Position numbers and translations under genes: made by a program
The notes under the pieces: generated by a model
What the model was told of the DNA's origin: nothing
What the model saw: only the letters and a program-made list of their open reading frames with translations
Database searches by the model: none
In this document: positions 1-64,000 of the stretch, in pieces
Position numbering within the stretch: position 1 is the stretch's first letter
Layout: the number at the start of each line of letters is the position of its first letter
Assembly: GCA_041747555.1 (NCBI GenBank)
Contig: JBGTEY010000011.1
Span: 12,696-76,695, forward strand
Length of the DNA stretch: 64,000 bases
Origin: Patescibacteria group bacterium
Lineage (GTDB): Bacteria > Patescibacteriota > Microgenomatia > UBA1400 > PJMF01
Direction of reading: 5' to 3'

Positions 1-180
1 CATATCCATTGAGTTTTTCTTTATATCTGGGTTTGTATGTAGCACTCAGCCTTTCACCTTTTGAAGAAAAAGAACACTCACTCGCAAGCATTGCAAAATC
101 TACCAAGCGAAAAATTACCACGGAAGACTTCGATTAGCCTAAAAATCTCAAGCAATGATACAATACACACTCGGGAAATT

Positions 181-1824
181 ATGATTAAAATACTGCAACA
201 CATCGCTCTCTTTGTCTTTACGCTTGGAATTCTTGCGCTCGCGCTGCGTGGTTTACCCGGCACGGTCACGCATGAAAACATGAACGATCATTACTGGACT
301 GAGAACGGCCCGTTTGAACTGTCACCAGAGCGTGGTCGGTTTGCATTGGTCTATTCAGTTCTTGAAGATAAGTCATATACATTCGCACTTCCGATTGCTC
401 GATTTGCTGCTCCAGACGTTGGTTATTACGATGGTGAGTATGTTTCTCTCTTTGCCCCCGGTGTATCATTCCTAGCACTGCCTGGATACGTGATTGGAAA
501 AATGTTTGGCTCAGCCCAAGTTGGTTCGTTTGCTGTCATTAGTTTGTTTGCGCTACTAAATTTGTTTTTAGTCAGAGGGATTGCGCTCAAACTTGGTGCT
601 AGCAAAACCGCAAGCACAATTGGTGGTCTGTTATTCTTGTTTGCTTCGCCTGCGTTTGCGTACGGCGTGACACTCTATCAACACCATATTTCAACTGCGC
701 TACTGCTCACTGGTTTTTACGCCCTGGTTGCAAGCAAAAAAAGCTTACTGGCACTCATTCCGGTTTGGTTTGTGTGCGCCCTGAGTATTCCAGTCGATTA
801 TCCTAATGCTTTCTTTCTTGCCCCAATTGGAATTGCCGCACTCGGTAGAATTCTCTGGAAGGAGGAGACAGTCCAGAAAGTTTCACTCCACGTCAAACCT
901 CAAGCCATTTTGACCTTTGCTGGTGCGATCATTCCTATTGTGTTTTTCATGTGGTTCAACCATCAGGCGTACGGCAATGCGCTCCAGCTTGCTGGTACGG
1001 TTCAACAGGTAAAACAAATCGACGAAAATGGCGACCCTGTACAAAATTTCACCGCAGAACGTAGTGAAACCTCACAAAATGCCACTACAGTCACATTTTT
1101 TGATCCAAGAAGTTTAGTTCATGGTCTGTTTACCCTTACCATCAGTGCAGATCGTGGTATTGTCACCTTTGCACCAGTACTTCTGATTGGCCTTTTTGCG
1201 CTGCCTCACATCTATAAAAAACATCCAGAAACGACCGCACTGATGCTGGCAATCATCGGCATCAATCTTTTGCTCTATGGAATGTGGGGTGATCCGTATG
1301 GAGGGTGGGCATTTGGATCTCGGTATTTGTTGCCGACATATGCCATGCTTTCGATCATGCTCGCTGTGTTATTAACCGGCAATCGCAATAAAATTATACA
1401 TGGATTACTCCTCATACTCGCAGTGTACTCACTCTCAATAAATACTCTGGGCGCAGTCACTTCAAGTCAAAATCCACCAAAAACTGAAGCTATTCCACTC
1501 GGTGACATTACGGGACGAATTGAAAAATACTCTTATGACAGAAACTGGCAATTCCTAACCAATCAGGGCTCAAAGTCATTCATATTCAATACGGTGGGTA
1601 AGCAGTATGTAACTCCAGTGCAATATTATTACCTGGTTGTCGGAATGGTCTTAGTTGGATTTCTGAGTCAGTATGGATCACTGGTGGCGCAAAATTTTTC
1701 GCTCTTTGATTCTCAACAAGCGCGACTGAGTAAATCCCAAGTCAGCAAGTCAATCACTCGATTCAAAAATCGCACCAAAGTAAAACTGCAGCAAAAAATT
1801 ACCAAAGCAGGTAAAAAATCATGA
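181..1824 (+). CDS. Polytopic membrane protein, probable GT-C fold glycosyltransferase (PMT_2/ArnT-like)
   Basis: Many predicted TM helices with conserved loop segments resembling GT-C mannosyltransferases. Start moved to the internal ATG at 181 (MIKILQ...), preceded by a TGaTACAAT extended -10-like box; the track ORF starts at TTG 61. The gene overlaps the next CDS by ATGA. Confidence 0.5.
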   Translation: MIKILQHIALFVFTLGILALALRGLPGTVTHENMNDHYWTENGPFELSPERGRFALVYSVLEDKSYTFALPIARFAAPDVGYYDGEYVSLFAPGVSFLALPGYVIGKMFGSAQVGSFAVISLFALLNLFLVRGIALKLGASKTASTIGGLLFLFASPAFAYGVTLYQHHISTALLLTGFYALVASKKSLLALIPVWFVCALSIPVDYPNAFFLAPIGIAALGRILWKEETVQKVSLHVKPQAILTFAGAIIPIVFFMWFNHQAYGNALQLAGTVQQVKQIDENGDPVQNFTAERSETSQNATTVTFFDPRSLVHGLFTLTISADRGIVTFAPVLLIGLFALPHIYKKHPETTALMLAIIGINLLLYGMWGDPYGGWAFGSRYLLPTYAMLSIMLAVLLTGNRNKIIHGLLLILAVYSLSINTLGAVTSSQNPPKTEAIPLGDITGRIEKYSYDRNWQFLTNQGSKSFIFNTVGKQYVTPVQYYYLVVGMVLVGFLSQYGSLVAQNFSLFDSQQARLSKSQVSKSITRFKNRTKVKLQQKITKAGKKS

Positions 1825-3452
1825 TACAAGTTGACAAGAAAAACCAATCACTAAGAGTTGATTTCTCAAAACGATCGCTCCAAAAACTAGGGAGAAAAAT
1901 ATCTAAAGTTCTTCCATACCTTTTGGTGCTCGGTCTCATTGCCATTTCAATTTGGAATTTTATCTATTATGCAAATAATGGGCTTGGTCTCGCTTATAAC
2001 GACGCACGATCGCATCTAGATATCGGTCGCCGCGTGGTTGAAGGGCTCAAACCTGGGCTCGCGCAGCTCGGAAGTGTGTGGCTCCCGCTCCCACATGTCC
2101 TCATGATTCCAACGATCTGGAACGACTTCATGTGGCATTCTGGTCTGTCTGGTGCGCTGCCATCAATGATCTCTTTTGTAGTAACGGCGATGGTTATTTA
2201 TAAGTTGCTTGGTCACTTTGGTGTTGGGCTCTTTGGTCGGATTTTTGGCGTTGTGGTCTTTATTACTAATTTGAATATTCTGTATTTACAGTCCACTGCC
2301 ATGACAGAGTTGTTGCTCCTCGCAACCATGACACTCGGCGTGTATGAATTAATTATTTGGCATAAAAATGATCAGTTGGTGCATTTAGTGCGCTCTTCGT
2401 TCTGGATTATGCTGTCAACGCTTGTGCGGTATGACGGCTGGTTCTTATTTTTCTGGGCAGCTATGTTGGTATTTTTCAAAGGATTTAAGGGTGGAAAATT
2501 CAAAATGGGGGAGGGACTCTTTATTTTCTTCTGTACCCTTGGTGGACTGGGAATAATCTTATGGCTCCTCTGGAATGCCGTTATTTTTGGTGATCCATTA
2601 TATTTTGCATTTGGTCCATTTTCTGCACATGCACAACAAACACAACTCGACGACGCTGGAGTCCTGCAAACGAAATATAATTTACCACTTTCAATGCTTA
2701 TGTATTGGTACGCCATGGCATATAACTCAGTACTTTTCACCGTGGTCCTTGGAATATTGGGTGCAATCGCATTATTTTATGATAAAACTATAAAAACTCC
2801 GGTAAAAATAGCTGCAACGGCACTTCTGGCCCCGTTTGTATTTAACATTATTGCACTCTACCTCGGGCACTCTGTATTATTTATTCAGGGAATCTCTGGA
2901 AATACTTGGTTTAATGTGCGGTATGGTGTGATGATGATGCCAAGTTTCGCGGTGTTTGCCGGATATTTGGTGCATAAATTTAAACCATTACGATTTGTTT
3001 TCGTAGGATTATTTGTGTTTGTAACTATTTTCCATCTTGGAAACAAAGACGCCGTTACGATTGATGACGGAAGAGTAGGGTCAAGTCAAAAGAACGTCGA
3101 TGAAGTAAGCACTTGGCTTCGTGAAAATGCAGGTGATGAGGAAGGCTTTGTTTTAATTTCAGCAGCCTCACACGATGCAATTATCTTTTCTTCAAGATTG
3201 CCAATGAAAAAATATATCCACGAAGGAACGGGCGAATACTGGGAGAGTGCCACCATCGCTCCTGATCGCTGGGCAAAATGGATCGTGATGCGAACCAACG
3301 ATACGAATGATTTGACTTTCCGCGAAGTCAGCAAAACAGATGCACTCTGGAAGTATAACCTGGTACAATCATTCCCATTCGCAGATATTTACGAATTGAA
3401 AGAAGAGTTTAAGCCTGATGCAGAAACAAAAGCTACAATCATACAGCGGTAG
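1821..3452 (+). CDS. Polytopic membrane protein, GT-C fold glycosyltransferase-like (ArnT/PMT_2-like first-loop motif YNDARSHLDIGRR)
   Basis: 543 aa with more than 10 hydrophobic helices. The N-proximal loop with D/E and R residues is typical of GT-C enzymes. Translationally coupled to the upstream gene through a 4-nt overlap. Confidence 0.5.
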   Translation: MIQVDKKNQSLRVDFSKRSLQKLGRKISKVLPYLLVLGLIAISIWNFIYYANNGLGLAYNDARSHLDIGRRVVEGLKPGLAQLGSVWLPLPHVLMIPTIWNDFMWHSGLSGALPSMISFVVTAMVIYKLLGHFGVGLFGRIFGVVVFITNLNILYLQSTAMTELLLLATMTLGVYELIIWHKNDQLVHLVRSSFWIMLSTLVRYDGWFLFFWAAMLVFFKGFKGGKFKMGEGLFIFFCTLGGLGIILWLLWNAVIFGDPLYFAFGPFSAHAQQTQLDDAGVLQTKYNLPLSMLMYWYAMAYNSVLFTVVLGILGAIALFYDKTIKTPVKIAATALLAPFVFNIIALYLGHSVLFIQGISGNTWFNVRYGVMMMPSFAVFAGYLVHKFKPLRFVFVGLFVFVTIFHLGNKDAVTIDDGRVGSSQKNVDEVSTWLRENAGDEEGFVLISAASHDAIIFSSRLPMKKYIHEGTGEYWESATIAPDRWAKWIVMRTNDTNDLTFREVSKTDALWKYNLVQSFPFADIYELKEEFKPDAETKATIIQR

Positions 3453-4767
3453 AGAAAAACACCCCGTTTGGGTGGGTGTTGGAATGGCTGGTATAGTTGT
3501 TGGCGCGCTCCTCACCTTGTGGCACCCTGAACGCGTCCAAAGTTTAACCCCTCCGCGTCCATCACAGTCAGAAACTGTTTCTCATTCTTGGTGGGATGTC
3601 CAAGCAATCGACACCATGAAAACATCTCGGGATAGAAGCCGTGAATTTCTAAGCGGCAGTGGGAATATTTCTAGCATCTCAGACGCACATGCAGAGAGAA
3701 TCGCCTCAACGGGCGCAACCCACATCGCCATCGCTACTCCATACGATGAAGAGTTTCTGCCAATCCTCGAACAATGGGTTGAATCAGCGCGAAAATATGA
3801 ACTCAATGTCTGGTATCGCGGCAATTGGTCTGGGTGGGAACAGTGGTTTGAGTACCCCTCAATTACTCGAGAACAGCATTTAGAAAAAACAGTCGCATTT
3901 TTAAATGATAATCAACATCTGTTTGAGGATGGTGATATTTTTCAGGCATGTCCCGAATGTGAAAATGGTGGTCCCGGAGATCCGCGTCATAACGGTGACG
4001 AGGAAGGGCACAAGCTGTTTTTGATTGATTTGTACCAAGCGAGCGCAAAAATTTTTGAAGAAAATAATGTGGACGTCGATACTCGACTAAACTCAATGAA
4101 CGGCGACGTTGCACGACTAATTATGGATCCAGAGACGACTCAAGCACTGGGTGGATTGGTAGTAGTGGATCACTATGTGGAAAGCCCTGAAGAGCTGATA
4201 GAAGATCTCAACGAATATGCAGAACAAAGTGGCGGCCAGATAATACTAGGAGAATTTGGCGCGCCGATTCCTGATATTCACGGAGACATGACCCATGAGG
4301 AGCAAGCGGCATGGCTTGATGAGCTTTTTGAGCTGATGCTCGAGACCCCGTCAATCGTTGGCATGAATTACTGGACTGACACCGGGAGTTCGACGCAGTT
4401 GTGGAATGATGCAGGGGAGCCTCGAGTTGCGGCTGGTGTTGTTGCAAATTACTACACTCCTAAAGCTATTAGTGGCGTTATTTTGGACACAAATGGAAGA
4501 CAAATCGCAGACGCAGCAATTCGTACCCATCAGCGAGAAGGGGTGTCAAACCAGGATGGCAGTTTTAGTGTACCGTATACGAGCACCACGGGAGATGTGG
4601 TTATTAGCAAAGTTGGATTTAAGGACGCAGTGGTACCCATGCAAGAACTGGTAACTGGTGATGTTGAGATTACTTTAGAGTACGACTTGCTAGCCCGCAG
4701 TACGCTGACGACTATTATTGATCGAGCTTGGCCACGGATAGTTCGATATCTTTTGTTTCGATTTTAA
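3418..4767 (+). CDS. Membrane-anchored glycoside hydrolase, GH-A clan (GH5-like LGEFG nucleophile motif) with C-terminal CarboxypepD_reg-like beta-sandwich
   Basis: N-terminal K/R-rich n-region plus a hydrophobic anchor. An (ECENGG) acid/base-like motif lies ~97 aa before the QIILGEFGAP nucleophile-like motif. The C-terminal ILDTNGRQIADAAI...DGSFSV stretch is typical of CarboxypepD_reg domains. An alternative start is ATG 3484. Confidence 0.45.
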   Translation: MQKQKLQSYSGREKHPVWVGVGMAGIVVGALLTLWHPERVQSLTPPRPSQSETVSHSWWDVQAIDTMKTSRDRSREFLSGSGNISSISDAHAERIASTGATHIAIATPYDEEFLPILEQWVESARKYELNVWYRGNWSGWEQWFEYPSITREQHLEKTVAFLNDNQHLFEDGDIFQACPECENGGPGDPRHNGDEEGHKLFLIDLYQASAKIFEENNVDVDTRLNSMNGDVARLIMDPETTQALGGLVVVDHYVESPEELIEDLNEYAEQSGGQIILGEFGAPIPDIHGDMTHEEQAAWLDELFELMLETPSIVGMNYWTDTGSSTQLWNDAGEPRVAAGVVANYYTPKAISGVILDTNGRQIADAAIRTHQREGVSNQDGSFSVPYTSTTGDVVISKVGFKDAVVPMQELVTGDVEITLEYDLLARSTLTTIIDRAWPRIVRYLLFRF

Positions 4768-4885
4768 TAACCTTTCACAAAAACAAATAGTTGAATATTC
4801 TATGCCAAAAGCGATCAATTCGTTTTGGTTTTTTTTGACTTTCAAAGCGTTTAACTGATCAAAAAACGCCCTCCTATCCCCATTA

Positions 4886-4914
4886 TTGCTACTTTTGATA
4901 TAGTTTGATACAAT
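4886..4914 (+). promoter_or_regulatory. Sigma70-like promoter TTGCTA-17-TACAAT upstream of the LAXTG protein gene
   Basis: TTGCTA (4886-4891), 17-nt spacer, TACAAT (4909-4914), about 24 nt upstream of ATG 4938. It sits in the 137-nt intergenic gap after a convergent-free region. Confidence 0.45.
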
Positions 4915-4937
4915 ACATCACAATAATAAACCTTATT

Positions 4938-5522
4938 ATGATGCATAAACTAATTCTTATTGCTACAGCAATGATTCTCCTGACCATGACTTCGGTCAAG
5001 CCAGTGTCAGCTGCCACAGCACCAAATTTCCCAAGTTGTGAAAACCCAAGTGGCACCGTTATTGCCCAATACGATTCCGGCACGCACGGAATCCCAGGTA
5101 GAACTCAAACCTACACCGGTAGCGACAGCGTCTATCAGATTTCAGACACCCAAGTACTCCAATGCTTTTGTCCCGAAGAGGGTAGTGAAGGCATCCAAAG
5201 CAACTGGTGGAAATATCAAGGTCTCACAGAAGACGAGGTAAAAATATTCACACGAACAGGCTGGACATTTATTATCGATGGCACCGCATGGGGTCTCGAT
5301 CGTGCACCATATTTAGTTCAAAATAAATCATACACCTGCAGAAGTACCGGAGGCGGCACATCTAGCGGCACTGGTGGCGGTACAGCTGGGTCAAGTGGCA
5401 CAGTCGGCTCAAGCGGTCAAGTGCTCGGCGTTAGCTCACTAGCAGACACCGGCGATAGTCTCGCAATTTTCTCACTTTTTGGTGTGGGCGCACTCGCACT
5501 CTTCGCAGCCCGAAAGAATTAA
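4938..5522 (+). CDS. Secreted surface protein with C-terminal LAXTG-type sorting signal (LADTG + hydrophobic segment + RKN tail)
   Basis: Signal peptide (MMHKLILIATAMILLTMTSVKPVSA). A Gly/Ser/Thr-rich linker precedes LADTG-DSLAIFSLFGVGALALFAARKN, a classical sortase cell-wall sorting signal; LAXTG is the class E sortase motif. The gene is adjacent to a sortase. Confidence 0.6.
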   Translation: MMHKLILIATAMILLTMTSVKPVSAATAPNFPSCENPSGTVIAQYDSGTHGIPGRTQTYTGSDSVYQISDTQVLQCFCPEEGSEGIQSNWWKYQGLTEDEVKIFTRTGWTFIIDGTAWGLDRAPYLVQNKSYTCRSTGGGTSSGTGGGTAGSSGTVGSSGQVLGVSSLADTGDSLAIFSLFGVGALALFAARKN

Positions 5523-5525
5523 GTA

Positions 5526-6056
5526 ATGCGAATTCTGCTCATTTTTGTTGGAATCATTTCACTAGTGTCATCCATGGTGCTACTGAGTAATCGCTATGTG
5601 CCGCTACTACCTGAGGCACTGAGCTCATCAATGGTCATCCAAGGCTCTGCACAGAGACCAACACACCTCAAACTTACTCAAGAAAGCGAAAGTATTGAGC
5701 TCGTACCAAGTCAAATCCAGAATCAAACCTGGGAAACAAGTCAAACCGGCGCCAGCATCCTCACCAATCCGTCGCTCCTCGGGCTTTCAGATACCTCAAT
5801 TGTTATTTATGGTCATAATTGGCCACGACTCCTAGGAAAATTGCATGAACTCAAGGAAGGTGACGTTTTTTACCTCAAAATTCAAGGAAGTTGGCAAGAA
5901 ATGCAGATTCAATCACAGTCGATAGTCGGCAAATCAGATCTGGGACCGCTCTATGCAGCAGACACCAAATCAGTAATTGTGTACACCTGCGCTGGATTTC
6001 TCGATAGCAAACGCCTGGTGGTCCTGGCTAAACCAACAGATTATCGCGCGATATAG
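5526..6056 (+). CDS. Sortase family transpeptidase (class E-like)
   Basis: N-terminal TM anchor. Conserved His in VIYGHNW, the catalytic TLxTC-equivalent VIVYTCAGF, and a downstream Arg (KRLVVLAKP). It lies 4 nt downstream of its putative LAXTG substrate. Confidence 0.7.
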   Translation: MRILLIFVGIISLVSSMVLLSNRYVPLLPEALSSSMVIQGSAQRPTHLKLTQESESIELVPSQIQNQTWETSQTGASILTNPSLLGLSDTSIVIYGHNWPRLLGKLHELKEGDVFYLKIQGSWQEMQIQSQSIVGKSDLGPLYAADTKSVIVYTCAGFLDSKRLVVLAKPTDYRAI

Positions 6057-6167
6057 GTGAAAACACAGCTTTTCCTCTTGAGAACTGCGGCAAAGAACGG
6101 TACAATCACAGCCTCAATTAGCTGGTATACTACTAGATACTAGACAACAATTGCACGAAGGAGCAGT

Positions 6168-6338
6168 ATGGGAGCACTACCAAAGAACAAGATCACAAGA
6201 GTAGAGCGTGGAAAAAGACGCGCAGGCAATAAGCCAAAAATCACAAAGCAGATTAAAACTGCGTCTGTACCACTGCACAAACAAGGTCTGGTGGCACAAA
6301 TTTTAAAGAGCGTTGGTGTCAAATCACCAGCAAAGTAA
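6168..6338 (+). CDS. rpmF: 50S ribosomal protein bL32 (56 aa), not in the ORF track (<60 aa)
   Basis: MGALPKNKITRVERGKRRAGNK... matches the basic N-terminus of bL32 (MAVQQNKPTRSKRGMRRSH...). Preceded by GAAGGAG 5 nt upstream of the ATG. Confidence 0.5.
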   Translation: MGALPKNKITRVERGKRRAGNKPKITKQIKTASVPLHKQGLVAQILKSVGVKSPAK

Positions 6339-6348
6339 CGGAGCGACC

Positions 6349-6762
6349 ATGTCTCAGCCAGCCCCTGGTCAGGTCGTCGTTCAACCAAACGACGATACCA
6401 GCCATATTGATCATCGTCACGAGAGACGCGTTTCTCTGATGCAGGATCTCTTCCAGTGCACGTTTAGTGGTGCTACACTACAAACATGGCGTCAAACCAA
6501 GCCTGACAGCACGGTTCTTAAAATAATCGATGCTTTACCAGAAATTGACGTCAAAATTCAGGCCGCCGCTCCAGAGCGACCACTCGAAGACATCAATAAA
6601 GTAGACCTTGCAATCTTACGCCTGATTATGTTTGAATCAGAGCATAAGAAGACACCAAAAAAAGTACTAATTAACGAGGCAGTTGAGTTAGCAAAAGCAT
6701 TTGGGAGTGACACATCACATAAGTTTGTGAACGGCGTACTCGCTAAACTAATGCTCGAATAA
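6349..6762 (+). CDS. nusB: Transcription antitermination factor NusB
   Basis: Motifs LAILRLIMFE...INEAVELAKAFGSDTSHKFVNGVLAKL are typical of NusB. Start chosen at the internal Met 6349 to avoid overlapping bL32. Confidence 0.75.
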   Translation: MSQPAPGQVVVQPNDDTSHIDHRHERRVSLMQDLFQCTFSGATLQTWRQTKPDSTVLKIIDALPEIDVKIQAAAPERPLEDINKVDLAILRLIMFESEHKKTPKKVLINEAVELAKAFGSDTSHKFVNGVLAKLMLE

Positions 6763-6780
6763 GTAAAAAGAGAGGGATTC

Positions 6781-7032
6781 GTGACTAAAGCAGAAATTTT
6801 TACCGTGGTTCAACATATCATTGCCGAACAAACCGGCAATCATGTTGAAGATATCATGGGCACCACCCATTTACAGGATGAACTTGGAGTTTTGGGACAA
6901 GACTTTGCACGCATCGTGAATAGTATTAATGAAGAGCTTGAAATCACCCTTTCAGCATCAGAAATAGAAGAAGAATCCGAGACAGTCAACTCACTCGTCA
7001 CAATCGCGTTTGAAGAAGCTGAGCTGGGATAA
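6781..7032 (+). CDS. Acyl-carrier-protein-like small acidic protein (phosphopantetheine Ser apparently replaced by Gly)
   Basis: 83 aa acidic protein. It aligns to the ACP helix II region (DELGVLGQDFARIV against DLGADSLDTVELV). It lies immediately upstream of rnc, as acpA does in Bacillus. GTG start. Confidence 0.5.
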   Translation: MTKAEIFTVVQHIIAEQTGNHVEDIMGTTHLQDELGVLGQDFARIVNSINEELEITLSASEIEEESETVNSLVTIAFEEAELG

Positions 7033-7040
7033 TCGCGCCA

Positions 7041-7706
7041 ATGTCATACGAACTTCCAACATTTAAAGACGCATCACTCCTCGAAACCGCACTCACGCAT
7101 CGCAGTGCGCTCAACGAAGAAACCTCACCCTCCAAAGAATCAAACGAAAGATTAGAATTTCTCGGTGATGCAGTGCTCGAACTCGCCACAACGCAATTCT
7201 TATTCGCACAATTCCCCGACCAACCAGAAGGTGTGCTCACCTCATACCGCAGCGCACTCGTCAAAACCACCACCCTCGCCATGGTCGCAGAGCGACTTTC
7301 ACTCGGTGAAAAACTCTACATGAGCAGGGGAGAAGAGGCAACAGGTGGCAGAACCAACGCAGGACTCCTCGCAGACACCATGGAAGCCGTCATCGGCGCA
7401 CTCTATCTTGACCAAGGATTTACCGCCACCGAAGAATTTCTGACTACCATTCTATTCATTGAAATAGAAAATATTTTGCATCAAAAGCTCTATGTCGATG
7501 CCAAAAGCAACTTGCAAGAAGTTGTCCAAGCCTTGGGTCACAGTACGCCAATGTACGAAGTCACCGCAGAAGTCGGTCCCGATCATGATAAAGAATTTAC
7601 CGTTCAGGTTATAGTTGATGGCAAAGCTATTGGCGTTGGAATCGGACGGAGCAAACAACTCGCACAACAAGAAGCGGCCAAAAAAGCACTCGAACAATAC
7701 GCGTAA
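7041..7706 (+). CDS. rnc: Ribonuclease III
   Basis: The ERLEFLGDAVLELA signature is present. A C-terminal dsRBD follows (KQLAQQEAAKKALEQ). Confidence 0.9.
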   Translation: MSYELPTFKDASLLETALTHRSALNEETSPSKESNERLEFLGDAVLELATTQFLFAQFPDQPEGVLTSYRSALVKTTTLAMVAERLSLGEKLYMSRGEEATGGRTNAGLLADTMEAVIGALYLDQGFTATEEFLTTILFIEIENILHQKLYVDAKSNLQEVVQALGHSTPMYEVTAEVGPDHDKEFTVQVIVDGKAIGVGIGRSKQLAQQEAAKKALEQYA

Positions 7707-7747
7707 GTACAAAATAGCAGGGATTACCCGTTTATATAACTTTCTCA

Positions 7748-7776
7748 TTGAAATAACTACACATCTCGAGTATAAT
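7748..7776 (+). promoter_or_regulatory. Near-consensus sigma70 promoter TTGAAA-17-TATAAT for rpsP
   Basis: TTGAAA at 7748-7753 and TATAAT at 7771-7776 with 17-nt spacing, 10 nt upstream of the rpsP ATG region. Confidence 0.55.
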
Positions 7777-7785
7777 CACCCACCT

Positions 7786-8229
7786 ATGCTGAAAATCAAA
7801 CTTGCACGATTCGGAAAACGAAATCAACCAGAGTACAGAATTGTAGTCAACGAGGCACGCAGTAAGCGCGATGGTGCGTATGTTGCCAACATTGGTAACT
7901 ATTCTCCAACTCGAGAACCAAAAATTCTTGAACTCGATATCAAGGAATATAACGCCTGGATCGCCAAAGGTGCACAACCCACAGACACCGTAGCAGGTCT
8001 CGCCAAGCGATACCAATCAGACGATCCATTTCCAAAAAAGAACAAACTCTCCAAAAAATCCAAAGCCAAGCAAGCTGCAGAAGCAGAAGAAAAAGCAGCA
8101 GCCAAAGCAGAAGCCGCTAAACCAGTAGAGAAAAAGGCAGAAGAGCCAAAAGAGGCAGAAGCTCCAGCAGCAGAGCCAGAAGCTGAATCAAAAGAAACTC
8201 CAGAAGAAACCACGCCAGAAAGCAAATAA
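7786..8229 (+). CDS. rpsP: 30S ribosomal protein bS16 with long Lys/Ala/Glu-rich C-terminal extension
   Basis: MLKIKLARFGKRNQPEYRIVV... is canonical S16. The track ORF 7615..8229 extends upstream through the promoter, so the ATG at 7786 was chosen. The protein is 147 aa, against roughly 80-90 aa typical. Confidence 0.85.
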   Translation: MLKIKLARFGKRNQPEYRIVVNEARSKRDGAYVANIGNYSPTREPKILELDIKEYNAWIAKGAQPTDTVAGLAKRYQSDDPFPKKNKLSKKSKAKQAAEAEEKAAAKAEAAKPVEKKAEEPKEAEAPAAEPEAESKETPEETTPESK

Positions 8230-8232
8230 TCC

Positions 8233-8463
8233 ATGAAAAACCTTCTTGAATACATCCTCATTCATCTAGTCGACAATCCAGAAGAAGTTGACGTTGAGGA
8301 ACATCAAGACGGCGAAACATGGGTCTACACCATTCGCGTCCACCAAGACGATATTGGTCGAGTAATTGGCAAGGGTGGTTCAGTTATTCAGTCAATCAGA
8401 AATATTGCCAAAATCAGATCAGTCAAAGAGGGCATTCACGCTCAAATTGTTCTAGAAGATTAA
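8233..8463 (+). CDS. KH-domain RNA-binding protein (UPF0109/YlqC family)
   Basis: The GRVIGKGG KH motif is present. It occupies the conserved position right after rpsP. Confidence 0.8.
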   Translation: MKNLLEYILIHLVDNPEEVDVEEHQDGETWVYTIRVHQDDIGRVIGKGGSVIQSIRNIAKIRSVKEGIHAQIVLED

Positions 8464-8478
8464 TTTTTTTAACTTTTC

Positions 8479-9273
8479 TCAATTCTCAAAATTCAGTTCT
8501 TCCACGTTGAAGAGGTCCTCGAGTCCACCGCCGAGCACTTCATCTTGCTCTGGTAAGTCAGAGCTGACAAATGAGGCGAGTTCTTCAAGTACAGCGATGT
8601 CCTGATTATTTAGCTTTGGCAGCGGTGCCTCCACGGTGGTTTTGACGGGCTGGGTGAAAAAGTAGGTTTTAGTGGCGAGACGTGATTCAATAAGTGGTTC
8701 ATTTTCTGCATTCGTGGCAGCTTGCACTCCAAGCGTTAGGGTATTAATCGTGGTAAATGGACTAATTTTTTCAATAAGAATTAAGAAATCCTGTACTTGT
8801 GAAAAAGTCCCCTCAATGACCATCTCAAACTCCAAATACCCAACCGCAGCGCTCGCTCCACGTGCTCGAACGGTCGGCTGAATTGCCTCTAATCCTGCGG
8901 AGTCGCTCGCAATTTGTCCTGGAGAAATCTCAAAATCTTGAATCACCACACCCGTTTCAACTGCAATAGAACTCAAGCTCATCATCAATTCAAGGAGTGG
9001 TTTTTTGGAAGGCAGTGCGGCATCGACTAGATCAGCCTGTCCAAATTCTGGAGTGAATTTGACGTTTTCTAGGTCAGTCAATTTGCGCTCGAGTTGCAGT
9101 AATTTAGGTGTTTCTTTGTCGAGCTCGGCTCTGAGATCAAACACCTGCTGAACCTGAGGTACGAGGCCAAAAAGTAACAACCCCACTGCAGAAACCCCGA
9201 GTACAATAGCCGTCGCCATTTGCTTGCGCGTTGCCAAGAAAATACTAATATTAAATTCGTTAAATGATGTCAT
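8479..9273 (-). CDS. pilO: Type IV pilus assembly protein PilO-like
   Basis: N-terminal TM helix, a coiled-coil, then a periplasmic domain. Last gene of the pilM-pilN-pilO run. Overlaps pilN by 4 nt. Confidence 0.6.
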   Translation of the reverse strand: MTSFNEFNISIFLATRKQMATAIVLGVSAVGLLLFGLVPQVQQVFDLRAELDKETPKLLQLERKLTDLENVKFTPEFGQADLVDAALPSKKPLLELMMSLSSIAVETGVVIQDFEISPGQIASDSAGLEAIQPTVRARGASAAVGYLEFEMVIEGTFSQVQDFLILIEKISPFTTINTLTLGVQAATNAENEPLIESRLATKTYFFTQPVKTTVEAPLPKLNNQDIAVLEELASFVSSDLPEQDEVLGGGLEDLFNVEELNFEN

Positions 9274-9962
9274 GGTGTAAATCCTTCATCTGACTCTAAA
9301 ATTTCTCGTGCAGGATCAAAATCGGCGTCAAGTGGACCGGGTATCGCAGGATCACTGAGCTCCCCAGGTTCATTTGAGGCAGGCGCATTGGGATCTGCTG
9401 CCACAGGACCACCTGGAGTGGCCAGGATTACAGTGAGCGTTAAATTATAACTAGCTTGACTGGTTCTTGATAAACCACTCTTTGATATCCCCGCAAATTT
9501 ACTCTTCACCTCTGGGCTATCGAGTGTTGCGAATACTTGCTCCATTACAAACACACTCGGAGCCTGAACCGTGAACTGCAAAATATCATTTGAGCTCGAA
9601 GAGTAATCAATTTCACTAATAATCACCTCAGGACCAAATACTTGACTAAAAAATTCAAACGCTTCTTGTTTATCTTTTCTAACACCAAATAATTCAGTGA
9701 GCTGTTTGAGTTTTTGAGCAAACACGTTGTAATCGAGCTCCGTCTGTTGCTGAGATGAAATTACTTGCCTAATTGTATCTTGTTCATCGAGTACCCCACG
9801 AACCTGGAAGACATAATACAATCTTGTCCCGAGCGCAATCAAAAAGACTGCAAACACCGCCACAAACACATAGACTACTTTCTTGAGAATTTCATAGTCC
9901 TTGCGCTGGGTAAGATCAAGCCTTTTGCGCCGCTCACCAACAAAATTAATAGTCTTTGACAT
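9270..9962 (-). CDS. pilN: Type IV pilus assembly protein PilN-like
   Basis: Short cytoplasmic N-terminus, a single TM helix (VVYVFVAVFAVFLIALG), then a periplasmic domain. Located between pilM and pilO. Confidence 0.6.
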   Translation of the reverse strand: MSKTINFVGERRKRLDLTQRKDYEILKKVVYVFVAVFAVFLIALGTRLYYVFQVRGVLDEQDTIRQVISSQQQTELDYNVFAQKLKQLTELFGVRKDKQEAFEFFSQVFGPEVIISEIDYSSSSNDILQFTVQAPSVFVMEQVFATLDSPEVKSKFAGISKSGLSRTSQASYNLTLTVILATPGGPVAADPNAPASNEPGELSDPAIPGPLDADFDPAREILESDEGFTP

Positions 9963-10034
9963 AGTTCTATTTCCTTTGAGCCAGTTCTAAAGGCTCAAAA
10001 TCGTGCGTTTTCAAGCAAGGAGCATCATCCCCTA

Positions 10035-11045
10035 CTACATTTCACGCTGCATTAACCCCATACAGACGGTCATGCTTGGCTGATTTACGGTATTGGGAAC
10101 GTTATCGGTCACCCCCGCAAATGGCGACGCGACAAGCACTTCTACTCCGAGCTCAGCCGTCGCAAGTTGGACTATTTCCGGGAGCATCGCCGAACCACCA
10201 GAGAGAACAACGCGCTTGATCGGCTGCTGTGTGTGCTGGTTATTGAAGAATTGTGCTGACTTGGCAATTTCTCCCGTGAGAATTCTGACTCCTGGGAGCA
10301 GAGCTTCGCGGACTTTACCTTCAAATTGATTTTCAATGAGTCCGTAGGTGCGCTTGTATTGCTCTGCCTGGACAGTATCGAGTCCAACGGCTGATTCCAA
10401 CGCGCGCGTCAATACCTGACCACCATTCATATTTGTAATCACAAACTGGAGTTCTCCCTGGTGGATAGCAAACAAATTCATGCTTGAAGCACCAATATGA
10501 GCTACAAGCGTGGTTGGGTCATCTACATTGAATTGAAGTGAGCGGGCAATCGAGATAACTTGTGTTTCTAGAAGTGTTGGCTCTACCCCCAGCTGATGAA
10601 ACATATCTACAAAGCGCTCAACCATAGCCTTGCGGGTGCCAACGAGGAGGACGCGCATTTGACCTTGGTCTTTTTTAACTGGTCGGTACAGCACCTGATA
10701 TTCGAGCGAAAGCTCCTCTGGTGGAATAGGAATATGTTGCTCTGCTTGCCAGCCAATTGCTGACGCCAACTCGGCGTCGGTGAGCGGGGGAATGGAGATA
10801 ACTTTGGTAGAAACAACTGTTTCGGGGAGGGCGAGACGAACATCGGTGCGTGCGAGCTCATTATCTTTTAGAAATGAATCAATCAAGGTACCAAGCTGCT
10901 CTTCACTGGCGTCGTCGGTGGGCATTGCTAGTCCCGTGGTGTTGAGGACGTCTACTGCGCGCTCGATCGTTGGACGAGTTCCTGGCTTGCCCGCGATTGC
11001 TTTTATACTGTAGGTGCCGATATCAAGTGCGATGGACTTCGCCAT
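10035..11045 (-). CDS. pilM: Type IV pilus assembly ATPase-fold protein PilM
   Basis: Actin-like/FtsA-like N-terminus MAKSIALDIGTYSIKAIAG. 336 aa. Confidence 0.85.
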   Translation of the reverse strand: MAKSIALDIGTYSIKAIAGKPGTRPTIERAVDVLNTTGLAMPTDDASEEQLGTLIDSFLKDNELARTDVRLALPETVVSTKVISIPPLTDAELASAIGWQAEQHIPIPPEELSLEYQVLYRPVKKDQGQMRVLLVGTRKAMVERFVDMFHQLGVEPTLLETQVISIARSLQFNVDDPTTLVAHIGASSMNLFAIHQGELQFVITNMNGGQVLTRALESAVGLDTVQAEQYKRTYGLIENQFEGKVREALLPGVRILTGEIAKSAQFFNNQHTQQPIKRVVLSGGSAMLPEIVQLATAELGVEVLVASPFAGVTDNVPNTVNQPSMTVCMGLMQREM

Positions 11046-11070
11046 ACGTGCCTTTCTTCATGTGCTCTAG

Positions 11071-11871
11071 TTATTTAACTAACGCTGCTCCGCTATATAC
11101 TGCATAATCCATGATTGAAGGCGCGACCGGTAGGGTTCTCGTGACCTGAATCGTTCTCTGTTCGTCGCCAAATGTATTGCTTGCTTCAGATCTGACCCTA
11201 TAAAATTGATCAGGCATATTATTACCTGCTACGCGGATATGAGTGTCATGATACACAGCTTTGATACGGACAAAAAGGTCGTTATTATTAACCGACAAAT
11301 TATAGCGAAGCGTATAGCCGCTGGAGTTTGAATTTTGCGCATTATCAAAATTATCAGATCCACAGCCTGGTGGACCAACCGGAATGTGTCGGACGCGATT
11401 TCTACCTGAGGTGTAGGAATAGACAGAAAAGATCAGTGAAGCTTTTTCGTTGCAGGGATTTTCTCGAGCCCAGCGGACCTCTAAATTGCCATTTACTGCA
11501 TTGTCGAGTCGAACCATGGCACTGAGACCCTCGGTGAGGCGAGTTTCCAATACGTCTGATGGGGTGATGGTGTAGCTGACATCGACACCGTCGATCGTTG
11601 CAACATCGGTTTCTGCGCCACTCAAACTATCAAAATCTTGCGAAAGCGCATCTTCTACACCAGTTTCTGCGGCATTAAAAACACGGCTCGATTCTGATTG
11701 CTGTTGAGAGAGGAAGACTTCTTGGGTGGTGCGGGTGGCAATTGAAAGGCCGATTGTGAGAAGGACCACCATGATGAGGAGGACGACAACTGCGACTTGA
11801 CCAGATTGATTGGCACGCTCAGAGAGTGGCGAAAATTTCCTGGTGGTGGGCAGCATACGAGTTGGCATCAT
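11071..11871 (-). CDS. PilX-N-domain minor pilin-like protein
   Basis: N-terminal QSGQVAVVVLLIMVVLLTIGLSIATRTTQE matches the PilX_N pattern (QRG.AL..VL...L..G...E). Lies upstream of pilM on the same strand. Confidence 0.55.
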   Translation of the reverse strand: MMPTRMLPTTRKFSPLSERANQSGQVAVVVLLIMVVLLTIGLSIATRTTQEVFLSQQQSESSRVFNAAETGVEDALSQDFDSLSGAETDVATIDGVDVSYTITPSDVLETRLTEGLSAMVRLDNAVNGNLEVRWARENPCNEKASLIFSVYSYTSGRNRVRHIPVGPPGCGSDNFDNAQNSNSSGYTLRYNLSVNNNDLFVRIKAVYHDTHIRVAGNNMPDQFYRVRSEASNTFGDEQRTIQVTRTLPVAPSIMDYAVYSGAALVK

Positions 11872-11945
11872 AGTACATACGGCAGGTCAACACTGCCTCA
11901 AGCTTTATGATAGCTAATTGGGGGGGTGGTGGCAAGGGGGAGGGG

Positions 11946-12515
11946 TTAAGAGTAATCTTCGCTTTGTTCCATGTCTTTTTCGATGAGGTTTCTGAGATAA
12001 ACGGATCGCGGGATCTTTTTTGATTGAGAGATCCAATCTAAATACTGGCCGATCGCTGGCGATATGAAGAAATTGAATCTAACATCTTGGTGACTTGATG
12101 CGTACTCAATAGCATCCTCAAGCACCTTCCTTAAATTTTTCTGATTGTACCTCGCTAGCAGTAGTAAATCTCCACCTTCGTCTCTTAAAAGATGCGGGTC
12201 AACTCCGTCACGATATAGCGCAATTACGGGCTTATTCATAGACAATGCTAGCGCTATTTCCTGACCAAGACCAATACTGCTTTTCGAAACTTCCACTACA
12301 ACTAAGTCTGCTTTTTTCTTGAGCTTAGTTAAGCTCTTTTGAGCCTCTATTGCCTCTTCTGTTGACTGAGATTCATATGCATTTTTTGTTTTTGATAAAA
12401 TTGCATCATTGATCACGGAATGTCCCAGCTCGTACATAGTTGAGACAATGGTATTGCAGTTAACTTTGAGTTCTTCGTCCAGCTGACTTATAGAGACACT
12501 AAAATAGATTTTCAT
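11946..12515 (-). CDS. DNPH1/nucleoside 2-deoxyribosyltransferase-like domain fused to C-terminal ribbon-helix-helix (CopG-like) domain
   Basis: N-terminal KIYFS... and ADLVVVEVSKSSIGLGQEIALALSMNKPVIALY align closely with the DNPH1/Rcl and NDT catalytic region (ADVVVAEVTQPSLGVGYELGRAVAFNKRILCLF); the nucleophile Glu is retained. The C-terminal RFNFFISPAIGQYLDWISQ...RSVYLRNLI is an RHH-like beta-strand plus two helices. It lies 27 nt downstream of the deaminase gene on the same strand. Confidence 0.55.
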   Translation of the reverse strand: MKIYFSVSISQLDEELKVNCNTIVSTMYELGHSVINDAILSKTKNAYESQSTEEAIEAQKSLTKLKKKADLVVVEVSKSSIGLGQEIALALSMNKPVIALYRDGVDPHLLRDEGGDLLLLARYNQKNLRKVLEDAIEYASSHQDVRFNFFISPAIGQYLDWISQSKKIPRSVYLRNLIEKDMEQSEDYS

Positions 12516-12542
12516 GTGCTAATTATATCACTATTTGGATGT

Positions 12543-13025
12543 TTAAACGGAGGGAATACTTAAAGATAGGTCTAGATTTTTAATTGGCTCACCTTGTAGA
12601 AATAGATCTTCGCACTCTTTAGCCATCACACCAGGGACAACTTCAATCTTATATTTGTCGGTCTTAAATCTCTTTGGAAGGTGGTGTTGCAAACACATGC
12701 CCCCGCTTTCATCTATGTTTGTCCCATAAACAACTCTCTTTATGTGGTTTAGCAAAATTGCCCCTAAGCACATCGGGCAAGGTTCATATGTAGCGTAAAG
12801 CGTAGCCTCTGATCCTCTTTTAGTGAGCAACTCAGATATCTCATTCATTGCGATAATTTCTGCGTGATTGATTTTATTATTACTAGAGTAAACTTTGTTA
12901 TATCCCCTAGAAACTATCTTACTATCAATAACTATTACACAACCAATTGGCCAGTTTCCTGATTCTAAAGCCTTCATGGCTTCATCAAGTGCCTCTTTCA
13001 TGTAAAAATCATCGTTTGGTTTCAT
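12543..13025 (-). CDS. CDA-fold zinc deaminase, TadA/guanine-deaminase (GuaD)-like
   Basis: HAEIIAM and YEPCPMCLGAI zinc-binding motifs. The PCPMCLGAI string is identical to B. subtilis GuaD; the overall layout also fits tRNA adenosine deaminase TadA. 160 aa. Confidence 0.8.
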   Translation of the reverse strand: MKPNDDFYMKEALDEAMKALESGNWPIGCVIVIDSKIVSRGYNKVYSSNNKINHAEIIAMNEISELLTKRGSEATLYATYEPCPMCLGAILLNHIKRVVYGTNIDESGGMCLQHHLPKRFKTDKYKIEVVPGVMAKECEDLFLQGEPIKNLDLSLSIPSV

Positions 13026-13196
13026 GACAGCTTCTAGCTACTTCTAATAGTCTATATCATTCATTTAAAAAATTTCCGCAATAATACCATACATGCGTCT
13101 TTTATGCGTATATCTATTACTTGAAACGGGGTAGTATATCATTTTTTGATTATTATTGATATAATTATAATTGTTAATATTTCTTAAATTTTATAA

Positions 13197-13751
13197 ATGA
13201 AAATTCATTTTTCAGCAGCAGTTGACGGTGACCAAGTCCGTTATGCTCAAATAGTGAAAATAATTCAAGATCTTGGACATACCTTGATCACGGACCATTA
13301 TTTAGTCACTACCATTGAAAATATCAAAAGACAGAATGGCGAAGAAGGGGATCAATATCTCAGAAATGTTCAGAAATGGAACACTCTCGCAGATATTGTA
13401 GTCTTTGAGGTATCAAAATCTGATATAAGTACCGGTTATGAGATTGGGTTCGCATTACAATTACAAAAACAAGTTGTCGTTTTGGTTGGCGACGACCAAC
13501 CCACTTTCCCTCACACACTTAAAACGCTAAACAACTTGAATCTTCAAATAATTGAATATAATTCTAAAAACTTAAAGTTTGCGATCGAGCAAGCAATTGA
13601 TTATGCTAACTCATGCAAGAACATTAGATTTAATTTTATGCTTTCTAGTGAACTGAATGCCTATCTCACTTTGATATCCGAAAAGAAAAAGTCAACCAAG
13701 TCAGAATTTCTAAGATCACTACTCATTGGCTACCGCAATAAGCACAGCTAA
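13197..13751 (+). CDS. Paralogous DNPH1/NDT-like domain + C-terminal RHH domain protein
   Basis: MKIHFSAAV...ADIVVFEVSKSDISTGYEIGFAL (Glu retained). C-terminal IRFNFMLSSELNAYLTLISEKKKSTKSEFLRSLLIGY is an RHH fold. Divergently transcribed from the deaminase operon. An extended -10 box TGATATAAT lies at 13157-13165. Confidence 0.55.
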   Translation: MKIHFSAAVDGDQVRYAQIVKIIQDLGHTLITDHYLVTTIENIKRQNGEEGDQYLRNVQKWNTLADIVVFEVSKSDISTGYEIGFALQLQKQVVVLVGDDQPTFPHTLKTLNNLNLQIIEYNSKNLKFAIEQAIDYANSCKNIRFNFMLSSELNAYLTLISEKKKSTKSEFLRSLLIGYRNKHS

Positions 13752-13891
13752 TACACACCCAGTACACATTGCAATATTATAAGACCTTATATATAATTGC
13801 CGCATTGTCATCTTGTATCGTGCTGCATCCCATATAAATAGCCTGCACGCGCAATTTGAAAAAGTGAATAATAAGTGTTGTAATAAAAACT

Positions 13892-15808
13892 ATGAGATCA
13901 AAAGATCTATCACCGCTATCTTTGCTATTACCTGAGTTATCTCACCTAATTCTTCATGCGATGAATGAGGAAAGAGGCGAGTCAGATGATGAGATTGAGT
14001 TTTCTGTGGAAGATATCGAACTAATCGAATATCGAAAATTCCTAATTTCCAATTTACTTTCAGAAATTATTCCTGCTGACGAGTCGAATAACGCGTCAGT
14101 CTATATTGGAGTCTCTCTTGATGAGAACACGGTTGACCTTATTACAGATATTGCAGAACAAAGCGTACGCGACGGCCTTACACCTGACGAGTACAAATAC
14201 TTAGCAGTAACTTTGAAACAATCAATTGCTGCAGCTCTTGATGCAGAAGAATATTTACTACTCACCCCAGAAGCAATTGACGAAATGTCAGACGAGGAGT
14301 ATCAGCAAACAGTTCTAGAAATTGCACAGGGAATCGTATCAGCACTTGATAACAATCCCGAATTACCTATAAAAACGAGGGAACGATGGCGAAGAATTTC
14401 TAAACTCATTCTATTTTTAATTATAGCTGTCCTCTTCCTCGCTGCTTGCGGATCAGTAGAACCTGCAGTAGATGATCTGGCAACAAGGACAACCCTTGCA
14501 CCAGAGGATGACGATGACGACTCAACCGGAGGTGATGGCGGTGATGATGGCGGAAATGGCCCTCCAGATGAGGAAGAACCAACACCAACGCCTGTACCAC
14601 AACCCACTGGAACTCCAGAACCAGAGCCAGAACCAACTGCAACACCAACTATACCTGACGCAGAAAGCATAGAAGTTATAGCCAGCGATGATGTTCTTAG
14701 GGAATTCCACGCAAAGTTTGTTGAATTTCTTTTCACGAACGAAGCATTTGTATGGCAATTTGATACAAATATTGAATTTGAGGTCTATGAGACAGCGATA
14801 GGAAATGTACTGTTAGCAGAAATTGTAGATGATTTCGAATATCAAGGAGAAAAATATCCCGAAGGTACTCACTTGAGGTTTGCGAGTCTTGATAGCACAG
14901 AACCTTACTTTGCGTCCGTTGAAGGCAGTCAATCTGTGATCGATCTAGCAGGTGGAGTAGGTACTGTAGTTGATATCACCGTCGATTTAGAAACAGGACA
15001 AACAGTCGCAGTTGATGCAGATGGAAATGTACTTGCGCAAGTTAATCTAGAATCGAATCAGTGGGAGATTAATCCAGATTTATTGATACCAGATTTGCCA
15101 CCAGCGACCGTGGAGACGTTGTTGACGGATACGACACTTGATGAATCAACGATACTCAGATATTTGGTTCGTCCATTTAATACAGAATCGCGTGATACTA
15201 TCGCATTCGGGCCACCTGCAGAAGGCGTTGAGTTCTCTGATGAAGAAATGAGCTGGGAAATAATCGTTGATAGATCAGACCCTGCTGCAACATTCTATGA
15301 CAACATGCGACTTTACACTGGATTTGACGTTGAAGTAGCATCTCGTGCTTGGGAAGAGGCGCCTGATGGCTATACAGAATTAGCAGTAAAATATATCGGA
15401 CACTACACAGCGGATTTTGGAGAACACGGTACCGAAGAATGCGCTATTTTTCAAACGTGGATTGAAGAAGAAGGTCAAGTTATACCTCTCATTTTCGCGG
15501 TCAGTTTATCAGATGCTCACATGTTGAAAAATTTTAATTATCTAGATGAAAACTTTGAAGTAAAATCAAATTCACCACAATCTGCTACTTCTATTGTTGG
15601 TAACTTGGAGCGAGCAAATCCTTATATGATAATAGCGGTAGCAATAGGCAATAAGAATGATGCTGCCGATTCTTTTGCTCATGGTTTAGTAACACCCGAC
15701 GATCGCCTTCCTGACTTTGCAGTTTTTAACTCAATACATGACGTACTTGGAACAGAAGTTACCAGCACGCCCGCAATTGGTGCTATCTTTGCGCAGGCCC
15801 AGAAGTAA
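13892..15808 (+). CDS. Hypothetical bitopic envelope protein (acidic N-domain, lipobox-like TM segment, Pro/Thr/Glu-rich linker, ~400-aa extracytoplasmic domain)
   Basis: Residues ~165-190 (RERWRRISKLILFLIIAVLFLAACGS) look like a lipoprotein signal peptide, but are preceded by ~165 aa of acidic sequence in the same ORF. A low-complexity DDDDSTGGDGGDDGG/PTPTPVPQPTGTPEPEPEPTATPT linker follows. No recognisable catalytic motif. Confidence 0.45.
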   Translation: MRSKDLSPLSLLLPELSHLILHAMNEERGESDDEIEFSVEDIELIEYRKFLISNLLSEIIPADESNNASVYIGVSLDENTVDLITDIAEQSVRDGLTPDEYKYLAVTLKQSIAAALDAEEYLLLTPEAIDEMSDEEYQQTVLEIAQGIVSALDNNPELPIKTRERWRRISKLILFLIIAVLFLAACGSVEPAVDDLATRTTLAPEDDDDDSTGGDGGDDGGNGPPDEEEPTPTPVPQPTGTPEPEPEPTATPTIPDAESIEVIASDDVLREFHAKFVEFLFTNEAFVWQFDTNIEFEVYETAIGNVLLAEIVDDFEYQGEKYPEGTHLRFASLDSTEPYFASVEGSQSVIDLAGGVGTVVDITVDLETGQTVAVDADGNVLAQVNLESNQWEINPDLLIPDLPPATVETLLTDTTLDESTILRYLVRPFNTESRDTIAFGPPAEGVEFSDEEMSWEIIVDRSDPAATFYDNMRLYTGFDVEVASRAWEEAPDGYTELAVKYIGHYTADFGEHGTEECAIFQTWIEEEGQVIPLIFAVSLSDAHMLKNFNYLDENFEVKSNSPQSATSIVGNLERANPYMIIAVAIGNKNDAADSFAHGLVTPDDRLPDFAVFNSIHDVLGTEVTSTPAIGAIFAQAQK

Positions 15809-15861
15809 TTATTCCGTTTGCACTTGTTGCACAGACACGTCTAGTCAGCTAGACTGACTGT

Positions 15862-16503
15862 ATGGAAAGTTCAAAGCAATCTTTTTATGTGGTGGGGAGT
15901 TTTTTAGTTGTCATTCTCATTGCTGTAGTTGGATATCTGTGGTATCAAAATCAATCAATCAAAAGTATTGCATTACCAACAACTAGTCAACCAAGTACCG
16001 TAGATCCTCGAACTGCACCTGTCATGCCCAAGCAAGATGGGGTCGTTGCAGACACACCACTGCTTGGTATTTTTGAAATAGGTTCGTCTCGAATTCCTAC
16101 TATTTCTGGCATTGTCGAGTCTGTTGACTTAATCGATTTGGGAAATCCTGGGCAACCGGAGCAATACTTTGTAGTCATTTCTAGTTTAGAAATACCTGAG
16201 GCAAAAATCAGAGTTGGAATCGGCCATGCTCAATACATGACCTCGGTTAGATACACAGGTGGCACCCCAACAGCAGGCAAAATTGTCGAAGAAAACATGC
16301 GTGTCAGGGACTTAGTTGAAAAAATAATACCAGGAGAAATTTTCACTGCTGATCTAACATTTCCTCAAGAGCAACCCGAGATACGATCAACCTTTATGGA
16401 CGACATAAAAGCATTTGAAGCAGAGGTGCTTGAAGGCAGTAACCCAAACCCATTCAATGTCCACTACTTTAGAGTACAAAAAATTGCGCTGCCACAAACA
16501 TGA
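15862..16503 (+). CDS. Hypothetical N-terminally membrane-anchored protein
   Basis: TM helix (FYVVGSFLVVILIAVVGYLWY) followed by a ~180-aa exported domain. Overlaps the next gene by ATGA. Confidence 0.45.
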   Translation: MESSKQSFYVVGSFLVVILIAVVGYLWYQNQSIKSIALPTTSQPSTVDPRTAPVMPKQDGVVADTPLLGIFEIGSSRIPTISGIVESVDLIDLGNPGQPEQYFVVISSLEIPEAKIRVGIGHAQYMTSVRYTGGTPTAGKIVEENMRVRDLVEKIIPGEIFTADLTFPQEQPEIRSTFMDDIKAFEAEVLEGSNPNPFNVHYFRVQKIALPQT

Positions 16504-19500
16504 CAAAAAGAGGCATCTTTAACCTTCTCGGGCTCATTCTTATTGTTTTTAGTGTGATTTTTTTCTACCAAACAAGAGTAGTGCAGGTTGCTGATGCTGT
16601 GCAGGGTTGGGCGCCCGGGAACTGCGGATGGACATTATCGGTGGTGCAGTGGTCTTGCAACACCAATACCGATCGTTGTTACGAATGGGAATCTGGAGAA
16701 ACGCCAAGATGGTATTGCGATGCAACAAGTGTTGGATACACTACCGAAGCGCTGTGTAACGACTCATGCACAGGCAACTGCGAATATACCTGCCTTAATG
16801 GTTGGGCAAGGCATTGCGTCATCAGTGACACAGATGTCGGCTGCGACCATCCCAACGAAAACACCTGCACCGCTGACGTTTACGCCGTTCAATGCTCTTC
16901 ATTAGCTGGAGGCGATGACTGTTCCACCAGCACTGAACCCATCGACGTCCGACAATGCTGGGTTGGCAATGGCCCTCCACCACCAGACGATCCACCCCCA
17001 GGAGGAGGAGGTTGCGACGGCAACTGGTGGGGCTGTGGAGCTGGTTCTTGTTTGGAACCTTTCGATAATCAATCAGCATGTGAAACTTCAACTGGAGGAT
17101 CATGCCAATGTGGCTCATGCCCTGCAGCGTGCACTAGCTCAACTGGTAGACGTGCAATTTTTCTCTTCGAGGACACAAATGAGAATGGCGCCTGGGATCA
17201 TGCCGCAGGTGAGCTTAGGATTTCTACCACGAGTTCATGCGTTGCATCAAATGCACAATATGTAGCTGGGGCACAGATTCTCGTTGATGGAGAAGCACGA
17301 TTTGAAAGCTGCAATGTAGGTAATTCAGAGTTCACTGGAGCAGTCTGTACTTGGGATGATCCTGTACCTCCTGCGACGCAGTGCAATGATGGCGACGATA
17401 ATGGCTTCACCGTAGGACCATGCGAAAGATGGGGTCCAGAAAATAATGGAGTAAATAGTACCTGCTTTACCCAACACAGTTGCGGTGGGGGATGTCATTA
17501 TTCTGGTGACGGATGTAACGGAGCAGTTCCAGAAGCTGGTGTAATCTGCGATTCTGGAAATTGTTCCGGTTCAGGAGATCTCAAATCCGGCAGCTACCTC
17601 ATCATGCCTCGCGACACCGGCAACCATACCGTTGGTGCTACGGTTCCTGCAGGCTGGCGTATTTCAAATGGTATGTCCGGCAACCCAATCACGGTCAACT
17701 GGAGCAGAACAAATGGCTCGTGTGAGGGCGGTCCCGTTGGAATTGGCTTAGTACGCGATACAAATACATCATGCTACGTTTCGCCATCGTCAACAACAGT
17801 TGCCGGTGGAACAGGATCAGTTTCTGTGCGCCTCTGGGGAAGCACAGATGCGACTACCACGCACACCGCCAGACTGTGGCTGCAAACTAAAAATCCTAAC
17901 ACGACTGCACCTACAGCACTTCAGATGAACCCAATTCCAGCACTGACAACTCAGTTTTTAAATTCAGGACGATATTCCTATCAATATACTGGCGCAGCTT
18001 GTACAACTAGTAACGGCACAAGTTGCACAACCTTAACCGACGTCACTGGACTTCCTCAAGGGTCATATTACTTCCATTGCGATGTTGTTCAGGGAACTTC
18101 TGCACCTTTCGCCCCAGAATGCTCTGGAAATCCATCGTGCTTGTATGAAGGTTTGGGTGGTTTAGTCGATTGTGCTGCAAACGGCTGGCAAAGTTGTTTG
18201 CCATCATCTGCAACACCAACAGACAATGCTCCTCTGACTGCCACATGCGTTCCGTCCTGTACACCAGCTTGCGGAGGACCAGATGGTTGTGGTGGAACCT
18301 GCGCGAGTACTGATTTAGGTATGCCAAGTTCGGTTCAAAATCTCGCACCTACAGGCAATTACACTGTCACTAGTACAACAGTTCCCATTACTTGGACTCC
18401 ACCTGCCACCAACGCAGCACTAGTTGATTCATATGAAATTAAAGTCTTTGCTGGAATTCTACCGATTAATGAAAATGCTATTACTAACCGCCCTTGCAAC
18501 AACACGCCTGGTGGTGCTGTCTGCGCTTCTGTTAGCAATACGATCACGAGCTGGAACTATGCTCCTCAAGTTGCAAAATCAAGAAATATTAATATAGCTG
18601 TGAGACCACGAAATCTATCTTGTAGTAATCAATCTGCCCCGTGGGTTGTCACCAATGTCACACTTCAGGGGGAAATTACTGGAAACTTCTACATTGATAA
18701 TGGCAATGCTGCCATTGTTGGTGGATTCTGCAGAAATGGTGGCACACAACCAGCTTCTGTTCAGACAGGCACCAACATCGTAACTACCATGAATAGTAAT
18801 CCAGTTGGTTCAAGTTCAATTGGGGCCAGCACATATACCATTTCAGCTGTTCCGTACACACCGACCAGCGCCTGGGGACCTCTAGGAATTATGACCCTGA
18901 CATTAGATAATCCTGATGCAGAAAACACGCTAGCATGCGCATGCCCAGTACCTGGCTCTGACCCATTTGTCTGCCAGTATGGCGGTGTTGCGGCACCAAG
19001 ACTTGGACCAAATGCTCCAGTCAATTGGTACCTCGACCTCTACGACCTCAGTAACGACCCTTGGTGGCAAACAAGAGGCGGTTTGGCGTATGCAAGAACT
19101 GGTGTGCTCAGTACAGACATTCCACGTCCTTGTGTTGATGAAAATAATCCAGCTGTGTGTGTTCCGTATATGATTACTCGGGAAGTGAGCAATGGGCTGG
19201 CTGTTAGTGCAGGTGTGCCAATGACGGGTGGGGGAGCAATACTATCTGGTACCGATGCACCTGGCTATTTCACCGACCGCAACCCTCAACCAAGAGCACA
19301 AGGCACTGATCACAGCGGAATTGTTCAGGAAGATTACGCATTCTTCTCAAGTCTCTACAATCTCAGTCAGGTTGCGCAAGTTGCCAGCAGCAATTTAGTC
19401 AATAAGGACAGCTTGCCAGCACCCGTTAATCCAGATGCAGATGGCACCGAAGTATATTACCGAAATGGAGACCTCACCATCACGCCAACAGAAATTTGGG

Positions 19501-19973
19501 CAATTGCTCCAGGTGAAAAGAAAGTACTTTTCGTAAATGGTGATCTAACTTTCCAGGGACCAGGGCACACCAGCAATCGCATGATTCGCGTAGATACCCA
19601 AATTGGTGGCGGTTCAGGTTTTATAGCGTTTATCGCCTCTGGAGATATCACTTTTGACGAAAATGTTGGACATCCTAATTATGCTCAAGAAACTCCCAGC
19701 AATATCGATGGTTTATTTGTCGCTGATGGACAGATCATTATTGAAGGAGCTGCCGATGCTAATGTCAGCGACCGCAAGTTCCTTGGGGCAGGCACATTTG
19801 TAGGCTGGAGTGGTTTTGATATGCAGCGCGATTTTGCCAATGACGCAGATCCACTCTCACGAGCGCTCAATAACCTTGATCCAACCGAAAGTTTTGAATT
19901 CCTACCAGGCTTAACTAGGCATATTCCAGATAAAATGAAAACACCTGTCATTGAATGGCAGGAAGTCAACTAG
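16500..19973 (+). CDS. Giant Cys-rich surface protein (1157 aa) with FN3 domain and beta-helix-like C-terminus; candidate pilus-associated adhesin
   Basis: N-terminal TM/signal anchor. More than 70 Cys in the first ~600 aa (CxxC, GCG, CQCGSC patterns). An FN3-like segment PSSVQNLAPTGNYTVTSTTVPITWTPP...YEIKVF. The C-terminal repetitive G/N/D-rich region looks beta-helix-like. Encoded directly upstream of minor pilin genes. Confidence 0.5.
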   Translation: MTKRGIFNLLGLILIVFSVIFFYQTRVVQVADAVQGWAPGNCGWTLSVVQWSCNTNTDRCYEWESGETPRWYCDATSVGYTTEALCNDSCTGNCEYTCLNGWARHCVISDTDVGCDHPNENTCTADVYAVQCSSLAGGDDCSTSTEPIDVRQCWVGNGPPPPDDPPPGGGGCDGNWWGCGAGSCLEPFDNQSACETSTGGSCQCGSCPAACTSSTGRRAIFLFEDTNENGAWDHAAGELRISTTSSCVASNAQYVAGAQILVDGEARFESCNVGNSEFTGAVCTWDDPVPPATQCNDGDDNGFTVGPCERWGPENNGVNSTCFTQHSCGGGCHYSGDGCNGAVPEAGVICDSGNCSGSGDLKSGSYLIMPRDTGNHTVGATVPAGWRISNGMSGNPITVNWSRTNGSCEGGPVGIGLVRDTNTSCYVSPSSTTVAGGTGSVSVRLWGSTDATTTHTARLWLQTKNPNTTAPTALQMNPIPALTTQFLNSGRYSYQYTGAACTTSNGTSCTTLTDVTGLPQGSYYFHCDVVQGTSAPFAPECSGNPSCLYEGLGGLVDCAANGWQSCLPSSATPTDNAPLTATCVPSCTPACGGPDGCGGTCASTDLGMPSSVQNLAPTGNYTVTSTTVPITWTPPATNAALVDSYEIKVFAGILPINENAITNRPCNNTPGGAVCASVSNTITSWNYAPQVAKSRNINIAVRPRNLSCSNQSAPWVVTNVTLQGEITGNFYIDNGNAAIVGGFCRNGGTQPASVQTGTNIVTTMNSNPVGSSSIGASTYTISAVPYTPTSAWGPLGIMTLTLDNPDAENTLACACPVPGSDPFVCQYGGVAAPRLGPNAPVNWYLDLYDLSNDPWWQTRGGLAYARTGVLSTDIPRPCVDENNPAVCVPYMITREVSNGLAVSAGVPMTGGGAILSGTDAPGYFTDRNPQPRAQGTDHSGIVQEDYAFFSSLYNLSQVAQVASSNLVNKDSLPAPVNPDADGTEVYYRNGDLTITPTEIWAIAPGEKKVLFVNGDLTFQGPGHTSNRMIRVDTQIGGGSGFIAFIASGDITFDENVGHPNYAQETPSNIDGLFVADGQIIIEGAADANVSDRKFLGAGTFVGWSGFDMQRDFANDADPLSRALNNLDPTESFEFLPGLTRHIPDKMKTPVIEWQEVN

Positions 19974-19980
19974 TCACGCC

Positions 19981-20502
19981 ATGAAATACTTCGCAAAACT
20001 CTTGCTGAGACACAAAAAAACACCTCAAAAAGGTTTCACACTCATAGAATTGCTGGTGGTAACCTCACTCCTCGTGTTTTTACTCGTCTCAATATCTAGT
20101 CTCTTCATGACATTTCTCCTGAGTGGCTCGAGGCTTAATACACGTAATCTGGTCAAGGCAGAGGGTAGACACGCGCTTAATCAAATGGAATTTATGCTCA
20201 GAAATGCACTTGAAATTACCACCAACAGCAGTAATCAAGTCTGCCAAACGGGTATGAATCGTATTGCCTTACGCTCATCAGACGGTCGTATCACGGAATT
20301 CAGAGTTCAAAATGGAAAAATAGCATCAAATTCCGCAAGTTTAACATCAGAAACGGTCCAGATCTCAAGTGGCCCCACGTTTGATTGTGAAGAGGGGGTT
20401 ACGGGTCAGGGATATGTTCGAATTTCCTTTGAATTAACAAAATCAGTTCCCGACGCAGTCGTCACCGAACGATTTAGCAGCATTGTTGGCTTGAGAAACT
20501 AA
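19981..20502 (+). CDS. Type IV minor pilin / pseudopilin (GspJ/PilW-like)
   Basis: Class III signal: basic leader ...KKTPQKG followed by FTLIELLVV (Gly-Phe cleavage site, Glu5). Start set to ATG 19981 because the track start 19951 (TTG) overlaps the upstream CDS. Confidence 0.75.
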   Translation: MKYFAKLLLRHKKTPQKGFTLIELLVVTSLLVFLLVSISSLFMTFLLSGSRLNTRNLVKAEGRHALNQMEFMLRNALEITTNSSNQVCQTGMNRIALRSSDGRITEFRVQNGKIASNSASLTSETVQISSGPTFDCEEGVTGQGYVRISFELTKSVPDAVVTERFSSIVGLRN

Positions 20503-20536
20503 GACTAAAAGTTCAGTGCAAACTCTGCAAACGTTA

Positions 20537-21019
20537 TCAATTCCACCGAGTAAATTCTTGCACCAACACCACGGTTCTATCATCGCTAGAAGTCCTAAAC
20601 CAACTCACGGTCACTTCAACACGCACCACATCGGTATCAGGAAAAGTTATATATGCTTCACGCGAAAAATCTTGCCCAGACGCGTCAATATTCATCGGAC
20701 AATTTGCTTGCGCAGGCATATCTCCAAGAGAGAAGGCATCTTCTGGAACACAAAAGTTTTGTCCATTAGAAAAACTAGACTGAAATGTGCCAAATCCAAG
20801 TAAGCCTCGCTCTTTTCTAAAAATATCTATTGCTTCTTGAGCGAGCGTCGTTGCAACTTCTCGATAGCGAGCCTCAGCTTGATTTTTGATTGAATACGTC
20901 ATCCCAGAAGCAATTGCAGTTACAACAAGAGCCATGACCATCGTTGCTACTAATAATTCGACTATCGTAGACCCTCGCTGGAGATTTTTTCTCAACCATG
21001 CGTATTTTTTCATAACCAA
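20537..21019 (-). CDS. Type IV minor pilin (PilV/GspI-like)
   Basis: Leader MVMKKYAWLRKNLQRG then STIVELLVATMVMALVV prepilin motif. Confidence 0.7.
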   Translation of the reverse strand: MVMKKYAWLRKNLQRGSTIVELLVATMVMALVVTAIASGMTYSIKNQAEARYREVATTLAQEAIDIFRKERGLLGFGTFQSSFSNGQNFCVPEDAFSLGDMPAQANCPMNIDASGQDFSREAYITFPDTDVVRVEVTVSWFRTSSDDRTVVLVQEFTRWN

Positions 21020-21606
21020 TCTCCCTCAGTAATCTCGCCACCTTCTCGGATCATAAATTGCCATTCTCGGTCAAAACCTTGTACAGTTATTGTCCTTGTA
21101 GAATTGTTGGTACCTACAAACTGCACACCGCCGTATAACGACCAAAATCGAACGTCTAGATCACCATTGTCTGTAGTTATGGTAACGGTGCTGGGAAGCT
21201 GATATTCGCGAACTGCGCCCCTCACAACGTCTAATTCACTATCCTGCTGCACCCGACCACAACTGGCGTAGAGCTGTACAGTCGGACCAGGAACACCTGC
21301 GGGCGCGGTTACTCTCCAACCTTGTAAGGGGAGTCCCGCTGCGGGATCACATTCTGGTGGTGTCTCTCGTACTCGGGCTTTGGTTTGGGCAGAGCGGAGA
21401 ATGGTTTGGAGTTCTTTGTTGGCAGTAGCCACAGTTTGACGGTCATTAAAGGTGATAAATGAAGCGATGCCGCCGCCTACAACCACGAGTAAAATACTTA
21501 CCGTAATCATCAGCTCGATAAATGAAAATCCACGATTTCCATGAACTACACGCTTTTCACAATTTTCATGCATTCCACGAAAGGGTAAAAGTGATTTGTT
21601 GATCAT
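21010..21606 (-). CDS. Type IV minor pilin (FimT/GspH-like)
   Basis: ...VVHGNRG followed by FSFIELMITVSILLVVVG prepilin motif. The start is uncertain; the internal Met at 21573 would give a 15-aa leader. Confidence 0.7.
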   Translation of the reverse strand: MINKSLLPFRGMHENCEKRVVHGNRGFSFIELMITVSILLVVVGGGIASFITFNDRQTVATANKELQTILRSAQTKARVRETPPECDPAAGLPLQGWRVTAPAGVPGPTVQLYASCGRVQQDSELDVVRGAVREYQLPSTVTITTDNGDLDVRFWSLYGGVQFVGTNNSTRTITVQGFDREWQFMIREGGEITEGDWL

Positions 21607-21618
21607 GTCTGCTCACAG

Positions 21619-22089
21619 TTATGGCTGGGTGACACAATAGAAGTTCCCGGTCCCAAAATTACAGTTATTATTGGTGGAATTACCCATGTTTGTTCCTTCC
21701 AATTGAGCACAAAGACAGAAGCCAGTGGTGCCTGTTGGGACGTACCGATAGTCTTGCGTTGGGGTTTGCGGATCCTGAGGAACTGGTTGACTGAGGTAAT
21801 TATCTCCCGTGAGAACACCAGTTATTGCACCGTAATTGCCACCAGGAGGATATGCGCCCTCATCTGCTCGATAGAGCACAATTGCTTGCCTGACTGTTTC
21901 CATATCAGTTTTGCGCTTGCCATTTCTGGCATTTCTTCCAGCATTCGTGAAGCTGACCATGCCAATTGCAGCTAGAATTATGATGATAGTGGCAACAACG
22001 AGGAGTTCAATGAGTGAAAATCCACGTTTTTTCGATAAAACATGCCGAGCGCCAAAGTCAGAAAAGATTGATTTATCCGTTATTTTCAT
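21619..22089 (-). CDS. Type IV pilin (PilA/GspG-like)
   Basis: MKITDKSIFSDFGARHVLSKKRG then FSLIELLVVATIIIILAAIG. The start was moved to the internal ATG 22089 because the track ORF 21619..22194 overlaps the upstream pilin gene. Confidence 0.75.
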   Translation of the reverse strand: MKITDKSIFSDFGARHVLSKKRGFSLIELLVVATIIIILAAIGMVSFTNAGRNARNGKRKTDMETVRQAIVLYRADEGAYPPGGNYGAITGVLTGDNYLSQPVPQDPQTPTQDYRYVPTGTTGFCLCAQLEGTNMGNSTNNNCNFGTGNFYCVTQP

Positions 22090-22121
22090 AATATTGGCCT
22101 GCGAATGTGTCAAAGTGTCAG

Positions 22122-22610
22122 CTACTGTAGATTCTTGACACAAAAGCGAGTTGTTCCAGTGGTAAAAGTACATCCAGTTCCTGTGCAAGCACAACTATTG
22201 CAGTTACCGTTTCCAGCCTCCATAACTGCTGAAACACAATATCCACCAGTTGCATTATAGGCACAGGTGTACGTTGAATCGGGTGCTCTAGGATCAGCAG
22301 GAAATACATCGAGTACTCCAGCTGATTGCAGTTGCGAACCACTACATCCGCTAATACTTGCATATGTTGAATTATTCGCGGTGTAGTAAATTTCCTGCGC
22401 AGTTTGAATTGCCTTCAAATCACCAGATCGCCTGGCGTCACGAGCTTTCCTCTGGGCAGTGGTAAAACCAGCCACACCCATTGCTACCAAAATTGAAATG
22501 ATCGAGATAACAACCAGCAACTCAAGGAGAGAGAAACCAGATTTCCGTGAAGTTCGGAACCGAGCATCACCATGTATATATGTTTCAATCGATTTAAATA
22601 ATTTTTTCAT
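22122..22610 (-). CDS. pilA: Type IV pilin, likely major pilin (PilA-like) with Cys-rich C-terminus
   Basis: MKKLFKSIETYIHGDARFRTSRKSG then FSLLELLVVISIISILVAMG. The AQRKARDARRSGDLKAIQTAQEIYY alpha1-C region is typical of PilA/GspG. C-terminal cysteines suggest a disulfide loop. Confidence 0.75.
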   Translation of the reverse strand: MKKLFKSIETYIHGDARFRTSRKSGFSLLELLVVISIISILVAMGVAGFTTAQRKARDARRSGDLKAIQTAQEIYYTANNSTYASISGCSGSQLQSAGVLDVFPADPRAPDSTYTCAYNATGGYCVSAVMEAGNGNCNSCACTGTGCTFTTGTTRFCVKNLQ

Positions 22611-22668
22611 AGCACTCCTTATAGTTCTATACTAGTATGAAGCACGCCTAGTGCGCAAGTCATACTTT

Positions 22669-23640
22669 TTATTGCGAAGTCGATCCCGTCTGGTTATTTA
22701 CAATTACGATCATCGTACTCACAGGTGTATCAGCTGATTCAATACCCCAATTGTCTTTGAGGCTAATTCGTACATTGTACTCACACTGAGTAGTTTCGCA
22801 GGTAAATTTATGATTGACTGCTTTGGCGGTTGCCCTGACCTGTTCGGTTGCACCGTCACCAAAGTCAAGCGTCGCGGTAACACTACTTGCCTGACCCTCA
22901 TCTGCAACATACACAAATTCAACTGTCGCACCAGAGGCAATTTCAATCGTTCTGGTCTTTAGATCAAAAAATGGATTACTGGTAAATGACAAAATGACTG
23001 GACGAGATACGCACGCTGAGTAGCATGATTTTTCACAATCAGTAGTACCTACCAAACGATCGCCAACACCTATGTGCGATACATCCTGACAGCATTCATA
23101 GCCATAGCCAGTACAGCTCGTGATCGGTCCGCTCTCGACACTAGGTAATTCTTCGCCCTCATGCAAGATTCTGTTATCAATCAGCAGAGTTCTGCTGCGG
23201 CTGACCCACTTACCGTGGTTAAAAAGAAACGCATTCAATTGCTGTTCTAGTTGGCCAAAAACTTTAATTTCGATGCCACTTTTGCTTGTATTCCAGAGGA
23301 ATCCTGATCTACCTGGAGCTTTTTCCACGAAAGGAGGGAGTTGTTGTCGTTCAATTAGAATTGGGTCGCGTGAATTCTGACTGCACAATGCCTCAAGCAC
23401 ATACTCTGTAGAAGAAAGAAATCTGAGTTGCAAAAATTCCTGCCCACCAGAAGAAAGTCCTCGACGTCGACACTCAATCTCATAACTACCTTGATTGCTT
23501 GCCCTTTGTAACTGCTGCAAAGACTGCTTAACGGTTGATATTCCCCAGTAAAGTAGTCCTTCGCGTGCCACAAAAAAACCAGTAATGGCAATTACAATAA
23601 CAATTGACAACCACAAAAATAAGTACCGCAAAACACGCAT
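22669..23640 (-). CDS. Hypothetical membrane-anchored protein in the T4P locus (C-terminal Ig/PKD-like beta domain)
   Basis: TM helix LFLWLSIVIVIAITGFFV. The C-terminal ~100 aa are beta-rich (TRTIEIASGATVEFVYVADEGQASSVTATLDFGDGATEQV resembles PKD-like domains). Start taken at Met8 of the track ORF. Confidence 0.4.
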   Translation of the reverse strand: MRVLRYLFLWLSIVIVIAITGFFVAREGLLYWGISTVKQSLQQLQRASNQGSYEIECRRRGLSSGGQEFLQLRFLSSTEYVLEALCSQNSRDPILIERQQLPPFVEKAPGRSGFLWNTSKSGIEIKVFGQLEQQLNAFLFNHGKWVSRSRTLLIDNRILHEGEELPSVESGPITSCTGYGYECCQDVSHIGVGDRLVGTTDCEKSCYSACVSRPVILSFTSNPFFDLKTRTIEIASGATVEFVYVADEGQASSVTATLDFGDGATEQVRATAKAVNHKFTCETTQCEYNVRISLKDNWGIESADTPVSTMIVIVNNQTGSTSQ

Positions 23641-23698
23641 ACATCCATAGTAACCAATCAATCAATCGACGTACAGTAACAGTCTGAAAAAATCGTAT

Positions 23699-24529
23699 TT
23701 ACCTCAAGAGCTGGAGATACCATTCCCACAAAACCAATCCATGAGTCATGCTCAACAAAAAACCCACAATCAGAAACGGACCAAATGGAATTGGTTGTCG
23801 CCATTGTCTTTTTTTAGAAGCAATCAGAAATACACCAACCACTGCGCCGATCAAAAAGGCCAAAAACAGTCCCACCAGCGCCTGCGGCCAGCCTGCCACT
23901 AGGCCAAGTGGGATCATTAATTTTACATCACCAAACCCCAAACCTTTACCTTTCGTCCCTGCCCAAAGCAAAAACATACCTGTAGTAAGGCCCAAGGTGA
24001 TTGCGATTGTTGCTATGAAGTTTGTCGCGGGTGCTCCCAAACCGTATGTTGTCACCTGGTAGAGCAGAGTAAGTATGGTTAACAGAATAATAGATCCATC
24101 GGGAATAATCAGATATTTCAGGTCAACAAGCGTAATGTACGTGAGCGTCAAAAACACAATAAGCCAATATAGTGCTGTTATCGTCAATAGCAGGTTGGAA
24201 AACGACAACACGCCCATTGCAACAAGTGCGAACCAGATCAGAAATACTGCGCCAAATGCAATTTCTGAGACCAAATGTGTCTGCGTTATGGGCTTTTTAC
24301 AAAACCTGCATGTACCCTTGAGGAACAAAAATGAAAGTACCGGAACCATATCAAACCACTTGAGTAATTTATGGCAGTGATCACAAGCAGATCTGCCGGT
24401 GACCCATAACTTTCCCTCGGCGCCTCTAGTAGCCATGACATGCAAAAAACTGCCAATCACAGCTCCAAACAAAAACAAAAAAAATCCACCAAGTAATGTA
24501 CTTATAGTTTCTAGGAGTGTATTACTCAT
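23699..24529 (-). CDS. pilD: Prepilin peptidase (A24 family) with N-terminal Zn-finger
   Basis: CDHCHKLLKWFDMVPVLSFLFLKGTCRFCKKPI tetra-Cys motif. Second catalytic Asp in GFGDVKLMIPLGLVAGW. Polytopic. Confidence 0.88.
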   Translation of the reverse strand: MSNTLLETISTLLGGFFLFLFGAVIGSFLHVMATRGAEGKLWVTGRSACDHCHKLLKWFDMVPVLSFLFLKGTCRFCKKPITQTHLVSEIAFGAVFLIWFALVAMGVLSFSNLLLTITALYWLIVFLTLTYITLVDLKYLIIPDGSIILLTILTLLYQVTTYGLGAPATNFIATIAITLGLTTGMFLLWAGTKGKGLGFGDVKLMIPLGLVAGWPQALVGLFLAFLIGAVVGVFLIASKKRQWRQPIPFGPFLIVGFLLSMTHGLVLWEWYLQLLR

Positions 24530-24590
24530 GAGGACCTACCAAAAGCCCTGAGCTCTTGCGAACCCAGGGCATATATATTTCTAATTTTGT

Positions 24591-25250
24591 TTAAGGAATG
24601 CAAACGCATTTTCCTTCTACACCACACTCTGTAGTGTTATCAATTGCGCTAGGCGGGTAGTCAGCTGGTACATTATCAAGCGTTCCATCTAAGTTCTGAT
24701 CAAGCCTTTGCTCAACTTCAGTGATAAATGCTTGGGATGATGGCGCGAAGCAAACATACGTACTGTCTCCCTGACTCCCTCGATTGTATACGAAGAGGGG
24801 ATTGCGAGATGAGGCAAAGACTCTATTAAAGAAACTAACCTTTACTTCATCTGTACCAATACAGTTACCAGTTGTGGCTTCACTCAGTTTTTCGTAGACA
24901 GGGCAAGCAGAATCATCAGCGGTAGCGTCAGTGAACTCTTGCCAAAGAATACCAGCGTTAGCGGTATCTCCCGGACCAGTTTGCCAAGGATACGCGCCTT
25001 GAAATGCTTGATATCGCTCAAACGCGCCAAGCAGTTGTTCAGCATCAGATCGATACCCCGTATCTCGACCACGATTAATTTGCTCAATCGGATTGAGTGC
25101 AGACAGCACCGCTACTGCCAAGATTCCAAGAATGGCGATAACAATTAAGAGTTCGATCATCGTGAAACCAGCCGCATTTTTGGCGGCAGATTTAATTGCT
25201 AGAAGGGCAGAGCGAATTGACATAATCTCCTTTGTCCTACGGGACATCAA
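24591..25250 (-). CDS. Type IV pilin-like protein
   Basis: ...AAKNAAG followed by FTMIELLIVIAILGILAVAVLSA. The start is ambiguous; the internal Met at 25223 would give a 19-aa leader. Confidence 0.7.
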   Translation of the reverse strand: MMSRRTKEIMSIRSALLAIKSAAKNAAGFTMIELLIVIAILGILAVAVLSALNPIEQINRGRDTGYRSDAEQLLGAFERYQAFQGAYPWQTGPGDTANAGILWQEFTDATADDSACPVYEKLSEATTGNCIGTDEVKVSFFNRVFASSRNPLFVYNRGSQGDSTYVCFAPSSQAFITEVEQRLDQNLDGTLDNVPADYPPSAIDNTTECGVEGKCVCIP

Positions 25251-25366
25251 GTGTGTTTTAAACTTACAATTACTCTATACTAAAAAACAACCTTTCTGCA
25301 AGTAGCATCTGGGAGGACTGCCCAAATTGCTATGCAAACTCTCGATCTCAACACGATTTGTCTCAA

Positions 25367-26572
25367 TTAGAATTGTGAGGTGAGATTGTAGATTGGCATA
25401 ATTATTGCGATCACCATTGCACCTACACCAATTCCAAGTACGACCATAATAAGTGGCTCGATCGCAGTAGTCATATTCTTAACTGCATGCTCAGTTTCAG
25501 ACTCGAAATACTCTGATAGCTTTTTGAGAACGCTATCGAGCTTGCCTGTTTCTTCACCAACCTTAATCATTTGGTGCAAAATCGGGGGGAAAATATCATC
25601 ATAGTGACTGAGTGCTTGTGAAAGAGAAACGCCTTTTTCGACCTGATCAGTGGCTTTCTGCAGAGCATCACGATACACAATATTCTCGACACCATCAGTC
25701 ACAATCTGCAATGCCTGTAACAAAGAAATGCCCGCGCCAAGTAATAGTGAAAGTGTTCGAGAAAATTCAGTGAGGATAACTTTTTGAGTTAACACACCAA
25801 CAACTGGGAGTCGCATCACAAATTTATCCACTACCAACTGTCCTGCCTCAGTTTTGTACCATCTGCGCACACCAAATACGCCTCCCACAATCGCAATTGC
25901 CACAAACCACCATGCACGGACCATAAAATCCGAGATTGCAATCAGTACTCGAGTAGCAAGCGGTAAATCGGCGCCAAAATCACGATACATTTCAGTCAGC
26001 TTTGGAATAACAAAAATCATCATAATCGCACCAACAACCAGCATCGCGATGATAACAATGACCGGATAGATGAGAGCGCCCTTGGTTTTGGCCCGAAAAT
26101 CTTTTTGCTTTTCCATATTTTCTGCTAACCGCTCAAGAATATTGTCCAAAACTCCGCCTGCTTCGCCGGCAAACACCAATTGAATGTAAATTCGTGAAAA
26201 ATATTCTTTTTGTTTATCGAGTGCTTTGGCAAATGATGTACCACCTTCAACCTCTTGAAGAAGTCCCGAAACCATCTTAGACATCTCGGGTTTGCCCTGC
26301 TGCACGAGAATGGAGAGTGCAGAGGACAATGGCAACCCTGCAGTAATCATGGTCGAAAGTTGCCGAGTAAAGTTGACAATATCGTCTATTTTTATTCCAA
26401 AAAATTTCGATTTAAAAAACTGCAACGAATCCTCAACCAAAGGATTAAGCGTTATAACTAGCAAATCTCTTGAGGTAAGAAGCGACGCAGCTTGTTCAAT
26501 AGTCTGAGCCTCGACCTTTCCCTTCACCGTCTCTGAAAATTTATTTTTGGCAGTGTATTTAAAGAATGCCAT
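25367..26572 (-). CDS. pilC: Type IV pilus platform protein PilC (GspF family)
   Basis: 401 aa with two GspF repeats and three TM segments. N-terminus MAFFKYTAKNKFSETVKGKVEAQTIEQAASLL is typical of PilC. Confidence 0.88.
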   Translation of the reverse strand: MAFFKYTAKNKFSETVKGKVEAQTIEQAASLLTSRDLLVITLNPLVEDSLQFFKSKFFGIKIDDIVNFTRQLSTMITAGLPLSSALSILVQQGKPEMSKMVSGLLQEVEGGTSFAKALDKQKEYFSRIYIQLVFAGEAGGVLDNILERLAENMEKQKDFRAKTKGALIYPVIVIIAMLVVGAIMMIFVIPKLTEMYRDFGADLPLATRVLIAISDFMVRAWWFVAIAIVGGVFGVRRWYKTEAGQLVVDKFVMRLPVVGVLTQKVILTEFSRTLSLLLGAGISLLQALQIVTDGVENIVYRDALQKATDQVEKGVSLSQALSHYDDIFPPILHQMIKVGEETGKLDSVLKKLSEYFESETEHAVKNMTTAIEPLIMVVLGIGVGAMVIAIIMPIYNLTSQF

Positions 26573-26575
26573 AGT

Positions 26576-27640
26576 TTATTGGCTTGTGCCTCCCATTAAA
26601 CGCTCGATTGCTTCTGGCCTAAAGGCATTAGTTTTGGCAACCTCGGCGGTAATGACGCCTTGGTTGGTGAGGGTAACAAGATGTGACTCCATAAGCTGCA
26701 TGCCGACGTCAGCAGAAGTTTGAATAACGTTGTCAATTTGATGCGTCTTTGCCTCCCGAATTAAGTTTCGGATAGCTGGATTCGCAACCATAATCTCAAG
26801 TGCAGCAACACGACCACCACTAGTATTAGGCAGCAATCGCTGTGAAGCAATTATTTTGACGGTAGCGGCTAACTGCTGGCGAATTTGACCTTGTTGATGA
26901 CCAGGGAACACATCAATGATACGGTCGATAGTCTGGGCTGCAGTTGCGGTATGCAGCGTTGCAAACACCAAATGTCCCGTTTCTGCTATTGTAATAGCTG
27001 CCGCAATTGTTTCGTAGTCGCGCATTTCACCAATCAGAACAATATTCGGGTCTTCACGCAGGACTGACTTGAGGGCAACTTCCCAACCATGGGTATCATG
27101 ATTAACCTCGCGTTGCGAAATAATACTTCTTTTTGGCTTGTACATGAATTCGATAGGATCTTCGATGGTGACGATGTGCTCAGCACGACTCGTGTTGATT
27201 TCATCAATAAGCGCAGCCAAACTAGTAGATTTTCCCTCGCCAGTAGGACCAGTGATCAGAATAAGGCCTTGATTAAACTTAGTAAAATCGTGAAAAATTG
27301 GTGGGAGCTGCAACTCATCAACCGTCTTGATTCTGGTTGGGATCAACCGAAGTGCAGCAGCCATCGTACCTTGTGCATGGTAGACATTAACACGAAATCG
27401 ACCTTTATCCTGATATTGATAACCAAGGTCCAATTCTTTGTTGACGCGGACATAATCGGCTTGCTCTTGAGTGAGGAGGGGAATAATGAGCGCTTCACTC
27501 TGCTCAGCATTCAACACTGGGGCGCCAGGTACAGGTTCAAGAACACCATGCACGCGTGTCATCGGGGGAGAACCCACCACTATATGAATGTCAGACCCCT
27601 CTGCAACGACAAGCTGCTCTAAAATATCATGTATGTTCAT
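26576..27640 (-). CDS. pilT: Twitching motility retraction ATPase PilT
   Basis: Walker A GPTGEGKST, the Asp box, and the PilT C-terminal AIRNLIRE motif. 354 aa. Confidence 0.9.
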   Translation of the reverse strand: MNIHDILEQLVVAEGSDIHIVVGSPPMTRVHGVLEPVPGAPVLNAEQSEALIIPLLTQEQADYVRVNKELDLGYQYQDKGRFRVNVYHAQGTMAAALRLIPTRIKTVDELQLPPIFHDFTKFNQGLILITGPTGEGKSTSLAALIDEINTSRAEHIVTIEDPIEFMYKPKRSIISQREVNHDTHGWEVALKSVLREDPNIVLIGEMRDYETIAAAITIAETGHLVFATLHTATAAQTIDRIIDVFPGHQQGQIRQQLAATVKIIASQRLLPNTSGGRVAALEIMVANPAIRNLIREAKTHQIDNVIQTSADVGMQLMESHLVTLTNQGVITAEVAKTNAFRPEAIERLMGGTSQ

Positions 27641-27665
27641 ACCAACTCCTTATATTCCTCAAACC

Positions 27666-29672
27666 TTACGTTTGGGCGACACGAAGCACCTCTTCAATTG
27701 TTGTTACTCCGCGCAATGCCTTGATGTATCCGTCTTGTTTCATTAAACGCATACCATCTTTGAGCGCCGCATTTTCGAGATCTGCGGCGGATTTTTGCTG
27801 TAGTATCAGCCTACCAATTTCTTCAGTAACTTTCATCACCTCAAAAATACCAATTCGGCCTTTGTATTCTGGCTGATCATTAGGGCGATTTTGACTCGGC
27901 CTAAAGAGCGTAATGTCCTCTGGTTTTTTTCCTTCTTGTTTACAGTAATTTTCAAAATGAGGCCCCAAAACGTTGATAATATCCTCAAGTACCGCAGGAT
28001 CTGGCTTATATTCTTCTTTAAAATCAGGATGCAGCTGTCTGACGACACGTTGTGCAGCAACCATAGTCATCGAAGAAGCAAGCAAAAATGGCTCTGCACC
28101 CATATCAAGGAGCCGAGGAAGCGCTCCCGCTGCAGAAGAGGTATGAAGCGTGGAGAAGACCAAATGACCAGTCAGGGCTGCTTGAATTGCCAACTCGGCA
28201 GTTTCACTATCACGAATCTCTCCTACCATAATAATATTAGGATCTTGACGTAAAAATGACCGCAGTCCAGAAGCAAAGGTTAAACCCGCTTGGGGATTAA
28301 TCTGTACTTGATTGATGCCAGGCATCTGATACTCGACAGGATCTTCAAGTGTCATAATATTAACCTTGGGCGTATTGATCTGGTGGAGGATTGAGTAGAG
28401 AGTGGTGGTTTTACCTGAGCCAGTCGGTCCTGTCACCAGCACAATTCCATGTGGAACGTGAATAGCGTCATTGACGTTCTTGAGTGCGAGTCCATCCATT
28501 CCAAGGTCTTTGATGGCAGGCACCTTTTCATCTTTTCTCAACAACCGCATCACAATTTTCTCGTTATGAATGGTTGGCAGCGTAGAAACACGAAGGTCAA
28601 CATCTTGATCATCACCGCTGTATGAGAACCGCCCATCTTGAGGCAAACGCTTCTCATCAATTTTCAGACCAGACATAATTTTAATTCTAGAAACAACTGC
28701 ATCGTGCACAGATCTGGGTAGGATTAGTTTTTCGCTTAAAATACCATCAATACGATACCGTACTCGAGTACGACTTTCTTGAGGTTCGATGTGAATGTCT
28801 GATGCGCGTGCTTTGATGGCAAAGGACAACACCGTCTGGACAATCTTAGTAATGGGCGCTTCTCGTATTGTCTCACCAGAAAGCGCCGAAAAATCTTCTT
28901 TTTTAGCCTTATCTTGCGCAACTTGACTTGTTTGCTCAAGGGCAGCTGATACTTCACTTGAGAGCGTTTGGGAATAGTGTGCAGCGATTGCCTGATCTAT
29001 TTCCGATGGGGTTGCATAAGTAGCTACAACCCTAAGTCCAGTTTTTTGTTTCGCAAATTCAATTGCGCTCAAATCGAGTGGATCCTCCATTGCAACCGTC
29101 AGCACGCCTTCATTTTTGTTGTAGGAAAGTGGAAGCATTCTATAGTTGCGCGCGACACTCTCAGGAAGCTGCGATAGAGCTTGTGGATCGGTTCCAGTCT
29201 CAGATATTTTTGTAAACCCAACATTATTAAGCAGCGCCTTTGCTTGATAGAGTTGCTCCTCGGTTACAATATCTTTTTCTTTAAGGAGAAGATCAATGGG
29301 CTTGTTTTCACTAATGTGTTGAAGTTTAAGTTGATTATGCTGTTCAGCCGTGATCGTCCCATTTGCCAGTAAAACATCAAGGAGTGATTGTTTCATTCCT
29401 GTGGCACCAGGAATTAGACTGGGTGTGGCGACGGGTGGAGGCGGAGGTGGAGCAGATTGGGCAACTTCTGGCGGTGATTCTGGCTCAATTACAGTGACTA
29501 GTGGACTTGGCTCAATTGTTGGAGAACTTGGGGTAGCTTGCGATTGATCTGGTGGTTGAGGAGGCACACCAGATGCCATCGTCGATTCACCTGCAGGGTT
29601 CGCGGGAACACCAGAGGACGTCGAAGACGATCCAGATTGCGCACTAACTGGCTGCTGGGCAGGAATGTCCAT
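27666..29672 (-). CDS. pilB: Type IV pilus extension ATPase PilB (GspE family) with Pro/Ser-rich N-terminal extension
   Basis: T2SSE_N domain and Walker A GPTGSGKTT; 668 aa. The first ~90 aa are low complexity (PQPPDQSQATPSSPTIEPSP...PPPPPPVATPS). Confidence 0.9.
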   Translation of the reverse strand: MDIPAQQPVSAQSGSSSTSSGVPANPAGESTMASGVPPQPPDQSQATPSSPTIEPSPLVTVIEPESPPEVAQSAPPPPPPVATPSLIPGATGMKQSLLDVLLANGTITAEQHNQLKLQHISENKPIDLLLKEKDIVTEEQLYQAKALLNNVGFTKISETGTDPQALSQLPESVARNYRMLPLSYNKNEGVLTVAMEDPLDLSAIEFAKQKTGLRVVATYATPSEIDQAIAAHYSQTLSSEVSAALEQTSQVAQDKAKKEDFSALSGETIREAPITKIVQTVLSFAIKARASDIHIEPQESRTRVRYRIDGILSEKLILPRSVHDAVVSRIKIMSGLKIDEKRLPQDGRFSYSGDDQDVDLRVSTLPTIHNEKIVMRLLRKDEKVPAIKDLGMDGLALKNVNDAIHVPHGIVLVTGPTGSGKTTTLYSILHQINTPKVNIMTLEDPVEYQMPGINQVQINPQAGLTFASGLRSFLRQDPNIIMVGEIRDSETAELAIQAALTGHLVFSTLHTSSAAGALPRLLDMGAEPFLLASSMTMVAAQRVVRQLHPDFKEEYKPDPAVLEDIINVLGPHFENYCKQEGKKPEDITLFRPSQNRPNDQPEYKGRIGIFEVMKVTEEIGRLILQQKSAADLENAALKDGMRLMKQDGYIKALRGVTTIEEVLRVAQT

Positions 29673-29739
29673 ATTCTTATATTTTCACGGTATACTACGT
29701 GCTGAGCTTTACTATAGTCTAAAGACTGAACAAGGACAA

Positions 29740-30483
29740 ATGGCAACTACCCCAGAAAAGAGCACCAAACCGGCGCAATACCAACAATTTTGGCAACCAC
29801 TCTTGCTGATTATGCCATCTGGATGTGATCACAGATCAGCTGCTAATGCATTCCTTACTTCAAATACACTCGCAAAAACAATTTCGCTACAAACACCACA
29901 AAGCACCCAGCATTGGATCAATGATTCCGAGACCAAACTCACCATCGAACACGTACGCACACTTCAAAAACAACTCTCATACGGATATGCAGCCCATGAA
30001 CCTCAGCTGTTTTTTGTACACCAACTAGAAAATGCCTCACACGCTGCCCAAAACGCGTTATTAAAGCTTCTCGAAGAACCACCGGAATACATTCAGATTA
30101 TTGTCACCACCGAACAACCAGAAATGATACTTCCAACCATACATTCACGTTGTTTGAGTCTGTCAATAATGGGAGAAAGTGATTCGATACAAACCGATAG
30201 GGGAGCCGCTTTCTATACCAGTGCTAAAGCAGCAAAAAATTACGGTGAACTTATTACAGTAGCTGAAACACTCTCAGACCGCGATGACGCTATAACTGTA
30301 CTTCAGCAAGTGGTACACTACCTCTACAGTGAAAAAATAGCAGGCAAGAGTGATGTTGCACTCCAGTTGATACAGTTTGTTCAATTACTTTTGATGACAG
30401 TGCGTGATATTCGCCAAAACAGCAACGTCAAGCTCGCCATTGAGCATTTGTTGTTTATAGCAAGACGATCAAAGTATATCTAA
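29740..30483 (+). CDS. holB: DNA polymerase III delta-prime subunit-like (clamp-loader AAA+ without intact P-loop)
   Basis: NALLKLLEEPP and TIHSRC (SRC motif) are present. Start taken at Met26 (29740); the track start 29665 overlaps the divergent pilB. Confidence 0.7.
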   Translation: MATTPEKSTKPAQYQQFWQPLLLIMPSGCDHRSAANAFLTSNTLAKTISLQTPQSTQHWINDSETKLTIEHVRTLQKQLSYGYAAHEPQLFFVHQLENASHAAQNALLKLLEEPPEYIQIIVTTEQPEMILPTIHSRCLSLSIMGESDSIQTDRGAAFYTSAKAAKNYGELITVAETLSDRDDAITVLQQVVHYLYSEKIAGKSDVALQLIQFVQLLLMTVRDIRQNSNVKLAIEHLLFIARRSKYI

Positions 30484-30590
30484 CTATATCAAATATTATA
30501 CCTATACATCAACACTTTTTGAAAGATGCCCAATTTAGCAGTCAAATTATCACTCTGCTAATTGGTCTGTAAAGCAATAGAGAAGAGTAG

Positions 30591-32654
<2,064 letters not shown>

Positions 32655-32658
32655 ATTT

Positions 32659-33603
32659 ATGTCAAAAACATACATCATCGGCCATACCAAACCAGACACA
32701 GACGCAGTTGTAGCAGCGATGGCTCTCGAGTATCTGTACAAAAAAGAAGAATGCTTTTGTCATCCAGATGCAGAGGCGGTAATTGCAGATCCACTCAATC
32801 CAGAAACAGAATTTTTGTTTAAAAAATTTAGCGTATCCAGCCCTCGATTAATTACTGCAGATGATATTGCTCCCGGTGACAAAATCGTACTTGTCGACCA
32901 CAACGAAGCCTCACAACGTCTCGAGGGAATTTCAGAGGATCAAATTGCAGAAGTTCTCGATCACCACAAGGTAAATCTCAACCTCAGTCAACCAATTTTC
33001 ATGACCTTCAAGGCATGGGGTTCCAGCTCCACTATTGCTTACTACTTGATGAAACAACAAAATCTTACACCCGATAAAACCTTAGCAAGTCTGTTATTGG
33101 CAGCCATTTTGTCAGACACAGTTGGGTACAAGTCCGCTACCACGACCCAAAAAGACAAAGACTTAGGTGCAGAACTCGCAGACCTGGCCGAAATTTCTGA
33201 CGTTGATGCCTTCACCTTAGAAATTTTCAAGGCAAAATCAAACGTTTCTGATCTCTCAGACGAACAAATTGTCAAAAATGACTACAAAATCTTTGAATTT
33301 GGCAAAAAAACCATGATCGATCAGCTCGAAACGGTAGAGCAGACCGAAATTTTGCAAAATAAGAAGCAAGATTTACTCACCGCTATGCAAAAAGTCAAAG
33401 ATGAGCTCCAGGTTGAACTACTTTTTGTGGCAATTACCGATATTTTAAACGTAAATACCAAAGTTTTAATCCTCTCAGACGCAGAAAGAACAGTCGCAGA
33501 GGCAGCATTTGGCGGCACCACTCAGGATAATGTCCTCGATATAGGGGCTAAAATGTCAAGAAAAAAGGAAATCGCACCCGCTATAGAGAAAGCGTTAGCG
33601 TAA
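32659..33603 (+). CDS. ppaC: Manganese-dependent inorganic pyrophosphatase (family II, DHH-DHHA2)
   Basis: [31 protein letters not shown] and a C-terminal SRKKEIAP track B. subtilis PpaC motifs (GHQNPDSDAI, DHNE, VDHHR, LLSGLISDT, SRKKQVVP). Confidence 0.8.
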
Positions 33604-33616
33604 ACAGGACCACACC

Positions 33617-36358
33617 ATGAATGAAGAAGAGCAAGTAACGCCAGAAGAAACCAAAGAAGACACCCGCAGTGAGGCGCAACTCGAGGCGATTTCTAAACTT
33701 GGCACAATAGAAGAAACCCGCTACGGCAAACTCAAATACATCTCAATTCGATCAGAGATGGAAAAGAGCTACCTCGACTACGCCATGAGTGTTATCGTTT
33801 CTCGTGCGTTACCAGACGTCAGAGACGGATTAAAGCCCGTACATCGCAGAATTTTATATTCGATGTACAAGTCTGGCATTCACCATACGAGTTCTTACAA
33901 AAAATCCGCTCGTATTGTTGGAGATGTGCTCGGAAAGTATCACCCACACGGTGACTCACCCGTGTATATGGCATTAGTACGTCTGGCACAAGACTTTAGC
34001 ATGCGATATTTGCTGGTTGATGGTCAGGGTAACTTTGGCTCTGTAGATGGTGATAGCCCAGCCGCCATGCGGTACACCGAAGCTCGATTGGGCAAAATTA
34101 CTCGAGAACTACTCTTAGATATTGATAAAGACACCGTCCCTTTTGTTGATAACTTTGATGGCAGTTTGCAAGAACCTACTGTTCTGCCAGGTAAATTACC
34201 CAATCTACTCCTGATGGGTGCAGAAGGTATCGCTGTTGGAATGGCAACCAAGATCCCACCACATAACTTGACAGAGGTATGTACCGCAATTATTCATGTG
34301 ATTAAAGCTGGGACAGCGACAACTCCAGATGATTTCATCATTCCCAGCAGCACCAAGAAGAAGGATGCCGACCTGGATTCTAAGCTCGTTGATGAGTTCA
34401 TTCTCGCAGACCCAAAATCATTAGCCGGCATTTTCAAGACCGATAGTACGGTTGACGACATTATGGAATTCATAAATGGTCCAGATTTCCCAACCGGCGG
34501 TATTATTTATGATTTTGACGCTATTACCGAGGGCTATCGCACCGGGAAGGGCAGAGTCGTTATCCGCTCAAAGGCCAAAATTGAGGAATCCAAAAAAGGT
34601 GGTTTCCAGATTATCGTTACAGAATTGCCATATCAAGTAAATAAATCAAGATTACTTCAAAAAATCGCTCAGCTTGTACGGGATAAGAAATTGGTCGGTA
34701 TTCGTGACCTCAATGACGACTCAGACAGAAATGGACTCCAAATCACGATCGACCTCAAGCGAGACGCCAAACCCAAAGTCGTTCTCAACAAGCTATTTAA
34801 GTACACCGACCTCCAAACCAGTTTTTCAATGAACATGGTTGCACTCAATTCCGATGGCACGCCACAACTCATGAATGTCAGACAGATTTTGATCGAGTTT
34901 ATTGCTCACCGCCAGTTAATGATCGTCCGCAGAAGTCAAAATAAGCTTAGTTCAGCTCGAGATCGTGCACATATTTTAGAGGGCCTCAGAATTGCACTCA
35001 AAAATCTCGATGACGTGATCGAAACAATTCGACGCTCACCAGATACCGACACCGCACGCACTTCGCTCATGAAAAAATTTGGCCTCAGTGAAATTCAGGC
35101 AACGGCAATCCTTGAAATGCAACTCAAACGCCTTGCCGCCCTCGAGAGACAGAAAATTGAAGACGAGTACAAAGAAGTCAAAGAAACCATAGAAGGCCTT
35201 CTCGAACTCCTCAGCAATCCAGAGGCTGTCCTCAAGGTCGTTGCCGATGAAACCGATGAATTAATCGCCCAGTACGGAGACGAACGTCGCTCCAAACTCA
35301 TTAAAGGCAAGGTCGGAGAATTCAGCGAAGAAGACCTTGTGCCAAATGAAGAAGCATTCATCACTCTCACCGAAAGTGGCTATGTCAAACGCATGAACCC
35401 ATCGTCATTCCGCTCACAATCCAGAGGTGGAAAAGGTAGTCGTGGGCTGACTATGAAGGCAGAAGACATGGTTAAATCACTACTTTCAGTCCAAACACAT
35501 GATACATTGCTTGTGTTCACCAATGAGGGTAAAGTATTCAAACTCAAAGCATACGAAATTCCAGAATCGCAACGTCAAGCCAAGGGTACTGCAATTGTCA
35601 ATTTGATAAATCTTAACCAAAACGAGCGTGTCCAGTCAATTTTGGTTATTGATGAAAAGAAAGACCAAGATAAATTTATTACACTCGTTACATCCAAAGG
35701 TTTAGTCAAGAAAACTGCAGTCACACTCTACAGCAACATCCGCCAAAACGGCATCATTGCCATCAGCCTCAACAATGGCGACGAACTCGTCGATGGGGAA
35801 CTCACCCATGGTGAAGACGAGTTGATGATGATCACACACTCGGGTAAATCAATTCGATTTTCAGAAGAAGAGGTTAAATCATCTAACAGAGATACCAAGG
35901 GTGTGAAGGGCATGACCCTCAGAAAAGAGGACTATGTTGTTTCGTTTGAGGTCCTCCGACCTGTTGAAGATCTTGATAAATCACAAGAAAAAAATCGACA
36001 GTTGCTAGTCATCACCGAAAACGGTCTCGGCAAACGAACCAAACTAACCCAATACCCAAGTCAAAAACGATCTGGAATTGGCGTTAAAGTTGCAGACATT
36101 ACTAAGCGAACCGGTCCAGTCGCTGCAGCACTCAAAGTAGATATTGAGGAGCACAGCGAAGTTGTGATTACGTCCAAAGAAGGTCAGACCATTAAATTAC
36201 CACTTACCAAAAAATCTATCCCTATCCTCACCAGACCAACTCAAGGCGTCATCCTGATGCGTCTCAAGAAGGGTGATACTGTTTCTGCAGTTGCACTGAC
36301 ATTCAAAAAGGTTGAAGGTGATGAAGGAAATGATAGCGACGTAGCTGACGAATCGTAA
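33617..36358 (+). CDS. gyrA: DNA gyrase subunit A
   Basis: [27 protein letters not shown] with the catalytic Tyr region. C-terminal beta-pinwheel repeats. 913 aa including a ~60-aa insertion near residue 230. Confidence 0.95.
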
Positions 36359-36413
36359 TCAGAATCAAAATGTCATTTTGACACTACTGAAATCTTTCAA
36401 ACGTATTTTTTTG

Positions 36414-36487
36414 TGGACCTGAGGGGATTCGAACCCCTGACCTTCTGTATGCCATACAGACGCGCTAACCAACTGCGCCACAGGCCC
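36414..36487 (-). tRNA. tRNA-Ala (anticodon GGC)
   Basis: Reverse complement: GGGCCUGUGGCGCAGUUGGUUAGCGCGUCUGUAUGGCAUACAGAAGGUCAGGGGUUCGAAUCCCCUCAGGUCCA. Cloverleaf with a G3:U70 pair, a GGC anticodon in a 7-nt loop, a TPsiC loop UUCGAAU, and discriminator A. CCA is not encoded. Confidence 0.85.
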
Positions 36488-36535
36488 ATCTCAAGATTTC
36501 AATTATAGCACGAGCATGTGCATTAAAAAGTCCGC

Positions 36536-37471
36536 CTAAAAATCTGAATGGTGTTTTTCATGCACTTTCCTCAGTTGAGGGCGGGTAACATGGGTATAAA
36601 TTTGGGTTGTGGCAATGTTTTTGTGCCCAAGCATCTCTTGGACATCCCTGAGACCTGCACCATTTGACAATAAATCAGTAGCAAAACTATGTCGCAAGCC
36701 ATGCGGGCTAATTTTGATCGGCAACTGCGCCTGGCGACAGTATTTATCTAGGATTCGCTGAACACTCCGTGATGTGAGCCGCATTTGCTCTCCATCGGTG
36801 GTAATTGGAGGTCTTTTACCAGAAAACCGCACAAAAACTGGTCTCCACTTATCATCACGCCGATCAAGCCATCTAGCAAGCCAATCTGCCGCGCGATGAC
36901 TCAAGAACACTACTCGTGGTCTGCGACCTTTACCGATCACGCCAAACTCTCGTTTTTCTAGGTCTATTTGGTCTCTGTTGAGTTTTACTAACTCACTCAC
37001 GCGGAGGCCAGTAGAGAAGAGGACTTCCAAAATCGCCCGGTCGCGGAAACCTGCCGGATTCGATAATTCTGGTTGTGCGAGCAATTTTTCTACCTTATCG
37101 CGATTTAAAAACTTCATGTGTTGGGAATCTGCTTTGGGGAGATCAATTTTTTCGGGGTGGAGAACTGGCTTGTCGTTTTTCACCAGCCATTTTAGGAATG
37201 AGCGAAGCGAAATAACGTAGTAGCTCTGAGTTTTTTTGGCTAAGGTACCACCTTTACCGTCTGGCTCTCTTGATAAAAAGAGTCTATACTCGCGCACGAG
37301 ATCCTGATTAAGATCTTTTATGTCGTCGTGACCTTGTTCATGAAACCAAGCAATAAATTTTCGCAAATATTGCCCATAATTTCTAATGGTAAGCTTGCTG
37401 ACATTACGTTCAACCTCAAGATGCTCTAGAAATTTAATGAGTGCTGGCTGCGCGGAGGTAGTGAGAGACAT
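36536..37471 (-). CDS. Tyrosine site-specific recombinase, XerC/XerD family
   Basis: N-terminal SAM-like core-binding domain. Catalytic region HGLRHSFATDLLSNGAGLRDVQEMLGHKNIATTQIYTHV (R...HxxR...Y). Confidence 0.85.
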   Translation of the reverse strand: MSLTTSAQPALIKFLEHLEVERNVSKLTIRNYGQYLRKFIAWFHEQGHDDIKDLNQDLVREYRLFLSREPDGKGGTLAKKTQSYYVISLRSFLKWLVKNDKPVLHPEKIDLPKADSQHMKFLNRDKVEKLLAQPELSNPAGFRDRAILEVLFSTGLRVSELVKLNRDQIDLEKREFGVIGKGRRPRVVFLSHRAADWLARWLDRRDDKWRPVFVRFSGKRPPITTDGEQMRLTSRSVQRILDKYCRQAQLPIKISPHGLRHSFATDLLSNGAGLRDVQEMLGHKNIATTQIYTHVTRPQLRKVHEKHHSDF

Positions 37472-37715
37472 GAATGCAAAAGACTATAAGCTTTTAGCAG
37501 TCAAAGTAATCTTCTGCTAAAATTGATGCATATCACTTTTGCTTGATGTATCAAGCAGAAAAATGACATACTTTGATCAGTTCGTATGTAACCAATACAG
37601 ACACTGATCTATTTAATCGGTCGTTGGTATAGATACTGTTGTATCGTATTTTTTTATGTTTAGCAAGGTGCTGTTTTATCACCGTGTACGGAGATAATAC
37701 AAAAGATGCCGTGAC

Positions 37716-39788
37716 TTAATTCTTAAGGTGCTCTGGAAATCTCAACTTACTAGAAAATAAAATATTCTTTTTTAAATTGGTAACAATAGGTGCAGGCAAA
37801 GGCAAGTGTGCGTCAAACAGCGCCTGAAAAATACTTACAACTCTATCGCGCAATTGTTCATTCTTATTCATACTTACTATCGCGTCAGTGTTGCAGAGCC
37901 GCATCAAGCCTGAAAACTTTTCACAGTCCGCCGCAATAATACTTTTCTCCATAGCCACAATTAGATATTCAATCGGCATATATGTAACGCAGTACGCAAC
38001 GAACTTTTCATAGTGCTCTAACTGCGAACAGTACTCCTGACCAGCTTCTAGAATGTTAAAAACTAGCGTTGAATACGTCTGAATACTGTTTGTACTGCGC
38101 ATAAATTGTGCGATTTCGAGCATCTCTTGATCAGTTGCAAATTTTAAGAAGTCAGCAATTAAACCAAGTGTTGTTTCAATTTGATCTGCTGAGCCGAGCT
38201 CTCTCAAATCAGCGAAAGCAGCCTTTAATCGAACCGTTGTTTTGTGATCATCTACCTGTTTCACTTGCAAGTACTGAGTAAGTCCGGGAAATGTCTCAGT
38301 AGCAAAGTGAGCTTTAATTGTTTCTCGATTTCTTGTATTCACCAATTCAAGTAGTTCTAGTATCTGTGATGATGGATAGACTTCTGTAACCCTGACTAAG
38401 GTAGCTTGTAGATCCGAATCTAAGAAGATTGTCATGACCGCATCTATAAGATCTGGTTTTTTATCGACTATGATCTCAACGAGCAAGCCAAACTGCGCCA
38501 GTGAGAATGATCTAAATGCTTTTTCAAGGAGACTCGAACCATGTTCTCCAACTCTCACCAGCATATCGGTGTCAAATGCCAGAACAAATGCCGCTAATTG
38601 ATACCGTTCATGGAAAGCAGACTGATCCGCAAGCATTTGATGAAGTAACGTTTCTGTCGCACTTTTATCGAGCTTCATAAGTAAGTAGTCGACAACCCGT
38701 CTATCTTTCATATCAAACCCAAACGAGTGAGAAATTTTCTGCATCAACTGCATATCCGGAACCAGTTGGGCAGAATCATCAAGGGATTTCAGATACTCTA
38801 GAACCTTTTCAACTGACAATCCGAGCGCAGGTACTTTGTCGTCATCACCAACTAAAGATAACTGAACATTTAATAGTTGTTTCACCAGTGAGAGGGCAAT
38901 TGTTGGATCATCTTGTGGTAACACATCAACTACTGATACAAAAACCTCGCTTACCGCTGGGGCAGATGGTATTCTGACATGCATATCGTACCCAAAGAGG
39001 AGGGTAGTAGCGCCGTACCTTGGATGATCGGTCACTTCTGTAGGGAGCTGCAGATACAACTCATACAATCGAATACATTCCTGAGTTTCTATTCGAAGTT
39101 CTCCGACAGCACAGCACTCAGAAATTAATTCCCGTGTGGGAAAAAGGGGATCAATCAACCAATCTGGGTTATTTTTTGAGACAGATGAGAGTATGTCAGT
39201 AGAAAAATGTCTTTGCGACAAAATTGGTAATGAACTCAAATAGAGTATGACATCAAGGCTGTTCCATAGTCTAATAAAATCTTTACATTCAAATTGAGCT
39301 CGCTCGCCACTCTCGGCTGATGAGCGCTGAAGTGCGTTTCGTGTCAGGAAATTAAAGATAAATCTGCCGTTTGCCAATCGCTGCTCATCGGTTATATTCG
39401 CCACATTTCCAACTTCAACGAGGTATTTTTTTAGGTTTGGATCACCAAGAATCTCCAGTAGCTCATATGGTGGGTCACTCTCACCAGAGAGAATTGCAGC
39501 TACGAGTATTTGAAAGTAAAGATCATAGAATTCTGTTCCAACAACCGCCTCCGCGAAAGCTGTATTGTACGAATCAGGACCGTCTTTTAAGGTTTGCTCT
39601 GCAGCGAGAAGGAGCATTTTATCAAGCATTTGAGGGGCACGATGTGAGGTTCGTCCCATTACATCGAGCAAAAGCATATAAAGCAGTTGGTCATTTGATT
39701 CGTCGCCAGCCGCAACTTCTAGTTCAATAACGATCCCATCAACTGCGCCATCGCCATCACGTTCTTTGCCAGTTGGGGAAGTGGACAT
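37716..39788 (-). CDS. Hypothetical large all-alpha protein (690 aa), no recognisable domain
   Basis: Leu-rich helical sequence with no TM helix or signal peptide. No motif was matched. Flanked by the Xer recombinase and the LOX-like gene. Confidence 0.4.
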   Translation of the reverse strand: MSTSPTGKERDGDGAVDGIVIELEVAAGDESNDQLLYMLLLDVMGRTSHRAPQMLDKMLLLAAEQTLKDGPDSYNTAFAEAVVGTEFYDLYFQILVAAILSGESDPPYELLEILGDPNLKKYLVEVGNVANITDEQRLANGRFIFNFLTRNALQRSSAESGERAQFECKDFIRLWNSLDVILYLSSLPILSQRHFSTDILSSVSKNNPDWLIDPLFPTRELISECCAVGELRIETQECIRLYELYLQLPTEVTDHPRYGATTLLFGYDMHVRIPSAPAVSEVFVSVVDVLPQDDPTIALSLVKQLLNVQLSLVGDDDKVPALGLSVEKVLEYLKSLDDSAQLVPDMQLMQKISHSFGFDMKDRRVVDYLLMKLDKSATETLLHQMLADQSAFHERYQLAAFVLAFDTDMLVRVGEHGSSLLEKAFRSFSLAQFGLLVEIIVDKKPDLIDAVMTIFLDSDLQATLVRVTEVYPSSQILELLELVNTRNRETIKAHFATETFPGLTQYLQVKQVDDHKTTVRLKAAFADLRELGSADQIETTLGLIADFLKFATDQEMLEIAQFMRSTNSIQTYSTLVFNILEAGQEYCSQLEHYEKFVAYCVTYMPIEYLIVAMEKSIIAADCEKFSGLMRLCNTDAIVSMNKNEQLRDRVVSIFQALFDAHLPLPAPIVTNLKKNILFSSKLRFPEHLKN

Positions 39789-39854
39789 CTCGATAGTATA
39801 TCATACAGGATCATATCGAAGCCGCATCAAGTTCACCAGAGTTCAAAAATTGTT

Positions 39855-40853
39855 TCACGGAAACACTACAGATTGCTCAAACCGATTATTTGCATAATCA
39901 CTTTCAATAAGCGCAGAGTTTGGATTTAGTATATATCTAATTATGACGGCAGCACCCGGTGGTACTGGATACTGTAACCTGATATTTTGACCAGGCACAT
40001 TTTCACCATAATGATCAACGTATCCTGGAGAAAGTCCTTGGATGTGCGCTCCGCAGCCTTGATACACCGCATTCGGTGGAGCTGCACCTTGACTCAATTC
40101 AACAATTCCTGGATGAAACGGATCCATTGCAACATTTCCGTCTTGCAAACAAAAGGATGCTTTATCCACCCTCACAACCTCACCAGTTGCGGGAACAAAC
40201 ACTTCAACGGTCACAAAATTTTCAAAATGAAAATGTCCATGTGATGGATGGTGTTCAAAATTACCCGCAGGTGCCTCGTAGGCTACAACTTGTCCGGTTA
40301 ACTCGTCTTTTGCATAGAGTATTTGAGCAACCTTCATCGAAGCACCAGATCCTGAAGTTTCCAAACCAGCTGCCTGCAATCGCAGAGGTCCTGGTCCAAT
40401 ATTTGCAAATGTGGTTGGAAAGTAAAATGATAGACGGTCTTCTCCTAGTCGATACGCCGTTTCTGGGCTAGGGGAGGGGACGATGGTTAAATCAGGGTAG
40501 AGAATTGGACTCCCAGAAGTTGCAGCTTCAATTGGTTGGGTAAAAACCTGATCCAAAGGAACGGGGGAGCCATCAATATAATCAATATACGACTTATCAA
40601 GATTTGGATTCCCAGTTCCAATAGCAGTCTGCACCTCATTTGGCGTGAGTGTTGGCACATCTTGCGCTGGAGCCACCGATTCAACTATGTCAGAACTAGT
40701 ACCACCCGAGTTCTCTGGAGTCACTGTGGCAACAAAGGTCACCTGTTCCCCACCGGTATCTGTAGAATATGAGCCAGCCTCAGCTGTACAAGATATAAGT
40801 AGCAATGCAATTACGACCTGTCCGAGCGCATAGCGATACCTAACTCCTTTCAT
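39855..40853 (-). CDS. Lipoprotein-anchored lysyl oxidase-like copper amine oxidase domain protein
   Basis: The C-terminal half aligns to the animal LOX catalytic domain: FEHHPSHGHFHFENF (His-rich Cu site), KASFCLQDG (the LTQ Lys context KASFCLED), QGLSPGYVDHY (QGLSPGCYDTY, LTQ Tyr), and ESDYANN (ESDYTNN). The start was moved to the Met giving MKGVRYRYALGQVVIALLLISC| with a lipobox. Confidence 0.6.
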   Translation of the reverse strand: MKGVRYRYALGQVVIALLLISCTAEAGSYSTDTGGEQVTFVATVTPENSGGTSSDIVESVAPAQDVPTLTPNEVQTAIGTGNPNLDKSYIDYIDGSPVPLDQVFTQPIEAATSGSPILYPDLTIVPSPSPETAYRLGEDRLSFYFPTTFANIGPGPLRLQAAGLETSGSGASMKVAQILYAKDELTGQVVAYEAPAGNFEHHPSHGHFHFENFVTVEVFVPATGEVVRVDKASFCLQDGNVAMDPFHPGIVELSQGAAPPNAVYQGCGAHIQGLSPGYVDHYGENVPGQNIRLQYPVPPGAAVIIRYILNPNSALIESDYANNRFEQSVVFP

Positions 40854-41976
40854 ATAATCTTTAACCGCTAACTTTAGACGGTCAAACCGAGGTGAGTTGT
40901 TTTTACTTTTGACTAATTTTTCTGCATGATGCTTTTCTGATTGCAAATGGGTTTTATCGAATGATTGAATTAATGCCATAAGGCAGTAGTATCCAATATT
41001 TTCACAAAAAATACAAATTTTCCCCAAGTAAGCCATTTAAAGCCCCAAAATCGGCTTTTTAATTGTGAGACGGGTGTTTGTATGTCTCAAATAGAGGCCC
41101 GTGTGCATCAAAACGGTATTTTGTATACCAAATGACCTAATCCTACTGAATTACCGTTGCTAAGCAACAACTACTTACCTCCCATATCATATACGCCTGC
41201 CTTTTTAAGGTATATGCAACTAATTTGCATTTAGCACCAGGTGTATAGGGACTAAAAACCGAGAACTCAAGGTATGGAGACACCCCGAGAGGTATGGGGG
41301 AAGGAAGTAATACAAAGAAAATAATAACGAATACACAAAAACAACAAGCATGGAGAACAAACACAAATTAAGCAATGAAATCTGTGCAGTCTTTCTATAC
41401 TTGGCTTTACGTCGCAAAAGTAATATTGTGCGACGTAACACATTGTGGGTCCATTTAGTAAAAGAGAGCTCTTTCGCTCTCCACCGCTTCGATAGATTGC
41501 ACATTTCTGCATAGAACATGTTTCAGCGATCACCATTCACGCTGCAGTTCACCCGCCACCGCGTCTCTCGAGTCAGTCGCACTCTGTACATTATTTTCAC
41601 TATCTCATTAAACAGGCATTCGGGTTTTTTATTCCCGCAAATTGATGTATGTACTCGAGGAATAGAATAGCCCACCAGAGGTGGCTCTACTGCAGCCGCC
41701 AGAGGTCAGATCTGGTACTTATTTTTTCATTTATGGTCGTTTACGTGCCGATTATGCAACATTTACCCTGGTGGAATGCGTGTAATGTCCTATAACTATT
41801 GGAGTTTTCCACACTCTGTACTGTATCAAACTATATCATTTTACTCTATCAAAATATATCAACATCCCCTGCTCTTGACATATGGCACACATTTTTCTTC
41901 CCCCTACTCCAGTCTGGAAAAGATTACTCAATTTTTTTAAAAAAAATAAAATAGTGCATTTTTTAACGCTATTTTT

Positions 41977-42744
41977 CTATTTTAAGGGAAAAATAATGAA
42001 GAAAATTAACACGATAAAACCTGCCACCAAGCTATATTCCGTCAGTGTCTTGGAAAACAGTCTCCCCTTGAGGTAATTATGCAAAACCCCAAGTCCCAGA
42101 TATAAGATCGACATGATAAATAATGCGTAGTACCAGATAGTAAATGGAAAAAATGACAGCACGAGCGCGATTTGTATCAGCACCGTAGTCAAGAGTACTG
42201 ATATCAAAAACTCGCCCTTTTTGAGTTTTGGCTCGAGTTTAACCGACCAAACTGACATAAAAATTAAAGGGAAATGAACAAGTCCGATCAAAAGCGCATT
42301 CCAATAAAACGCTAACCTCAGAGAAAAAATAGTATGTGAGAGCAAGAGCGAAGTCAAAAGGGTAAAAAGGAGCCCAACCGCGTGCGCAGCGTGCAATAAT
42401 TGAATCGTTCTCCCCTTCGCCACCGAATATATATTTGATGTCAGAAACAATCCGTACATCCCTACCCCAAATAAACCGAGTATTGCGATTTTACTCGCCA
42501 GATGACTCGGTAACAGAAAGTAGAAAACGCTGACGGCCGTGGCATACATGGCGGGAAATGGCACAATCGTCACGCGCTCATGACTCTGAAGGTCGTCAGA
42601 AAGTGCCCAGGTGGACACCAGATAAGTTACAGCCGTGAAAATACCAACGGCCAAGTACCTAAACTCAAGCGAGATCGCTTGCACTCCAAGGAGACCGATA
42701 CTCAGCAAAACAGCTGCAATGACAAATTTTTCTCGTCTGCGCAT
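41977..42744 (-). CDS. Hypothetical polytopic membrane protein (~8 TM)
   Basis: Continuous hydrophobic helices and no recognised motif. 9 nt downstream of yebC. Confidence 0.45.
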   Translation of the reverse strand: MRRREKFVIAAVLLSIGLLGVQAISLEFRYLAVGIFTAVTYLVSTWALSDDLQSHERVTIVPFPAMYATAVSVFYFLLPSHLASKIAILGLFGVGMYGLFLTSNIYSVAKGRTIQLLHAAHAVGLLFTLLTSLLLSHTIFSLRLAFYWNALLIGLVHFPLIFMSVWSVKLEPKLKKGEFLISVLLTTVLIQIALVLSFFPFTIWYYALFIMSILYLGLGVLHNYLKGRLFSKTLTEYSLVAGFIVLIFFIIFPLK

Positions 42745-42752
42745 ATCGTTTG

Positions 42753-43313
42753 TTACTCATCATCAGAGAGCTGGGCAGCGGTGTACACATCCTCAACATC
42801 ATCGTCAGATAAAAATTGATCTAGTAATGATTTGATCTTTTTTTCGTCTGCTGGCTCGACTGGCATGGGCATCGTGGTCACGTAGTCACCAGCGTCGTTT
42901 CGCTGAAACATATACATGGCGGAGCCTGGACTGCCAAGGGAGCCCCCTCCTCTAGAAAAAATAAATTTCATGTTGGAACTAGTGCGATTAGGATTGTCGG
43001 TCATTGCAGAAACAATTATGGGAACGCCACCAGGTCCAAATCCTTCGTAATCAATTTGTTGAATTGTCGCGCCGGTGCTGCTTTTTCCAAGACCGCGATC
43101 GATTGCGCGCTGAATATTATCTTTGGGCATGTTGGCACTGCGAGCTTTTTCAAGTGCTAATCTGAGCGATGGATTTGCGTTTGGATCTCCTGAACCACCT
43201 TCTTTGGTGGCCATTTTAATTTGTTTTGAAATTTGGGAAAAAACCTTGCCTTTTTTGGCGTCGTTTGCCCCTTTTCGCTGTTTAATATTGTTCCACTTAC
43301 TGTGTCCTGCCAT
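42753..43313 (-). CDS. yebC: YebC/PmpR family DNA-binding regulatory protein
   Basis: MAGHSKWNNIKQRKGANDAKKGKVFSQISKQI is the family N-terminus. The start was moved to that Met; the upstream part of the track ORF is an artefact. Confidence 0.88.
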   Translation of the reverse strand: MAGHSKWNNIKQRKGANDAKKGKVFSQISKQIKMATKEGGSGDPNANPSLRLALEKARSANMPKDNIQRAIDRGLGKSSTGATIQQIDYEGFGPGGVPIIVSAMTDNPNRTSSNMKFIFSRGGGSLGSPGSAMYMFQRNDAGDYVTTMPMPVEPADEKKIKSLLDQFLSDDDVEDVYTAAQLSDDE

Positions 43314-43406
43314 ATGAAATTCTATTATACAGGATTGTTTAAAAAAACCATGTTGACATACGACACCACACCTTGTAGTATTCTCCAGCATAACCCTGAG
43401 GGATCT

Positions 43407-44147
43407 ATGATAAGCAGAGCAACTCTCCGCAACAAAGCAATCGCCGCCGCAAAGCAAGCAAATTGGCATGAGGCGATTGAACTTAATACACTCCTTATTT
43501 CTCAAGAAAAGCACGATACTCAAGCACTTAACCGCCTTGGTGTAGCACACCTACAGCTGCGTGACGTTGATGCTGCCAAAGCAGCGTTTGAGCAAACCTT
43601 AGAAATTGATCGAACTAATACCATTGCAAAAAAGCACTTAGCTAATCTGAAAAAAAACATTATTGTGGCCGCTCCTTCGTTCACCAAACAGCATTTCATC
43701 GAAGAGCCAGGAAAAACAAAAACAGTTGAGCTTCACCGTTTGGCAGGAAAAAACTCACTCAAAGATGTTTCAGTTGGCCAAGTTTGCACACTCAAACCAA
43801 AAAATCGCTTTATCTCAATCGAAGTTGGTGATTCATACGTCGGCGCACTTCCAGAAGATCTTTCGTTTCGACTTTCTAAATTAATAAAACGCGGCAATCA
43901 GTATTCCTGCCAAGTTCGATCATGTAATGGCACCGCTTGTTCGGTCTACATCAAGGAAGAAGTTCAATCTGCAAAAAATGCAGATATCCACTCGTTCCCA
44001 CCAAATAAAAATAATCTCGCGACACTAAACGATATTGATGAAGACTTTTTACTCGAAAAAGATATACCAGTTGAAATCGTTGATACCGACAACGATGTTG
44101 AAAAGTCATTTGAAGACGTCGAATCAGATGCCCTTAATGACGATTAA
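43407..44147 (+). CDS. TPR-repeat protein with acidic C-terminus
   Basis: ALNRLGVAHLQLRDVDAAKAAFEQTLEIDRTN forms TPR-like helices. GAGGGA lies 3-4 nt before ATG 43407. An alternative start is 43350. Confidence 0.45.
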   Translation: MISRATLRNKAIAAAKQANWHEAIELNTLLISQEKHDTQALNRLGVAHLQLRDVDAAKAAFEQTLEIDRTNTIAKKHLANLKKNIIVAAPSFTKQHFIEEPGKTKTVELHRLAGKNSLKDVSVGQVCTLKPKNRFISIEVGDSYVGALPEDLSFRLSKLIKRGNQYSCQVRSCNGTACSVYIKEEVQSAKNADIHSFPPNKNNLATLNDIDEDFLLEKDIPVEIVDTDNDVEKSFEDVESDALNDD

Positions 44148-44148
44148 A

Positions 44149-45195
44149 TTATTCACCAGACAGCGCTGCTGCGGTGTCGTTTCCAAGTAAAATAATAACA
44201 GTTCCTCGGTAATACGACTCCAAATCCTCTCTCACTTCTCTCTCTGGGGGATCAGGGAAAAATACAGAAATTTTTTCTGCAATCGGCTCGCATGTTTCGA
44301 TAACTGATGAATCGATAAGTACAATCGTACGCTCTACCGTTGGTGTTTCTGAGATTGTCCTAACCACAAATACTCCGTTTTCTTCAAAGCTATCAGTAAT
44401 TGTTCTGGCTAAGCCAGGTTCAGTCGTCGTGTTTACTACCACAACAGGGCAATTTTGTATAACTGAAGCGTCAAGCGCTCCAGGTGCAGCTATTGTTGCG
44501 TGAACTGCATCTGGTGTTGCAATCGCTTCGATACTCCCTGACTGCAGCGCATAGTACATCCGAAGTAAATCTGCCCATTGCGGGTCGGTACCAAAGCCGC
44601 GGATACCTCGCCAGAATAGTTCATTTTTAAAATCATTTGAAGCAAATGCTTCTTGGGTAATATTTGGATGAGCGACAACAGTATCAACTAACGAACCAAA
44701 AATATGCCCATACACCGCTGTTGCTTCAGGCTGATCTTTTATGCTTAAGTGTAAAAGTGGATATACTGACCGGAGTTCGTACTCACCAAATCCACTGATG
44801 ACCGATACCTCAGTATCTCCAAGCACGGGGACCACCACACTGTCTTCATACGTTGGGTGTAATCGTGCAGCTAGAACGAGCTGTCGTTCGGCATCGGGGT
44901 TGCTGGGTACTAACACTATTGTTGATTCTTCAAACTTTAGAAAAAGTAATTCGGGGAGGATAAATGAGAAGGTTAGCCAAAGCGTTGCCGCAATTCCGAG
45001 TGCTACAATCACCACACTTCGGATCAGTCTGGTCATGAAGGACGCTAGTTTTGGCCGGCTCGTTGATCTTGTGGATCGTGATCTGGATCGAGTTTTTCGC
45101 GCAGGAACTTTAGAACGGGATCGACTAGGGACACGAGACTTGCTCGCGGTCTTACGGAGTGATGTTCGTTTTTTTGGTGTCCGGGCAGGTACCAT
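44149..45195 (-). CDS. Membrane-anchored protein with Arg/Ser-rich cytoplasmic tail and C-terminal LytR_C-like domain
   Basis: The N-terminal 50 aa are RS/KR-rich, followed by a TM helix and an exported domain. C-terminal VVVVNTTTEPGLARTITDSFEENGVFVV resembles LytR_C. No RSDT LCP catalytic motif was found. Confidence 0.4.
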   Translation of the reverse strand: MVPARTPKKRTSLRKTASKSRVPSRSRSKVPARKTRSRSRSTRSTSRPKLASFMTRLIRSVVIVALGIAATLWLTFSFILPELLFLKFEESTIVLVPSNPDAERQLVLAARLHPTYEDSVVVPVLGDTEVSVISGFGEYELRSVYPLLHLSIKDQPEATAVYGHIFGSLVDTVVAHPNITQEAFASNDFKNELFWRGIRGFGTDPQWADLLRMYYALQSGSIEAIATPDAVHATIAAPGALDASVIQNCPVVVVNTTTEPGLARTITDSFEENGVFVVRTISETPTVERTIVLIDSSVIETCEPIAEKISVFFPDPPEREVREDLESYYRGTVIILLGNDTAAALSGE

Positions 45196-45210
45196 GGTTT
45201 TTTACTGTAA

Positions 45211-46401
<1,191 letters not shown>

Positions 46402-46406
46402 TTAGG

Positions 46407-46904
46407 TTACTCGGATGCAGCTTTGGTTTCCTCTGCGTCTGAAGCAGTTTCACCAACTTCGTATCGCACAAATCGTGCAACTACAAATTTCTCTCCAATT
46501 TTTCCGCTGACCGTTTTCATGAATTGCTCAACGGTTTCTGATGGATTTTTGATGAAATCTTGCTCAAGCAATTCGGTGACAGATGTTGGCTTCATAGCTA
46601 CCACTTGCATGGCAATACCTTTTGCCATATCTTGAAAATCGCTGTTTCTGGCAACGTAATCAGTTTCGCAATTGATTTCGACTATAGCTGCGGTTTTGTT
46701 ATTTCCGTGGACGTAGCTTGCGATGTAGCCTTCTGAGGTTTCGCGATCAGCTTTTTTCTCTGCGCGAGCCATGCCTTTGAGCTTCACGATTTCAAGTGCT
46801 TTTTTGTAGTTACCCTTGGCTTCTTCGAGGGCTTTTTTACAGTCCATGATACCTGCGCCTGTTTCTTCACGAAGTTTTTTTACATCTGCGGGTGATATTG
46901 CCAT
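46407..46904 (-). CDS. tsf: Elongation factor Ts (short form)
   Basis: The UBA-like N-terminus ADVKKLREETGAGIMDCKKALEEAKGN is present. It sits immediately downstream of rpsB, as is canonical. Confidence 0.85.
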   Translation of the reverse strand: MAISPADVKKLREETGAGIMDCKKALEEAKGNYKKALEIVKLKGMARAEKKADRETSEGYIASYVHGNNKTAAIVEINCETDYVARNSDFQDMAKGIAMQVVAMKPTSVTELLEQDFIKNPSETVEQFMKTVSGKIGEKFVVARFVRYEVGETASDAEETKAASE

Positions 46905-46948
46905 ATCTTGCTCCTTCTCTCTCTAGTATTTGATAAAAATATGCGAAG

Positions 46949-47674
46949 TTATGCTGCTTTACCAGCTTTGTATCCAGCGGCGAGTTGAGACACGATGTAT
47001 TGAATGCTTTTGACCGCGTCGTCGTTTGCAGGAACTAAGATATCGATGTGTTCTGGATCAGCGTTTGAGTCAGCGAGGGCGATGATTCGCACTTCGGTGT
47101 CGTTTGCTTCTTTGACTGCGTTTTTCTCTCGCACTGGGTCAACCACGATGATTGCATCGGGTTTGGACTCTAATTTTCTGATTCCTTCAAAAAATCGTCT
47201 CAATCGACCGAGTTCTTTTTCAAGCTGCACTTGTTCGTATTTGGTGTAGCCGTCAAATTTCTTGTTTTTCAAGCCATCTTCAAGCTCGTTCATTCGTTTG
47301 ATTGATTTTTGAACTTGATTCCAGTTTGTGAGCAGTCCACCAAGCCAACGAGATGCGATGTAGTACATACCTGCTTCTTGTGCAGTTGAGACGACGATGT
47401 CTTTTGCTTGGCGCTTGGTGCCGACAATGACGACTGACTTGTTGTTTTTTCCGAGGGAGTGCAGATAGTTATATGCGTCTTGGAGTTGTGATGCGGTTTT
47501 GGCGAGGTCAAAAATGTGGACGCCGTTTTTTTCCATGTAAATGAACTCGTCCATTTTTGGATTCCACTTTTCTTTTTTGTGACCAAAATGACATCCTGCC
47601 TCGAGTAATTCAGCAAGATCGTATTCAGGTGCCTCTTGAGGCAATTTCGTGAGATCGATTGGTAATGTTTTCAT
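46949..47674 (-). CDS. rpsB: 30S ribosomal protein uS2
   Basis: LLEAGCHFGHKKEKWNPKM motif. A strong SD AAGGAGG lies 6 nt upstream. Confidence 0.93.
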   Translation of the reverse strand: MKTLPIDLTKLPQEAPEYDLAELLEAGCHFGHKKEKWNPKMDEFIYMEKNGVHIFDLAKTASQLQDAYNYLHSLGKNNKSVVIVGTKRQAKDIVVSTAQEAGMYYIASRWLGGLLTNWNQVQKSIKRMNELEDGLKNKKFDGYTKYEQVQLEKELGRLRRFFEGIRKLESKPDAIIVVDPVREKNAVKEANDTEVRIIALADSNADPEHIDILVPANDDAVKSIQYIVSQLAAGYKAGKAA

Positions 47675-47902
47675 GTCCTTGTTCCTCCTTTTGGAGCACG
47701 GAATTGCGGCGGTTTCGTCATAAATATCGATTTATGCGAACAGGACGTGCACTGCATCCATACATTTTTTTACTAGAAGGGGTAGTATAGCATACTTGGG
47801 GGGATGTGGGGAGTGTGTGCAGGCCAGCATTGGATATTGGAAACTTTTTTTCATCCACGCAAAATTTATGCATGAATAAACTTTCCCTATTTGACTCTAA
47901 TC

Positions 47903-48733
47903 CTACTCGCTCTGTCTCTTGGCTTTATTCATAAGTTTCATCCTCTCTTCTTCGATGTCTAAAACATGCATTCTCCGATGACAGTTGGGACATAATGCCA
48001 CTACGTTTTCCAACGTATCGGGACCACCCTCTGAAAGCCATTTAATATGATGTACTTCAAAAAATGGCTCATTGCTTTTATCAGTAAATGGCGCTTCCAG
48101 TTCGCACAAATCACAAATGCCACCTGCCCTTCTTTTTGCCAACTCCACTATATCTGAATTGCGGTCATACTGTTTGGATACTACAACTCTTACCCCGACC
48201 TTCTTTGGAGCCTTTTTAACCCGCGCCTCCAGTTCTTCAGTGGTTTTACTCCTTGATTTCTTATCTAATATTCTAGTCTTGTTATCAAACACGTCTTTAG
48301 TAATTATTGGCGTTTGTGACTGGTCCTCAAGCTTTAAGGGGAATACCCATACTTTTCGGTCTGTTCCATCTGCATCTGGCTGTACCTCTTCATGAGGGTC
48401 TTCAAACAAAACCATTTTTCCTTGGTAGGTATATTTTCCAGCTTCAAGCACCTCAAATAGGTGGACATCAATTCCGTTAGTATCTGACTCCGCAAGTGTT
48501 TTATTTTGACTGTAGTTCAAGTCTTGGTCTCCCCGCAAACCCATGCCAGTATAATGAAATACGTCATCCAGCCATCTATCTTCATAAACAGACTTTAAGT
48601 GGTCTGACACTAAAACGAGTGTATTTGTACGCAAACTACGTCTCATACCGCCCTGAGGAGCGCAAAGGAAGATTTCGCAAACTTCTTCGTTTGATAAGTT
48701 GGTTCCAGGTTTCAGACTTTCAATTTCATCCAT
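47903..48733 (-). CDS. SRA-domain + HNH nuclease, ScoMcrA/McrA-like modification-dependent (type IV) restriction endonuclease
   Basis: N-terminal LVLVSDHLKSVYEDRWLDDVFHYTGMGLRGDQD...YTYQGKMVL fits the SRA/YDG-like pattern (SGGYEDD...YTGSGGRD...YRYDGLY). C-terminal CDLC...EVHHIKWLSEGGPDTLENVVALCPNCHRRMH is an HNH beta-beta-alpha-Me fold with a Cys4 Zn site. 276 aa, similar to E. coli McrA. Confidence 0.65.
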   Translation of the reverse strand: MDEIESLKPGTNLSNEEVCEIFLCAPQGGMRRSLRTNTLVLVSDHLKSVYEDRWLDDVFHYTGMGLRGDQDLNYSQNKTLAESDTNGIDVHLFEVLEAGKYTYQGKMVLFEDPHEEVQPDADGTDRKVWVFPLKLEDQSQTPIITKDVFDNKTRILDKKSRSKTTEELEARVKKAPKKVGVRVVVSKQYDRNSDIVELAKRRAGGICDLCELEAPFTDKSNEPFFEVHHIKWLSEGGPDTLENVVALCPNCHRRMHVLDIEEERMKLMNKAKRQSE

Positions 48734-49127
48734 CGCTTTTCTCCATGAGGGTACTAATTATTGGTAAGTCAGCTTCACAGAAAGTGAAATCAGGCAATTG
48801 ATGAAGGGAAACCCATGCAATCTCTTCATGGTCATTCAGAATAAAGTCACCGGAAATGTATCGAGAGTGAAAAGCCATTAAATTTATTGTTACTTCTTTG
48901 TAACTATAAAGGCAGTTGGTAATGTGACTACCAGTCTCTGTGTTAATGCAGAACTCCTCAAGTAACTCCCTCTCTAAACACTGCTCAGGAGTTTCTCCCT
49001 CCTCAATCTTTCCTCCAGGAAACTCCCATTTTAGTTCCAAACGCGAACCTCTTTTGCGCTTGGCAATCAACACTTTTCCATCCCTCTCAATCACCGCTGC
49101 TGCTACATTTACTACCTTTTTACTCAT
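48726..49127 (-). CDS. NUDIX hydrolase (MutT-like)
   Basis: Nudix box GGKIEEGETPEQCLERELLEEFCI. Overlaps the SRA-HNH gene by 8 nt. Confidence 0.8.
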   Translation of the reverse strand: MSKKVVNVAAAVIERDGKVLIAKRKRGSRLELKWEFPGGKIEEGETPEQCLERELLEEFCINTETGSHITNCLYSYKEVTINLMAFHSRYISGDFILNDHEEIAWVSLHQLPDFTFCEADLPIISTLMEKSDG

Positions 49128-49175
49128 GATTAGTCTCGCAATAGATTAATACCTTGCATCTTGAGAGTCGTATGC

Positions 49176-50141
49176 TTAGAGAGAAGATGAAGTGGTACGA
49201 CTAGCCAACTCCACACAATTCTCCAACAAGCTAACAACCGTCAAGGGACCTACACCTCCAGGCACTGGCGTAATAAACGCAGCTTTTGGCGCCACAGTTG
49301 CAAATTCAACATCAGGTCGTGGTTCACCGACGTCAATCACTACAACTCCAGCAGAAACCATTTGCCCAGTTATCAGGTTTTTGCTCCCCGTGGCACTGAT
49401 AATTACTGCCGCATCCTTGAGGAAAGTGCCTAATTCAATCCGTTCATCAAGCTCTGTGCGACCGATCATTTCAACGGGATAACCTTGGTTTTTAATTTCA
49501 TAAAAAAGTGGCTGGCCCACAATATCTGATTTGCCAATAATAATATGTTTACTTATTTTGGTGATTGTATTGGGCGTGTATTTGGCGGCGTTTCTTGCTA
49601 ATTCTAAAATTAACAACACTGCCCGAGCTGTTGCTGGCATGACACTCCCCTGCTCTAGCCAGGTATTTTTTTTGATGAATCGTAATGTTTTTGGGTGCAA
49701 ACCGTCAACGTCTTTTTCCAGTGCAATGGCGCTCGTCAATTTCTTCCACCAGGCAGAAAAATCGGCAGGGGAGGGGTTGTTTTTAGTTTTGTCCCCTTCT
49801 CTAGTGCCCTGCTCCTTTGAAACGTGGGCAGTCATCCAAGTTTTCCTCCATGGTTTTTGAATGATAATTCCTGTTATTGCGGGATCTGTATTGAGTTTTT
49901 TGATAATTTTTACTATTTTTTTGGGATCGTCTCTCAATGAACACTGCTCTACCCTATAGATAATTCCTACGCGCTTTGCTGCCTCACCTTTGAGCTGGGT
50001 GTATAACCGACTCCCCTCATCTTCGGTAAACAGTACTGCTGCAATTGTCAGAGTTTGACCTTCACGAGCAATTTTTGCAACTTTTTGAGTAATTGCTTTT
50101 TCACGCTCCGCCGCCGCAGCATTTCCGTCAAAAATAATCAT
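49176..50141 (-). CDS. folD: Bifunctional methylenetetrahydrofolate dehydrogenase/cyclohydrolase with ~45-aa insertion
   Basis: MIIFDGNAAAAE..., NAD(P)-binding GKSDIVGQP, and PGGVGPLTVVSLLEN. 321 aa against ~285 typical. The insertion is PWRKTWMTAHVSKEQGTREGDKTKNNPSPADFSAWW. Confidence 0.8.
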   Translation of the reverse strand: MIIFDGNAAAAEREKAITQKVAKIAREGQTLTIAAVLFTEDEGSRLYTQLKGEAAKRVGIIYRVEQCSLRDDPKKIVKIIKKLNTDPAITGIIIQKPWRKTWMTAHVSKEQGTREGDKTKNNPSPADFSAWWKKLTSAIALEKDVDGLHPKTLRFIKKNTWLEQGSVMPATARAVLLILELARNAAKYTPNTITKISKHIIIGKSDIVGQPLFYEIKNQGYPVEMIGRTELDERIELGTFLKDAAVIISATGSKNLITGQMVSAGVVVIDVGEPRPDVEFATVAPKAAFITPVPGGVGPLTVVSLLENCVELASRTTSSSL

Positions 50142-50152
50142 TTCTTCCTTTT

Positions 50153-51058
50153 TTATTGAATCAATTTCTTAAGCCTAGCCATATTTTCTGCATCAGGACC
50201 ATTTTTATCCAAACCGGGAACCTCTAAAATTACTGGAATTTCATCGAGTTCTGGTCTTGTGAGGAAAAAGCGAAAATCATCCAATAAAATCTCTCCATCT
50301 CCCAAATTATGATGCCGATCTCTCCCCGATCCATACGGATCGCGACTGTCGTTTGCGTGGATACATTTGAGTGATTTCCAGAGATCTAAGTCTGAAATTG
50401 TTGTGACTAAACTCTTGGGAAGAGTAACATTTTTTTGGGCAGTGTCGTGTTCTGGGACCGATTCGCCAAGGTAATATCCAGCAGCAAATGAGTGGCAGGT
50501 ATCGACGCACCAGCCGAGGCGATCTCCAAATTTTGGTTGTAATTCATCGAGTAGCCATTTGACTTCTGCGAGGTCGCTACATAATTTGCCGTTTTGCCCA
50601 GCAGATGGTTCGATAAGAAATGTTGAATTTTTTGGCGAGTCACTAAGAATTTCTGCGATTGCATCTCTAACCTGAATTTTAACTGCCTCCCAACCTCTAC
50701 CTTGATGACTCCCCAAATGAACCACGATGCCGCTTCCGCCTATTTTTGCGTCAAACTGGAGGTCGTATTTAAGGACGTCGATTGATTTTTTAACAAGATC
50801 TGGCTTGTCGGAAGCTAGATTTATCAAATACAGTACGTGGGTAAAAATAGGCTGTACATCATACTTTTTTTGATATTCAAAAACTTTTTCAAAATCAAAA
50901 TCATCAAGTGGTTTTCGCTTCCAAACTTGTGGACTCCCACTAAATAATTGCAAGCAATTTCCGCCAATTTTAGCGACTCGCTCAACTGCTTTAAACTGTC
51001 CTCCAGCCGCAGAAACATGGGCTCCAATTCGTCTGTTACTCTTTTTTTCTGCTGCCAT
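50153..51058 (-). CDS. nfo: Endonuclease IV (AP endonuclease family 2)
   Basis: Metal-binding His/Asp/Glu in GAHVSAAGG, VVHLGSH and CIHANDSRDPYGSGRDRHHNLGDGEI. Confidence 0.88.
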   Translation of the reverse strand: MAAEKKSNRRIGAHVSAAGGQFKAVERVAKIGGNCLQLFSGSPQVWKRKPLDDFDFEKVFEYQKKYDVQPIFTHVLYLINLASDKPDLVKKSIDVLKYDLQFDAKIGGSGIVVHLGSHQGRGWEAVKIQVRDAIAEILSDSPKNSTFLIEPSAGQNGKLCSDLAEVKWLLDELQPKFGDRLGWCVDTCHSFAAGYYLGESVPEHDTAQKNVTLPKSLVTTISDLDLWKSLKCIHANDSRDPYGSGRDRHHNLGDGEILLDDFRFFLTRPELDEIPVILEVPGLDKNGPDAENMARLKKLIQ

Positions 51059-51132
51059 GGGTCACTTCCTTTCTGGGTACATGCCTTGTATTATAGCGGT
51101 GAACGGCAAAAACCCAATGCCAGACTCAGTGT

Positions 51133-51831
51133 ATGCAAAAAAATAACTCATCAAAACTAGAATCATTTACCGTATTTCATGCCAATTCAGAAGAATATCA
51201 TCAGCTGAAACAAGAAATTTTTACCAAAGACACCTACTATTTTGAATCCGACTCCCCTGCCCCACGAATTATTGACGCGGGCGCACACATTGGGGTTGCA
51301 ACGCTGTATTTTAAAAAATTATACCCAGAGGCAATAATTACCGCCATTGAGCCGAATCCGATTAGTTTTGAACTCTTGGAACAAAATATATTTGAAAATC
51401 AGCTCTCCTTTGTTGATGCTCATCAATGCGCGCTTGGCGAAACACAGGGAAAAACAACCTACTACCGAGACAAAACAAAAAACCAGTGGCACAGCACGGG
51501 CGGATTTATCGATGGTGCGTGGACCAATCAACAAGAATCAGAAGCATTGCCCGTCATGACCCACACCCTCGCCGAATTCATTACCGAGCCTATTGATTTT
51601 CTCAAAATGGACATCGAGGGCGCCGAGCAAGCTACACTGGCAGCGGCTGGTGACTCTCTAAGGATGGTTGGAGAGTTGATTGTCGAATTTCACCCCCACC
51701 GTACTCAATCTCTTGAGGACATGCTGAAAATTCTTGATCCTTATTATAAAACCACGCTCTACAAAGACGGCAAAGAAGTCGTCTTTACTCAGGCTCGCGG
51801 GTTGGTGCATATTCATGGGCTTGCGAAGTAA
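51133..51831 (+). CDS. FkbM-family SAM-dependent methyltransferase
   Basis: IIDAGAHIGVATLYF (SAM motif I) and LKMDIEGAE are characteristic of the Methyltransf_21/FkbM family. Confidence 0.75.
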   Translation: MQKNNSSKLESFTVFHANSEEYHQLKQEIFTKDTYYFESDSPAPRIIDAGAHIGVATLYFKKLYPEAIITAIEPNPISFELLEQNIFENQLSFVDAHQCALGETQGKTTYYRDKTKNQWHSTGGFIDGAWTNQQESEALPVMTHTLAEFITEPIDFLKMDIEGAEQATLAAAGDSLRMVGELIVEFHPHRTQSLEDMLKILDPYYKTTLYKDGKEVVFTQARGLVHIHGLAK

Positions 51832-51895
51832 AAGGTGCAGAAAATCAGCGATTGGTCACTGAGAGCCCAATTAGTTCGCGCCGATAATCCGCATC

Positions 51896-53209
51896 TTAAG
51901 GCTTGAAAAGCGGGAATTTCAGTGCCATTTTGGTCACTTCTTTCCTAATTTCGAGCAAAAAAGGATCTGCAGTAGCTTTTTTCTTGAACTTACTTAAAAA
52001 TCCAGCCCATTTTTTTTGATCAGAGGGTAGTTTTTCCTCTGAAACATGCTCAATAACTTGTGCGATCCAGCCGGCAATTTTCTGCATTTCTGGCTCTTTC
52101 ATGCCTCGAGTTGTAACAAGCGGTGTGCCAATTCTGACACCTGATGGATAAAATGGTGAGCACGGCTCATGCGGAACTGTGTTTTTGTTGGCGTACATGC
52201 CTGCCACATCCATAGCAAATGCAACTTGGGTGCCGTGGCCTGGCGCAATTCCCGTCAAATCAATAAGCATCAGGTGAGTTTCAGTCCCGTCTCCGACGAG
52301 TTTGACGCCGTGTTTCATGAGTTCATCCGCAAGTGCTGTGGCGTTTTTTCTGATTTGCGTTGCGTATTTTTTAAATTGTGGAGCACTTGCCTCCTCTGCC
52401 GCAATCGCAATCGCCGCAGTTGTCGCATTGTGGGGACCACCTTGCAAGCCAGGGATGATGGCTGAGTCTATCTTGTCTCCTAATTTGGGATCTTTCTTCA
52501 TTCCTCGTTTGGTCACGAGAATCATTGCGCCTCGTGGACCACGAAAAGTCTTGTGCGTGGTCGACATAATCACATCAGCGTATGGCACCGGCGACATGTG
52601 TGCTCCGCCAATCACGAGACCCGTGATGTGAGAAATATCTGCCATCAACCAAGCGCCAACTTCATCAGCTATTTTTCTGAATTCTTTAAAATTGAGTTCA
52701 AAGGGATACGCAGTATTGCCCGCGACAATAACTTTGGGCGTATGTTTTTTTGCTAGTGCGCGAACCTCCTTAAAATCTATCCGAGCATTTTTGTCTAAAC
52801 CATACTGAACGGCATTGTAAAATCTACCTGAAGCTGTAACCCGAGGGTGCCCGTGGGTCAAATGTCCCCCCATTGCCAGCTTGAGACCCATCAGAGTGTC
52901 GCCTGGCTCCATAAGTGCAAAGTAGATAGCGGCGTTGGCTGGGGAGCCCGAATACGGCTGTACGTTGGCATAAGGCACGTCGAAGAGTTTGCATACACGG
53001 TTGATGGCTTCGCGCTCAATCTCATCAATGAATTCATTGCCCTCGTAAAATCGCTTACCGGCGTAGCCTTCTGAGTATTTGCTCGAGAGACAGCTGGATA
53101 GTACGGCAGAAACTTCTGGCGAGATATTATTTTCGGATGGAATTAAACCGATCATTTCGGTTTGGCGTTTTTTTTCTTGTTCGATGAGTTTGGTTATTTT
53201 TTTGGACAT
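51896..53209 (-). CDS. glyA: Serine hydroxymethyltransferase
   Basis: PLP-Lys region TTHKTFRGPRGAMIL and HLTHGHPRVTASG. The start was moved to Met22 (MSKKITKLIEQEKKRQ). Confidence 0.93.
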   Translation of the reverse strand: MSKKITKLIEQEKKRQTEMIGLIPSENNISPEVSAVLSSCLSSKYSEGYAGKRFYEGNEFIDEIEREAINRVCKLFDVPYANVQPYSGSPANAAIYFALMEPGDTLMGLKLAMGGHLTHGHPRVTASGRFYNAVQYGLDKNARIDFKEVRALAKKHTPKVIVAGNTAYPFELNFKEFRKIADEVGAWLMADISHITGLVIGGAHMSPVPYADVIMSTTHKTFRGPRGAMILVTKRGMKKDPKLGDKIDSAIIPGLQGGPHNATTAAIAIAAEEASAPQFKKYATQIRKNATALADELMKHGVKLVGDGTETHLMLIDLTGIAPGHGTQVAFAMDVAGMYANKNTVPHEPCSPFYPSGVRIGTPLVTTRGMKEPEMQKIAGWIAQVIEHVSEEKLPSDQKKWAGFLSKFKKKATADPFLLEIRKEVTKMALKFPLFKP

Positions 53210-53388
53210 GTGACTTTCGTGAAGTAGTACGTTTGTAAGGAAAAACCACAAAAAGCTGCGGATGTAGTTCAAAAAAAACCAACTTACAGTGTAGAAAATG
53301 ACACCTGGAATGTAAAATGCGCGCTGATCATGATACTGCCTTTTTGCTCATACACGGTATACTATATCATGCCGCAACAGAAAAAAGC

Positions 53389-54033
53389 ATGACCCCCACT
53401 AGAAAAAAACAACACTTCCAGAATTACCTCATCCACCCCAAAGCAGAGCGTGTACTGAGGCAAATTATCCTCAAGGACCTCGTATCAGCTCGAGGTAGTT
53501 ACGACAGGCAGCATACTGAAGCAGTAGTGTACTGGATGAAATACCTTCTGCAGCATGAACCGCTCTGTGCCGAGCTAGATAGCAGCGTCCTGATCACCGC
53601 GGCCTACGCACATGATTGGGGGTGGTCTGGAGTATTTTCTCAATCTAATCCTTCATACAAAGAGATGCTCAGCAAAAAATCACTACACATGAAAATCTCT
53701 GCCGATCGCATTTCGGAACTTCTCTACAATCGCCTCCGCTCTTTCTATACAGAAAAACAGCGGATTCGCATCATTCACCTCGTTGCAAATCATGATCGCA
53801 TTAATTTCTTACAAGACGCTGACGAATTTACACTGCTTGAGGCTGATACGCTGGGAATGATTGATGGGAGTCGAGTGGATTCGACACTAACGGCAAAGGA
53901 AAATGCACGTTTTATGAAAAATAGTATTTATGGCAAGCGATTGCCACGATTTATTCATGGAACAGCCACTAGGATTGCTCAGGACCTAATTGAGAAACGT
54001 GAGCACTATTATCCGGGAATTGGTGGAGGTTGA
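53389..54033 (+). CDS. HD-superfamily phosphohydrolase
   Basis: H...HD...H...D spacing (QHTEAV, AAYAHDWGW, HLVANHD, EADTLGMID). An alternative start is 53317. Confidence 0.55.
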   Translation: MTPTRKKQHFQNYLIHPKAERVLRQIILKDLVSARGSYDRQHTEAVVYWMKYLLQHEPLCAELDSSVLITAAYAHDWGWSGVFSQSNPSYKEMLSKKSLHMKISADRISELLYNRLRSFYTEKQRIRIIHLVANHDRINFLQDADEFTLLEADTLGMIDGSRVDSTLTAKENARFMKNSIYGKRLPRFIHGTATRIAQDLIEKREHYYPGIGGG

Positions 54034-55475
54034 GCGTCATCCTCGTCCGGCATTTGAATAAGCATAAGTGTTACAATTGCGTTCTCCTCGAGCCACTGCC
54101 ACACAATTAATCCGATTTCTGAACATGAGCTTTGGACCTTTTCATAAATTGAGTTTAGTAATTGGGACATGAACCTGTGATCGTTGTGGTTTTCATCACG
54201 TTCTCCAGCACTGTTTAGTTTTTTTCTAATCACAGACATGAGCTGGACTATTCCAGCGCCGATGGTTTTTCTTAGCTGAGTAATGGTAGCTGCTGATTCC
54301 TCACTCTCCCCCATCATGGACTCAAGCTGTTTTTCTGCATGTAAAATGGCGTCGATGTTGTCATTGATAGCTTGACCTTTCTTTGCGCGCATTAACTCAT
54401 TTCCTGCCAGTGAGTACTCGAGACACATCCCCATCTCGTACAAGGTTCGACCTAGTGACCCCGCAAGGACTCGATACAGTGTGTTGCATTCTTCAAATCC
54501 TTCGATCTCAACCATATGATCGATCAGTAATCGAGCTGCTCTGGCATTTTCAACGATAAATTGTGGATTTCCACCTGCCCCTACGTCTGCCATTGTAAGC
54601 AAAATGAAATGGTGCAGTGAGGTAAGTAATTGTTGATTTAGATTCTCAAGTTCTGCTTCGTCTCCTTGCTCAATTGCTTCAGCGCGATCTTTATAAAACG
54701 GTGACATCATGATAGCAGCGAGCTCTGGTGTATCCACAATATTCTTTGCATGTAGCTCTGGAGCATGATGCAGTGCCACCGGTGCAGTAAATATCCTTCT
54801 ACCCTCTGGGGTTGCCAAATTTAATGAGGAAAACAACTCAGAAACACCCGGTTGTGGATGATCATTGAGAGCGCTCGACTGTGACGCCCGAAACAATAAC
54901 TCGTCAAGTATGTGAGCACCTATAAATGAGTGATCTTGAGTAAAGTCATCCACTAGCTTAAACGTTGCGCCGTCGCTTTGGTCTAGTTGCGCGATAAAGT
55001 ATTTTCCAATATCGTGAAGAATGGTTTCCAGCCGCTGAATAGTTCGATGATATTGAGGATTTATTTCACCAGACGGATCGTCTGCTAATCGACTCACTTT
55101 AAGTACATGCTCGAGCGTACTCTCAAGTCTGCTGCTAAAAGTTAACGTTAAATTTTTGAACAGGGGTGAACGCGCAACTAATTTGGCATACATTGCATTG
55201 AGGTGTTGAGACCTATACTCAGGTCCCGAAACATTTGAAGTTTCTAAGATTTTGGCGAGTAAAGCTATAAAACCTTCAACGTCTGCTTCTAATGTATTCC
55301 ACGTAACACCCAAAGTATTATCGGCTCTTCTGTAAAACTCTGCATTTTTTTGTTTGAGAATTCTTTCAAATCTACGAAGTGCCGGCAATTTGTCTGATTC
55401 AAGCAAGTATAATCGGCGAATTTCCTCGACTTTTCGCGCGGGATTGAGGCCTTCAAGAGATGGGCTACTCGCCAT
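54009..55475 (-). CDS. HD-domain protein (HDIGK motif) with long helical C-terminal region
   Basis: LETILHDIGKYF...HSFIGAHILDELL fits HD hydrolases of the CCA-enzyme/YqeK type. 488 aa. The 3' end overlaps the convergent HD gene by 25 nt. GGGGG lies 8 nt before the ATG. Confidence 0.55.
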   Translation of the reverse strand: MASSPSLEGLNPARKVEEIRRLYLLESDKLPALRRFERILKQKNAEFYRRADNTLGVTWNTLEADVEGFIALLAKILETSNVSGPEYRSQHLNAMYAKLVARSPLFKNLTLTFSSRLESTLEHVLKVSRLADDPSGEINPQYHRTIQRLETILHDIGKYFIAQLDQSDGATFKLVDDFTQDHSFIGAHILDELLFRASQSSALNDHPQPGVSELFSSLNLATPEGRRIFTAPVALHHAPELHAKNIVDTPELAAIMMSPFYKDRAEAIEQGDEAELENLNQQLLTSLHHFILLTMADVGAGGNPQFIVENARAARLLIDHMVEIEGFEECNTLYRVLAGSLGRTLYEMGMCLEYSLAGNELMRAKKGQAINDNIDAILHAEKQLESMMGESEESAATITQLRKTIGAGIVQLMSVIRKKLNSAGERDENHNDHRFMSQLLNSIYEKVQSSCSEIGLIVWQWLEENAIVTLMLIQMPDEDDAQPPPIPG

Positions 55476-55490
55476 ATATACCCCCTAGAA

Positions 55491-55519
55491 CGCAAAAGCG
55501 CGCCTTTGGCGCGCTCTCT
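55491..55519 (-). terminator. Intrinsic terminator-like hairpin on the minus strand, 15 nt upstream of the HD gene start
   Basis: Minus-strand RNA: GCGCGCC-AAAG-GCGCGC followed by UUUUGCGUU. A 7-bp GC stem plus a U tract. Confidence 0.5.
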
Positions 55520-55769
55520 CCTTCAGATTTCAATTTGCATTGAATCTTAAAAATAGTCAGATAGTTCTTTTCAAACTTCCTCATACTATAAAAAAACACT
55601 TGTGGCTTTCGGCTCAACTTGGTTTCCCTTCCTGACTTTCGTCATTCAGTTTCGTTACTTGGGAGCGAAAACGACTAAGTGTTTCCGTCCTTGTTTTGTA
55701 TGTAAGTAATGTGTAATTGTACGTATTCTGCTTAATGAAAGCAAGTAGCAATTTTATGCGCTGATTCGG

Positions 55770-56432
55770 TCAGATTTTGGCCAGAATTGCTTTTAAAATC
55801 CTTGGATTGAACTGCATTGCGTGCAATCTTGATGCGATTTCATCCATCTCAATCCCCTGCTCTTTCCAACGAGACGACAAATCATAAACCGTTTCTTGAA
55901 ACTCGTAGGGAAAAATTACCCATAATACTGTTTCTGCACTGTAAAAATCAGGTTGAATGCTGGAATGGGGCTTAAAGAAAACCGTGGCTGTTGTGATCTG
56001 TGTAACGCCCTGCTCTTTGAGGTGATCAAGGGTAAATTGGAGCGACTGACCGGTATCTGCGATGTCGTCAAACAGTAGTATATGTTCGCTCGGGTCGAGT
56101 GGAGGCAACGCTTGATATACGGCAATATCACTCGATTGGTTCGAGATGCCATCATAGGTTCTGACGCCAAAACTCGCAACGGGAACACCGCCCAAGAAAT
56201 CAGACAGACTTCTCGCCATCGGCCAGCCACCTTTGGCCAAGGTAATGATTCTATCAATTGGATGCAATGATGTATGATTCGATATTTTCTGCGCAAGAGA
56301 AAAAACCTCTGCTTCAAGCTGAGCCCAGGTCAAACATAAGAATCTGATCGATTCATTTGGAAAGGTTACCTCGGAAAAAATAGTCTGCTCTGCAGCACCA
56401 TTTTCTTCGTTGTCATGATGCATATCGTGCAT
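55770..56432 (-). CDS. gpt: Xanthine-guanine phosphoribosyltransferase-like (type I PRTase)
   Basis: PRPP-binding LLFDDIADTGQSL. The layout parallels E. coli Gpt (VTWDML.../IAVSRGG/IDDLVDTGGT/FAKP). Confidence 0.7.
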   Translation of the reverse strand: MHDMHHDNEENGAAEQTIFSEVTFPNESIRFLCLTWAQLEAEVFSLAQKISNHTSLHPIDRIITLAKGGWPMARSLSDFLGGVPVASFGVRTYDGISNQSSDIAVYQALPPLDPSEHILLFDDIADTGQSLQFTLDHLKEQGVTQITTATVFFKPHSSIQPDFYSAETVLWVIFPYEFQETVYDLSSRWKEQGIEMDEIASRLHAMQFNPRILKAILAKI

Positions 56433-56476
56433 ATCAAGTTATCGTACTGATCGAAATGCTAGACTGCAAGTGACAG

Positions 56477-57364
56477 TTAGTTTGTGCTTTGATCGCTCGC
56501 TTGGTTTTTTAAAAATGCGAGTGTTCCCTGCAATTCTTGAGATAACGGCACTTCAACACTCTTTGTATCGCCCGTTCTTGGATGTAAAAATGTAATTTCA
56601 GCAGCATGAAGAAATAATCGCTCGCACCAGATTTTATCTTGTTTTACCCGTCTTTTTCCTCCATATATTTGGTCAGAAACTATCGGGTGTTGTAGCTGTG
56701 CCAAATGCACACGGAGTTGATGCGTTCGACCTGTTTTTGGATGGCATTCTACCAGTGAATACCCCTGCTCCGTTATTCCCGCACGATTATTTTGCTGTGC
56801 TCGATCTGATTTTCTACCTTCTTGTGACAAAGTTTCATAAAATTCAAGCACTTCATAACCCGTCACCGCAGGTCTCCCGGTAGGATCAATGGCCATTTTT
56901 TTTCTATCAAATTGACTTCTACCCAAAGGTAGTGAAATGGTGCCTGTTTCACTTGCAAAGCGTCCATGACAGAGCGCAAGATATGTTTTAAACACCGTTC
57001 TTTTTTGAAACTGTGACAACAGTGATACTAGTGCCCCAGGATTTTTAGCCCAAAGCAATGCGCCACTCGTTTCTCGATCTAATCGATGCACCATGCCGTC
57101 TCTTTGTGTAAAAATTTCTGTTGGCGAACCATATTCTGAAGTAAAATCTGCGGGCAACAGGCTTTCCCAATCAGACTGCTCATCAGAAATAGCATCACTG
57201 CCAAACTGCCCAACGATATAATCCCGCACTGCGGTCTGCAGCGTCACGCCCTGGACTGATTCTGCGTCATTTACCACCAAGCCCGCTGGCTTATCAAGAA
57301 CCAGCATGTCAGCATCCTCATACATAATCGGAATTGCTTGTGTTGGATGGGGAATATGGCTCAT
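56477..57364 (-). CDS. RluA-family pseudouridine synthase (RluD-like)
   Basis: Catalytic HRLDRETSG motif. Overlaps lspA by 4 nt. Confidence 0.85.
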   Translation of the reverse strand: MSHIPHPTQAIPIMYEDADMLVLDKPAGLVVNDAESVQGVTLQTAVRDYIVGQFGSDAISDEQSDWESLLPADFTSEYGSPTEIFTQRDGMVHRLDRETSGALLWAKNPGALVSLLSQFQKRTVFKTYLALCHGRFASETGTISLPLGRSQFDRKKMAIDPTGRPAVTGYEVLEFYETLSQEGRKSDRAQQNNRAGITEQGYSLVECHPKTGRTHQLRVHLAQLQHPIVSDQIYGGKRRVKQDKIWCERLFLHAAEITFLHPRTGDTKSVEVPLSQELQGTLAFLKNQASDQSTN

Positions 57365-57795
57365 CGTTCCCTAAAAACAATAATAGCTAAAGTAGTCACT
57401 ATCACAATATCTGCCAAATTATTGCGAACCCCTACTAATGGCATTGGTAGCCAATCACGCACCCCTCCAAAAATAATCCTATCCAGGATATTCGATGCGA
57501 CAGCTCCCCAGAATATTCCCGAGATTATCAAATTTTTCTGCCAAACATCTCTAAAATAAACCAAAATCCCAATCGTGACCGCCATAACCAAAAAGAGCGT
57601 AAATATTTCTGGGAGCGCAGTTCCAATTCCAAATGAAATACCCCTATTTATGGTGGTATCAAAGCCATTTTGATCAGCAAGCCACTTGGAAGTCTGATCA
57701 AGAATTAGCAGTACTATCCCAGCCAGCACGCTCAGAACGAGCGGAGAATTTCTAAACGTTTGTACGTAACTATGATTCATGGGTAAACTGCTCAA
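57361..57795 (-). CDS. lspA: Lipoprotein signal peptidase (signal peptidase II)
   Basis: NRGISFGI and FGGVRDWL motifs, four TM helices. 144 aa. Confidence 0.85.
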   Translation of the reverse strand: MSSLPMNHSYVQTFRNSPLVLSVLAGIVLLILDQTSKWLADQNGFDTTINRGISFGIGTALPEIFTLFLVMAVTIGILVYFRDVWQKNLIISGIFWGAVASNILDRIIFGGVRDWLPMPLVGVRNNLADIVIVTTLAIIVFRER

Positions 57796-58603
57796 TTTTT
57801 ATCTTCTTAGGTCGCTTTTTTTTCAAAAATCCAATTACTCTCCCTGATCGAACATATAACAAACTAAGTCCAAACAACAGAAACACCACCAATGCCGTGC
57901 GCTCTAGAAATAACCCACCAATAGCAATTCTACTCGGTCGAATTACCGTCATGCCAAGCTCAATAACACTACTTAAAATTACAAACATCGCAAACACAAA
58001 CCCCGTCTGAGCTGTTTTCTTCCCTGATCGGTACCAAGAAAAAGTTCGATATCGGTACTCTACTCGAGATAAAAACCAAAATAATCCGCCATACGCCAGT
58101 GCCAAGTACAACTGCACCGGGTGCGCGGGCTCAAAAAGGCTCGGAAACTGCACTCCCCAAGGCATGGTTGTCGTGTAGCCACTCCCCCCACCTTGAAAAA
58201 ATTGCCCAATATTGACAAAAATCAACCCAATTGCCATAGCAGTTGCCCAAAAATCAAGTATCTCAAATTCATCCCATTTTTGCGCTCTACATCGCTTAAA
58301 AAGAACAATTGAAGCAACTATTGAGCCAGAAAAACTATCAAATCCCGGACTCCGAATCACGTCAAACCACTGCAACACATTAAAACCAAATTGTGGAAAA
58401 TTCAATGCAATATACCCAATTCGACTTGCCAATCCTCCAACCAACACCGCAATAAAAAACGCATCAAACAACTGCTCCTCGCTGTAGTGCTCTTCTCGAC
58501 CTCGGCGCCAAAACACAAAGCTCGCCGCAAAAAATCCAAGCAACGCAAACAAGGTCATCGTTCTGAAGGCAATCGGACCAATTGTAAATAATATCGGAAA
58601 CAT
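57770..58603 (-). CDS. lgt: Prolipoprotein diacylglyceryl transferase
   Basis: Lgt signature region with conserved R/G residues in a polytopic protein. Operonic with lspA. Confidence 0.85.
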   Translation of the reverse strand: MFPILFTIGPIAFRTMTLFALLGFFAASFVFWRRGREEHYSEEQLFDAFFIAVLVGGLASRIGYIALNFPQFGFNVLQWFDVIRSPGFDSFSGSIVASIVLFKRCRAQKWDEFEILDFWATAMAIGLIFVNIGQFFQGGGSGYTTTMPWGVQFPSLFEPAHPVQLYLALAYGGLFWFLSRVEYRYRTFSWYRSGKKTAQTGFVFAMFVILSSVIELGMTVIRPSRIAIGGLFLERTALVVFLLFGLSLLYVRSGRVIGFLKKKRPKKIKIEQFTHES

Positions 58604-58660
58604 AGTACCGTTGATTATACCGTTAGCTTCTCATCATGCACAGCTGATATACTACAAAAC

Positions 58661-59107
58661 ATGCTTTCTATCCCACATACCCTTACTGGCGCATTTTTAG
58701 CAAGTCGTCTTCCCCACCCTGCACTTTATATTCCTCTTACCCTTGGTATGCACTATCTTCAGGATTGGATTCCGCATTGGGATGTGGGGACGGGTTTATC
58801 ATCTGGAAAACGCAAGCGCAGTACGGCAATTTTACTTGAATTGGTCGAATTAGGAATTTCCGCGTATCTAGTACATCTCTTTTTCATAACCAGCAATCCA
58901 GAGCTCAGCCTTCATATTTGGGCAGGTGCACTCACGGGCATTGCCCCAGATTTGCTCGAATCACCAAGGAATTTCTTAAGATGGGAACCGTTCTTTCTCA
59001 AACCAATCAACGCGTTTCATGCTATGTTTCATCATTCTACGCCGTCAATGGTGATTGGGTTGTTGCCGCAGGTGGTGTTGGTTATTGTCTTATGGTTTCT
59101 AAGATAA
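58661..59107 (+). CDS. Hypothetical small membrane protein (His-rich)
   Basis: 148 aa with ~4 TM helices and several conserved-looking His (HYLQDWIPHW, HAMFHH). No family was recognised. Confidence 0.45.
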   Translation: MLSIPHTLTGAFLASRLPHPALYIPLTLGMHYLQDWIPHWDVGTGLSSGKRKRSTAILLELVELGISAYLVHLFFITSNPELSLHIWAGALTGIAPDLLESPRNFLRWEPFFLKPINAFHAMFHHSTPSMVIGLLPQVVLVIVLWFLR

Positions 59108-59121
59108 AACTAAAAAACAGT

Positions 59122-60051
59122 TCACGCATGCTTCTCTAAAAACCTGTCAAAAGCCATCTCTCGAATGGTTGCACCTTCAGCTGTAAAATCATGTCCACTC
59201 GAGGTGGCAATGACAAATTCTGAATTATTATGCGTTGTGGCAAGCTCATGTGCTTTCTGAATTGGACAAAGAATGTCATACCGACCGTGAACAATAACCA
59301 TTGGTATATTCTTAATTTTTTCAATATTCTTCAAAATAAAATTGTCGGGAATAAATGCTGAATTCATTTCATAGTGAACGAATATTTTAACCGATGCAAT
59401 GTCTGCATCTGAAATATCCTCTGGGTTGGTATATGAAATTGGTGAAAGTGAAGAAAATAAATTATTCTCCCAATTTTGCACGCCAGCCGCAATTTCTTTT
59501 TGCTCGGCAGGGCTTGCTGCCTCAAGTTCTCTCAAAATATCTTCATTTTGCGTTTCAACTTGTATGTTAAATCGTTTAAAAAATGCCATTCGTTTTTCCC
59601 ACACATCTGGCAGAAGGCGCGAAGCACCGTGCTCTTGAGTCATTGCCCACTCAACAGAATCTCGATCAGCCAAAAATACGGCAGATATTAGAATACCCCG
59701 AGTTTTTTTGGGATGCTGAATTGCATACAACAATGCCAGTGTCGAACCCCAACTAGATCCAGCTACAAACCAAGTTTTTATATCAAGTTGTTCTCTTATT
59801 CGCTCTGCATCTGCTAACAAATCTTCCGTTGTATTGTGTTCGAGTTTTCCGAGAGGCGTACTTTTGCCACACCCACGCTGGTCAAACAAAATAACTCGGT
59901 ATTTTTTTAGATCAAACCGCTCTGCGTGCGCAGGCTTACTCCTTGAGCCAGGACCGCCATGAAAGGAAAGGATTGCAGGACCATCAAGATTTCCGTGTTC
60001 AGAAAAAGAAACACTGTGGCCGTTATTTTCTGGAAGTGTGTGAATGTTCAT
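59122..60051 (-). CDS. pip: Proline iminopeptidase-like alpha/beta hydrolase (S33)
   Basis: HGGPGSRS oxyanion motif, nucleophile elbow GSSWGS, and RVILFDQRGCGKSTP. The start was moved to Met51 (MNIHTLPENN) because the track's N-terminal extension runs through tRNA-Leu. Confidence 0.75.
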   Translation of the reverse strand: MNIHTLPENNGHSVSFSEHGNLDGPAILSFHGGPGSRSKPAHAERFDLKKYRVILFDQRGCGKSTPLGKLEHNTTEDLLADAERIREQLDIKTWFVAGSSWGSTLALLYAIQHPKKTRGILISAVFLADRDSVEWAMTQEHGASRLLPDVWEKRMAFFKRFNIQVETQNEDILRELEAASPAEQKEIAAGVQNWENNLFSSLSPISYTNPEDISDADIASVKIFVHYEMNSAFIPDNFILKNIEKIKNIPMVIVHGRYDILCPIQKAHELATTHNNSEFVIATSSGHDFTAEGATIREMAFDRFLEKHA

Positions 60052-60064
60052 GCACTTTTGGTAA

Positions 60065-60148
60065 TTTTTACCGTGCCTCGGGTGGGACTCGAACCCACAA
60101 GGTCGTGAAACCATGAGTTTTTGAGACTCACGCGTATACCAATTCCGC
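60065..60148 (-). tRNA. tRNA-Leu (anticodon CAA), class II with long variable arm
   Basis: Reverse complement: GCCUCGGUGGCGGAAUUGGUAUACGCGUGAGUCUCAAAAACUCAUGGUUUCACGACCUUGUGGGUUCGAGUCCCACCCGAGGCA. 7-bp acceptor stem, CAA anticodon in the loop CUCAAAA, a 14-nt variable arm, T-loop UUCGAGU, and discriminator A. Confidence 0.85.
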
Positions 60149-60242
60149 CACCGAGGCAATTTGTATGTCTTTTGATCGACAATGGAATAATTATACCTCA
60201 AGCTAGCTTGCTTTTTTAGGGGAATTCAGGCATTATTAATAC

Positions 60243-60479
60243 ATGGAAAGCCTCGAGTTGATTGCGACGTCAATTTTTTCACCAAATAGCATCTGGTCTG
60301 TAGTTGCCAGGGGTGTTGTGTGGCTACTTGTTGCGGTGGTGATTATTGTCAGCACTGACGCACCCGACCCCGTCCAGTCACTCAAAGACCTCAAGTCAAA
60401 CTTAGGGTTTTTTCTGATGTTTTTGATACTCTCTGGTGGACTCGTGTATTTGTTGTTTAGTTATGCCCCAGCGGCGTAA
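60243..60479 (+). CDS. Hypothetical small two-TM membrane protein
   Basis: 78 aa with two hydrophobic helices. Isolated between the tRNA and dnaB. Weak support. Confidence 0.3.
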   Translation: MESLELIATSIFSPNSIWSVVARGVVWLLVAVVIIVSTDAPDPVQSLKDLKSNLGFFLMFLILSGGLVYLLFSYAPAA

Positions 60480-60505
60480 TTTTTTGCTTTTTTCGATCTG
60501 GTTTT

Positions 60506-61825
60506 TTATTGCCCTTGCCGCGTTTCCATACCATAAAACTTAACGCGCTCACCCCTGAAGTACAGGTCAATGTCGCCGAGTGCGCCGTTACGGTGCTTAG
60601 CGATCTTGAGGTTAACCGATTCTCGAATATCTTCGTCTTTTCGATACAAAAACATCACTACGTCCGCGTCCTGCTCAATAGATCCAGATTCACGAAGATC
60701 AGACAGTTGTGGAACTTTCTCGCCCCTACTCTCAATCGCGCGAGACAACTGTGAGAGAGCTAGGACAGGAATCTTTAGCTCACGAGCAATGTTTTTTAAA
60801 CCTTGAGAAATTTCTGCAACTTCTTGGACACGATTGTCTCGGGAACGGCCATGTGCGAGCTGTAGATAATCAACGACTAAGAGATCGATAGAATGTTCGG
60901 TCATCAATCTACGCGCTCTGGTACGCATTTCAAAAATACTCATACCAGGCGTGTCATCGATATAAATCTTTGCATCTGCCAAAACACCCATCGCATCCGA
61001 AATCTTCAAGAAATCCTGCTGATCAAGCCGACCGGTCTTGAGTCGCCAGGCGTCGATATCAGCCTGAGAAACCAGTAAACGATCCACCAACTCTTCTCTA
61101 CTCATTTCAAGAGAAAACAATCCAATGCTCCGCTTGGCTGTGACAGAAACATGATGGGCAATATTCAGAGCAAGTGAAGTTTTACCCATACCAGGACGAG
61201 CAGCTAAAATTATTAGGTTAGACCGCTGCATACCCGCCAAGAGATGGTCGAGATCAGCGTACCCTGTTGGCACGCCACGAAGCTCATCTCCTGATTTCTG
61301 CAACTCATCGAGTCTTTCGAAACTTTCTACCAAGGTGTCTTTAATATGAATAAATGCCTTGCCGCCCTGCTGCTGACTGACTGAAAAAACATGCTGTTCT
61401 GCTTGATCGACGATGTCGGCTACGTCTTTGGAATCATCAAACGCTAAACTCGCGATTTCTGAACCCATATGGATGAGGCGACGTTTGACATACGCTTCTG
61501 AAACCAGCTTGGCATAATGCTCGACATTGGCTGCAGTGGAAATTTCATTTGATAACTTAGCAATTCCCGCACTTCCGCCTGCTGCTGACAATTTTTTTAG
61601 TTTTTTGAGCTGATTAGTTAAGGTAACGGCGTCGATTGGTTGACGTTTTTCATATAAAGCCTGCATGGCTTCGAAAATTACCTGATGCTGTTGCTCGTAA
61701 AAGCTCTCAGGCACGAGATATTCAGACGCAGTAACGATTGCATCAGGATCAATTAAAACCGCGCCAAGGGCTGAACGCTCTGCTCTGCTGTCGTGGGGCG
61801 GGACTCTCGCTGAAGTTGATGCCAT
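60506..61825 (-). CDS. dnaB: Replicative DNA helicase DnaB
   Basis: N-terminal DnaG-interaction domain (ERSALGAVLIDPDA). RecA-like domain with Walker A GARPGMGKTS and the Walker B region. Confidence 0.93.
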   Translation of the reverse strand: MASTSARVPPHDSRAERSALGAVLIDPDAIVTASEYLVPESFYEQQHQVIFEAMQALYEKRQPIDAVTLTNQLKKLKKLSAAGGSAGIAKLSNEISTAANVEHYAKLVSEAYVKRRLIHMGSEIASLAFDDSKDVADIVDQAEQHVFSVSQQQGGKAFIHIKDTLVESFERLDELQKSGDELRGVPTGYADLDHLLAGMQRSNLIILAARPGMGKTSLALNIAHHVSVTAKRSIGLFSLEMSREELVDRLLVSQADIDAWRLKTGRLDQQDFLKISDAMGVLADAKIYIDDTPGMSIFEMRTRARRLMTEHSIDLLVVDYLQLAHGRSRDNRVQEVAEISQGLKNIARELKIPVLALSQLSRAIESRGEKVPQLSDLRESGSIEQDADVVMFLYRKDEDIRESVNLKIAKHRNGALGDIDLYFRGERVKFYGMETRQGQ

Positions 61826-61895
61826 AGTGTGCTTTGTGGTGCTAGTCGTGCTCGATCATTAGTGACCGTGACACAGGCAGGAAGTGCAAACTCGC

Positions 61896-62555
61896 TTAGG
61901 TTTGCTCAAGAAGAATTAATTGTGTTTCTTCTGGGATTTTTCCTCGTTCTATATCAAGCTTGACCATTGGTTTGGGGTCAAGCCCATACTCTCTGGTGAA
62001 ATCACTCAGTGTAGTCATGTCTGCAAAAACATCCGAGTTGTGAGCGTCAGTTTTGTAGTGCATTGGAATGACAATCCCTGGTTCAAGTGTTCTGATAATT
62101 TTAACCGCTAATTCAGAATTAATAGTGAATGCGCCGCCTACCGGACACAGCAAAATATCAATCGCGCCGATTTTCTCAACCTGTTGCGATGTTAAATCGT
62201 GACCAAGGTCTCCGAGATGACACACGCGTAAGTGATCAATGAGAATAGTAAAAACCGTATTTTGACCTCGCTCTGTTCCTTTACTATCATCATGAAAGGT
62301 AGGCACGCCGAAAATAGAAATTCCGCCAACTTCATACTCACCTGGCTTATCAACGATAAATGGATTGTTTCTGCGAGCAGTACCGCTAATTTTATCAGCA
62401 GCGTTATGATCCTTGTGGTCGTGAGAAACGGTGACGATGTCAGCACTTAGTCGTGGGAGTGTCAAGCCGATGTAATCATCGTAAGGATCGGTAACAGCAG
62501 TGCCTCTTTTGCCTTTTAATTTAAATGTTGAGTGTCCGTGATAGGTAATAATCAT
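61896..62555 (-). CDS. Metal-dependent hydrolase, MBL fold (UPF0173 family)
   Basis: MIITYHGHSTFKL and VSHDHKDHNA metal-binding motifs. Confidence 0.7.
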   Translation of the reverse strand: MIITYHGHSTFKLKGKRGTAVTDPYDDYIGLTLPRLSADIVTVSHDHKDHNAADKISGTARRNNPFIVDKPGEYEVGGISIFGVPTFHDDSKGTERGQNTVFTILIDHLRVCHLGDLGHDLTSQQVEKIGAIDILLCPVGGAFTINSELAVKIIRTLEPGIVIPMHYKTDAHNSDVFADMTTLSDFTREYGLDPKPMVKLDIERGKIPEETQLILLEQT

Positions 62556-62614
62556 AGCGCTAGTCTAGCGTAACAATGTCGATTTGTAAAAGGTGCGGTA
62601 TAATACAAGTTCAT

Positions 62615-63088
62615 ATGCGCAAAGAAGTATTGGCAGCAGTCATTATTGGGCTCAGTTTAGGGTTATTCATTACCTATGGTTTCTATCGAGTACGAAGTAC
62701 TTTAACAGAGACCACGATTACTGATTTACAAACAACTCCAAGCCCGAGTCCAGAAGCTCCCGTGCCAACAAATCTAGCACTCCACAGTCCAGAGGATGGA
62801 ACTATTCAGACAGAAACTACTCTCACTGTTGCTGGTGCAACCATTCCGAATGCGCTTGTGGTGGTGTTTGTGAACGATGCTGATATGATTACTACCGCTG
62901 ATGAAACGGGCAATTTTGCAGTTGAAAGTACTTTAAAGCAAGGAAGTAATACGATTGCCGTTCATGTTGTTGATGAAAACGGTGATACAACGGTTGAAGA
63001 ACGCGTCGTGATCGTTACCACAATTTTTGAAGAAACTGCAGACGCGACCGACTCTGCGCAACAAGAAACTGACGATGATGATCAATAA
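62615..63088 (+). CDS. Hypothetical membrane-anchored protein with Ig-like (Big-like) beta domain and acidic tail
   Basis: TM LAAVIIGLSLGLFITYGFY, then TLTVAGATIPNALVVVFVNDADMITTADETGNFAVE (bacterial Ig-like pattern). Start taken at Met14. Confidence 0.4.
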   Translation: MRKEVLAAVIIGLSLGLFITYGFYRVRSTLTETTITDLQTTPSPSPEAPVPTNLALHSPEDGTIQTETTLTVAGATIPNALVVVFVNDADMITTADETGNFAVESTLKQGSNTIAVHVVDENGDTTVEERVVIVTTIFEETADATDSAQQETDDDDQ

Positions 63089-63809
63089 ACAAACACTAAC
63101 TCTCATTGGTCCAGCTGCACTTGCTGGTGTCCTTTTTGCAATTATGGTACTCATTGGTGGTTTACTACCTGTCCGCGCGGCAACTCCAACACCGTCTCCG
63201 AGCCCAGACACAGAAGACGCAGTCCTCGATGTCAACGCCAAACAAACTATTGAAGAAATAAAAAAACGAATTGAAAAAAATCGATCAAAAGTCCAAGGCA
63301 CTATTGATGATCTCCTCCAAAAGCGACGCGGATTTATCGGCGAAGTACTGCGTGTCACCGGCGAGTCAATCACCGTTGAGAATGCTGATGGCACGACCAT
63401 CATCGCGCTTAGCCAAGGAGTTACAGTCACCAAAGACGACGAAGCCATCCAGGTCGATGATATTGCCGTCGGTAACTGGGCGATTGTGATGGGATCTGTT
63501 CAAGATGATGTCTCAATTGAGCCACAATTTGTTGAGATTTATGAAGAGACACTTCAGCCAGAACCAAAAACAGTAGAACTTGGTACGATTACAAACATTA
63601 ACGCGTCAGAAATTACCCTTACATCAAGAAGTACTGGTGAAAAACTTGTCATTGAACTCAGCACATCCACCGAATATCAAAACGCAGACGGTACCGAGAT
63701 TTCCCGAACTGACTTTGAAGAGGACATGAACTGTCTTATCACTGGTACTATTTCTGACGGAAGTATTGAAGCACTGACCGTGCGTTCACTCGCACCACTC
63801 GATGTCTAA
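63075..63809 (+). CDS. Hypothetical secreted protein
   Basis: Signal peptide MMINKQTLTLIGPAALAGVLFAIMVLIGGLLPVRA|ATPTPSP. The start is ambiguous (track ORF from 63027) and overlaps the upstream gene. Confidence 0.4.
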   Translation: MMINKQTLTLIGPAALAGVLFAIMVLIGGLLPVRAATPTPSPSPDTEDAVLDVNAKQTIEEIKKRIEKNRSKVQGTIDDLLQKRRGFIGEVLRVTGESITVENADGTTIIALSQGVTVTKDDEAIQVDDIAVGNWAIVMGSVQDDVSIEPQFVEIYEETLQPEPKTVELGTITNINASEITLTSRSTGEKLVIELSTSTEYQNADGTEISRTDFEEDMNCLITGTISDGSIEALTVRSLAPLDV

Positions 63810-64000
63810 GTACACCCCTCGTCTTTTAGCGCTATCCAAGAATCTCCAATCAAATCAAGCTATCCTTATCTCAGACATCCATGATATGTACTATTTGACT
63901 GGATTTGAAACGCTCGTGCCAAATGAGCGTGAGGGATATGTAGTACTCACCAAAAAGGCGACTTCTGTGGTCCATGCCAGTTTTACACCAGTTACAAAAT
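63802..64000 (+). CDS. Xaa-Pro aminopeptidase (M24B) N-terminal fragment, runs off window end
   Basis: MSKYTPRLLALSKNLQSNQAILISDIHDMYYLTGFETLVPNEREGYVVLTKKAT matches the creatinase-N/PepP N-terminus (..LISD..N..YLTGF). The ATG overlaps the upstream stop (gATGtctaa). Not in the ORF track because no stop lies within the window. Confidence 0.6.
   Translation, partial: MSKYTPRLLALSKNLQSNQAILISDIHDMYYLTGFETLVPNEREGYVVLTKKATSVVHASFTPVTK

What the first reader, a model, noticed from the sequence alone, without database searches (positions are those of the whole stretch)
11946..13751. DNPH1/NDT-like N-glycosidase domains fused to ribbon-helix-helix DNA-binding domains, duplicated around a CDA-fold deaminase
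Two paralogs (189 and 184 aa) combine an N-terminal Rossmann domain with a C-terminal RHH fold. The Rossmann domain strongly resembles 2-deoxynucleoside 5-phosphate N-hydrolase (DNPH1/Rcl) and nucleoside 2-deoxyribosyltransferase (ADxVVxEVS...G.GxEIG.AL, nucleophile Glu retained). The RHH fold (RFNF...SEFLRSLL) is typical of CopG/Arc/MetJ repressors and TA antitoxins. I know of no characterised NDT/DNPH1 + RHH architecture.

One copy is co-transcribed 27 nt downstream of a TadA/GuaD-like deaminase whose PCPMCLGAI motif matches guanine deaminase. The other copy is divergent across a 170-bp AT-rich region. That region carries a perfect palindrome AATTATAATT and ATGCGT direct repeats one helical turn apart, which look like RHH operators.

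DNPH1 releases purine base from dNMP, so one coherent reading is a self-regulated purine deoxynucleotide salvage or catabolic module (dGMP -> guanine -> xanthine; a gpt homolog is at 55770-56432). That would make sense in a nucleotide-auxotrophic CPR cell. Alternatively the NDT-like domain may only sense a nucleotide ligand for a transcription factor. NDT/SLOG-like folds also occur as nucleotide-targeting sensors or effectors in conflict systems, but no signalling partner is adjacent.
Basis: partly seen in the sequence, partly recalled or inferred. Interest (0 to 1): 0.72.

Follow-up and report, generated by a model that had tools for sequence, protein, structure and literature searches.

The report
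DNPH1-like sensor fused to RHH regulator
Two paralogous proteins that join a DNPH1-type nucleotide-binding/glycosidase domain to a ribbon-helix-helix DNA-binding domain flank a TadA-like deaminase; they belong to a large, unnamed Patescibacteria family that always travels as a cognate partner of some nucleotide-acting enzyme (deaminase, kinases, viperin, methyltransferases), most likely as that enzyme's nucleotide-responsive repressor.

Summary

The architecture is not unique to this window. It is an unnamed family of at least 420 50%-identity clusters (E<=1e-10), almost all Patescibacteria.

- The deaminase is TadA-like, not GuaD-like.
- It accompanies the fusion gene only in the closest clade (5 of 80 loci).
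- The proposed operators are at chance level or not conserved.

The general rule is an AT-rich cassette, [variable nucleotide/small-molecule enzyme] -> fusion gene. Partners include prokaryotic viperin, TK-like/PfkB/P-loop kinases, GTP cyclohydrolase II, MoaA-like rSAM, a PRTase-like protein and many methyltransferases. The cassettes sit at three chromosomal hotspots and often carry their own extended -10 promoters.

Fusion sequences cluster by partner enzyme (57/68 nearest neighbours), so the pairs are cognate. RHH contact residues are invariant. The DNPH1 general-acid Asp is absent and the nucleophile Glu is lost in about a quarter to a third of members.

Best reading: a nucleotide-gated RHH repressor, possibly still catalytic, dedicated to its partner enzyme. 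This is a new variant of a known kind.

The parts
11946..12515 (-). Fusion protein A (189 aa): DNPH1-like domain + C-terminal RHH. Last gene of the deaminase-A cassette.
   Evidence: ORF. Family HMM E=2.4e-75. AF2 pLDDT 94.8. Orthologues in L002-L005 at 59-68% identity, always after the deaminase.
12093..12515 (-). A, DNPH1/MilB-like Rossmann domain (aa 1-141). It has Y4, S8, E75, S80, G84, E86 and Y123. It lacks the D80-type general acid (L62) and the in-trans Ser (P107).
   Evidence: residue roles from PMC10603095
11958..12086 (-). A, ribbon-helix-helix domain (aa 144-186). The strand D-V-R146-F-N148-F-F is followed by two helices ending ...PRSVYLR175NLI.
12522..12530 (-). Extended -10 box TGATATAAT ending 6 nt before A's ATG. 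Candidate internal promoter giving a leaderless A transcript.
   Evidence: Sequence. The same arrangement is found in 13/124 fusion genes, including orthologues L002 and L003, against 15/593 other genes, p=2.5e-4. Promoter activity is inferred.
12543..13025 (-). TadA-like CDA-fold deaminase (160 aa; HAE and PCPMC zinc motifs). The clade-specific partner enzyme of A.
   Evidence: Pfam PF00383 E=4e-25. NCBIfam TadA 95 bits, below the cutoff of 150. PDB TadA E=2e-27 vs GuaD 6e-14. It forms its own clade and lacks the TadA basic C-terminal helix.
13026..13196 (.). 171-nt, 24%-GC divergent spacer with back-to-back promoter candidates: TGATATACT on the minus strand at 13133-13141 and TGATATAAT on the plus strand at 13157-13165. 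It also contains the ATGCGT x2 repeat (13093-13098, 13104-13109) and AATTATAATT (13163-13172).
   Evidence: Operator status of the repeats is not supported. No Rfam hit and no significant RNA structure.
13197..13751 (+). Fusion protein B (184 aa): a diverged paralogue of the 'HADG...DH...EDGE' subtype. It has H at the Tyr position, A and D at the two phosphate-Ser positions, and retains the Glu. DNPH1-like domain 13197-13610; RHH 13620-13742.
   Evidence: A counterpart with the same signature and divergent position is present in L004.
8479..11871 (-). Context: the PilX_N-like (266 aa)-PilM-PilN-PilO type IV pilus operon immediately downstream of A, 74 nt away on the same strand. It marks one of three conserved insertion sites of enzyme-fusion cassettes.

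Best explanation
A and B belong to a Patescibacteria-wide family of one-component regulators built from a dimeric DNPH1-type nucleoside-5'-phosphate pocket and a C-terminal ribbon-helix-helix.

Each family member is the cognate partner of the enzyme gene immediately upstream. Here that enzyme is a TadA-like nucleoside/nucleotide deaminase; elsewhere it is viperin, nucleoside/nucleotide kinases, GTP cyclohydrolase II, a PRTase-like protein or methyltransferases.

Proposed mechanism (inferred):
- The RHH dimer represses the strong, self-contained extended -10 promoters of the cassette.
- Occupancy of the DNPH1-like pocket by the partner enzyme's substrate or product changes DNA binding, giving feedback control. 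The pocket may slowly hydrolyse the ligand in copies that keep the Glu.
- A has intact phosphate-binding serines, so it would sense a nucleoside monophosphate.
- B has an NDT-like Asp at that position, so it would sense an unphosphorylated or different ligand.
- Together they would control the divergent promoter pair.

Shown: both domain identities, family size, cassette organisation, cognate co-variation, residue conservation pattern, promoter enrichment, low GC.

Inferred: DNA binding, repression, the ligand, and whether catalysis persists.
For: Domains.

Family: 893 cluster representatives at E<=1e-3 and 420 at E<=1e-10, nearly all 185-195 aa and full length. 152 relatives in reference genomes, essentially all Patescibacteria-type MAGs.

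Organisation: 98/122 copies have a same-strand gene within 150 nt upstream, either a variable enzyme or another fusion copy.

Partners are nucleotide- or small-molecule-acting enzymes.

Cognate pairing: the nearest-neighbour fusion protein from another locus shares the partner class in 57/68 cases (permutation mean 5.9, max 16). This includes pairs sitting in different chromosomal contexts, and several loci have tandem [enzyme->fusion] modules.

Selection pattern: RHH strand and helix residues R146, N148 and R175 are near-invariant, as are the structural residues E75, G84 and Y123. Phosphate Ser S80 is about 85-90% conserved. The nucleophile Glu is E in 59/79 enzyme-linked copies but only 5/24 solo or divergent copies. 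The DNPH1 general-acid position is always hydrophobic or small (roles from PMC10603095).

Promoters: TGnTAnAAT occurs upstream of 30/86 fusion operons vs 16/231 oriented controls (p=4e-9). Start-proximal boxes occur in 13/124 vs 15/593.

A possible sister architecture, two DNPH1-like domains plus a weak Xre-type HTH (P0051), suggests the same domain combines with other DNA-binding domains.

Precedents from established knowledge: NikR and MetJ (RHH gated by a small ligand); PutA and BirA (an enzyme that is also a repressor).
Against: - No operator was found. There is no family-wide or partner-group-specific motif beyond the -10 boxes, and palindromes are no commoner than in control spacers. Invariant R146/N148 would predict a shared half-site.
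- The Glu nucleophile, the Tyr and the E55/H56-like D-H pair are kept in most enzyme-linked copies, which argues that many members are real enzymes rather than pure sensors.
- Many partners are generic class I methyltransferases with no demonstrated nucleotide substrate.
- No ligand or DNA-binding data exist.
- The low GC, hotspot location and viperin partner fit a conflict cassette at least as well as metabolic feedback.
Confidence: 0.45

Rival explanations
1. Conflict/addiction-type cassette. The upstream enzyme is a toxic or antiviral effector: a deaminase here, viperin making ddhNTPs, nucleotide kinases, a PRTase-like protein or methyltransferases elsewhere. The fusion protein is its antidote-plus-autorepressor, laid out like HicB-type antitoxins (neutralising N-domain + C-terminal RHH, encoded downstream of the toxin). 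The DNPH1-like domain would destroy or sequester the toxic nucleotide, or sense infection.
For: - The commonest partner is a bona fide prokaryotic viperin (PADLOC pVip E=5.8e-54; NCBIfam viperin_w_prok 166 bits), often with a PfkB kinase.
- Cassettes are AT-richer than flanking genes in 70/72 loci.
- They sit at three hotspots with swapped contents.
- They occur in tandem arrays.
- They have self-contained strong promoters plus an internal promoter for the RHH gene.
- Pairing is cognate.
- The deaminase hits the MafB19-deam toxin-type model as well as TadA.
Against: - No PADLOC or PHROG hit for the fusion protein, and only CDA-core hits for the deaminase.
- The family is almost absent from viral contigs.
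- Several partners look like ordinary metabolic enzymes: TK-like, PfkB, GTP cyclohydrolase II above the RibA cutoff.
- The conserved small-molecule pocket argues against diverse protein-protein neutralisation.
- No toxicity data exist.
Confidence: 0.2
2. Bifunctional pathway enzyme. The fusion protein is an active nucleoside-5'-phosphate N-glycosidase that acts on the product of the upstream enzyme, releasing a (modified) base and (deoxy)ribose-5-phosphate. The RHH only provides PutA-like autoregulation.
For: - Nucleophile Glu retained in A, B and 75% of enzyme-linked copies.
- Tyr4, phosphate Ser8/Ser80 and a D37-H38 pair equivalent to DNPH1 E55-H56 are conserved in many subfamilies.
- The closest folds are the two known nucleotide glycosidases, MilB and DNPH1.
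- Human DCTD-DNPH1 is a deaminase -> glycosidase sanitising route (background knowledge).
Against: - The general-acid Asp of the DNPH1/NDT/MilB catalytic triad is replaced by Leu/Met/Val/Ala throughout the family.
- The in-trans phosphate Ser is Pro.
- Glu is lost in 25% of enzyme-linked copies and about 80% of solo copies, while RHH residues stay invariant.
- One common chemistery for products of kinases, methyltransferases, viperin and GTP cyclohydrolase II is hard to rationalise.
Confidence: 0.2
3. One reading: a self-regulated purine deoxynucleotide salvage/catabolic module (DNPH1-like hydrolysis of dGMP to guanine, guanine deaminase to xanthine, then gpt).
For: DNPH1-like fold with Glu. 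A CDA-fold deaminase is adjacent and probably co-transcribed. A PRTase exists in the window.
Against: - The deaminase scores 99 bits to TadA vs 55 bits to guanine deaminase, and only the core aligns to GuaD.
- Its clade is named 'nucleoside deaminase' or 'tRNA(adenine34) deaminase' by sources.
- The linkage is limited to one clade.
- The PRTase is generic and 42 kb away.
- The catalytic Asp is absent.
Confidence: 0.05

Closest known systems
DNPH1 / Rcl (2'-deoxynucleoside 5'-phosphate N-hydrolase; hmdUMP hydrolase)
   Same: Same fold and clear sequence homology over the whole domain (profile E=1.6e-23; Foldseek TM about 0.8 to target). It shares the nucleophile Glu, the active-site Tyr, the phosphate-binding Ser after beta-3, the N-terminal YFxxS(I)xG loop, and a D/E-H pair on the extra helical element. 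It is probably dimeric too.
   Different: It lacks the general-acid Asp (human D80) and the in-trans Ser (S128'). The Glu is lost in a sizeable minority. It carries a C-terminal RHH that no characterised DNPH1 has. It is bacterial (Patescibacteria), multi-copy, and always paired with another enzyme gene.
MilB / BlsM CMP N-glycosidases and nucleoside 2'-deoxyribosyltransferases (PF05014)
   Different: Pfam PF05014 scores are below the gathering threshold for both A (18.0) and B (27.5, against 28.8). There is no antibiotic-biosynthesis context, and the proteins carry an RHH fusion.
Ligand- or enzyme-coupled RHH regulators (NikR, MetJ, PutA)
   Same: An RHH DNA-binding module is covalently or functionally coupled to a small-molecule-binding or enzymatic domain, giving metabolite-dependent repression. 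PutA is an enzyme and repressor in one chain.
   Different: The RHH is C-terminal rather than N-terminal, and the sensor is a DNPH1 fold, which has not been reported for any RHH regulator. The family is expanded into many partner-specific paralogues.
HicB-type antitoxins (toxin gene first; antitoxin = N-terminal neutralising domain + C-terminal RHH/HTH)
   Same: The gene order (effector upstream, RHH protein downstream), the C-terminal RHH, cognate pairing, AT-rich cassettes at hotspots, and a probable internal promoter for the second gene.
   Different: The N-domain is a conserved small-molecule pocket, not a toxin-binding fold. The partners are nucleotide-metabolic-type enzymes, not known toxins. 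No toxicity is shown.
Prokaryotic viperin (pVip)-kinase defence modules
   Same: In 11 related loci the partner is a pVip, often preceded by a kinase, as in described pVip systems.
   Different: The kinase is PfkB-type, and a DNPH1-RHH gene closes the operon. I found no mention of such a third component in the papers searched. The window itself has no pVip.
TadA (tRNA adenosine-34 deaminase)
   Same: It is the best structural-sequence match of the window's deaminase (E=2e-27, aligned over residues 4-141). The HAE and PCxxC zinc motifs are intact.
   Different: It scores below the NCBIfam equivalog cutoff (95 vs 150 bits). It has YEPCPMCLG instead of LEPCxMCAG. It lacks the FFxxxR(K/R)-rich C-terminal tRNA-binding helix. 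It forms its own Patescibacteria clade of about 30 sequences.

Membership tests
DNPH1/Rcl-MilB-NDT nucleotide/nucleoside N-glycosidase superfamily | Fold and profile-level homology over the whole catalytic domain | tested here: met
DNPH1 | Catalytic nucleophile Glu (human E104 / rat E93) | tested here: met
   A has E86 and B has E82. Family-wide it is E in 59/79 enzyme-linked copies but only 5/24 solo copies. Role taken from PMC10603095.
DNPH1 | General-acid Asp of the catalytic triad (human D80 / rat D69) | tested here: not met
   The aligned position 62 is L in A and V in B, and L/V/M/A/S/T family-wide, never acidic. The register is anchored by the adjacent ungapped aDvvvaEvS block.
DNPH1 | Active-site Tyr (human Y24) | tested here: inconclusive
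   A has Y4; B has His. Across the family it is Y about 60-68%, with F or H otherwise.
DNPH1 | 5'-phosphate binding by Ser after beta-3 (S98) and in-trans Ser (S128') | tested here: inconclusive
   The S98 equivalent is S80 in A (85-90% conserved in the family), but Asp in B and its subtype. The S128' equivalent is Pro107 in most members, as in MilB, which lacks that Ser.
DNPH1 | dNMP N-glycosidase activity | not testable with these tools
   Needs an enzyme assay.
Pfam PF05014 Nuc_deoxyrib_tr | Score above the gathering threshold (28.8 bits) | tested here: not met
   A scores 18.0 bits and B 27.5 bits. The two-domain relative P0051 reaches 45.9.
Ribbon-helix-helix (CopG/Arc/MetJ) superfamily | beta-alpha-alpha topology of about 45 residues | tested here: met
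   The AF2 model has an extended segment 142-152, then helices 153-166 and 170-184 at pLDDT >85. The single-sequence model of B shows E143-148, H151-163, H168-183.
Ribbon-helix-helix superfamily | Profile similarity to curated RHH families or solved RHH proteins | tested here: met
   Of 112 C-termini, 36 hit RHH_3 and 8 hit RHH_1 (best 3.5e-7), with further hits to RHH_5, RepB-RCR_reg and NikA-like. The PDB profile hits are all RHH proteins: 7by2 CopG-family E=0.006 and YiiF. A's own hit is sub-threshold (RHH_3 E=0.018).
Ribbon-helix-helix superfamily | Dimerisation and sequence-specific DNA binding through the paired beta-strands | not testable with these tools
   The strand residues R146/N148 and helix-2 R175 are near-invariant, which is consistent with DNA binding. 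No operator could be identified.
TadA (tRNA adenosine-34 deaminase) | NCBIfam equivalog score >=150 bits and a basic FFxxxR C-terminal helix | tested here: not met
   95.3 bits. The C-terminus ...ECEDLFLQGEPIKNL lacks the motif seen in aligned TadAs. The zinc-site motifs are met.
CDA-type guanine deaminase (GuaD) | Closest similarity to GuaD over the full length, including the C-terminal substrate-binding tail | tested here: not met
   GuaD 1wkq scores 55 bits and aligns only to residues 4-103. TadA scores 99 bits over residues 4-141.
Type II toxin-antitoxin (HicAB-like layout) | Two-gene operon with a growth-inhibiting first gene neutralised by a DNA-binding second gene | not tested
   The layout and cognate pairing are met. 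Toxicity and neutralisation are untested. No PADLOC model hits the fusion protein.

The most novel reading that the evidence does not exclude
The DNPH1-RHH proteins are infection or nucleotide-pool sensors that switch on 'chemical defence' cassettes in Patescibacteria. The DNPH1 pocket's only known physiological substrate is 5-hydroxymethyl-dUMP, a typical phage-type modified nucleotide. In this reading the pocket detects, or covalently traps via Glu86 in the absence of the hydrolytic Asp, an abnormal nucleotide. That releases the RHH from the strong cassette promoter and induces a nucleotide-modifying effector (viperin, deaminase, kinase, methyltransferase). This would be a previously unrecognised, modular family of nucleotide-gated defence switches in ultra-small bacteria.
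Probability: 0.12. Interest if true: 0.9.

Novelty: new variant of a known kind. Interest (0 to 1): 0.72.

Why it matters
Patescibacteria (CPR) have tiny genomes, few recognisable transcription factors, and depend on salvaged nucleotides. How they regulate anything is largely unknown.

This family could be one of their main regulatory devices. It has hundreds of 50%-identity clusters, is often present in several copies per locus, and is always wired to a nucleotide-acting enzyme.

It would also be the first case of the DNPH1/NDT glycosidase fold recruited as the sensor (or enzyme-sensor) domain of a DNA-binding protein. It links prokaryotic viperins in CPR to a dedicated third component.

Practically, it gives a directly testable system: a small soluble protein, a defined promoter region and a nucleotide ligand panel. 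It also offers a rule for annotating hundreds of 'hypothetical proteins'.

Tried and rejected
1. The search for homologous proteins with B returned only itself, a word-index limitation. The exhaustive representative search with A recovered the family.
2. The single-sequence AF2 model of B was poor (pLDDT 51.7), so I used the MSA-based model of A instead.
3. The search for related loci with the 106-sequence alignment failed because no stretch was conserved enough. A 14-sequence subset worked.
4. Operator hunting produced only -10 boxes:
   - alignment by eye of orthologous spacers;
   - k-mer enrichment;
   - GTAAGT/ACTTAC dyads;
   - ATGCGTAT;
   - within-partner-group footprinting.
   Palindromes are equally common in control spacers (44% vs 39%).
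5. A riboswitch or structured 5'UTR for the deaminase operon was rejected: no Rfam hit at E<=1 and folding z=0.27.
6. Defence-library (PADLOC) and phage-library (PHROGs) scans of A and B found nothing meaningful. The viral-contig scan gave only 2 weak relatives.
7. PDB sequence searches for three unidentified partner families (u91, PRT-like cl48, u136) gave no hits.
8. Specificity-determining-position analysis by mutual information was uninformative with such small groups.
10. I considered and rejected the idea that the deaminase-fusion link is family-wide, and that the deaminase is a guanine deaminase.
Full report
**1. What is in the window**

- A, 11946-12515(-), 189 aa.
- A deaminase, 12543-13025(-), 160 aa, ending 27 nt upstream of A on the same strand.
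- B, 13197-13751(+), 184 aa, divergent from the deaminase across a 171-nt spacer of 24% GC.

A and B are full-length paralogues (38% identity, E=5e-35). No further copy of either gene type exists in the 64-kb window. The three-gene block has 31-39% GC against 45-53% in the flanks. Immediately downstream of A lies a PilX_N-like/PilM/PilN/PilO type IV pilus operon.

**2. Domain identities**

*N-terminal domain.* Pfam's NDT model scores both proteins just below threshold, but stronger evidence places the domain in the DNPH1/MilB clade:
- B alone hits rat and human DNPH1 (Rcl) in PDB at E about 1e-7.
- A profile of 106 family members hits Rcl at E=1.6e-23 across the entire catalytic domain.
- An AlphaFold2 model of A built on that alignment is very confident (pLDDT 94.8, pTM 0.83).
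- Foldseek returns DNPH1 for the first 26 ranks, TM about 0.8 normalised to target.

*C-terminal domain.* The last ~45 residues are modelled as an extended segment followed by two helices. Of 112 family C-termini, 36 match Pfam RHH_3 and 8 match RHH_1 (best 3.5e-7). The only PDB profile hits are RHH proteins: CopG-family 7by2 at E=0.006, and YiiF.

**3. Active-site comparison**

I took residue roles from the human DNPH1 mechanism paper (PMC10603095): catalytic triad Y24/D80/E104, helical-element E55/H56, phosphate serines S98/S128'. Mapped through the profile alignment:

| DNPH1 residue | A | B | Family |
|---|---|---|---|
| Y24 | Y4 | His | Y about 60-68%, else F/H |
| E55/H56 | D37/A38 | Asp-His | D/E-H in many subfamilies |
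| D80 (general acid) | L62 | Val | always L/M/V/A/S/T, never acidic |
| S98 (phosphate) | S80 | Asp (as in nucleoside-specific NDTs) | S about 85-90% |
| E104 (nucleophile) | E86 | E82 | see below |
| S128' (in trans) | P107 | Pro | mostly Pro |

- A also keeps S8; B has Ala there.
- The nucleophile is Glu in 59/79 copies that follow an enzyme gene, but only 5/24 solo or divergent copies, where Leu dominates.
- By contrast E75, G84, Y123 and the RHH residues R146, N148 and R175 are essentially invariant.
- Selection is thus strongest on the DNA-binding module and on a phosphate/ribose-binding pocket, and weaker on catalysis.

**4. The family**

An exhaustive HMMER search of 1.84 billion cluster representatives found 893 relatives (420 at E<=1e-10). 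Almost all are 185-195 aa and aligned end to end.

A pattern scan of one genome per species found 152 relatives. The 79 loci retrieved are essentially all Patescibacteria-type MAGs: Microgenomates, Woesebacteria, Chisholmbacteria, Collierbacteria, Paceibacteria and others. Several carry evidently wrong taxon labels. Only two weak relatives occur in 2.9 million viral contigs.

I found no paper describing an NDT/DNPH1-RHH protein.

**5. Gene neighbourhoods**

- Thirty-five of 80 loci have two to four family copies within 5 kb.
- Ninety-eight of 122 copies have a same-strand gene ending within 150 nt upstream, often overlapping by 1-4 nt.
- That upstream gene is either another family copy (19) or a variable enzyme:

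| Partner | Loci | Evidence |
|---|---|---|
| Prokaryotic viperin, often preceded by a PfkB kinase | 11 | PADLOC pVip E=5.8e-54; NCBIfam viperin_w_prok 166 bits vs cutoff 180 |
| Thymidine-kinase-like P-loop protein | 7 | |
| PfkB kinase | 6 | |
| TadA-like deaminase (window and L002-L005 only) | 5 | |
| PRTase-like protein | 5 | weak PADLOC hit only |
| AAA_33/shikimate-kinase-like kinase | 5 | |
| Seven different class I SAM methyltransferase clusters | various | |
| MoaA-like radical SAM enzyme | 2 | |
| GTP cyclohydrolase II | 1 |; RibA 165 bits vs cutoff 148 |
| Two unknown families (u91, u136) | 3 and 2 | |

- The cassettes occupy three conserved chromosomal sites: upstream of the PilX-like-pilMNO operon (the window's context, about 19 loci), between dnaX-ybaB-recR and cysS (about 40), and between a 1027-aa protein (cluster c23; function not determined) and an rmlC-like/M29 peptidase pair (about 13).
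- The deaminase link is therefore clade-specific. The general rule is [variable enzyme] -> fusion gene.

**6. Cognate pairing**

For 68 enzyme-linked copies, the most similar family member from another locus follows the same partner class in 57 cases. Label permutation gives a mean of 5.9 and a maximum of 16. This includes pairs located in different chromosomal contexts (MT74, MT55, MT76). Loci such as L018, L080, L051, L015 and L020 carry two or three different [enzyme->fusion] modules in tandem, each fusion copy resembling the same-partner copies of other genomes rather than its neighbour.

B belongs to a distinct 'HADG...DH...EDGE' subtype that elsewhere follows the unknown u91 protein, one methyltransferase class or a MoaA-like enzyme. 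B is at most 42% identical to any retrieved member.

**7. Cassette properties**

- Enzyme-fusion modules are AT-richer than the other genes of their locus in 70 of 72 loci (mean -5.9 points, Wilcoxon p=2e-13).
- Extended -10 boxes (TGnTAnAAT) occur upstream of 30/86 fusion-containing operons, against 16/231 correctly oriented upstream regions of other genes in the same loci (p=4e-9).
- Thirteen of 124 fusion genes have such a box ending 6-7 nt before the start codon, against 15/593 other genes (p=2.5e-4). The thirteen include window A (12522-12530, minus strand) and its orthologues in L002 and L003. This suggests an internal promoter producing a leaderless transcript of the RHH gene.
- In the window's spacer, B has TGATATAAT at 13157-13165, and the deaminase operon has a TGATATACT candidate on the minus strand at 13133-13141. 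The two promoters would be back to back.

**8. The proposed operators**

- The AATTATAATT palindrome is expected by chance in this composition (P=0.51) and is essentially the -10 region.
- A GC-containing 6-mer repeat at helical spacing is nominally unusual (P about 0.01, tested post hoc). However, the ATGCGT repeat is not positionally conserved in the orthologous spacers.
- Family-wide k-mer enrichment, dyad searches and within-partner-group footprinting recovered nothing except -10 boxes. Palindromes are as frequent in control spacers.
- Individual loci do have striking palindromes, for example TACTTACTCAGTAAGTA between divergent promoters in L038.
- DNA targets therefore remain unidentified. 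This is the main gap in the regulatory model.

**9. The deaminase**

- It has intact HAE and PCPMC zinc motifs.
- It is most similar to TadA (E=2e-27 over residues 4-141), well ahead of guanosine/guanine deaminases.
- It scores 95 bits against an NCBIfam TadA cutoff of 150.
- It forms a clade of about 30 Patescibacteria sequences, separated by a score gap from canonical TadAs.
- It lacks the basic FFxxxR C-terminal helix of TadA.
- A 50%-identical relative sits in an unrelated neighbourhood without a fusion gene (L081).
- Its substrate cannot be determined here, and whether it is the genome's only TadA cannot be tested from this window.
- The 'gpt' at 55770-56432 is a generic type I phosphoribosyltransferase 42 kb away.

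**10. Interpretation**

The data fit best a nucleotide-gated RHH repressor that is dedicated to its upstream enzyme (confidence 0.45). The supporting points are an invariant DNA-binding module, a conserved nucleoside-phosphate pocket, relaxed catalytic residues, partner-specific subfamilies, strong self-contained promoters, and a possible sister architecture with an HTH (P0051, weak: HTH_31 E=0.0027, below cutoff). Precedents from established knowledge are NikR, MetJ, PutA and BirA.

Two rivals remain live (0.2 each):
- A conflict/addiction-type cassette in which the fusion protein is antidote plus autorepressor. This is favoured by the viperin partner, low GC, hotspots, tandem arrays and a HicB-like layout.
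- A genuinely catalytic glycosidase acting on the partner's product. This is favoured by retention of Glu/Tyr/Asp-His in most enzyme-linked copies.

The rivals are not fully exclusive of the best explanation.

**11. Novelty**

Both domains are known. RHH regulators coupled to ligand-binding or enzymatic domains are also known. New here are the DNPH1 fold in that role, the C-terminal placement of the RHH, the expansion into partner-specific paralogues, and the systematic pairing with nucleotide-acting enzymes including viperin in Patescibacteria. These are undescribed in the databases and literature I could search. I rate it a new variant of a known kind, with interest 0.72.

Noticed in passing
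L017, L023, L031, L034, L042, L059, L060, L065, L072, L076, L080 (e.g. L034:4034-4912): Patescibacteria MAGs encode full-length prokaryotic viperins (PADLOC pVip E=5.8e-54). They are usually preceded by a PfkB-family kinase rather than a nucleotide kinase, and always followed by a DNPH1-RHH gene. This is a three-gene module I found no mention of in the papers searched.
   Followed up: partly
window 8479-11871 (-) and about 19 related loci: The enzyme-fusion cassette sits directly upstream (37-300 nt, same strand) of a conserved PilX_N-like/PilM/PilN/PilO type IV pilus operon, whatever the partner enzyme is. Whether the RHH protein also regulates the pilus (DNA-uptake/attachment) genes is open.
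   Followed up: partly
P0051 (401 aa, metagenomic family member): A variant with two DNPH1-like domains flanking a ~120-aa linker that weakly matches an Xre-type HTH (HTH_31 E=0.0027, below cutoff) instead of an RHH.
   Followed up: partly
L038:3833-3909: A perfect 17-bp palindrome TACTTACTCAGTAAGTA lies between two divergent extended -10 boxes of a fusion gene and a u91-fusion operon. It is the best single operator candidate seen in the family, but is not shared by other loci.
   Followed up: partly
L006, L007, L012, L024, L026, L027, L035, L036, L040, L043, L045, L056, L063, L066, L068 (e.g. L006:5585-5797): In the recR-cysS context the fusion gene is followed, often overlapping by 4-20 nt, by a conserved 70-aa protein with a C-terminal hydrophobic segment, and then by a conserved ~166-aa protein. 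I did not scan either against the family libraries, so their function is unknown.
   Followed up: no
window 13892-15808 (+) and 16500-19973 (+): Two large ORFs downstream of B have no Pfam hit: 638 aa, acidic with a Pro/Thr/Glu-rich low-complexity stretch, and 1157 aa, Cys-rich. They lie next to pseudopilin (N_methyl) genes and a prepilin peptidase, and are possibly pilus-associated surface proteins.
   Followed up: no
L038:3910-4953, L057:3909-4985, L070:3825-4991: An unknown 350-390-aa protein family (u91) occupies the same slot as the deaminase in other pil-context genomes. Its cognate fusion proteins share B's unusual HADG/EDGE signature. It has no Pfam, NCBIfam, PADLOC or PDB sequence hit.
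   Followed up: partly
window 60073-60157 (-) vs ORF 59122-60201 (-): tRNA-Leu(CAA) lies inside the 5' part of a mechanically listed 359-aa TTG-start ORF on the same strand. The real protein start, if there is a gene, must be downstream of the tRNA.
   Followed up: no
record titles of L003-L005, L009, L011, L012 and many others; L047, L053: Many contigs with typical Patescibacteria gene content are labelled 'uncultured Pseudomonadales', 'Vitreimonas', 'Methylococcaceae' and so on in their public records. One isolate name even contains 'PATE'. The taxon labels look unreliable.
   Followed up: no
L005:3930-4109 (-): A 59-aa remnant matches only the RHH end of the family (HMM positions 131-185) at the position where the window and L004 have the divergent B copy. 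This suggests decay of the second copy in that genome.
   Followed up: no

Follow-up and report, generated by a model that had tools for sequence, protein, structure and literature searches.

Four consecutive genes on the forward strand of a 64,000-nucleotide stretch of DNA (the window) plausibly form a single operon, here designated A-B-C-D, which would regularly accompany the type IVa pilus locus of the ultrasmall Microgenomates-group Patescibacteria as an accessory module. In this reading, which is held as a whole with middling confidence, the module encodes a PilY1/ComZ-like non-pilin adhesin, C, that is docked on the pilus through the minor pilin D, with B and A as its membrane-bound partners. 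Much of bacterial diversity belongs to the Patescibacteria (CPR), whose members apparently live attached to other microbes, and to our knowledge molecular clues to host recognition are nearly absent outside Saccharibacteria. The cassette provides a concrete, conserved, and testable host-recognition candidate that is physically tied to pilus genes, in which C is a promising candidate for the component that holds on to a host or a surface. Two solutions are known for placing large proteins on type IV pili, namely the β-propeller of PilY1 and the solenoid inserted in the pilin ComZ; if the reading is true, a β-solenoid carried on a separate polypeptide would be a third.

Cassette Layout and the Surrounding Pilus Locus

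Genes A (13892–15808, 638 aa), B (15862–16503, 213 aa), and C (16500–19973, 1157 aa) are open reading frames on the + strand, with coordinates and lengths exactly as given by an earlier reading made from the letters alone (the sequence-only reading), which also called them unannotatable; searches of Pfam and NCBIfam gave no match to any of them. All three frames show coding-type codon usage, and the genes are kept in other genomes. The same reading regarded the trio as a unit that ends at 19973; this boundary is not borne out, because the operon continues directly into a fourth gene, D (19981–20502, +), which encodes a prepilin-type minor pilin of 173 aa. The true start of D is the ATG at 19981, 7 bases past the stop codon of C, and its basic leader, MKYFAKLLLRHKKTPQKG, ends in Gly and is followed by a hydrophobic helix with Glu at position +5 (KG, then FTLIELLV); the protein scores 26.4 bits against N_methyl (cut-off 21.2) and 21.4 against TIGR02532 (cut-off 16.3). 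Upstream of A, a 140-bp AT-rich gap holds a candidate sigma-70-like promoter (TTGCAA-17-TATAAT, 13769–13797, +) with 10 of 12 consensus matches, a type of site that is no more frequent in the region than expected from shuffled sequence.

Pilus genes lie on both flanks, in agreement with the setting proposed earlier. The convergent arm (20537–29672, − strand throughout) consists of four prepilin genes (20537–22610), a Cys-rich PKD-domain protein (22669–23661), PilD (23699–24529), a probable major pilin (24591–25250), PilC (25367–26572), PilT (26576–27640), and PilB (27666–29672), such that all pilins other than D are encoded on the opposite strand. The other arm (8479–11871, −) comprises PilO-like, PilN-like, PilM, and PilX_N-like genes, the last of which (11071–11871), a gene of its own, encodes 266 aa without Glu5.

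Among 27 related loci, 14 from diverse Patescibacteria carry the cassette at this same site, with the pilM arm on one side and the pilin-pilD-pilC-pilT-pilB arm on the other; the cassette is a conserved resident of the pilus locus in this lineage rather than an insertion, as it had been described. The lineage itself is the Microgenomates group and not Saccharibacteria, as had been assumed: GyrB is at least 90% identical to a protein of a "Microgenomates group bacterium", and those related loci that carry a name belong to Pacebacteria, Microgenomates, or Patescibacteria. The spacing between C and D was measured in 13 of the 14 loci linked to type IV pili (all except L027), and in each of these 13 the two genes overlap or are separated by at most 9 bases.

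Gene C and Its Family

Gene C encodes a secreted, non-pilin, modular protein with 56 Cys (4.8%), all within aa 42–887, which is fewer than the more than 70 counted previously. Its N-terminus (MTKRG, a 19-residue hydrophobic core, and VADA followed by VQ, with the Gly/Glu5 motif absent) corresponds to a signal peptide of the Sec type (16500–16598, +), with signal peptidase I predicted to cut after VADA. The family members likewise bear canonical signal peptides in which AxA precedes a Gln at the cleavage site, and a prepilin motif was found in none of the 152 sequences scanned.

The signal peptide is followed by a variable Cys-rich region (aa 34–600; 16599–18299, +) that contains 46 Cys and 41% Gly+Ala+Ser+Thr, has a pI of 4.2 and a pLDDT mostly below 50, and can be aligned with only about 15 family members. 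A SdrD-B-like calcium loop was considered for FEDTNENGAWD (aa 222–232) and discarded, as Pfam gave no support. Next comes a stalk of FN3 and Ig-like β-sandwich (aa ~601–850; 18300–19049, +; pLDDT 85–96), which bears out the FN3 domain of the sequence-only reading, and the protein closes with a conserved β-solenoid (aa ~851–1157; 19050–19970, +) ending in WQEVN. The fold check suggested earlier gave a β-solenoid of the ice-binding-protein/ComZ type. This triangular right-handed solenoid has the DUF3494 fold; at the level of sequence, the DUF3494 profile matched neither C aa 850–1157 (E ≤ 1) nor 39 family members (E ≤ 1e-3), and a PDB sequence search with the C profile returned nothing below E 0.1.

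The family comprises 1960 representatives at E ≤ 1e-3, i.e., about 2000 sequence clusters without a Pfam or NCBIfam match, with multiple paralogues per genome. Its profile is conserved over positions ~567–1143 and variable before them, the tail consensus is W-Q-E-V/T-N, and Gly, Phe, Trp, and Pro predominate among the invariant solenoid residues; judged from these alignments, the conservation of the solenoid looks structural, not catalytic. In other family members, the N-terminal modules include CBM_4_9, F5/8-type-C (discoidin), TSP1, Big_2 (Ig), and fn3. Tandem paralogues of C have one B and one D in common and differ in their N-terminal regions. The occurrence of C as two frames in L013, L014, and L019 was not accepted as a split gene: these are tandem paralogues, each with a complete solenoid and its own signal peptide. 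A variable lectin-like head joined to a conserved docking module would be as expected of a host-range determinant.

Comparison with Known Pilus Proteins and Proposed Role

C resembles the PilY1/PilC proteins of Pseudomonas, Neisseria, and Myxococcus in its size (~1000–1200 aa), its non-pilin nature, its secretion through Sec with a type I signal peptide, its operon with minor pilins, its variable N-terminal part and conserved C-terminal module, and its several paralogues per genome, a likeness that constitutes functional analogy and is not proof of homology. The β-propeller domain of PilY1/PilC (Pfam PF05567) was not found in C. In PilY1, the C-terminal module is seated on the priming complex of minor pilins (Treuner-Lange et al. 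2020, as cited in PMC11623550).

ComZ of Thermus, a pilus protein proposed to be located at the tip, binds both the neighboring minor pilin PilA2 and DNA (PMC6561018). An ice-binding-protein-like β-solenoid is present in both C and ComZ of Thermus thermophilus (PDB 6qvi), with no sequence similarity detected between the two proteins. However, ComZ is a pilin in which a GspK-like domain holds the inserted solenoid, whereas C carries a Sec signal peptide, lacks a pilin domain, and bears a Cys-rich region of ~570 aa and the FN3/Ig stalk ahead of its solenoid; moreover, C is strongly acidic, unlike the DNA-binding ComZ. The absence of a pilin domain weakens the ComZ parallel, and docking at the tip is further opposed by the generic ice-binding-protein fold, which outscores ComZ as a match for C and is common in secreted proteins unrelated to pili. 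Compared with ice-binding/DUF3494 proteins, C sits in a pilus operon rather than in a context of cold adaptation, and it has a characteristic tail of its own.

The cassette can also be compared with the type IV pilus locus of the Saccharibacteria member TM7x, where, as described in PMC11623550, PilX1 and PilX2 are tip-adhesin candidates with a lectin-like domain and are proposed to bind host cell-wall glycans. Both loci belong to Patescibacteria and encode a large accessory protein; unlike C, PilX1 and PilX2 are pilin-like, as they combine an N-terminal helix with a pilin domain, and contain a β-jelly-roll or β-propeller (PMC11623550). Among the genes that this source lists for TM7x locus one, there is no A-B-C-like trio.

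In the proposed mechanism, C would consist of a fast-evolving, disulfide-rich head (with lectin-type modules in its relatives), the FN3/Ig stalk, and the conserved solenoid. The solenoid may act as a docking module on the minor-pilin complex that primes and caps the pilus, most likely via D, so that the variable head would be exposed at the tip of the pilus and serve as an adhesin for a host cell or a surface glycan, and C would be a functional counterpart of PilY1 and ComZ/PilA2. B, which is anchored by a transmembrane segment and coupled to C, and A, with its lipoprotein-type signal and P/T stalk, would hold or accompany C at the cell surface until its loading. The sequence-only reading had placed a pilus-tip adhesin here, and we likewise infer one: the idea fits the dedicated pilin D, the ComZ-like fold, and the lectin-type modules of the relatives.

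Gene B and a Possible Pilus-Independent Surface Complex

The product of B has one N-terminal transmembrane helix (aa ~3–32) and an ectodomain of ~180 aa, and was rightly described as anchored; the ATGA coupling reported earlier is likewise present, with the stop codon of B overlapping the start of C at 16500–16503. A B-like gene overlaps C or ends within 9 bases of its start in all 18 loci measured, with a gap of −4 in 9 of them, and a B-sized gene also abuts C in L027 and L028. The anchor of B is a plain transmembrane segment, with the prepilin motif absent. A PDB sequence search with B gave nothing below E 0.1, hhalign of the B family against the PilN, PilO, PilX-like, PKD-protein, and D families indicated no relation (probabilities ≤5%), and a single-sequence AF2 model of B had a pLDDT of 42, with confidence confined to the transmembrane helix.

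The constancy of the B-C junction, the most constant feature of the cassette, can also be read in another way, in which A, B, and C form a self-contained surface complex that is independent of the pilus fiber, with B and the lipoprotein A holding C by its solenoid or tail. C would then be a short-range adhesin or an envelope protein, and the position in the pilus locus would reflect co-regulation only. The trio does occur without D or any pilus gene nearby in 7 of the 27 loci (flanks of up to 10 kb a side, less where a contig ends), and is therefore not strictly dependent on an adjacent pilin. Orthologues outside pilus loci were named beforehand as a threat to the pilus reading if they had a defined unrelated function; the outside loci exist, and no such function was found for them. 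The conserved tail of C is identical in the stand-alone and pilus-linked copies, and its partner, if any, is therefore more likely to be B or A than D. A covalent anchoring signal is absent from C, which would thus need a non-covalent anchor. Furthermore, in a mirror-tree test over 10 loci, a weak test, the partial correlations of evolutionary distance with the C solenoid were 0.72 for the PilX-like protein, 0.60 for B, 0.46 for D, and 0.44 for the PKD protein, such that D was not singled out as the solenoid partner. Against a purely surface-bound complex stand the packing of the pilin D onto C in every pilus-linked locus examined (13), with the other pilins on the opposite strand, the recurrence of the cassette at one position inside pilus loci in 14 of the 27, and a solenoid fold that matches that of a pilus-tip protein. 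On this evidence, the surface complex, the main rival, is somewhat improbable, and the docked adhesin is preferred; under the latter proposal, the trio could exist without D because A and B would hold C at the cell surface.

Gene A and Its Buried Lipoprotein-Type Signal

The coding status of A is indicated by its frame, its codon usage, and positional orthologues with the same architecture. The protein is arranged as an acidic N-terminal extension (aa 1–171; 13892–14404, +; pI 4.05, predicted cytoplasmic), a single transmembrane segment, a P/T-rich acidic linker (aa 187–260), and an acidic ectodomain (aa 261–638). As the sequence-only reading had observed, the transmembrane segment, LILFLIIAVLFLAAC (aa 172–186; 14405–14449, +), resembles a lipoprotein signal with the acidic P/T-rich linker after it: this putative signal anchor is immediately preceded by the basic RERWRRISK and terminates in the lipobox FLAAC with Cys186, which conforms to the pattern [LVI][ASTVI][GAS]C after basic residues and a hydrophobic segment. 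Basic residues, a hydrophobic segment, and L-A-A-C are features that A has in common with bacterial lipoproteins (substrates of Lgt and signal peptidase II). Lipoprotein signals, however, usually lie at the extreme N-terminus, with the Cys within roughly the first 15–40 residues, whereas the signal of A starts only after 171 residues, and its Cys is residue 186 with no start nearer than M132.

An internal start had been suspected near 14390; none exists there, as the ATG at 14386 lies in another frame, and M132 at 14285 is the closest in-frame start ahead of the transmembrane segment. The extension has no in-frame stops, compared with 10 and 16 in the other two frames, and its codon-usage score (0.23 bits per codon) is close to that of the ectodomain (0.28). 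Both a wrong start and a pair of genes, which had been raised as possible explanations, were rejected on the grounds of one uninterrupted coding frame and an extended architecture that recurs in orthologues.

Searches of Pfam, NCBIfam, and PDB sequences with A gave no match, and a word-indexed homologue search found A alone, for which reason orthology is argued from position, architecture, and local jackhmmer. Pfam searches with 10 of the orthologues gave a single match, SH3_3 in L010. Extensions of 92–317 aa precede the lipobox in nine or ten orthologues, with no mutual sequence similarity detectable among them, and several other orthologues have ordinary short lipoprotein signals instead. 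A lipobox Cys closes the only transmembrane segment in 16 positional orthologues, that of the window included, and in one related genome (L003) lgt and lspA adjoin the trio; the kept Cys argues for the predicted lipidation of A. Lipoprotein signals behind long translated extensions, recurring in orthologues of A, present a small puzzle in protein targeting.

A bolder form of the docked-adhesin proposal, which is regarded as unlikely, assigns these extensions a purpose. Interchangeable heads of C paralogues would dock by one solenoid on a dedicated minor pilin and set the target of the pilus, while A would be a new pre-pro-lipoprotein whose cytoplasmic pre-domain of 90–320 aa is severed by signal peptidase II. 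A single gene would then yield two products, a surface lipoprotein and a fragment in the cytoplasm or membrane, which could couple the loading of the adhesin to the pilus machine. If true, Microgenomates-type CPR bacteria would widely possess a host-recognition system that has so far gone unrecognized.

The order of cytoplasmic domain, transmembrane segment, P/T-rich linker, and ectodomain, together with the recurrence of translated extensions in orthologues, would also suit an RsgI-type anti-sigma-like transmembrane signaller that reports C or host binding inward, with the lipobox Cys being incidental. Such a role appears quite improbable: Pfam gave no match in the N-domains of A and 10 orthologues, including to anti-sigma, RsgI_N, or zf-HC2 domains; the extensions lack detectable similarity to each other; no sigma factor gene is adjacent, the neighbors being NDT-like and deaminase genes; the Cys kept at the end of the transmembrane segment favors lipidation; and several orthologues have ordinary short lipoprotein signals.

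Neighboring Nucleotide Genes and Base Composition

In the window and in five related loci (L001, L002, L009, L017, and L021), the space between the pilus arms contains genes for a nucleoside 2-deoxyribosyltransferase-like (NDT-like) enzyme and a dCMP deaminase. Together with a solenoid fold like that of the DNA-binding ComZ (PMC6561018), they could point to C as a DNA receptor, similar to ComZ, on a competence pilus, in which case the cassette and these enzymes would serve DNA uptake and salvage in an organism unable to make nucleotides. This is very doubtful, since all segments of C are acidic (pI 4.2–4.5; solenoid 4.4), the median pI over the C-terminal 300 residues of 149 family members is 4.4, with none above 7.5, the variable parts of the family bear carbohydrate-binding rather than nucleic-acid-binding modules, and the pilin domain of ComZ is absent.

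Finally, a slightly raised G+C content of 0.47–0.485 between 16 and 20 kb, against a window mean of ~0.44, might suggest recently acquired foreign DNA unrelated to the pilus, such as prophage receptor-binding proteins or an integrated element, an origin that has almost nothing to recommend it and is already contradicted by synteny: there is no meaningful match to viral structures, on which ground a phage origin was rejected, the borders are free of integrases and repeats (the closest integrase lies at 36536–37471), position and order are identical in 14 divergent genomes, codon usage resembles that of housekeeping genes, and the raised G+C fits because C is rich in Gly, Ala, Pro, and Cys.

Organization of the A-B-C-D Cassette

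The three forward-strand open reading frames of the sequence-only reading, gene A (13892–15808; 638 aa), gene B (15862–16503; 213 aa), and gene C (16500–19973; 1157 aa), are present at exactly those coordinates; however, ending the locus at 19973 leaves it one gene short, as the prepilin gene D (19981–20502, forward strand; 173 aa) starts 7 bases past the stop codon of C. A, B, C, and D are real genes and constitute one operon. Read in frame, A (N-terminal extension as well as ectodomain), B, C, and D have codon-usage scores of 0.16–0.28 bits per codon; the scores are negative in the off frames and in the spacer upstream of A. Translational coupling of B to C is borne out by the overlap of their stop and start codons (ATGA); across 18 loci the B–C gap is −4 in nine and reaches 9 bases at most, and C and D overlap or lie no more than 9 bases apart in all 13 pilus-linked loci measured. 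A candidate promoter-like site, which is a consensus match only, lies at 13769–13797 within the 140-bp AT-rich gap before A. The palindrome GTCTAGTCAGCTAGAC (15839–15854, forward strand; 6-bp stem, 4-nt loop), located in the 53-bp A–B spacer, ends 7 bases 5′ of the B start codon and may be a hairpin acting on B–C translation or processing, or a chance occurrence.

Genes A, B, and C were described as unannotatable, and indeed no Pfam or NCBIfam model matches any of them. The product of D carries the leader ...KG↓FTLIELLV, scores 26.4 bits against N_methyl (cut-off 21.2) and 21.4 against TIGR02532 (cut-off 16.3), and judged by these motifs is a bona fide prepilin. The public gene call on the identical contig places the start of D at 20056 (148 aa), by which the prepilin leader and the Glu5 motif are lost; in this region (19951–20502, forward strand; 4557–5003 in the comparison locus L004), the ATG at 19981 gives back a canonical prepilin.

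The cassette is flanked by the two arms of a complete type IVa pilus locus. The upstream arm (8479–11871, reverse strand) encodes PilO-like, PilN-like, and PilM proteins and a PilX_N-like protein without Glu5, and is separated from gene A by two genes resembling nucleoside 2-deoxyribosyltransferase (NDT) and a dCMP deaminase gene (11946–13751). The convergent downstream arm (20537–29672) encodes four prepilins, a Cys-rich PKD-domain protein, PilD, a probable major pilin, PilC, PilT, and PilB. The remaining window is ordinary chromosome (gyrB, gyrA, holB, tgt, tsf, rpsB, nusB, rnc).

Conservation and Synteny

A word-indexed search retrieved only four relatives of C, and an exhaustive profile search with C raised this to 1960 representative clusters (E ≤ 1e-3), or 503 under the stricter limit of E ≤ 1e-30. 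The family aligns mainly over profile positions ~567–1143, and the part preceding them is variable.

Synteny was compared in 27 distinct loci. A-B-C occupies the same place in a pilus locus in 14 of them, and D was present in each of the 13 in which it was looked at (all except L027); the cassette therefore belongs to the locus in this lineage and, contrary to the sequence-only reading, is not an insertion. Orthologs outside pilus loci, which that reading had considered adverse to a pilus function, do exist, since seven loci carry A-B-C with neither a pilin nor a pilus gene in flanks of up to 10 kb per side (shorter at contig ends), for instance adjoining dnaK or dnaB-lgt-lspA; part of the C family is thus found outside pilus loci. 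Two further loci are short contigs in which a pilin adjoins C, and four are too short to classify for pilus context. The core unit is thus A-B-C, to which D is added where the trio lies in a pilus locus. Two C paralogues with differing N-terminal regions occur in L013, L014, and L019, each with one B and one D, and in L027 with one B. In the stand-alone locus L003, lgt and lspA, which serve lipoprotein processing, are found within ~1–2 kb downstream of C (13805–15356), and gene A encodes an ordinary N-terminal lipoprotein signal.

The organism is not one of the Saccharibacteria, whose pilus loci the sequence-only reading had proposed for a synteny comparison: a GyrB at least 90% identical to that of the window is named 'Microgenomates group bacterium', and the named related loci are all from Pacebacteria, Microgenomates, or unclassified Patescibacteria. 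Other public records bear the title 'uncultured Pseudomonadales bacterium' or 'Chloroflexota/Chloroflexi bacterium' (L001/L005, L006, L007, L009, L014–L018, L023, L024, L026); judging by their gene content and their resemblance to the loci from Pacebacteria and Microgenomates, these metagenome-assembled genomes appear to have been mis-binned or given the wrong taxon. No A-B-C-like genes are among those listed in the literature description of T4P locus one of the Saccharibacteria strain TM7x, and no published description of the A-B-C-D cassette was found.

Protein C

Protein C contains 56 Cys residues (4.8%), all within aa 42–887, rather than the more than 70 first claimed. It has a predicted Sec-type signal peptide, and many of its relatives exhibit textbook AxA↓Q sites with the Cys-rich region directly after. 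A prepilin motif is absent from all 152 family sequences scanned, and C itself has no LPXTG motif, lipobox, or second TM segment. The signal peptide together with the missing prepilin motif argues that C is, by prediction, a secreted protein and not a pilin.

In an AlphaFold2 model of C built with 100 homologues, pLDDT is 85–98 for aa ~605–1150, which take in the FN3/Ig-like stalk and the conserved C-terminal beta-solenoid, and below 50 for most of aa 22–600 in the variable Cys-rich head. Other family members carry head modules such as CBM_4_9 (4 of 39), F5/8-type-C, TSP1, Big_2, and fn3. Gly, Phe, Trp, and Pro account for most of the invariant residues in the solenoid, a pattern suggestive of structure or docking instead of catalysis. 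A conserved tail, W-[QKR]-E-[VTI]-N, forms the very C-terminus in ~80 of 152 family sequences, and the tail of C shows little order in the monomer model. C is acidic throughout (pI 4.2–4.5), and for the family's last 300 residues the median pI is 4.4.

Proteins A and B

The lipobox-like segment reported in A, LILFLIIAVLFLAAC, occupies aa 172–186, with RERWRRISK directly before it and an acidic P/T-rich linker after it. The internal start suspected near 14390 does not exist in frame, as the ATG at 14386 belongs to another frame and M132 (14285) is the nearest in-frame start ahead of the TM segment. Orthologues of A are hardly alignable by sequence; nevertheless, 16 positional orthologues (window included) have a common architecture of one hydrophobic segment ending in the lipobox Cys, a P/T- or acid-rich linker, and an ectodomain. 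A translated extension of 92–317 aa precedes the lipoprotein signal in the window and at nine other loci, and in L017 an extension of ~165 aa leads into a TM segment without the lipobox Cys; with L017 counted, 10 of 13 pilus-linked loci (all but L027 were compared) and one stand-alone trio have an extension. Across its 171 codons the window extension has no stop, versus 10 and 16 in the other frames, and it matches the ectodomain in codon usage. Since the extension is translated and recurs in orthologues, the option that the 638-aa frame comprises two genes or has a wrong start was rejected. No sequence similarity is detectable among the extensions of different loci. A has the lipobox of a lipoprotein but not its N-terminal position, and these buried signals are a secondary oddity of the cassette.

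Protein B, correctly described as anchored, has one N-terminal TM helix and is a predicted small type II membrane protein. It is the most constant neighbour of C, and hhalign detected no relation of its family to PilN, PilO, PilX-like, PKD, or D proteins.

Proposed Function and Alternatives

From the observed signal types, operon packing, synteny, family architecture, and folds, we infer the protein–protein contacts, the tip location, and the ligand of C. The conserved solenoid would dock on the minor-pilin complex, most likely via D, so as to display the variable disulfide-rich head at the pilus tip, where it could act as an adhesin that binds a glycan on a host cell or surface; for B and A, a part as membrane-bound partners is proposed, keeping hold of C or passing it on. 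This role of C as a functional counterpart of PilY1 and ComZ is given an even chance of being correct.

The main rival, that A-B-C is a self-contained surface complex in no need of a pilus fibre, is a tentative one; it draws on the seven stand-alone trios and on the C-terminal tail of C, which is identical in stand-alone copies. It is unlikely that C is a ComZ-like DNA receptor tied to the neighbouring nucleotide-salvage genes, because its solenoid is uniformly acidic. An anti-sigma-like function of A is less likely, with neither a domain nor a neighbour gene in its favour, and an origin of the cassette as foreign or phage DNA, also less likely, is contradicted by synteny, codon usage, and a viral fold search.

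ComZ of Thermus is a competence pilin whose GspK-like pilin domain carries an inserted solenoid; ComZ binds the adjacent minor pilin PilA2, and its tip location on the pilus was argued on steric grounds (PMC6561018). C shares the solenoid fold but lacks the pilin domain and is not of the ComZ type; similarly, it shares the operon logic of PilY1 but lacks the beta-propeller and is not a PilY1. The solenoid fold is also common to DUF3494 (ice-binding) proteins, although C is not a member of that family by sequence, in which its solenoid is not detectable. The cassette would represent a non-pilin pilus-associated adhesin with dedicated partners, and offers a concrete, widespread candidate for host attachment, a putative function, in an uncultivated CPR lineage.

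Other Features of the Window

Two to four NDT-like genes lie between the pilus arms in the window (11946–13751), L001, L002, L009, L017, and L021, in some of these loci accompanied by dCMP deaminase; the presence of such nucleotide-salvage genes inside a pilus locus may be a sign that the pilus is connected with DNA or nucleoside uptake. The PKD-domain protein (22669–23661, reverse strand; 330 aa), situated between the minor pilins and pilD, begins with a TM segment, contains 11 Cys, and ends in a PKD domain; it has no NCBIfam match, and each of the 13 pilus-linked loci examined has it at that position (phmmer E 1e-37 to 1e-102). The 266-aa PilX_N-like protein upstream of pilM (11071–11871, reverse strand), with a weak Pfam match, a hydrophobic N-terminal helix, and no Glu5, is a candidate capping pilin. 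A mirror-tree test over 10 loci, too weak for interpretation, gave it the largest partial correlation with the C solenoid in evolutionary distance (0.72).

Just upstream of the pilus locus, region 61–6056 (forward strand) holds four open reading frames of 587, 543, 449, and 205 aa with little or no annotation, one having a CarboxypepD_reg-like domain, after which comes a sortase gene (5526–6056); together these genes could form a cluster for sortase-dependent surface proteins or a pilus. A lysyl oxidase domain (Pfam E 1.4e-10), uncommon among bacteria, is present in a 393-aa protein (39855–41036, reverse strand), whose gene adjoins a 690-aa open reading frame with no Pfam match (37716–39788, reverse strand). 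In the region 36414–37471 (reverse strand), a 311-aa tyrosine recombinase of the Phage_integrase family directly adjoins a tRNA gene (36414–36487); it may represent either a housekeeping enzyme of the XerC/D type or one end of an integrated element. Finally, the 913-aa GyrA (33617–36358, forward strand) matches the DNA_topoisoIV domain in two separate stretches, suggesting an insertion within the catalytic domain.

Follow-up and report, generated by a model that had tools for sequence, protein, structure and literature searches.

The window analysed here is a stretch of 64,000 nucleotides from the genome of a tiny, uncultured CPR bacterium. Genome comparisons showed this genome to be Microgenomates/Pacebacteria-like, which bears out the CPR-like origin assumed in the initial annotation. 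A lysyl oxidase (LOX)-family gene and a 690-aa ORFan occupy the gap between a DUF5656 gene and xer (Table 1). The tRNA, the recombinase, the 690-aa ORF and the LOX ORF were all found where they had first been placed, and the ORF list of the window confirmed the LOX-like ORF at 39855-41036 (-).

Table 1. Features of the locus, with positions in the window
Feature	Position	Strand	Remarks
tRNA-Ala(GGC)	36413..36487	-	backbone
Xer-type tyrosine recombinase	36536..37471	-	Phage_integrase E=4.5e-43 plus SAM-like N-domains; backbone
Palindrome TTAGCAG-N13-CTGCTAA	37493..37520	.	xer promoter region; backbone, candidate operator
690-aa ORFan	37716..39788	-	acidic, Leu-rich, predicted all-helical, without membrane segment
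LOX-family gene	39855..40979	-	374 aa from the favoured start M20; ORF open to ATG 41036
LOX catalytic domain	39858..40505	-	ILYPDL through C-terminus
Tyr324, predicted LTQ tyrosine	40008..40010	-	in GYVDHY
Lys273, predicted LTQ lysine	40161..40163	-	in DKASFCLQD
Copper-site histidines H244, H247, H249, H251	40227..40250	-	motif HPSHGHFH, 374-aa numbering
Hydrophobic export segment and conserved Cys (ALGQVVIALLLIS-C)	40788..40829	-	lipobox L-I-S-C, Cys64 of 374 aa
Candidate LOX promoter	40988..41016	-	TTGTAT, 17 nt, GATACT; ends 8 nt before ATG 40979
28-bp imperfect palindrome ACGTCGCACAA-TATTAC-TTTTGCGACGT	41409..41436	-	upstream edge of cargo slot; candidate Xer (dif-like) site
Conserved non-coding block	41803..41861	-	two TGATATAGTTTGATA repeats and DnaA-box-like TGTGGAAAAC

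The initial annotation had identified the exported protein as a lysyl oxidase, and the HMM search with PF01186 was significant (E=1.4e-10, 41.6-41.8 bits against a cut-off of 20.4), covering profile positions 75-191 of 204. The same profile matched 111 of the 112 nearest homologs. LOXL2 (5ZE3) was the sole sequence match in the PDB, and vertebrate LOXL1 was matched by BLASTP at E=1e-12 with every motif in register. The motifs HHPSHGHFHFENF, KASFCLQDG, QGLSPGYVDHY and ESDYANN, quoted at the outset, were all present in the translation. The copper His, LTQ Lys/Tyr and ESDYxNN motifs were in register with those of animal LOX, and the predicted structure has the fold of the LOX catalytic domain. 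The HPSHGHFH motif was aligned to HDCHRHYH of LOXL2 (5ZE3) and HSCHQHYH of LOXL1. H247, H249 and H251 fell on HRHYH of 5ZE3 and were invariant in alignments of 41, 16 and 112 sequences, and H244 was conserved in at least 90% of 112 homologs. We take H626, H628 and H630 (5ZE3 numbering) to be the copper-ligand histidines of LOXL2. K273 was aligned to HKASFCLED of LOXL2 and LOXL1, and Y324 to the tyrosine of the LOXL2 motif GCWDMY and of the LOXL1 motif GCYDTY; both were invariant in alignments A3, A4 and A6. C277 and C309, the pair of the catalytic disulfide, were invariant across 41, 16 and 112 homologs, animal LOXL1 and LOXL3 included. All catalytic residues were retained and conserved with the ortholog P0002. 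At two aromatic positions, in HWH and GW.D.Y, where at least 90% of bacterial homologs have Trp, the window LOX has Phe and Tyr. Judged by its sequence, the protein is a genuine LOX-family copper enzyme.

The protein had been described as an exported LOX of 333 aa; the exported LOX held, and the length did not (translation from the Met at ATG 40853 gives 332 aa). This Met is not kept in P0002 (67-68% identical), which has Leu-Phe there. The four codons directly 5' of ATG 40853, A-V-K-D, are kept in P0002 with three synonymous changes. Because these upstream codons are conserved and the 40853 Met is absent from P0002, ATG 40979 is most likely the translation start (374 aa), and the public gene call P0001, also 374 aa, agrees with it. 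Where the window has its first ATG (41036), the ortholog reads ACG, and this codon falls within a block of conserved non-coding sequence. Both hexamers of the candidate promoter and their spacing are retained in the related genome L001 (TTGTGT-17-GATACT), and its promoter function is something that we only infer. No other 15-mer of the protein is as hydrophobic as the export segment, and L-I-S-C comes after ALGQVVIALL. Cys64 is the sole Cys outside the catalytic disulfide and is invariant in P0002, where its context is T-V-A-C, non-canonical against the lipobox pattern [LVI][ASTVI][GAS]C. With M20 as the start, the signal n-region would be about 50 residues long, which is atypical for lipoproteins. 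An Lgt gene (PF01790, 81 bits) lies at 57770-58603; LspA was not found among the ORFs scanned in the 64-kb window, and neither were copper-handling genes in the same window. With L-I-S-C after a hydrophobic stretch and Lgt in the window, the protein appears extracytoplasmic and, as first proposed, plausibly a lipoprotein. Its location is probably the cell surface.

Bacterial homologs of LOX had been considered only sporadic, which understates their number. LOX-family proteins formed 1504 clusters in metagenomes at 50% identity, five bacterial phyla are reported to contain LOX (PMC4448552), and proteins from Microgenomates and Moranbacteria MAGs already carry the LOX family name at NCBI. No Microgenomates or CPR LOX was found in the literature searched. 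The host here is CPR/Microgenomates, a group outside the 2015 survey of prokaryotic LOX (Grau-Bove et al., PMC4448552). Outside its own pair, the window LOX had a closest identity of at most 39%. The phylogeny (NJ tree) placed it on a long branch, and its sister, by which the initial annotation had hoped to name the donor, did not resolve. Like the prokaryotic LOX of Haloterrigena turkmenica (HTU-LOX) and Streptomyces, it has a single LOX domain behind an N-terminal hydrophobic/signal region and shares the copper His triad, the LTQ Lys and Tyr and one conserved disulfide. Both have a patchy distribution that suggests transfer. In contrast to other prokaryotic LOX, the window protein carries Phe and Tyr for the usual Trp, and at its N-terminus it has about 55 additional conserved residues, common only to it and P0002. 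Compared with animal LOX/LOXL1-4 (human LOXL2 5ZE3), to which it is 19-31% identical, it lacks the SRCR domains and the BMP-1-cleaved propeptide and keeps one of five disulfides, the other four being missing. It is predicted to be a membrane-tethered bacterial protein without collagen or elastin substrates. The nearest named relatives, from Moranbacteria (P0154), Anaerolineales (P0017 and P0019) and Dehalococcoidia (P0020), are of the same family and size class. The CPR LOX genes look independently acquired, because the Moranbacteria LOX is not sister to the window LOX in the NJ tree and has a different gene context (GSDH, M23 peptidase, desulfoferrodoxin). The window LOX is a new divergent member of a family that is itself already known, CPR MAGs included.

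The gene order rpsB-tsf-TGT-…-yebC-DUF5656-[gap]-xer-tRNA-Ala-gyrA-gyrB is conserved and forms a Microgenomates backbone. Relatives of xer were found in 572 genome stretches; the best 80 of the 572 are 57-76% identical, and xer lies between DUF5656 and gyrA in about 70 of these 80 loci. Of 17 related loci, 15 have the tRNA-Ala(GGC) gene between xer and gyrA. The recombinase scored 251.7 bits for XerC and 250.4 for XerD, both under the NCBIfam equivalog cut-offs (335 and 330), and by these scores it is Xer-like and not assignable to C or D. Of 80 loci, 33 carry the TTAGCAG-N13-CTGCTAA palindrome upstream of xer, with a spacer that varies among them, and a second copy was found in the window upstream of gyrB (30534-30561). 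The fixed position of xer and its identity among the best 80 of 572 relatives proved right the early caveat that it may be a housekeeping Xer. The Xer and the tRNA are housekeeping neighbours, and the segment was not delivered by either.

The slot between DUF5656 and xer is ORF-free (0.46-1.2 kb) in most species. In other species it holds trehalase, BacA, a PMT-type glycosyltransferase, AP_endonuc_2 or orphans. LOX and the ORFan were absent from this locus in 80 related species (best 80 of 572). In L001, LOX occupies the corresponding position, and the DNA of its upstream flank is about 76% identical to that of the window; past LOX the synteny breaks, with pyrF/pyrE in place of the ORFan. By this comparison, LOX predates the split from L001, whose DNA is only about 76% identical. 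A word-indexed search among 5.8 billion proteins returned only the self-match of the ORFan, and it had no match in Pfam, NCBIfam, PADLOC, PHROGs or PDB. Its AF2 model consisted of helices only (pLDDT 44), and its codon usage was among the most typical in the window. The earlier description of an unannotatable, all-helical protein agrees with these empty searches and this model. The ORFan is real and looks native; its product is a predicted helical protein of the cytoplasm, and the gene has a candidate promoter to itself.

We consider it likely that LOX and the ORFan are lineage-specific cargo in a variable slot of a conserved backbone and that LOX is an exported amine oxidase. Activity, substrate and biological role are what we infer beyond the observed family, conserved catalytic residues, fold, export signal, and genomic placement and history. 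Most likely, LOX would be an active copper- and O2-dependent amine oxidase, with an LTQ cofactor predicted to be self-generated from Lys273 and Tyr324. A precedent is the prokaryotic LOX of Haloterrigena, which acted on Lys polymers and on many primary amines once its N-terminal hydrophobic region had been removed (Pestov et al. 2019, PMC6452851). The protein of the window would be exported and held on the outer side of the membrane, most likely as an Lgt-dependent lipoprotein on a flexible linker of about 60 residues. It would oxidise primary amines to aldehydes and release NH3 and H2O2. Lys side chains of envelope proteins or peptidoglycan stem peptides are its likely substrates, and its most likely role would be to modify or cross-link the cell envelope or attachment structures covalently. 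LysM fusions and the M23 peptidase gene that adjoins the Moranbacteria LOX suggest an envelope substrate, weakly because LysM is rare (3 of the 112 nearest LOX homologs). CPR bacteria are usually regarded as anaerobic fermenters. In such a host, an O2-requiring enzyme may be rarely active.

A role other than cross-linking is possible, though we think it unlikely. The LOX-like protein could be a broad amine oxidase serving N scavenging, H2O2 production against hosts or competitors, or inactivation of amine antibiotics, or it could be an inert binding domain. The archaeal LOX oxidises taurine, glycine, aminoglycosides and polymyxin (PMC6452851). Most prokaryotic LOX are single-domain proteins and give no substrate clue (PMC4448552). 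The Phe and Tyr that replace Trp close to the active site, and in which the protein departs from most homologs, also fit this alternative. However, the catalytic residues are all present and shared with the ortholog, which speaks against an inert domain, and membrane tethering favours envelope-proximal substrates over bulk solutes.

The DUF5656-xer gap also holds conserved non-coding elements: DUF5656 is followed by a non-coding block with the 28-bp palindrome, and the cargo slot comes between this block and xer. The 28-bp palindrome occurs once in the window, and no second or degenerate copy was found there even with 10 of 28 mismatches allowed. Of 81 related loci, 71 had one copy, which in every case lay in the DUF5656-xer interval, giving 72 sites with that of the window. 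Across the 72 sites (11-6-11), the arms are near-invariant, the centre is variable and pairing is not maintained. Monotonic GC skew has been reported for related Microgenomates (PMC7143001); at the palindrome, no consistent sign change or terminus signal was seen. In relatives, the DUF5656-xer gaps were enriched about 22-fold in the perfect TTATCCACA 9-mer. In the XerS/difSL system of streptococci (PMC1914069), as in this backbone, one xer has a conserved imperfect palindrome shortly upstream, and gene and site have stayed linked in many species. In contrast to that system, the site here lies 0.4-1.4 kb upstream and is not immediately adjacent, and by score the window recombinase resembles XerC/D (about 250 bits) and not XerS (117 bits). 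LOX and the ORFan could lie inside an undescribed, class-wide Microgenomates module of a DnaA-box array, a dif-like palindrome and a single xer, in which the palindrome-xer stretch is a recurrent gene-capture slot. We hold this proposal to be improbable. We also think it improbable that the 28-bp palindrome is a dif-like Xer site of the lineage by which the cargo entered the slot through Xer recombination, as in IMEX/pdif modules. The single palindrome upstream of xer, the different cargo of the palindrome-xer slot by lineage and the linked dif-xer module known for XerS/difSL would suit such capture, but the cargo is not bounded by a second palindrome copy in the window (up to 10/28 mismatches), and the other cargo-bearing loci are single-copy as well. 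At the xer-proximal edge, the only palindrome is TTAGCAG-N13-CTGCTAA, which belongs to the native promoter and varies in its spacer, and with no consistent terminus signal the 28-bp site is no more than a candidate dif.

The initial annotation had worked with a genomic island that arrived by site-specific integration, the recombinase and tRNA-Ala marking the acquired segment and its attachment site. A tyrosine recombinase and a tRNA gene do adjoin two genes of patchy distribution that are absent at the locus in 80 related species (best 80 of 572), but xer, tRNA-Ala(GGC) and gyrA are backbone in dozens of species, and the recombinase is a core gene. The 31-nt 3' half of the tRNA had no second match in the 64 kb with up to 3 mismatches, and suitable flanking direct repeats were not found within 18 kb. 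GC and codon usage, compared between segment and flanks, were native without anomaly: GC was 0.40-0.45 across the segment, as elsewhere in the window (LOX 0.44, ORFan 0.42, window mean 0.44), and codon chi2 per codon was 0.146 for LOX and 0.075 for the ORFan against a window median of 0.178. GC3 of LOX (0.31) was about 1.9 sd under the window mean. LOX is also older than the split from L001, with its DNA identity of only about 76%, and no relatives were found in phage, plasmid (Streptomyces megaplasmids excepted) or viral-contig collections. The island reading is largely refuted and highly improbable.

The lesson for annotation is a negative one: the recombinase and tRNA beside odd genes are here no sign of an island but conserved backbone. 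Upstream of xer, the conserved non-coding module may outweigh the LOX gene in importance, and it could bear on replication and chromosome-dimer resolution in Microgenomates. If the palindrome is dif and the array is origin-related, this would be the ori/ter-adjacent arrangement proposed by Kadnikov et al. (PMC7143001) for monotonic skew, and LOX would be captured cargo. With the window LOX, as lineage-specific cargo, the LOX family gains a divergent branch that has an additional N-terminal stretch. If it is active, an amine oxidase that depends on copper and O2 and releases H2O2 would sit on the surface of some CPR bacteria, which would bear on how episymbionts build or harden their envelope and attachment structures and on their exposure to oxygen.

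The segment carries a lysyl-oxidase (LOX)-family enzyme and a 690-aa ORFan in a CPR genome, and the initial identification is correct. The LOX protein matched the Pfam family Lysyl_oxidase (PF01186; E=1.4e-10, 41.6 bits, curated cut-off 20.4), and human LOXL2 (5ZE3) was its sole PDB sequence match. The LOX observation is therefore real, and chance resemblance is excluded. When 1.84 billion cluster representatives were searched exhaustively with HMMER, 1504 clusters proved related at E<=1e-3, of which 246 passed E<=1e-10; all matches covered the C-terminal ~215 residues. Three alignments were made of the protein: one with its 40 nearest homologs, one with 111 homologs, and one with 15 hits from databases, among them LOXL1 of fish and LOXL3 of insects. 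H247, H249, H251, K273, C277, C309, and Y324 (374-aa numbering) were invariant in the three alignments, and H244 was kept in at least 90% of the aligned homologs. Pairwise, FEHHPSHGHFH was placed on WEWHSCHQHYH of LOXL1 and HDCHRHYH of LOXL2, QGLSPGYVDHY on QGLSPGCYDTY (LOXL1) and QGITMGCWDMY (LOXL2), DKASFCLQD on HKASFCLED, and ESDYANN on ESDFTNN. The copper-site His residues, the Lys and Tyr contexts, and ESDYANN, which had been proposed as LOX signatures, were thus in register with LOXL1 and LOXL2. We take the aligned motifs to be the copper ligands of LOXL2 (5ZE3) and the Lys-Tyr pair of the lysine tyrosylquinone cofactor, predicted here as Lys273 and Tyr324. Family membership, catalytic residues, and fold are established. 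Unlike most bacterial homologs, the protein lacks two nearly invariant Trp residues, which are Phe and Tyr here (HFH for HWH; GY.D.Y for GW.D.Y), and carries two loop insertions. A conserved stretch of ~55 residues before the LOX domain is common only to this protein and its single close ortholog.

Features of the LOX neighbourhood and their positions in the window
Feature	Position	Strand	Remark
tRNA-Ala(GGC)	36413-36487	-	
Tyrosine recombinase (xer), 311 aa	36536-37471	-	
ORFan, 690 aa	37716-39788	-	2073-nt open frame
LOX ORF	39855-41036	-	product has all motifs quoted in the initial annotation
28-bp imperfect palindrome	41409-41436	-	window sequence ACGTCGCACAA-TATTAC-TTTTGCGACGT
Conserved non-coding block	41803-41861 (also 41619-41630)		ORF-free; position conserved across the class (gaps of the 80 best relatives of the xer locus)
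Lgt	57770-58603		encoded in the window

The LOX protein had been given a length of 333 aa, but the Met at ATG 40853 yields 332 aa. Translation almost certainly begins upstream of this codon, because the ortholog P0002 (from a Microgenomates MAG, 67-68% identical) has Leu-Phe where this Met stands, and the four preceding codons (A-V-K-D) are kept in it with three synonymous differences. The first ATG (41036) falls within a conserved non-coding block, and the ortholog has ACG in its place. With both codons disfavoured, ATG 40979 (374 aa) remains as the start, and the public gene call also begins there. Just 5' of it lies a candidate promoter, TTGTRT-17-GATACT, kept in both the window and the related contig L001. 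Also just 5' of the gene, a block at 41018-41078 is 93% identical to L001 and holds a promoter-like site (TTGAGA-17-CACAAT) and a hairpin, AAAGCCGATTTTGGGGCTTT, which was found in either orientation in a few relatives without LOX. A structured RNA or riboswitch in the blocks 5' of LOX was rejected, as no Rfam match was obtained at the gathering threshold or at E<=1, and the motifs there differ in order and number from one genome to another. Elsewhere in the window, -10-like boxes (TATAAT, TATAGT, TATACT) stand 7-14 nt before the ATG at many starts (e.g., 39788, 43313, 58603, and 37471), and a Shine-Dalgarno sequence is absent from most genes. This pattern suggests that leaderless or very short-leader mRNAs may be common in this genome. 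Some mechanical ORF starts were over-extended (42753-43550, 32590-33603); the public record calls yebC from 43313 (186 aa).

In the LOX protein, a single strongly hydrophobic stretch, ALGQVVIALLLIS, precedes a Cys that the ortholog shares; apart from the catalytic disulfide pair, the protein has no other Cys. A linker of ~60 residues with very low model confidence follows this Cys, and Lgt is encoded in the window. The catalytic domain is therefore extracytoplasmic. L-I-S-C in the window protein fits the lipobox pattern, and T-V-A-C in the ortholog is less canonical. The earlier description as an exported lipoprotein thus stands as to export, whereas the lipid anchor is only likely, judging from these motifs.

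The LOX protein would be an active Cu/O2-dependent amine oxidase, converting primary amines to aldehydes, NH3, and H2O2. Surface proteins, through their Lys side chains, or the stem peptides of peptidoglycan could be its substrates. LysM was fused to LOX in 3/112 homologs and GSDH in one of the 112. On four Moranbacteria contigs (L084-L087, 6001-6840), the LOX gene lies between genes for a GSDH-type beta-propeller and an M23 peptidase, near desulfoferrodoxin. This context and the fusions hint that LOX may be functionally tied to the cell wall and to oxidative stress. Membrane-near tethering, the LysM fusions, and the M23 neighbour point weakly to the cell envelope as the site of action. Broad amine oxidation serving nitrogen supply, H2O2 production, or antibiotic inactivation is a serious alternative to this envelope role. 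The Haloterrigena enzyme is active once its N-terminal hydrophobic region is removed; it is sensitive to BAPN and shows relaxed specificity towards primary amines (PMC6452851).

A sortase gene and a type IV pilus system share the window with LOX. Four consecutive large proteins without a Pfam match (587, 543, 449, and 205 aa) precede a sortase (5526-6056), and the region 61-6056 is possibly a sortase-dependent surface-protein or pilus locus. The type IV pilus genes (10035-11045, 23699-29672; also 13892-19973) encode PilM, prepilin peptidase, PilC, and PilT-like and PilB-like ATPases. Two large proteins (638 and 1157 aa) in these regions had no Pfam match.

LOX homologs have been reported from Bacteroidetes, Actinobacteria, Proteobacteria, Gemmatimonadetes, Deinococcus-Thermus, and two archaeal groups, and most prokaryotic ones have a single domain and a signal or membrane segment (PMC4448552). 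A literature search found no paper connecting lysyl oxidase with CPR or Patescibacteria lineages; proteins of Microgenomates and Moranbacteria MAGs are already named lysyl oxidase family by the NCBI pipeline. Outside the pair formed by the window protein and P0002, the nearest relatives were 35-39% identical, and the named ones among them came from Anaerolineales, Anaerolineae, and Dehalococcoidia, plus one Moranbacteria (CPR) and one Binatia protein. A neighbour-joining tree built from 112 sequences placed the pair on a long branch with 100% bootstrap support, whereas the best support for any sister group was 31-46%, and no donor could be named. The Moranbacteria protein was not its sister, and the LOX genes of CPR look independently acquired. 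Homologs were present on Streptomyces megaplasmids, and none was found in phage records. A search of genome and viral collections with the pair alignment found no relative.

The 690-aa protein had been called unannotatable, and it indeed had no match in Pfam, NCBIfam, PADLOC, PHROGs, or PDB. In a word-indexed search of 5.8 billion proteins its only match was itself, and no relatives were found in viral contigs. By the usual signs it is a real gene: its open frame is long, and few genes in the window have more typical codon usage (chi2 per codon 0.075, median 0.178). A -10-like box of its own stands directly before its ATG. The protein is acidic (D+E 99 vs. K+R 61), with 14% Leu, and has neither internal repeats nor a membrane segment. 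The single-sequence AF2 model was wholly helical, in agreement with the all-alpha description, but its confidence was low (pLDDT 44) and it was too poor for a fold search.

When one genome per GTDB species was scanned, 572 stretches proved to encode a relative of the recombinase. The best 80 of these were 57-76% identical and came from Pacebacteria, Woesebacteria, Gottesmanbacteria, Levybacteria, and other Microgenomates. The gene order rpsB-tsf-(TGT)-LytR_C-TPR-yebC-DUF5656-[gap]-xer-[gap]-gyrA-DHH-gyrB was found in ~70 of the 80 loci, as in the window, where the DHH/DHHA2 gene as listed overlaps the gyrB end by 65 nt. The DUF5656-xer gap is 1.2-1.7 kb in most relatives, with no ORF of at least 90 aa. 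Elsewhere its xer-side part holds a trehalase, BacA, a PMT-type glycosyltransferase, an AP_endonuc_2 TIM-barrel protein, orphan clusters, or pilin-like proteins. LOX and the ORFan sit in this same variable slot. Neither was present at the locus in any of the 80 relatives, and L001 (~75-77% DNA identity) carries LOX at exactly the same place after DUF5656; for these reasons, the gain of LOX is lineage-specific and older than the window/L001 split. Synteny ends directly downstream of LOX, with pyrF/pyrE in L001 and the ORFan in the window, and the ORFan is a distinct difference of later date. An SRA(ScoMcrA)-HNH nuclease gene (47903-48733, minus strand) between a NUDIX gene and rpsB is missing from that position in L001, and could represent a small insertion of defence type. 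Capture of the LOX-ORFan cargo by Xer through the 28-bp palindrome near xer is not supported, because even with 10 of 28 mismatches allowed the cargo has no further copy of the palindrome on its flanks.

The recombinase and tRNA had been read as signs of a horizontal island, with the caveat that the recombinase may be the housekeeping XerC/D. The caveat was justified: this is a core gene in a conserved position, and it scores ~250 bits against XerC and XerD alike. In 15 of the 17 loci checked, xer and gyrA flank a tRNA-Ala(GGC) gene. Given this identity, synteny, and tRNA conservation, both genes are ancient backbone. The 3' half of tRNA-Ala matched only the tRNA itself at <=3 mismatches, leaving no second copy as an att site, and a general repeat search over 18 kb gave only short, chance-level pairs with no bounding repeat. 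The GC content of the segment was unremarkable and its codon usage native. An island delivered by the recombinase or the tRNA is therefore refuted.

The palindrome occurs once per locus in 71 of the 81 related loci (L001 and L004-L083), as well as in the window. In most of the Microgenomates species examined, the distance from the palindrome to the single xer gene, which lies 3' of it, is 0.4-1.4 kb. The palindrome consensus is A[T/C]GTCGCACAAT-A[T/A][T/A]A-CTTTT[G/A]CGAC[G/A]T. Across the 72 sites the arms are near-invariant and the centre is variable. A hairpin was rejected: pair 7/22 is Watson-Crick in 37/72 sites and pair 9/20 in 0/72. Because pairing is not kept, the palindrome resembles a pair of protein half-sites more than a hairpin. 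As a candidate dif-like Xer site, it recalls difSL-xerS (PMC1914069) in its 11-6-11 layout and its linkage to a single xer gene. GC skew showed no consistent sign change at the site over 43 loci and gave no signal of an oriC or terminus there. The skew argues against a classical terminus, although in related Microgenomates the cumulative GC skew is reported to be monotonic, and origin and terminus have been proposed to lie close together (PMC7143001). Another inverted repeat, TTAGCAG-N13-CTGCTAA, shares ATTACTTT with the palindrome. It overlaps the xer promoter region at 37493-37520, and a second copy lies 5' of gyrB (30534-30561). In 33 of the 80 relatives its arms are conserved and its spacer varies freely. 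It was rejected as a degenerate dif because of this variable spacer and because it is native to the xer promoter; it may instead be an operator common to xer and gyrB.

Between DUF5656 and the slot, the non-coding DNA contains blocks that are 89-93% identical to L001, compared with ~76% for the surrounding coding DNA. The motifs TGATATAGTTTGATAYAG, TATAGGAC, and CGTGAAAA are repeated in the DUF5656-xer gaps. A further motif there, TGTGGATAACT, is identical to the DnaA-box consensus, and the perfect 9-mer is ~22-fold enriched in the gaps. The region, which had no Rfam match, looks like a protein-binding array, possibly linked to the monotonic GC skew reported for related Microgenomates (PMC7143001). 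This conserved, xer-linked non-coding module is the more unusual feature of the LOX neighbourhood.
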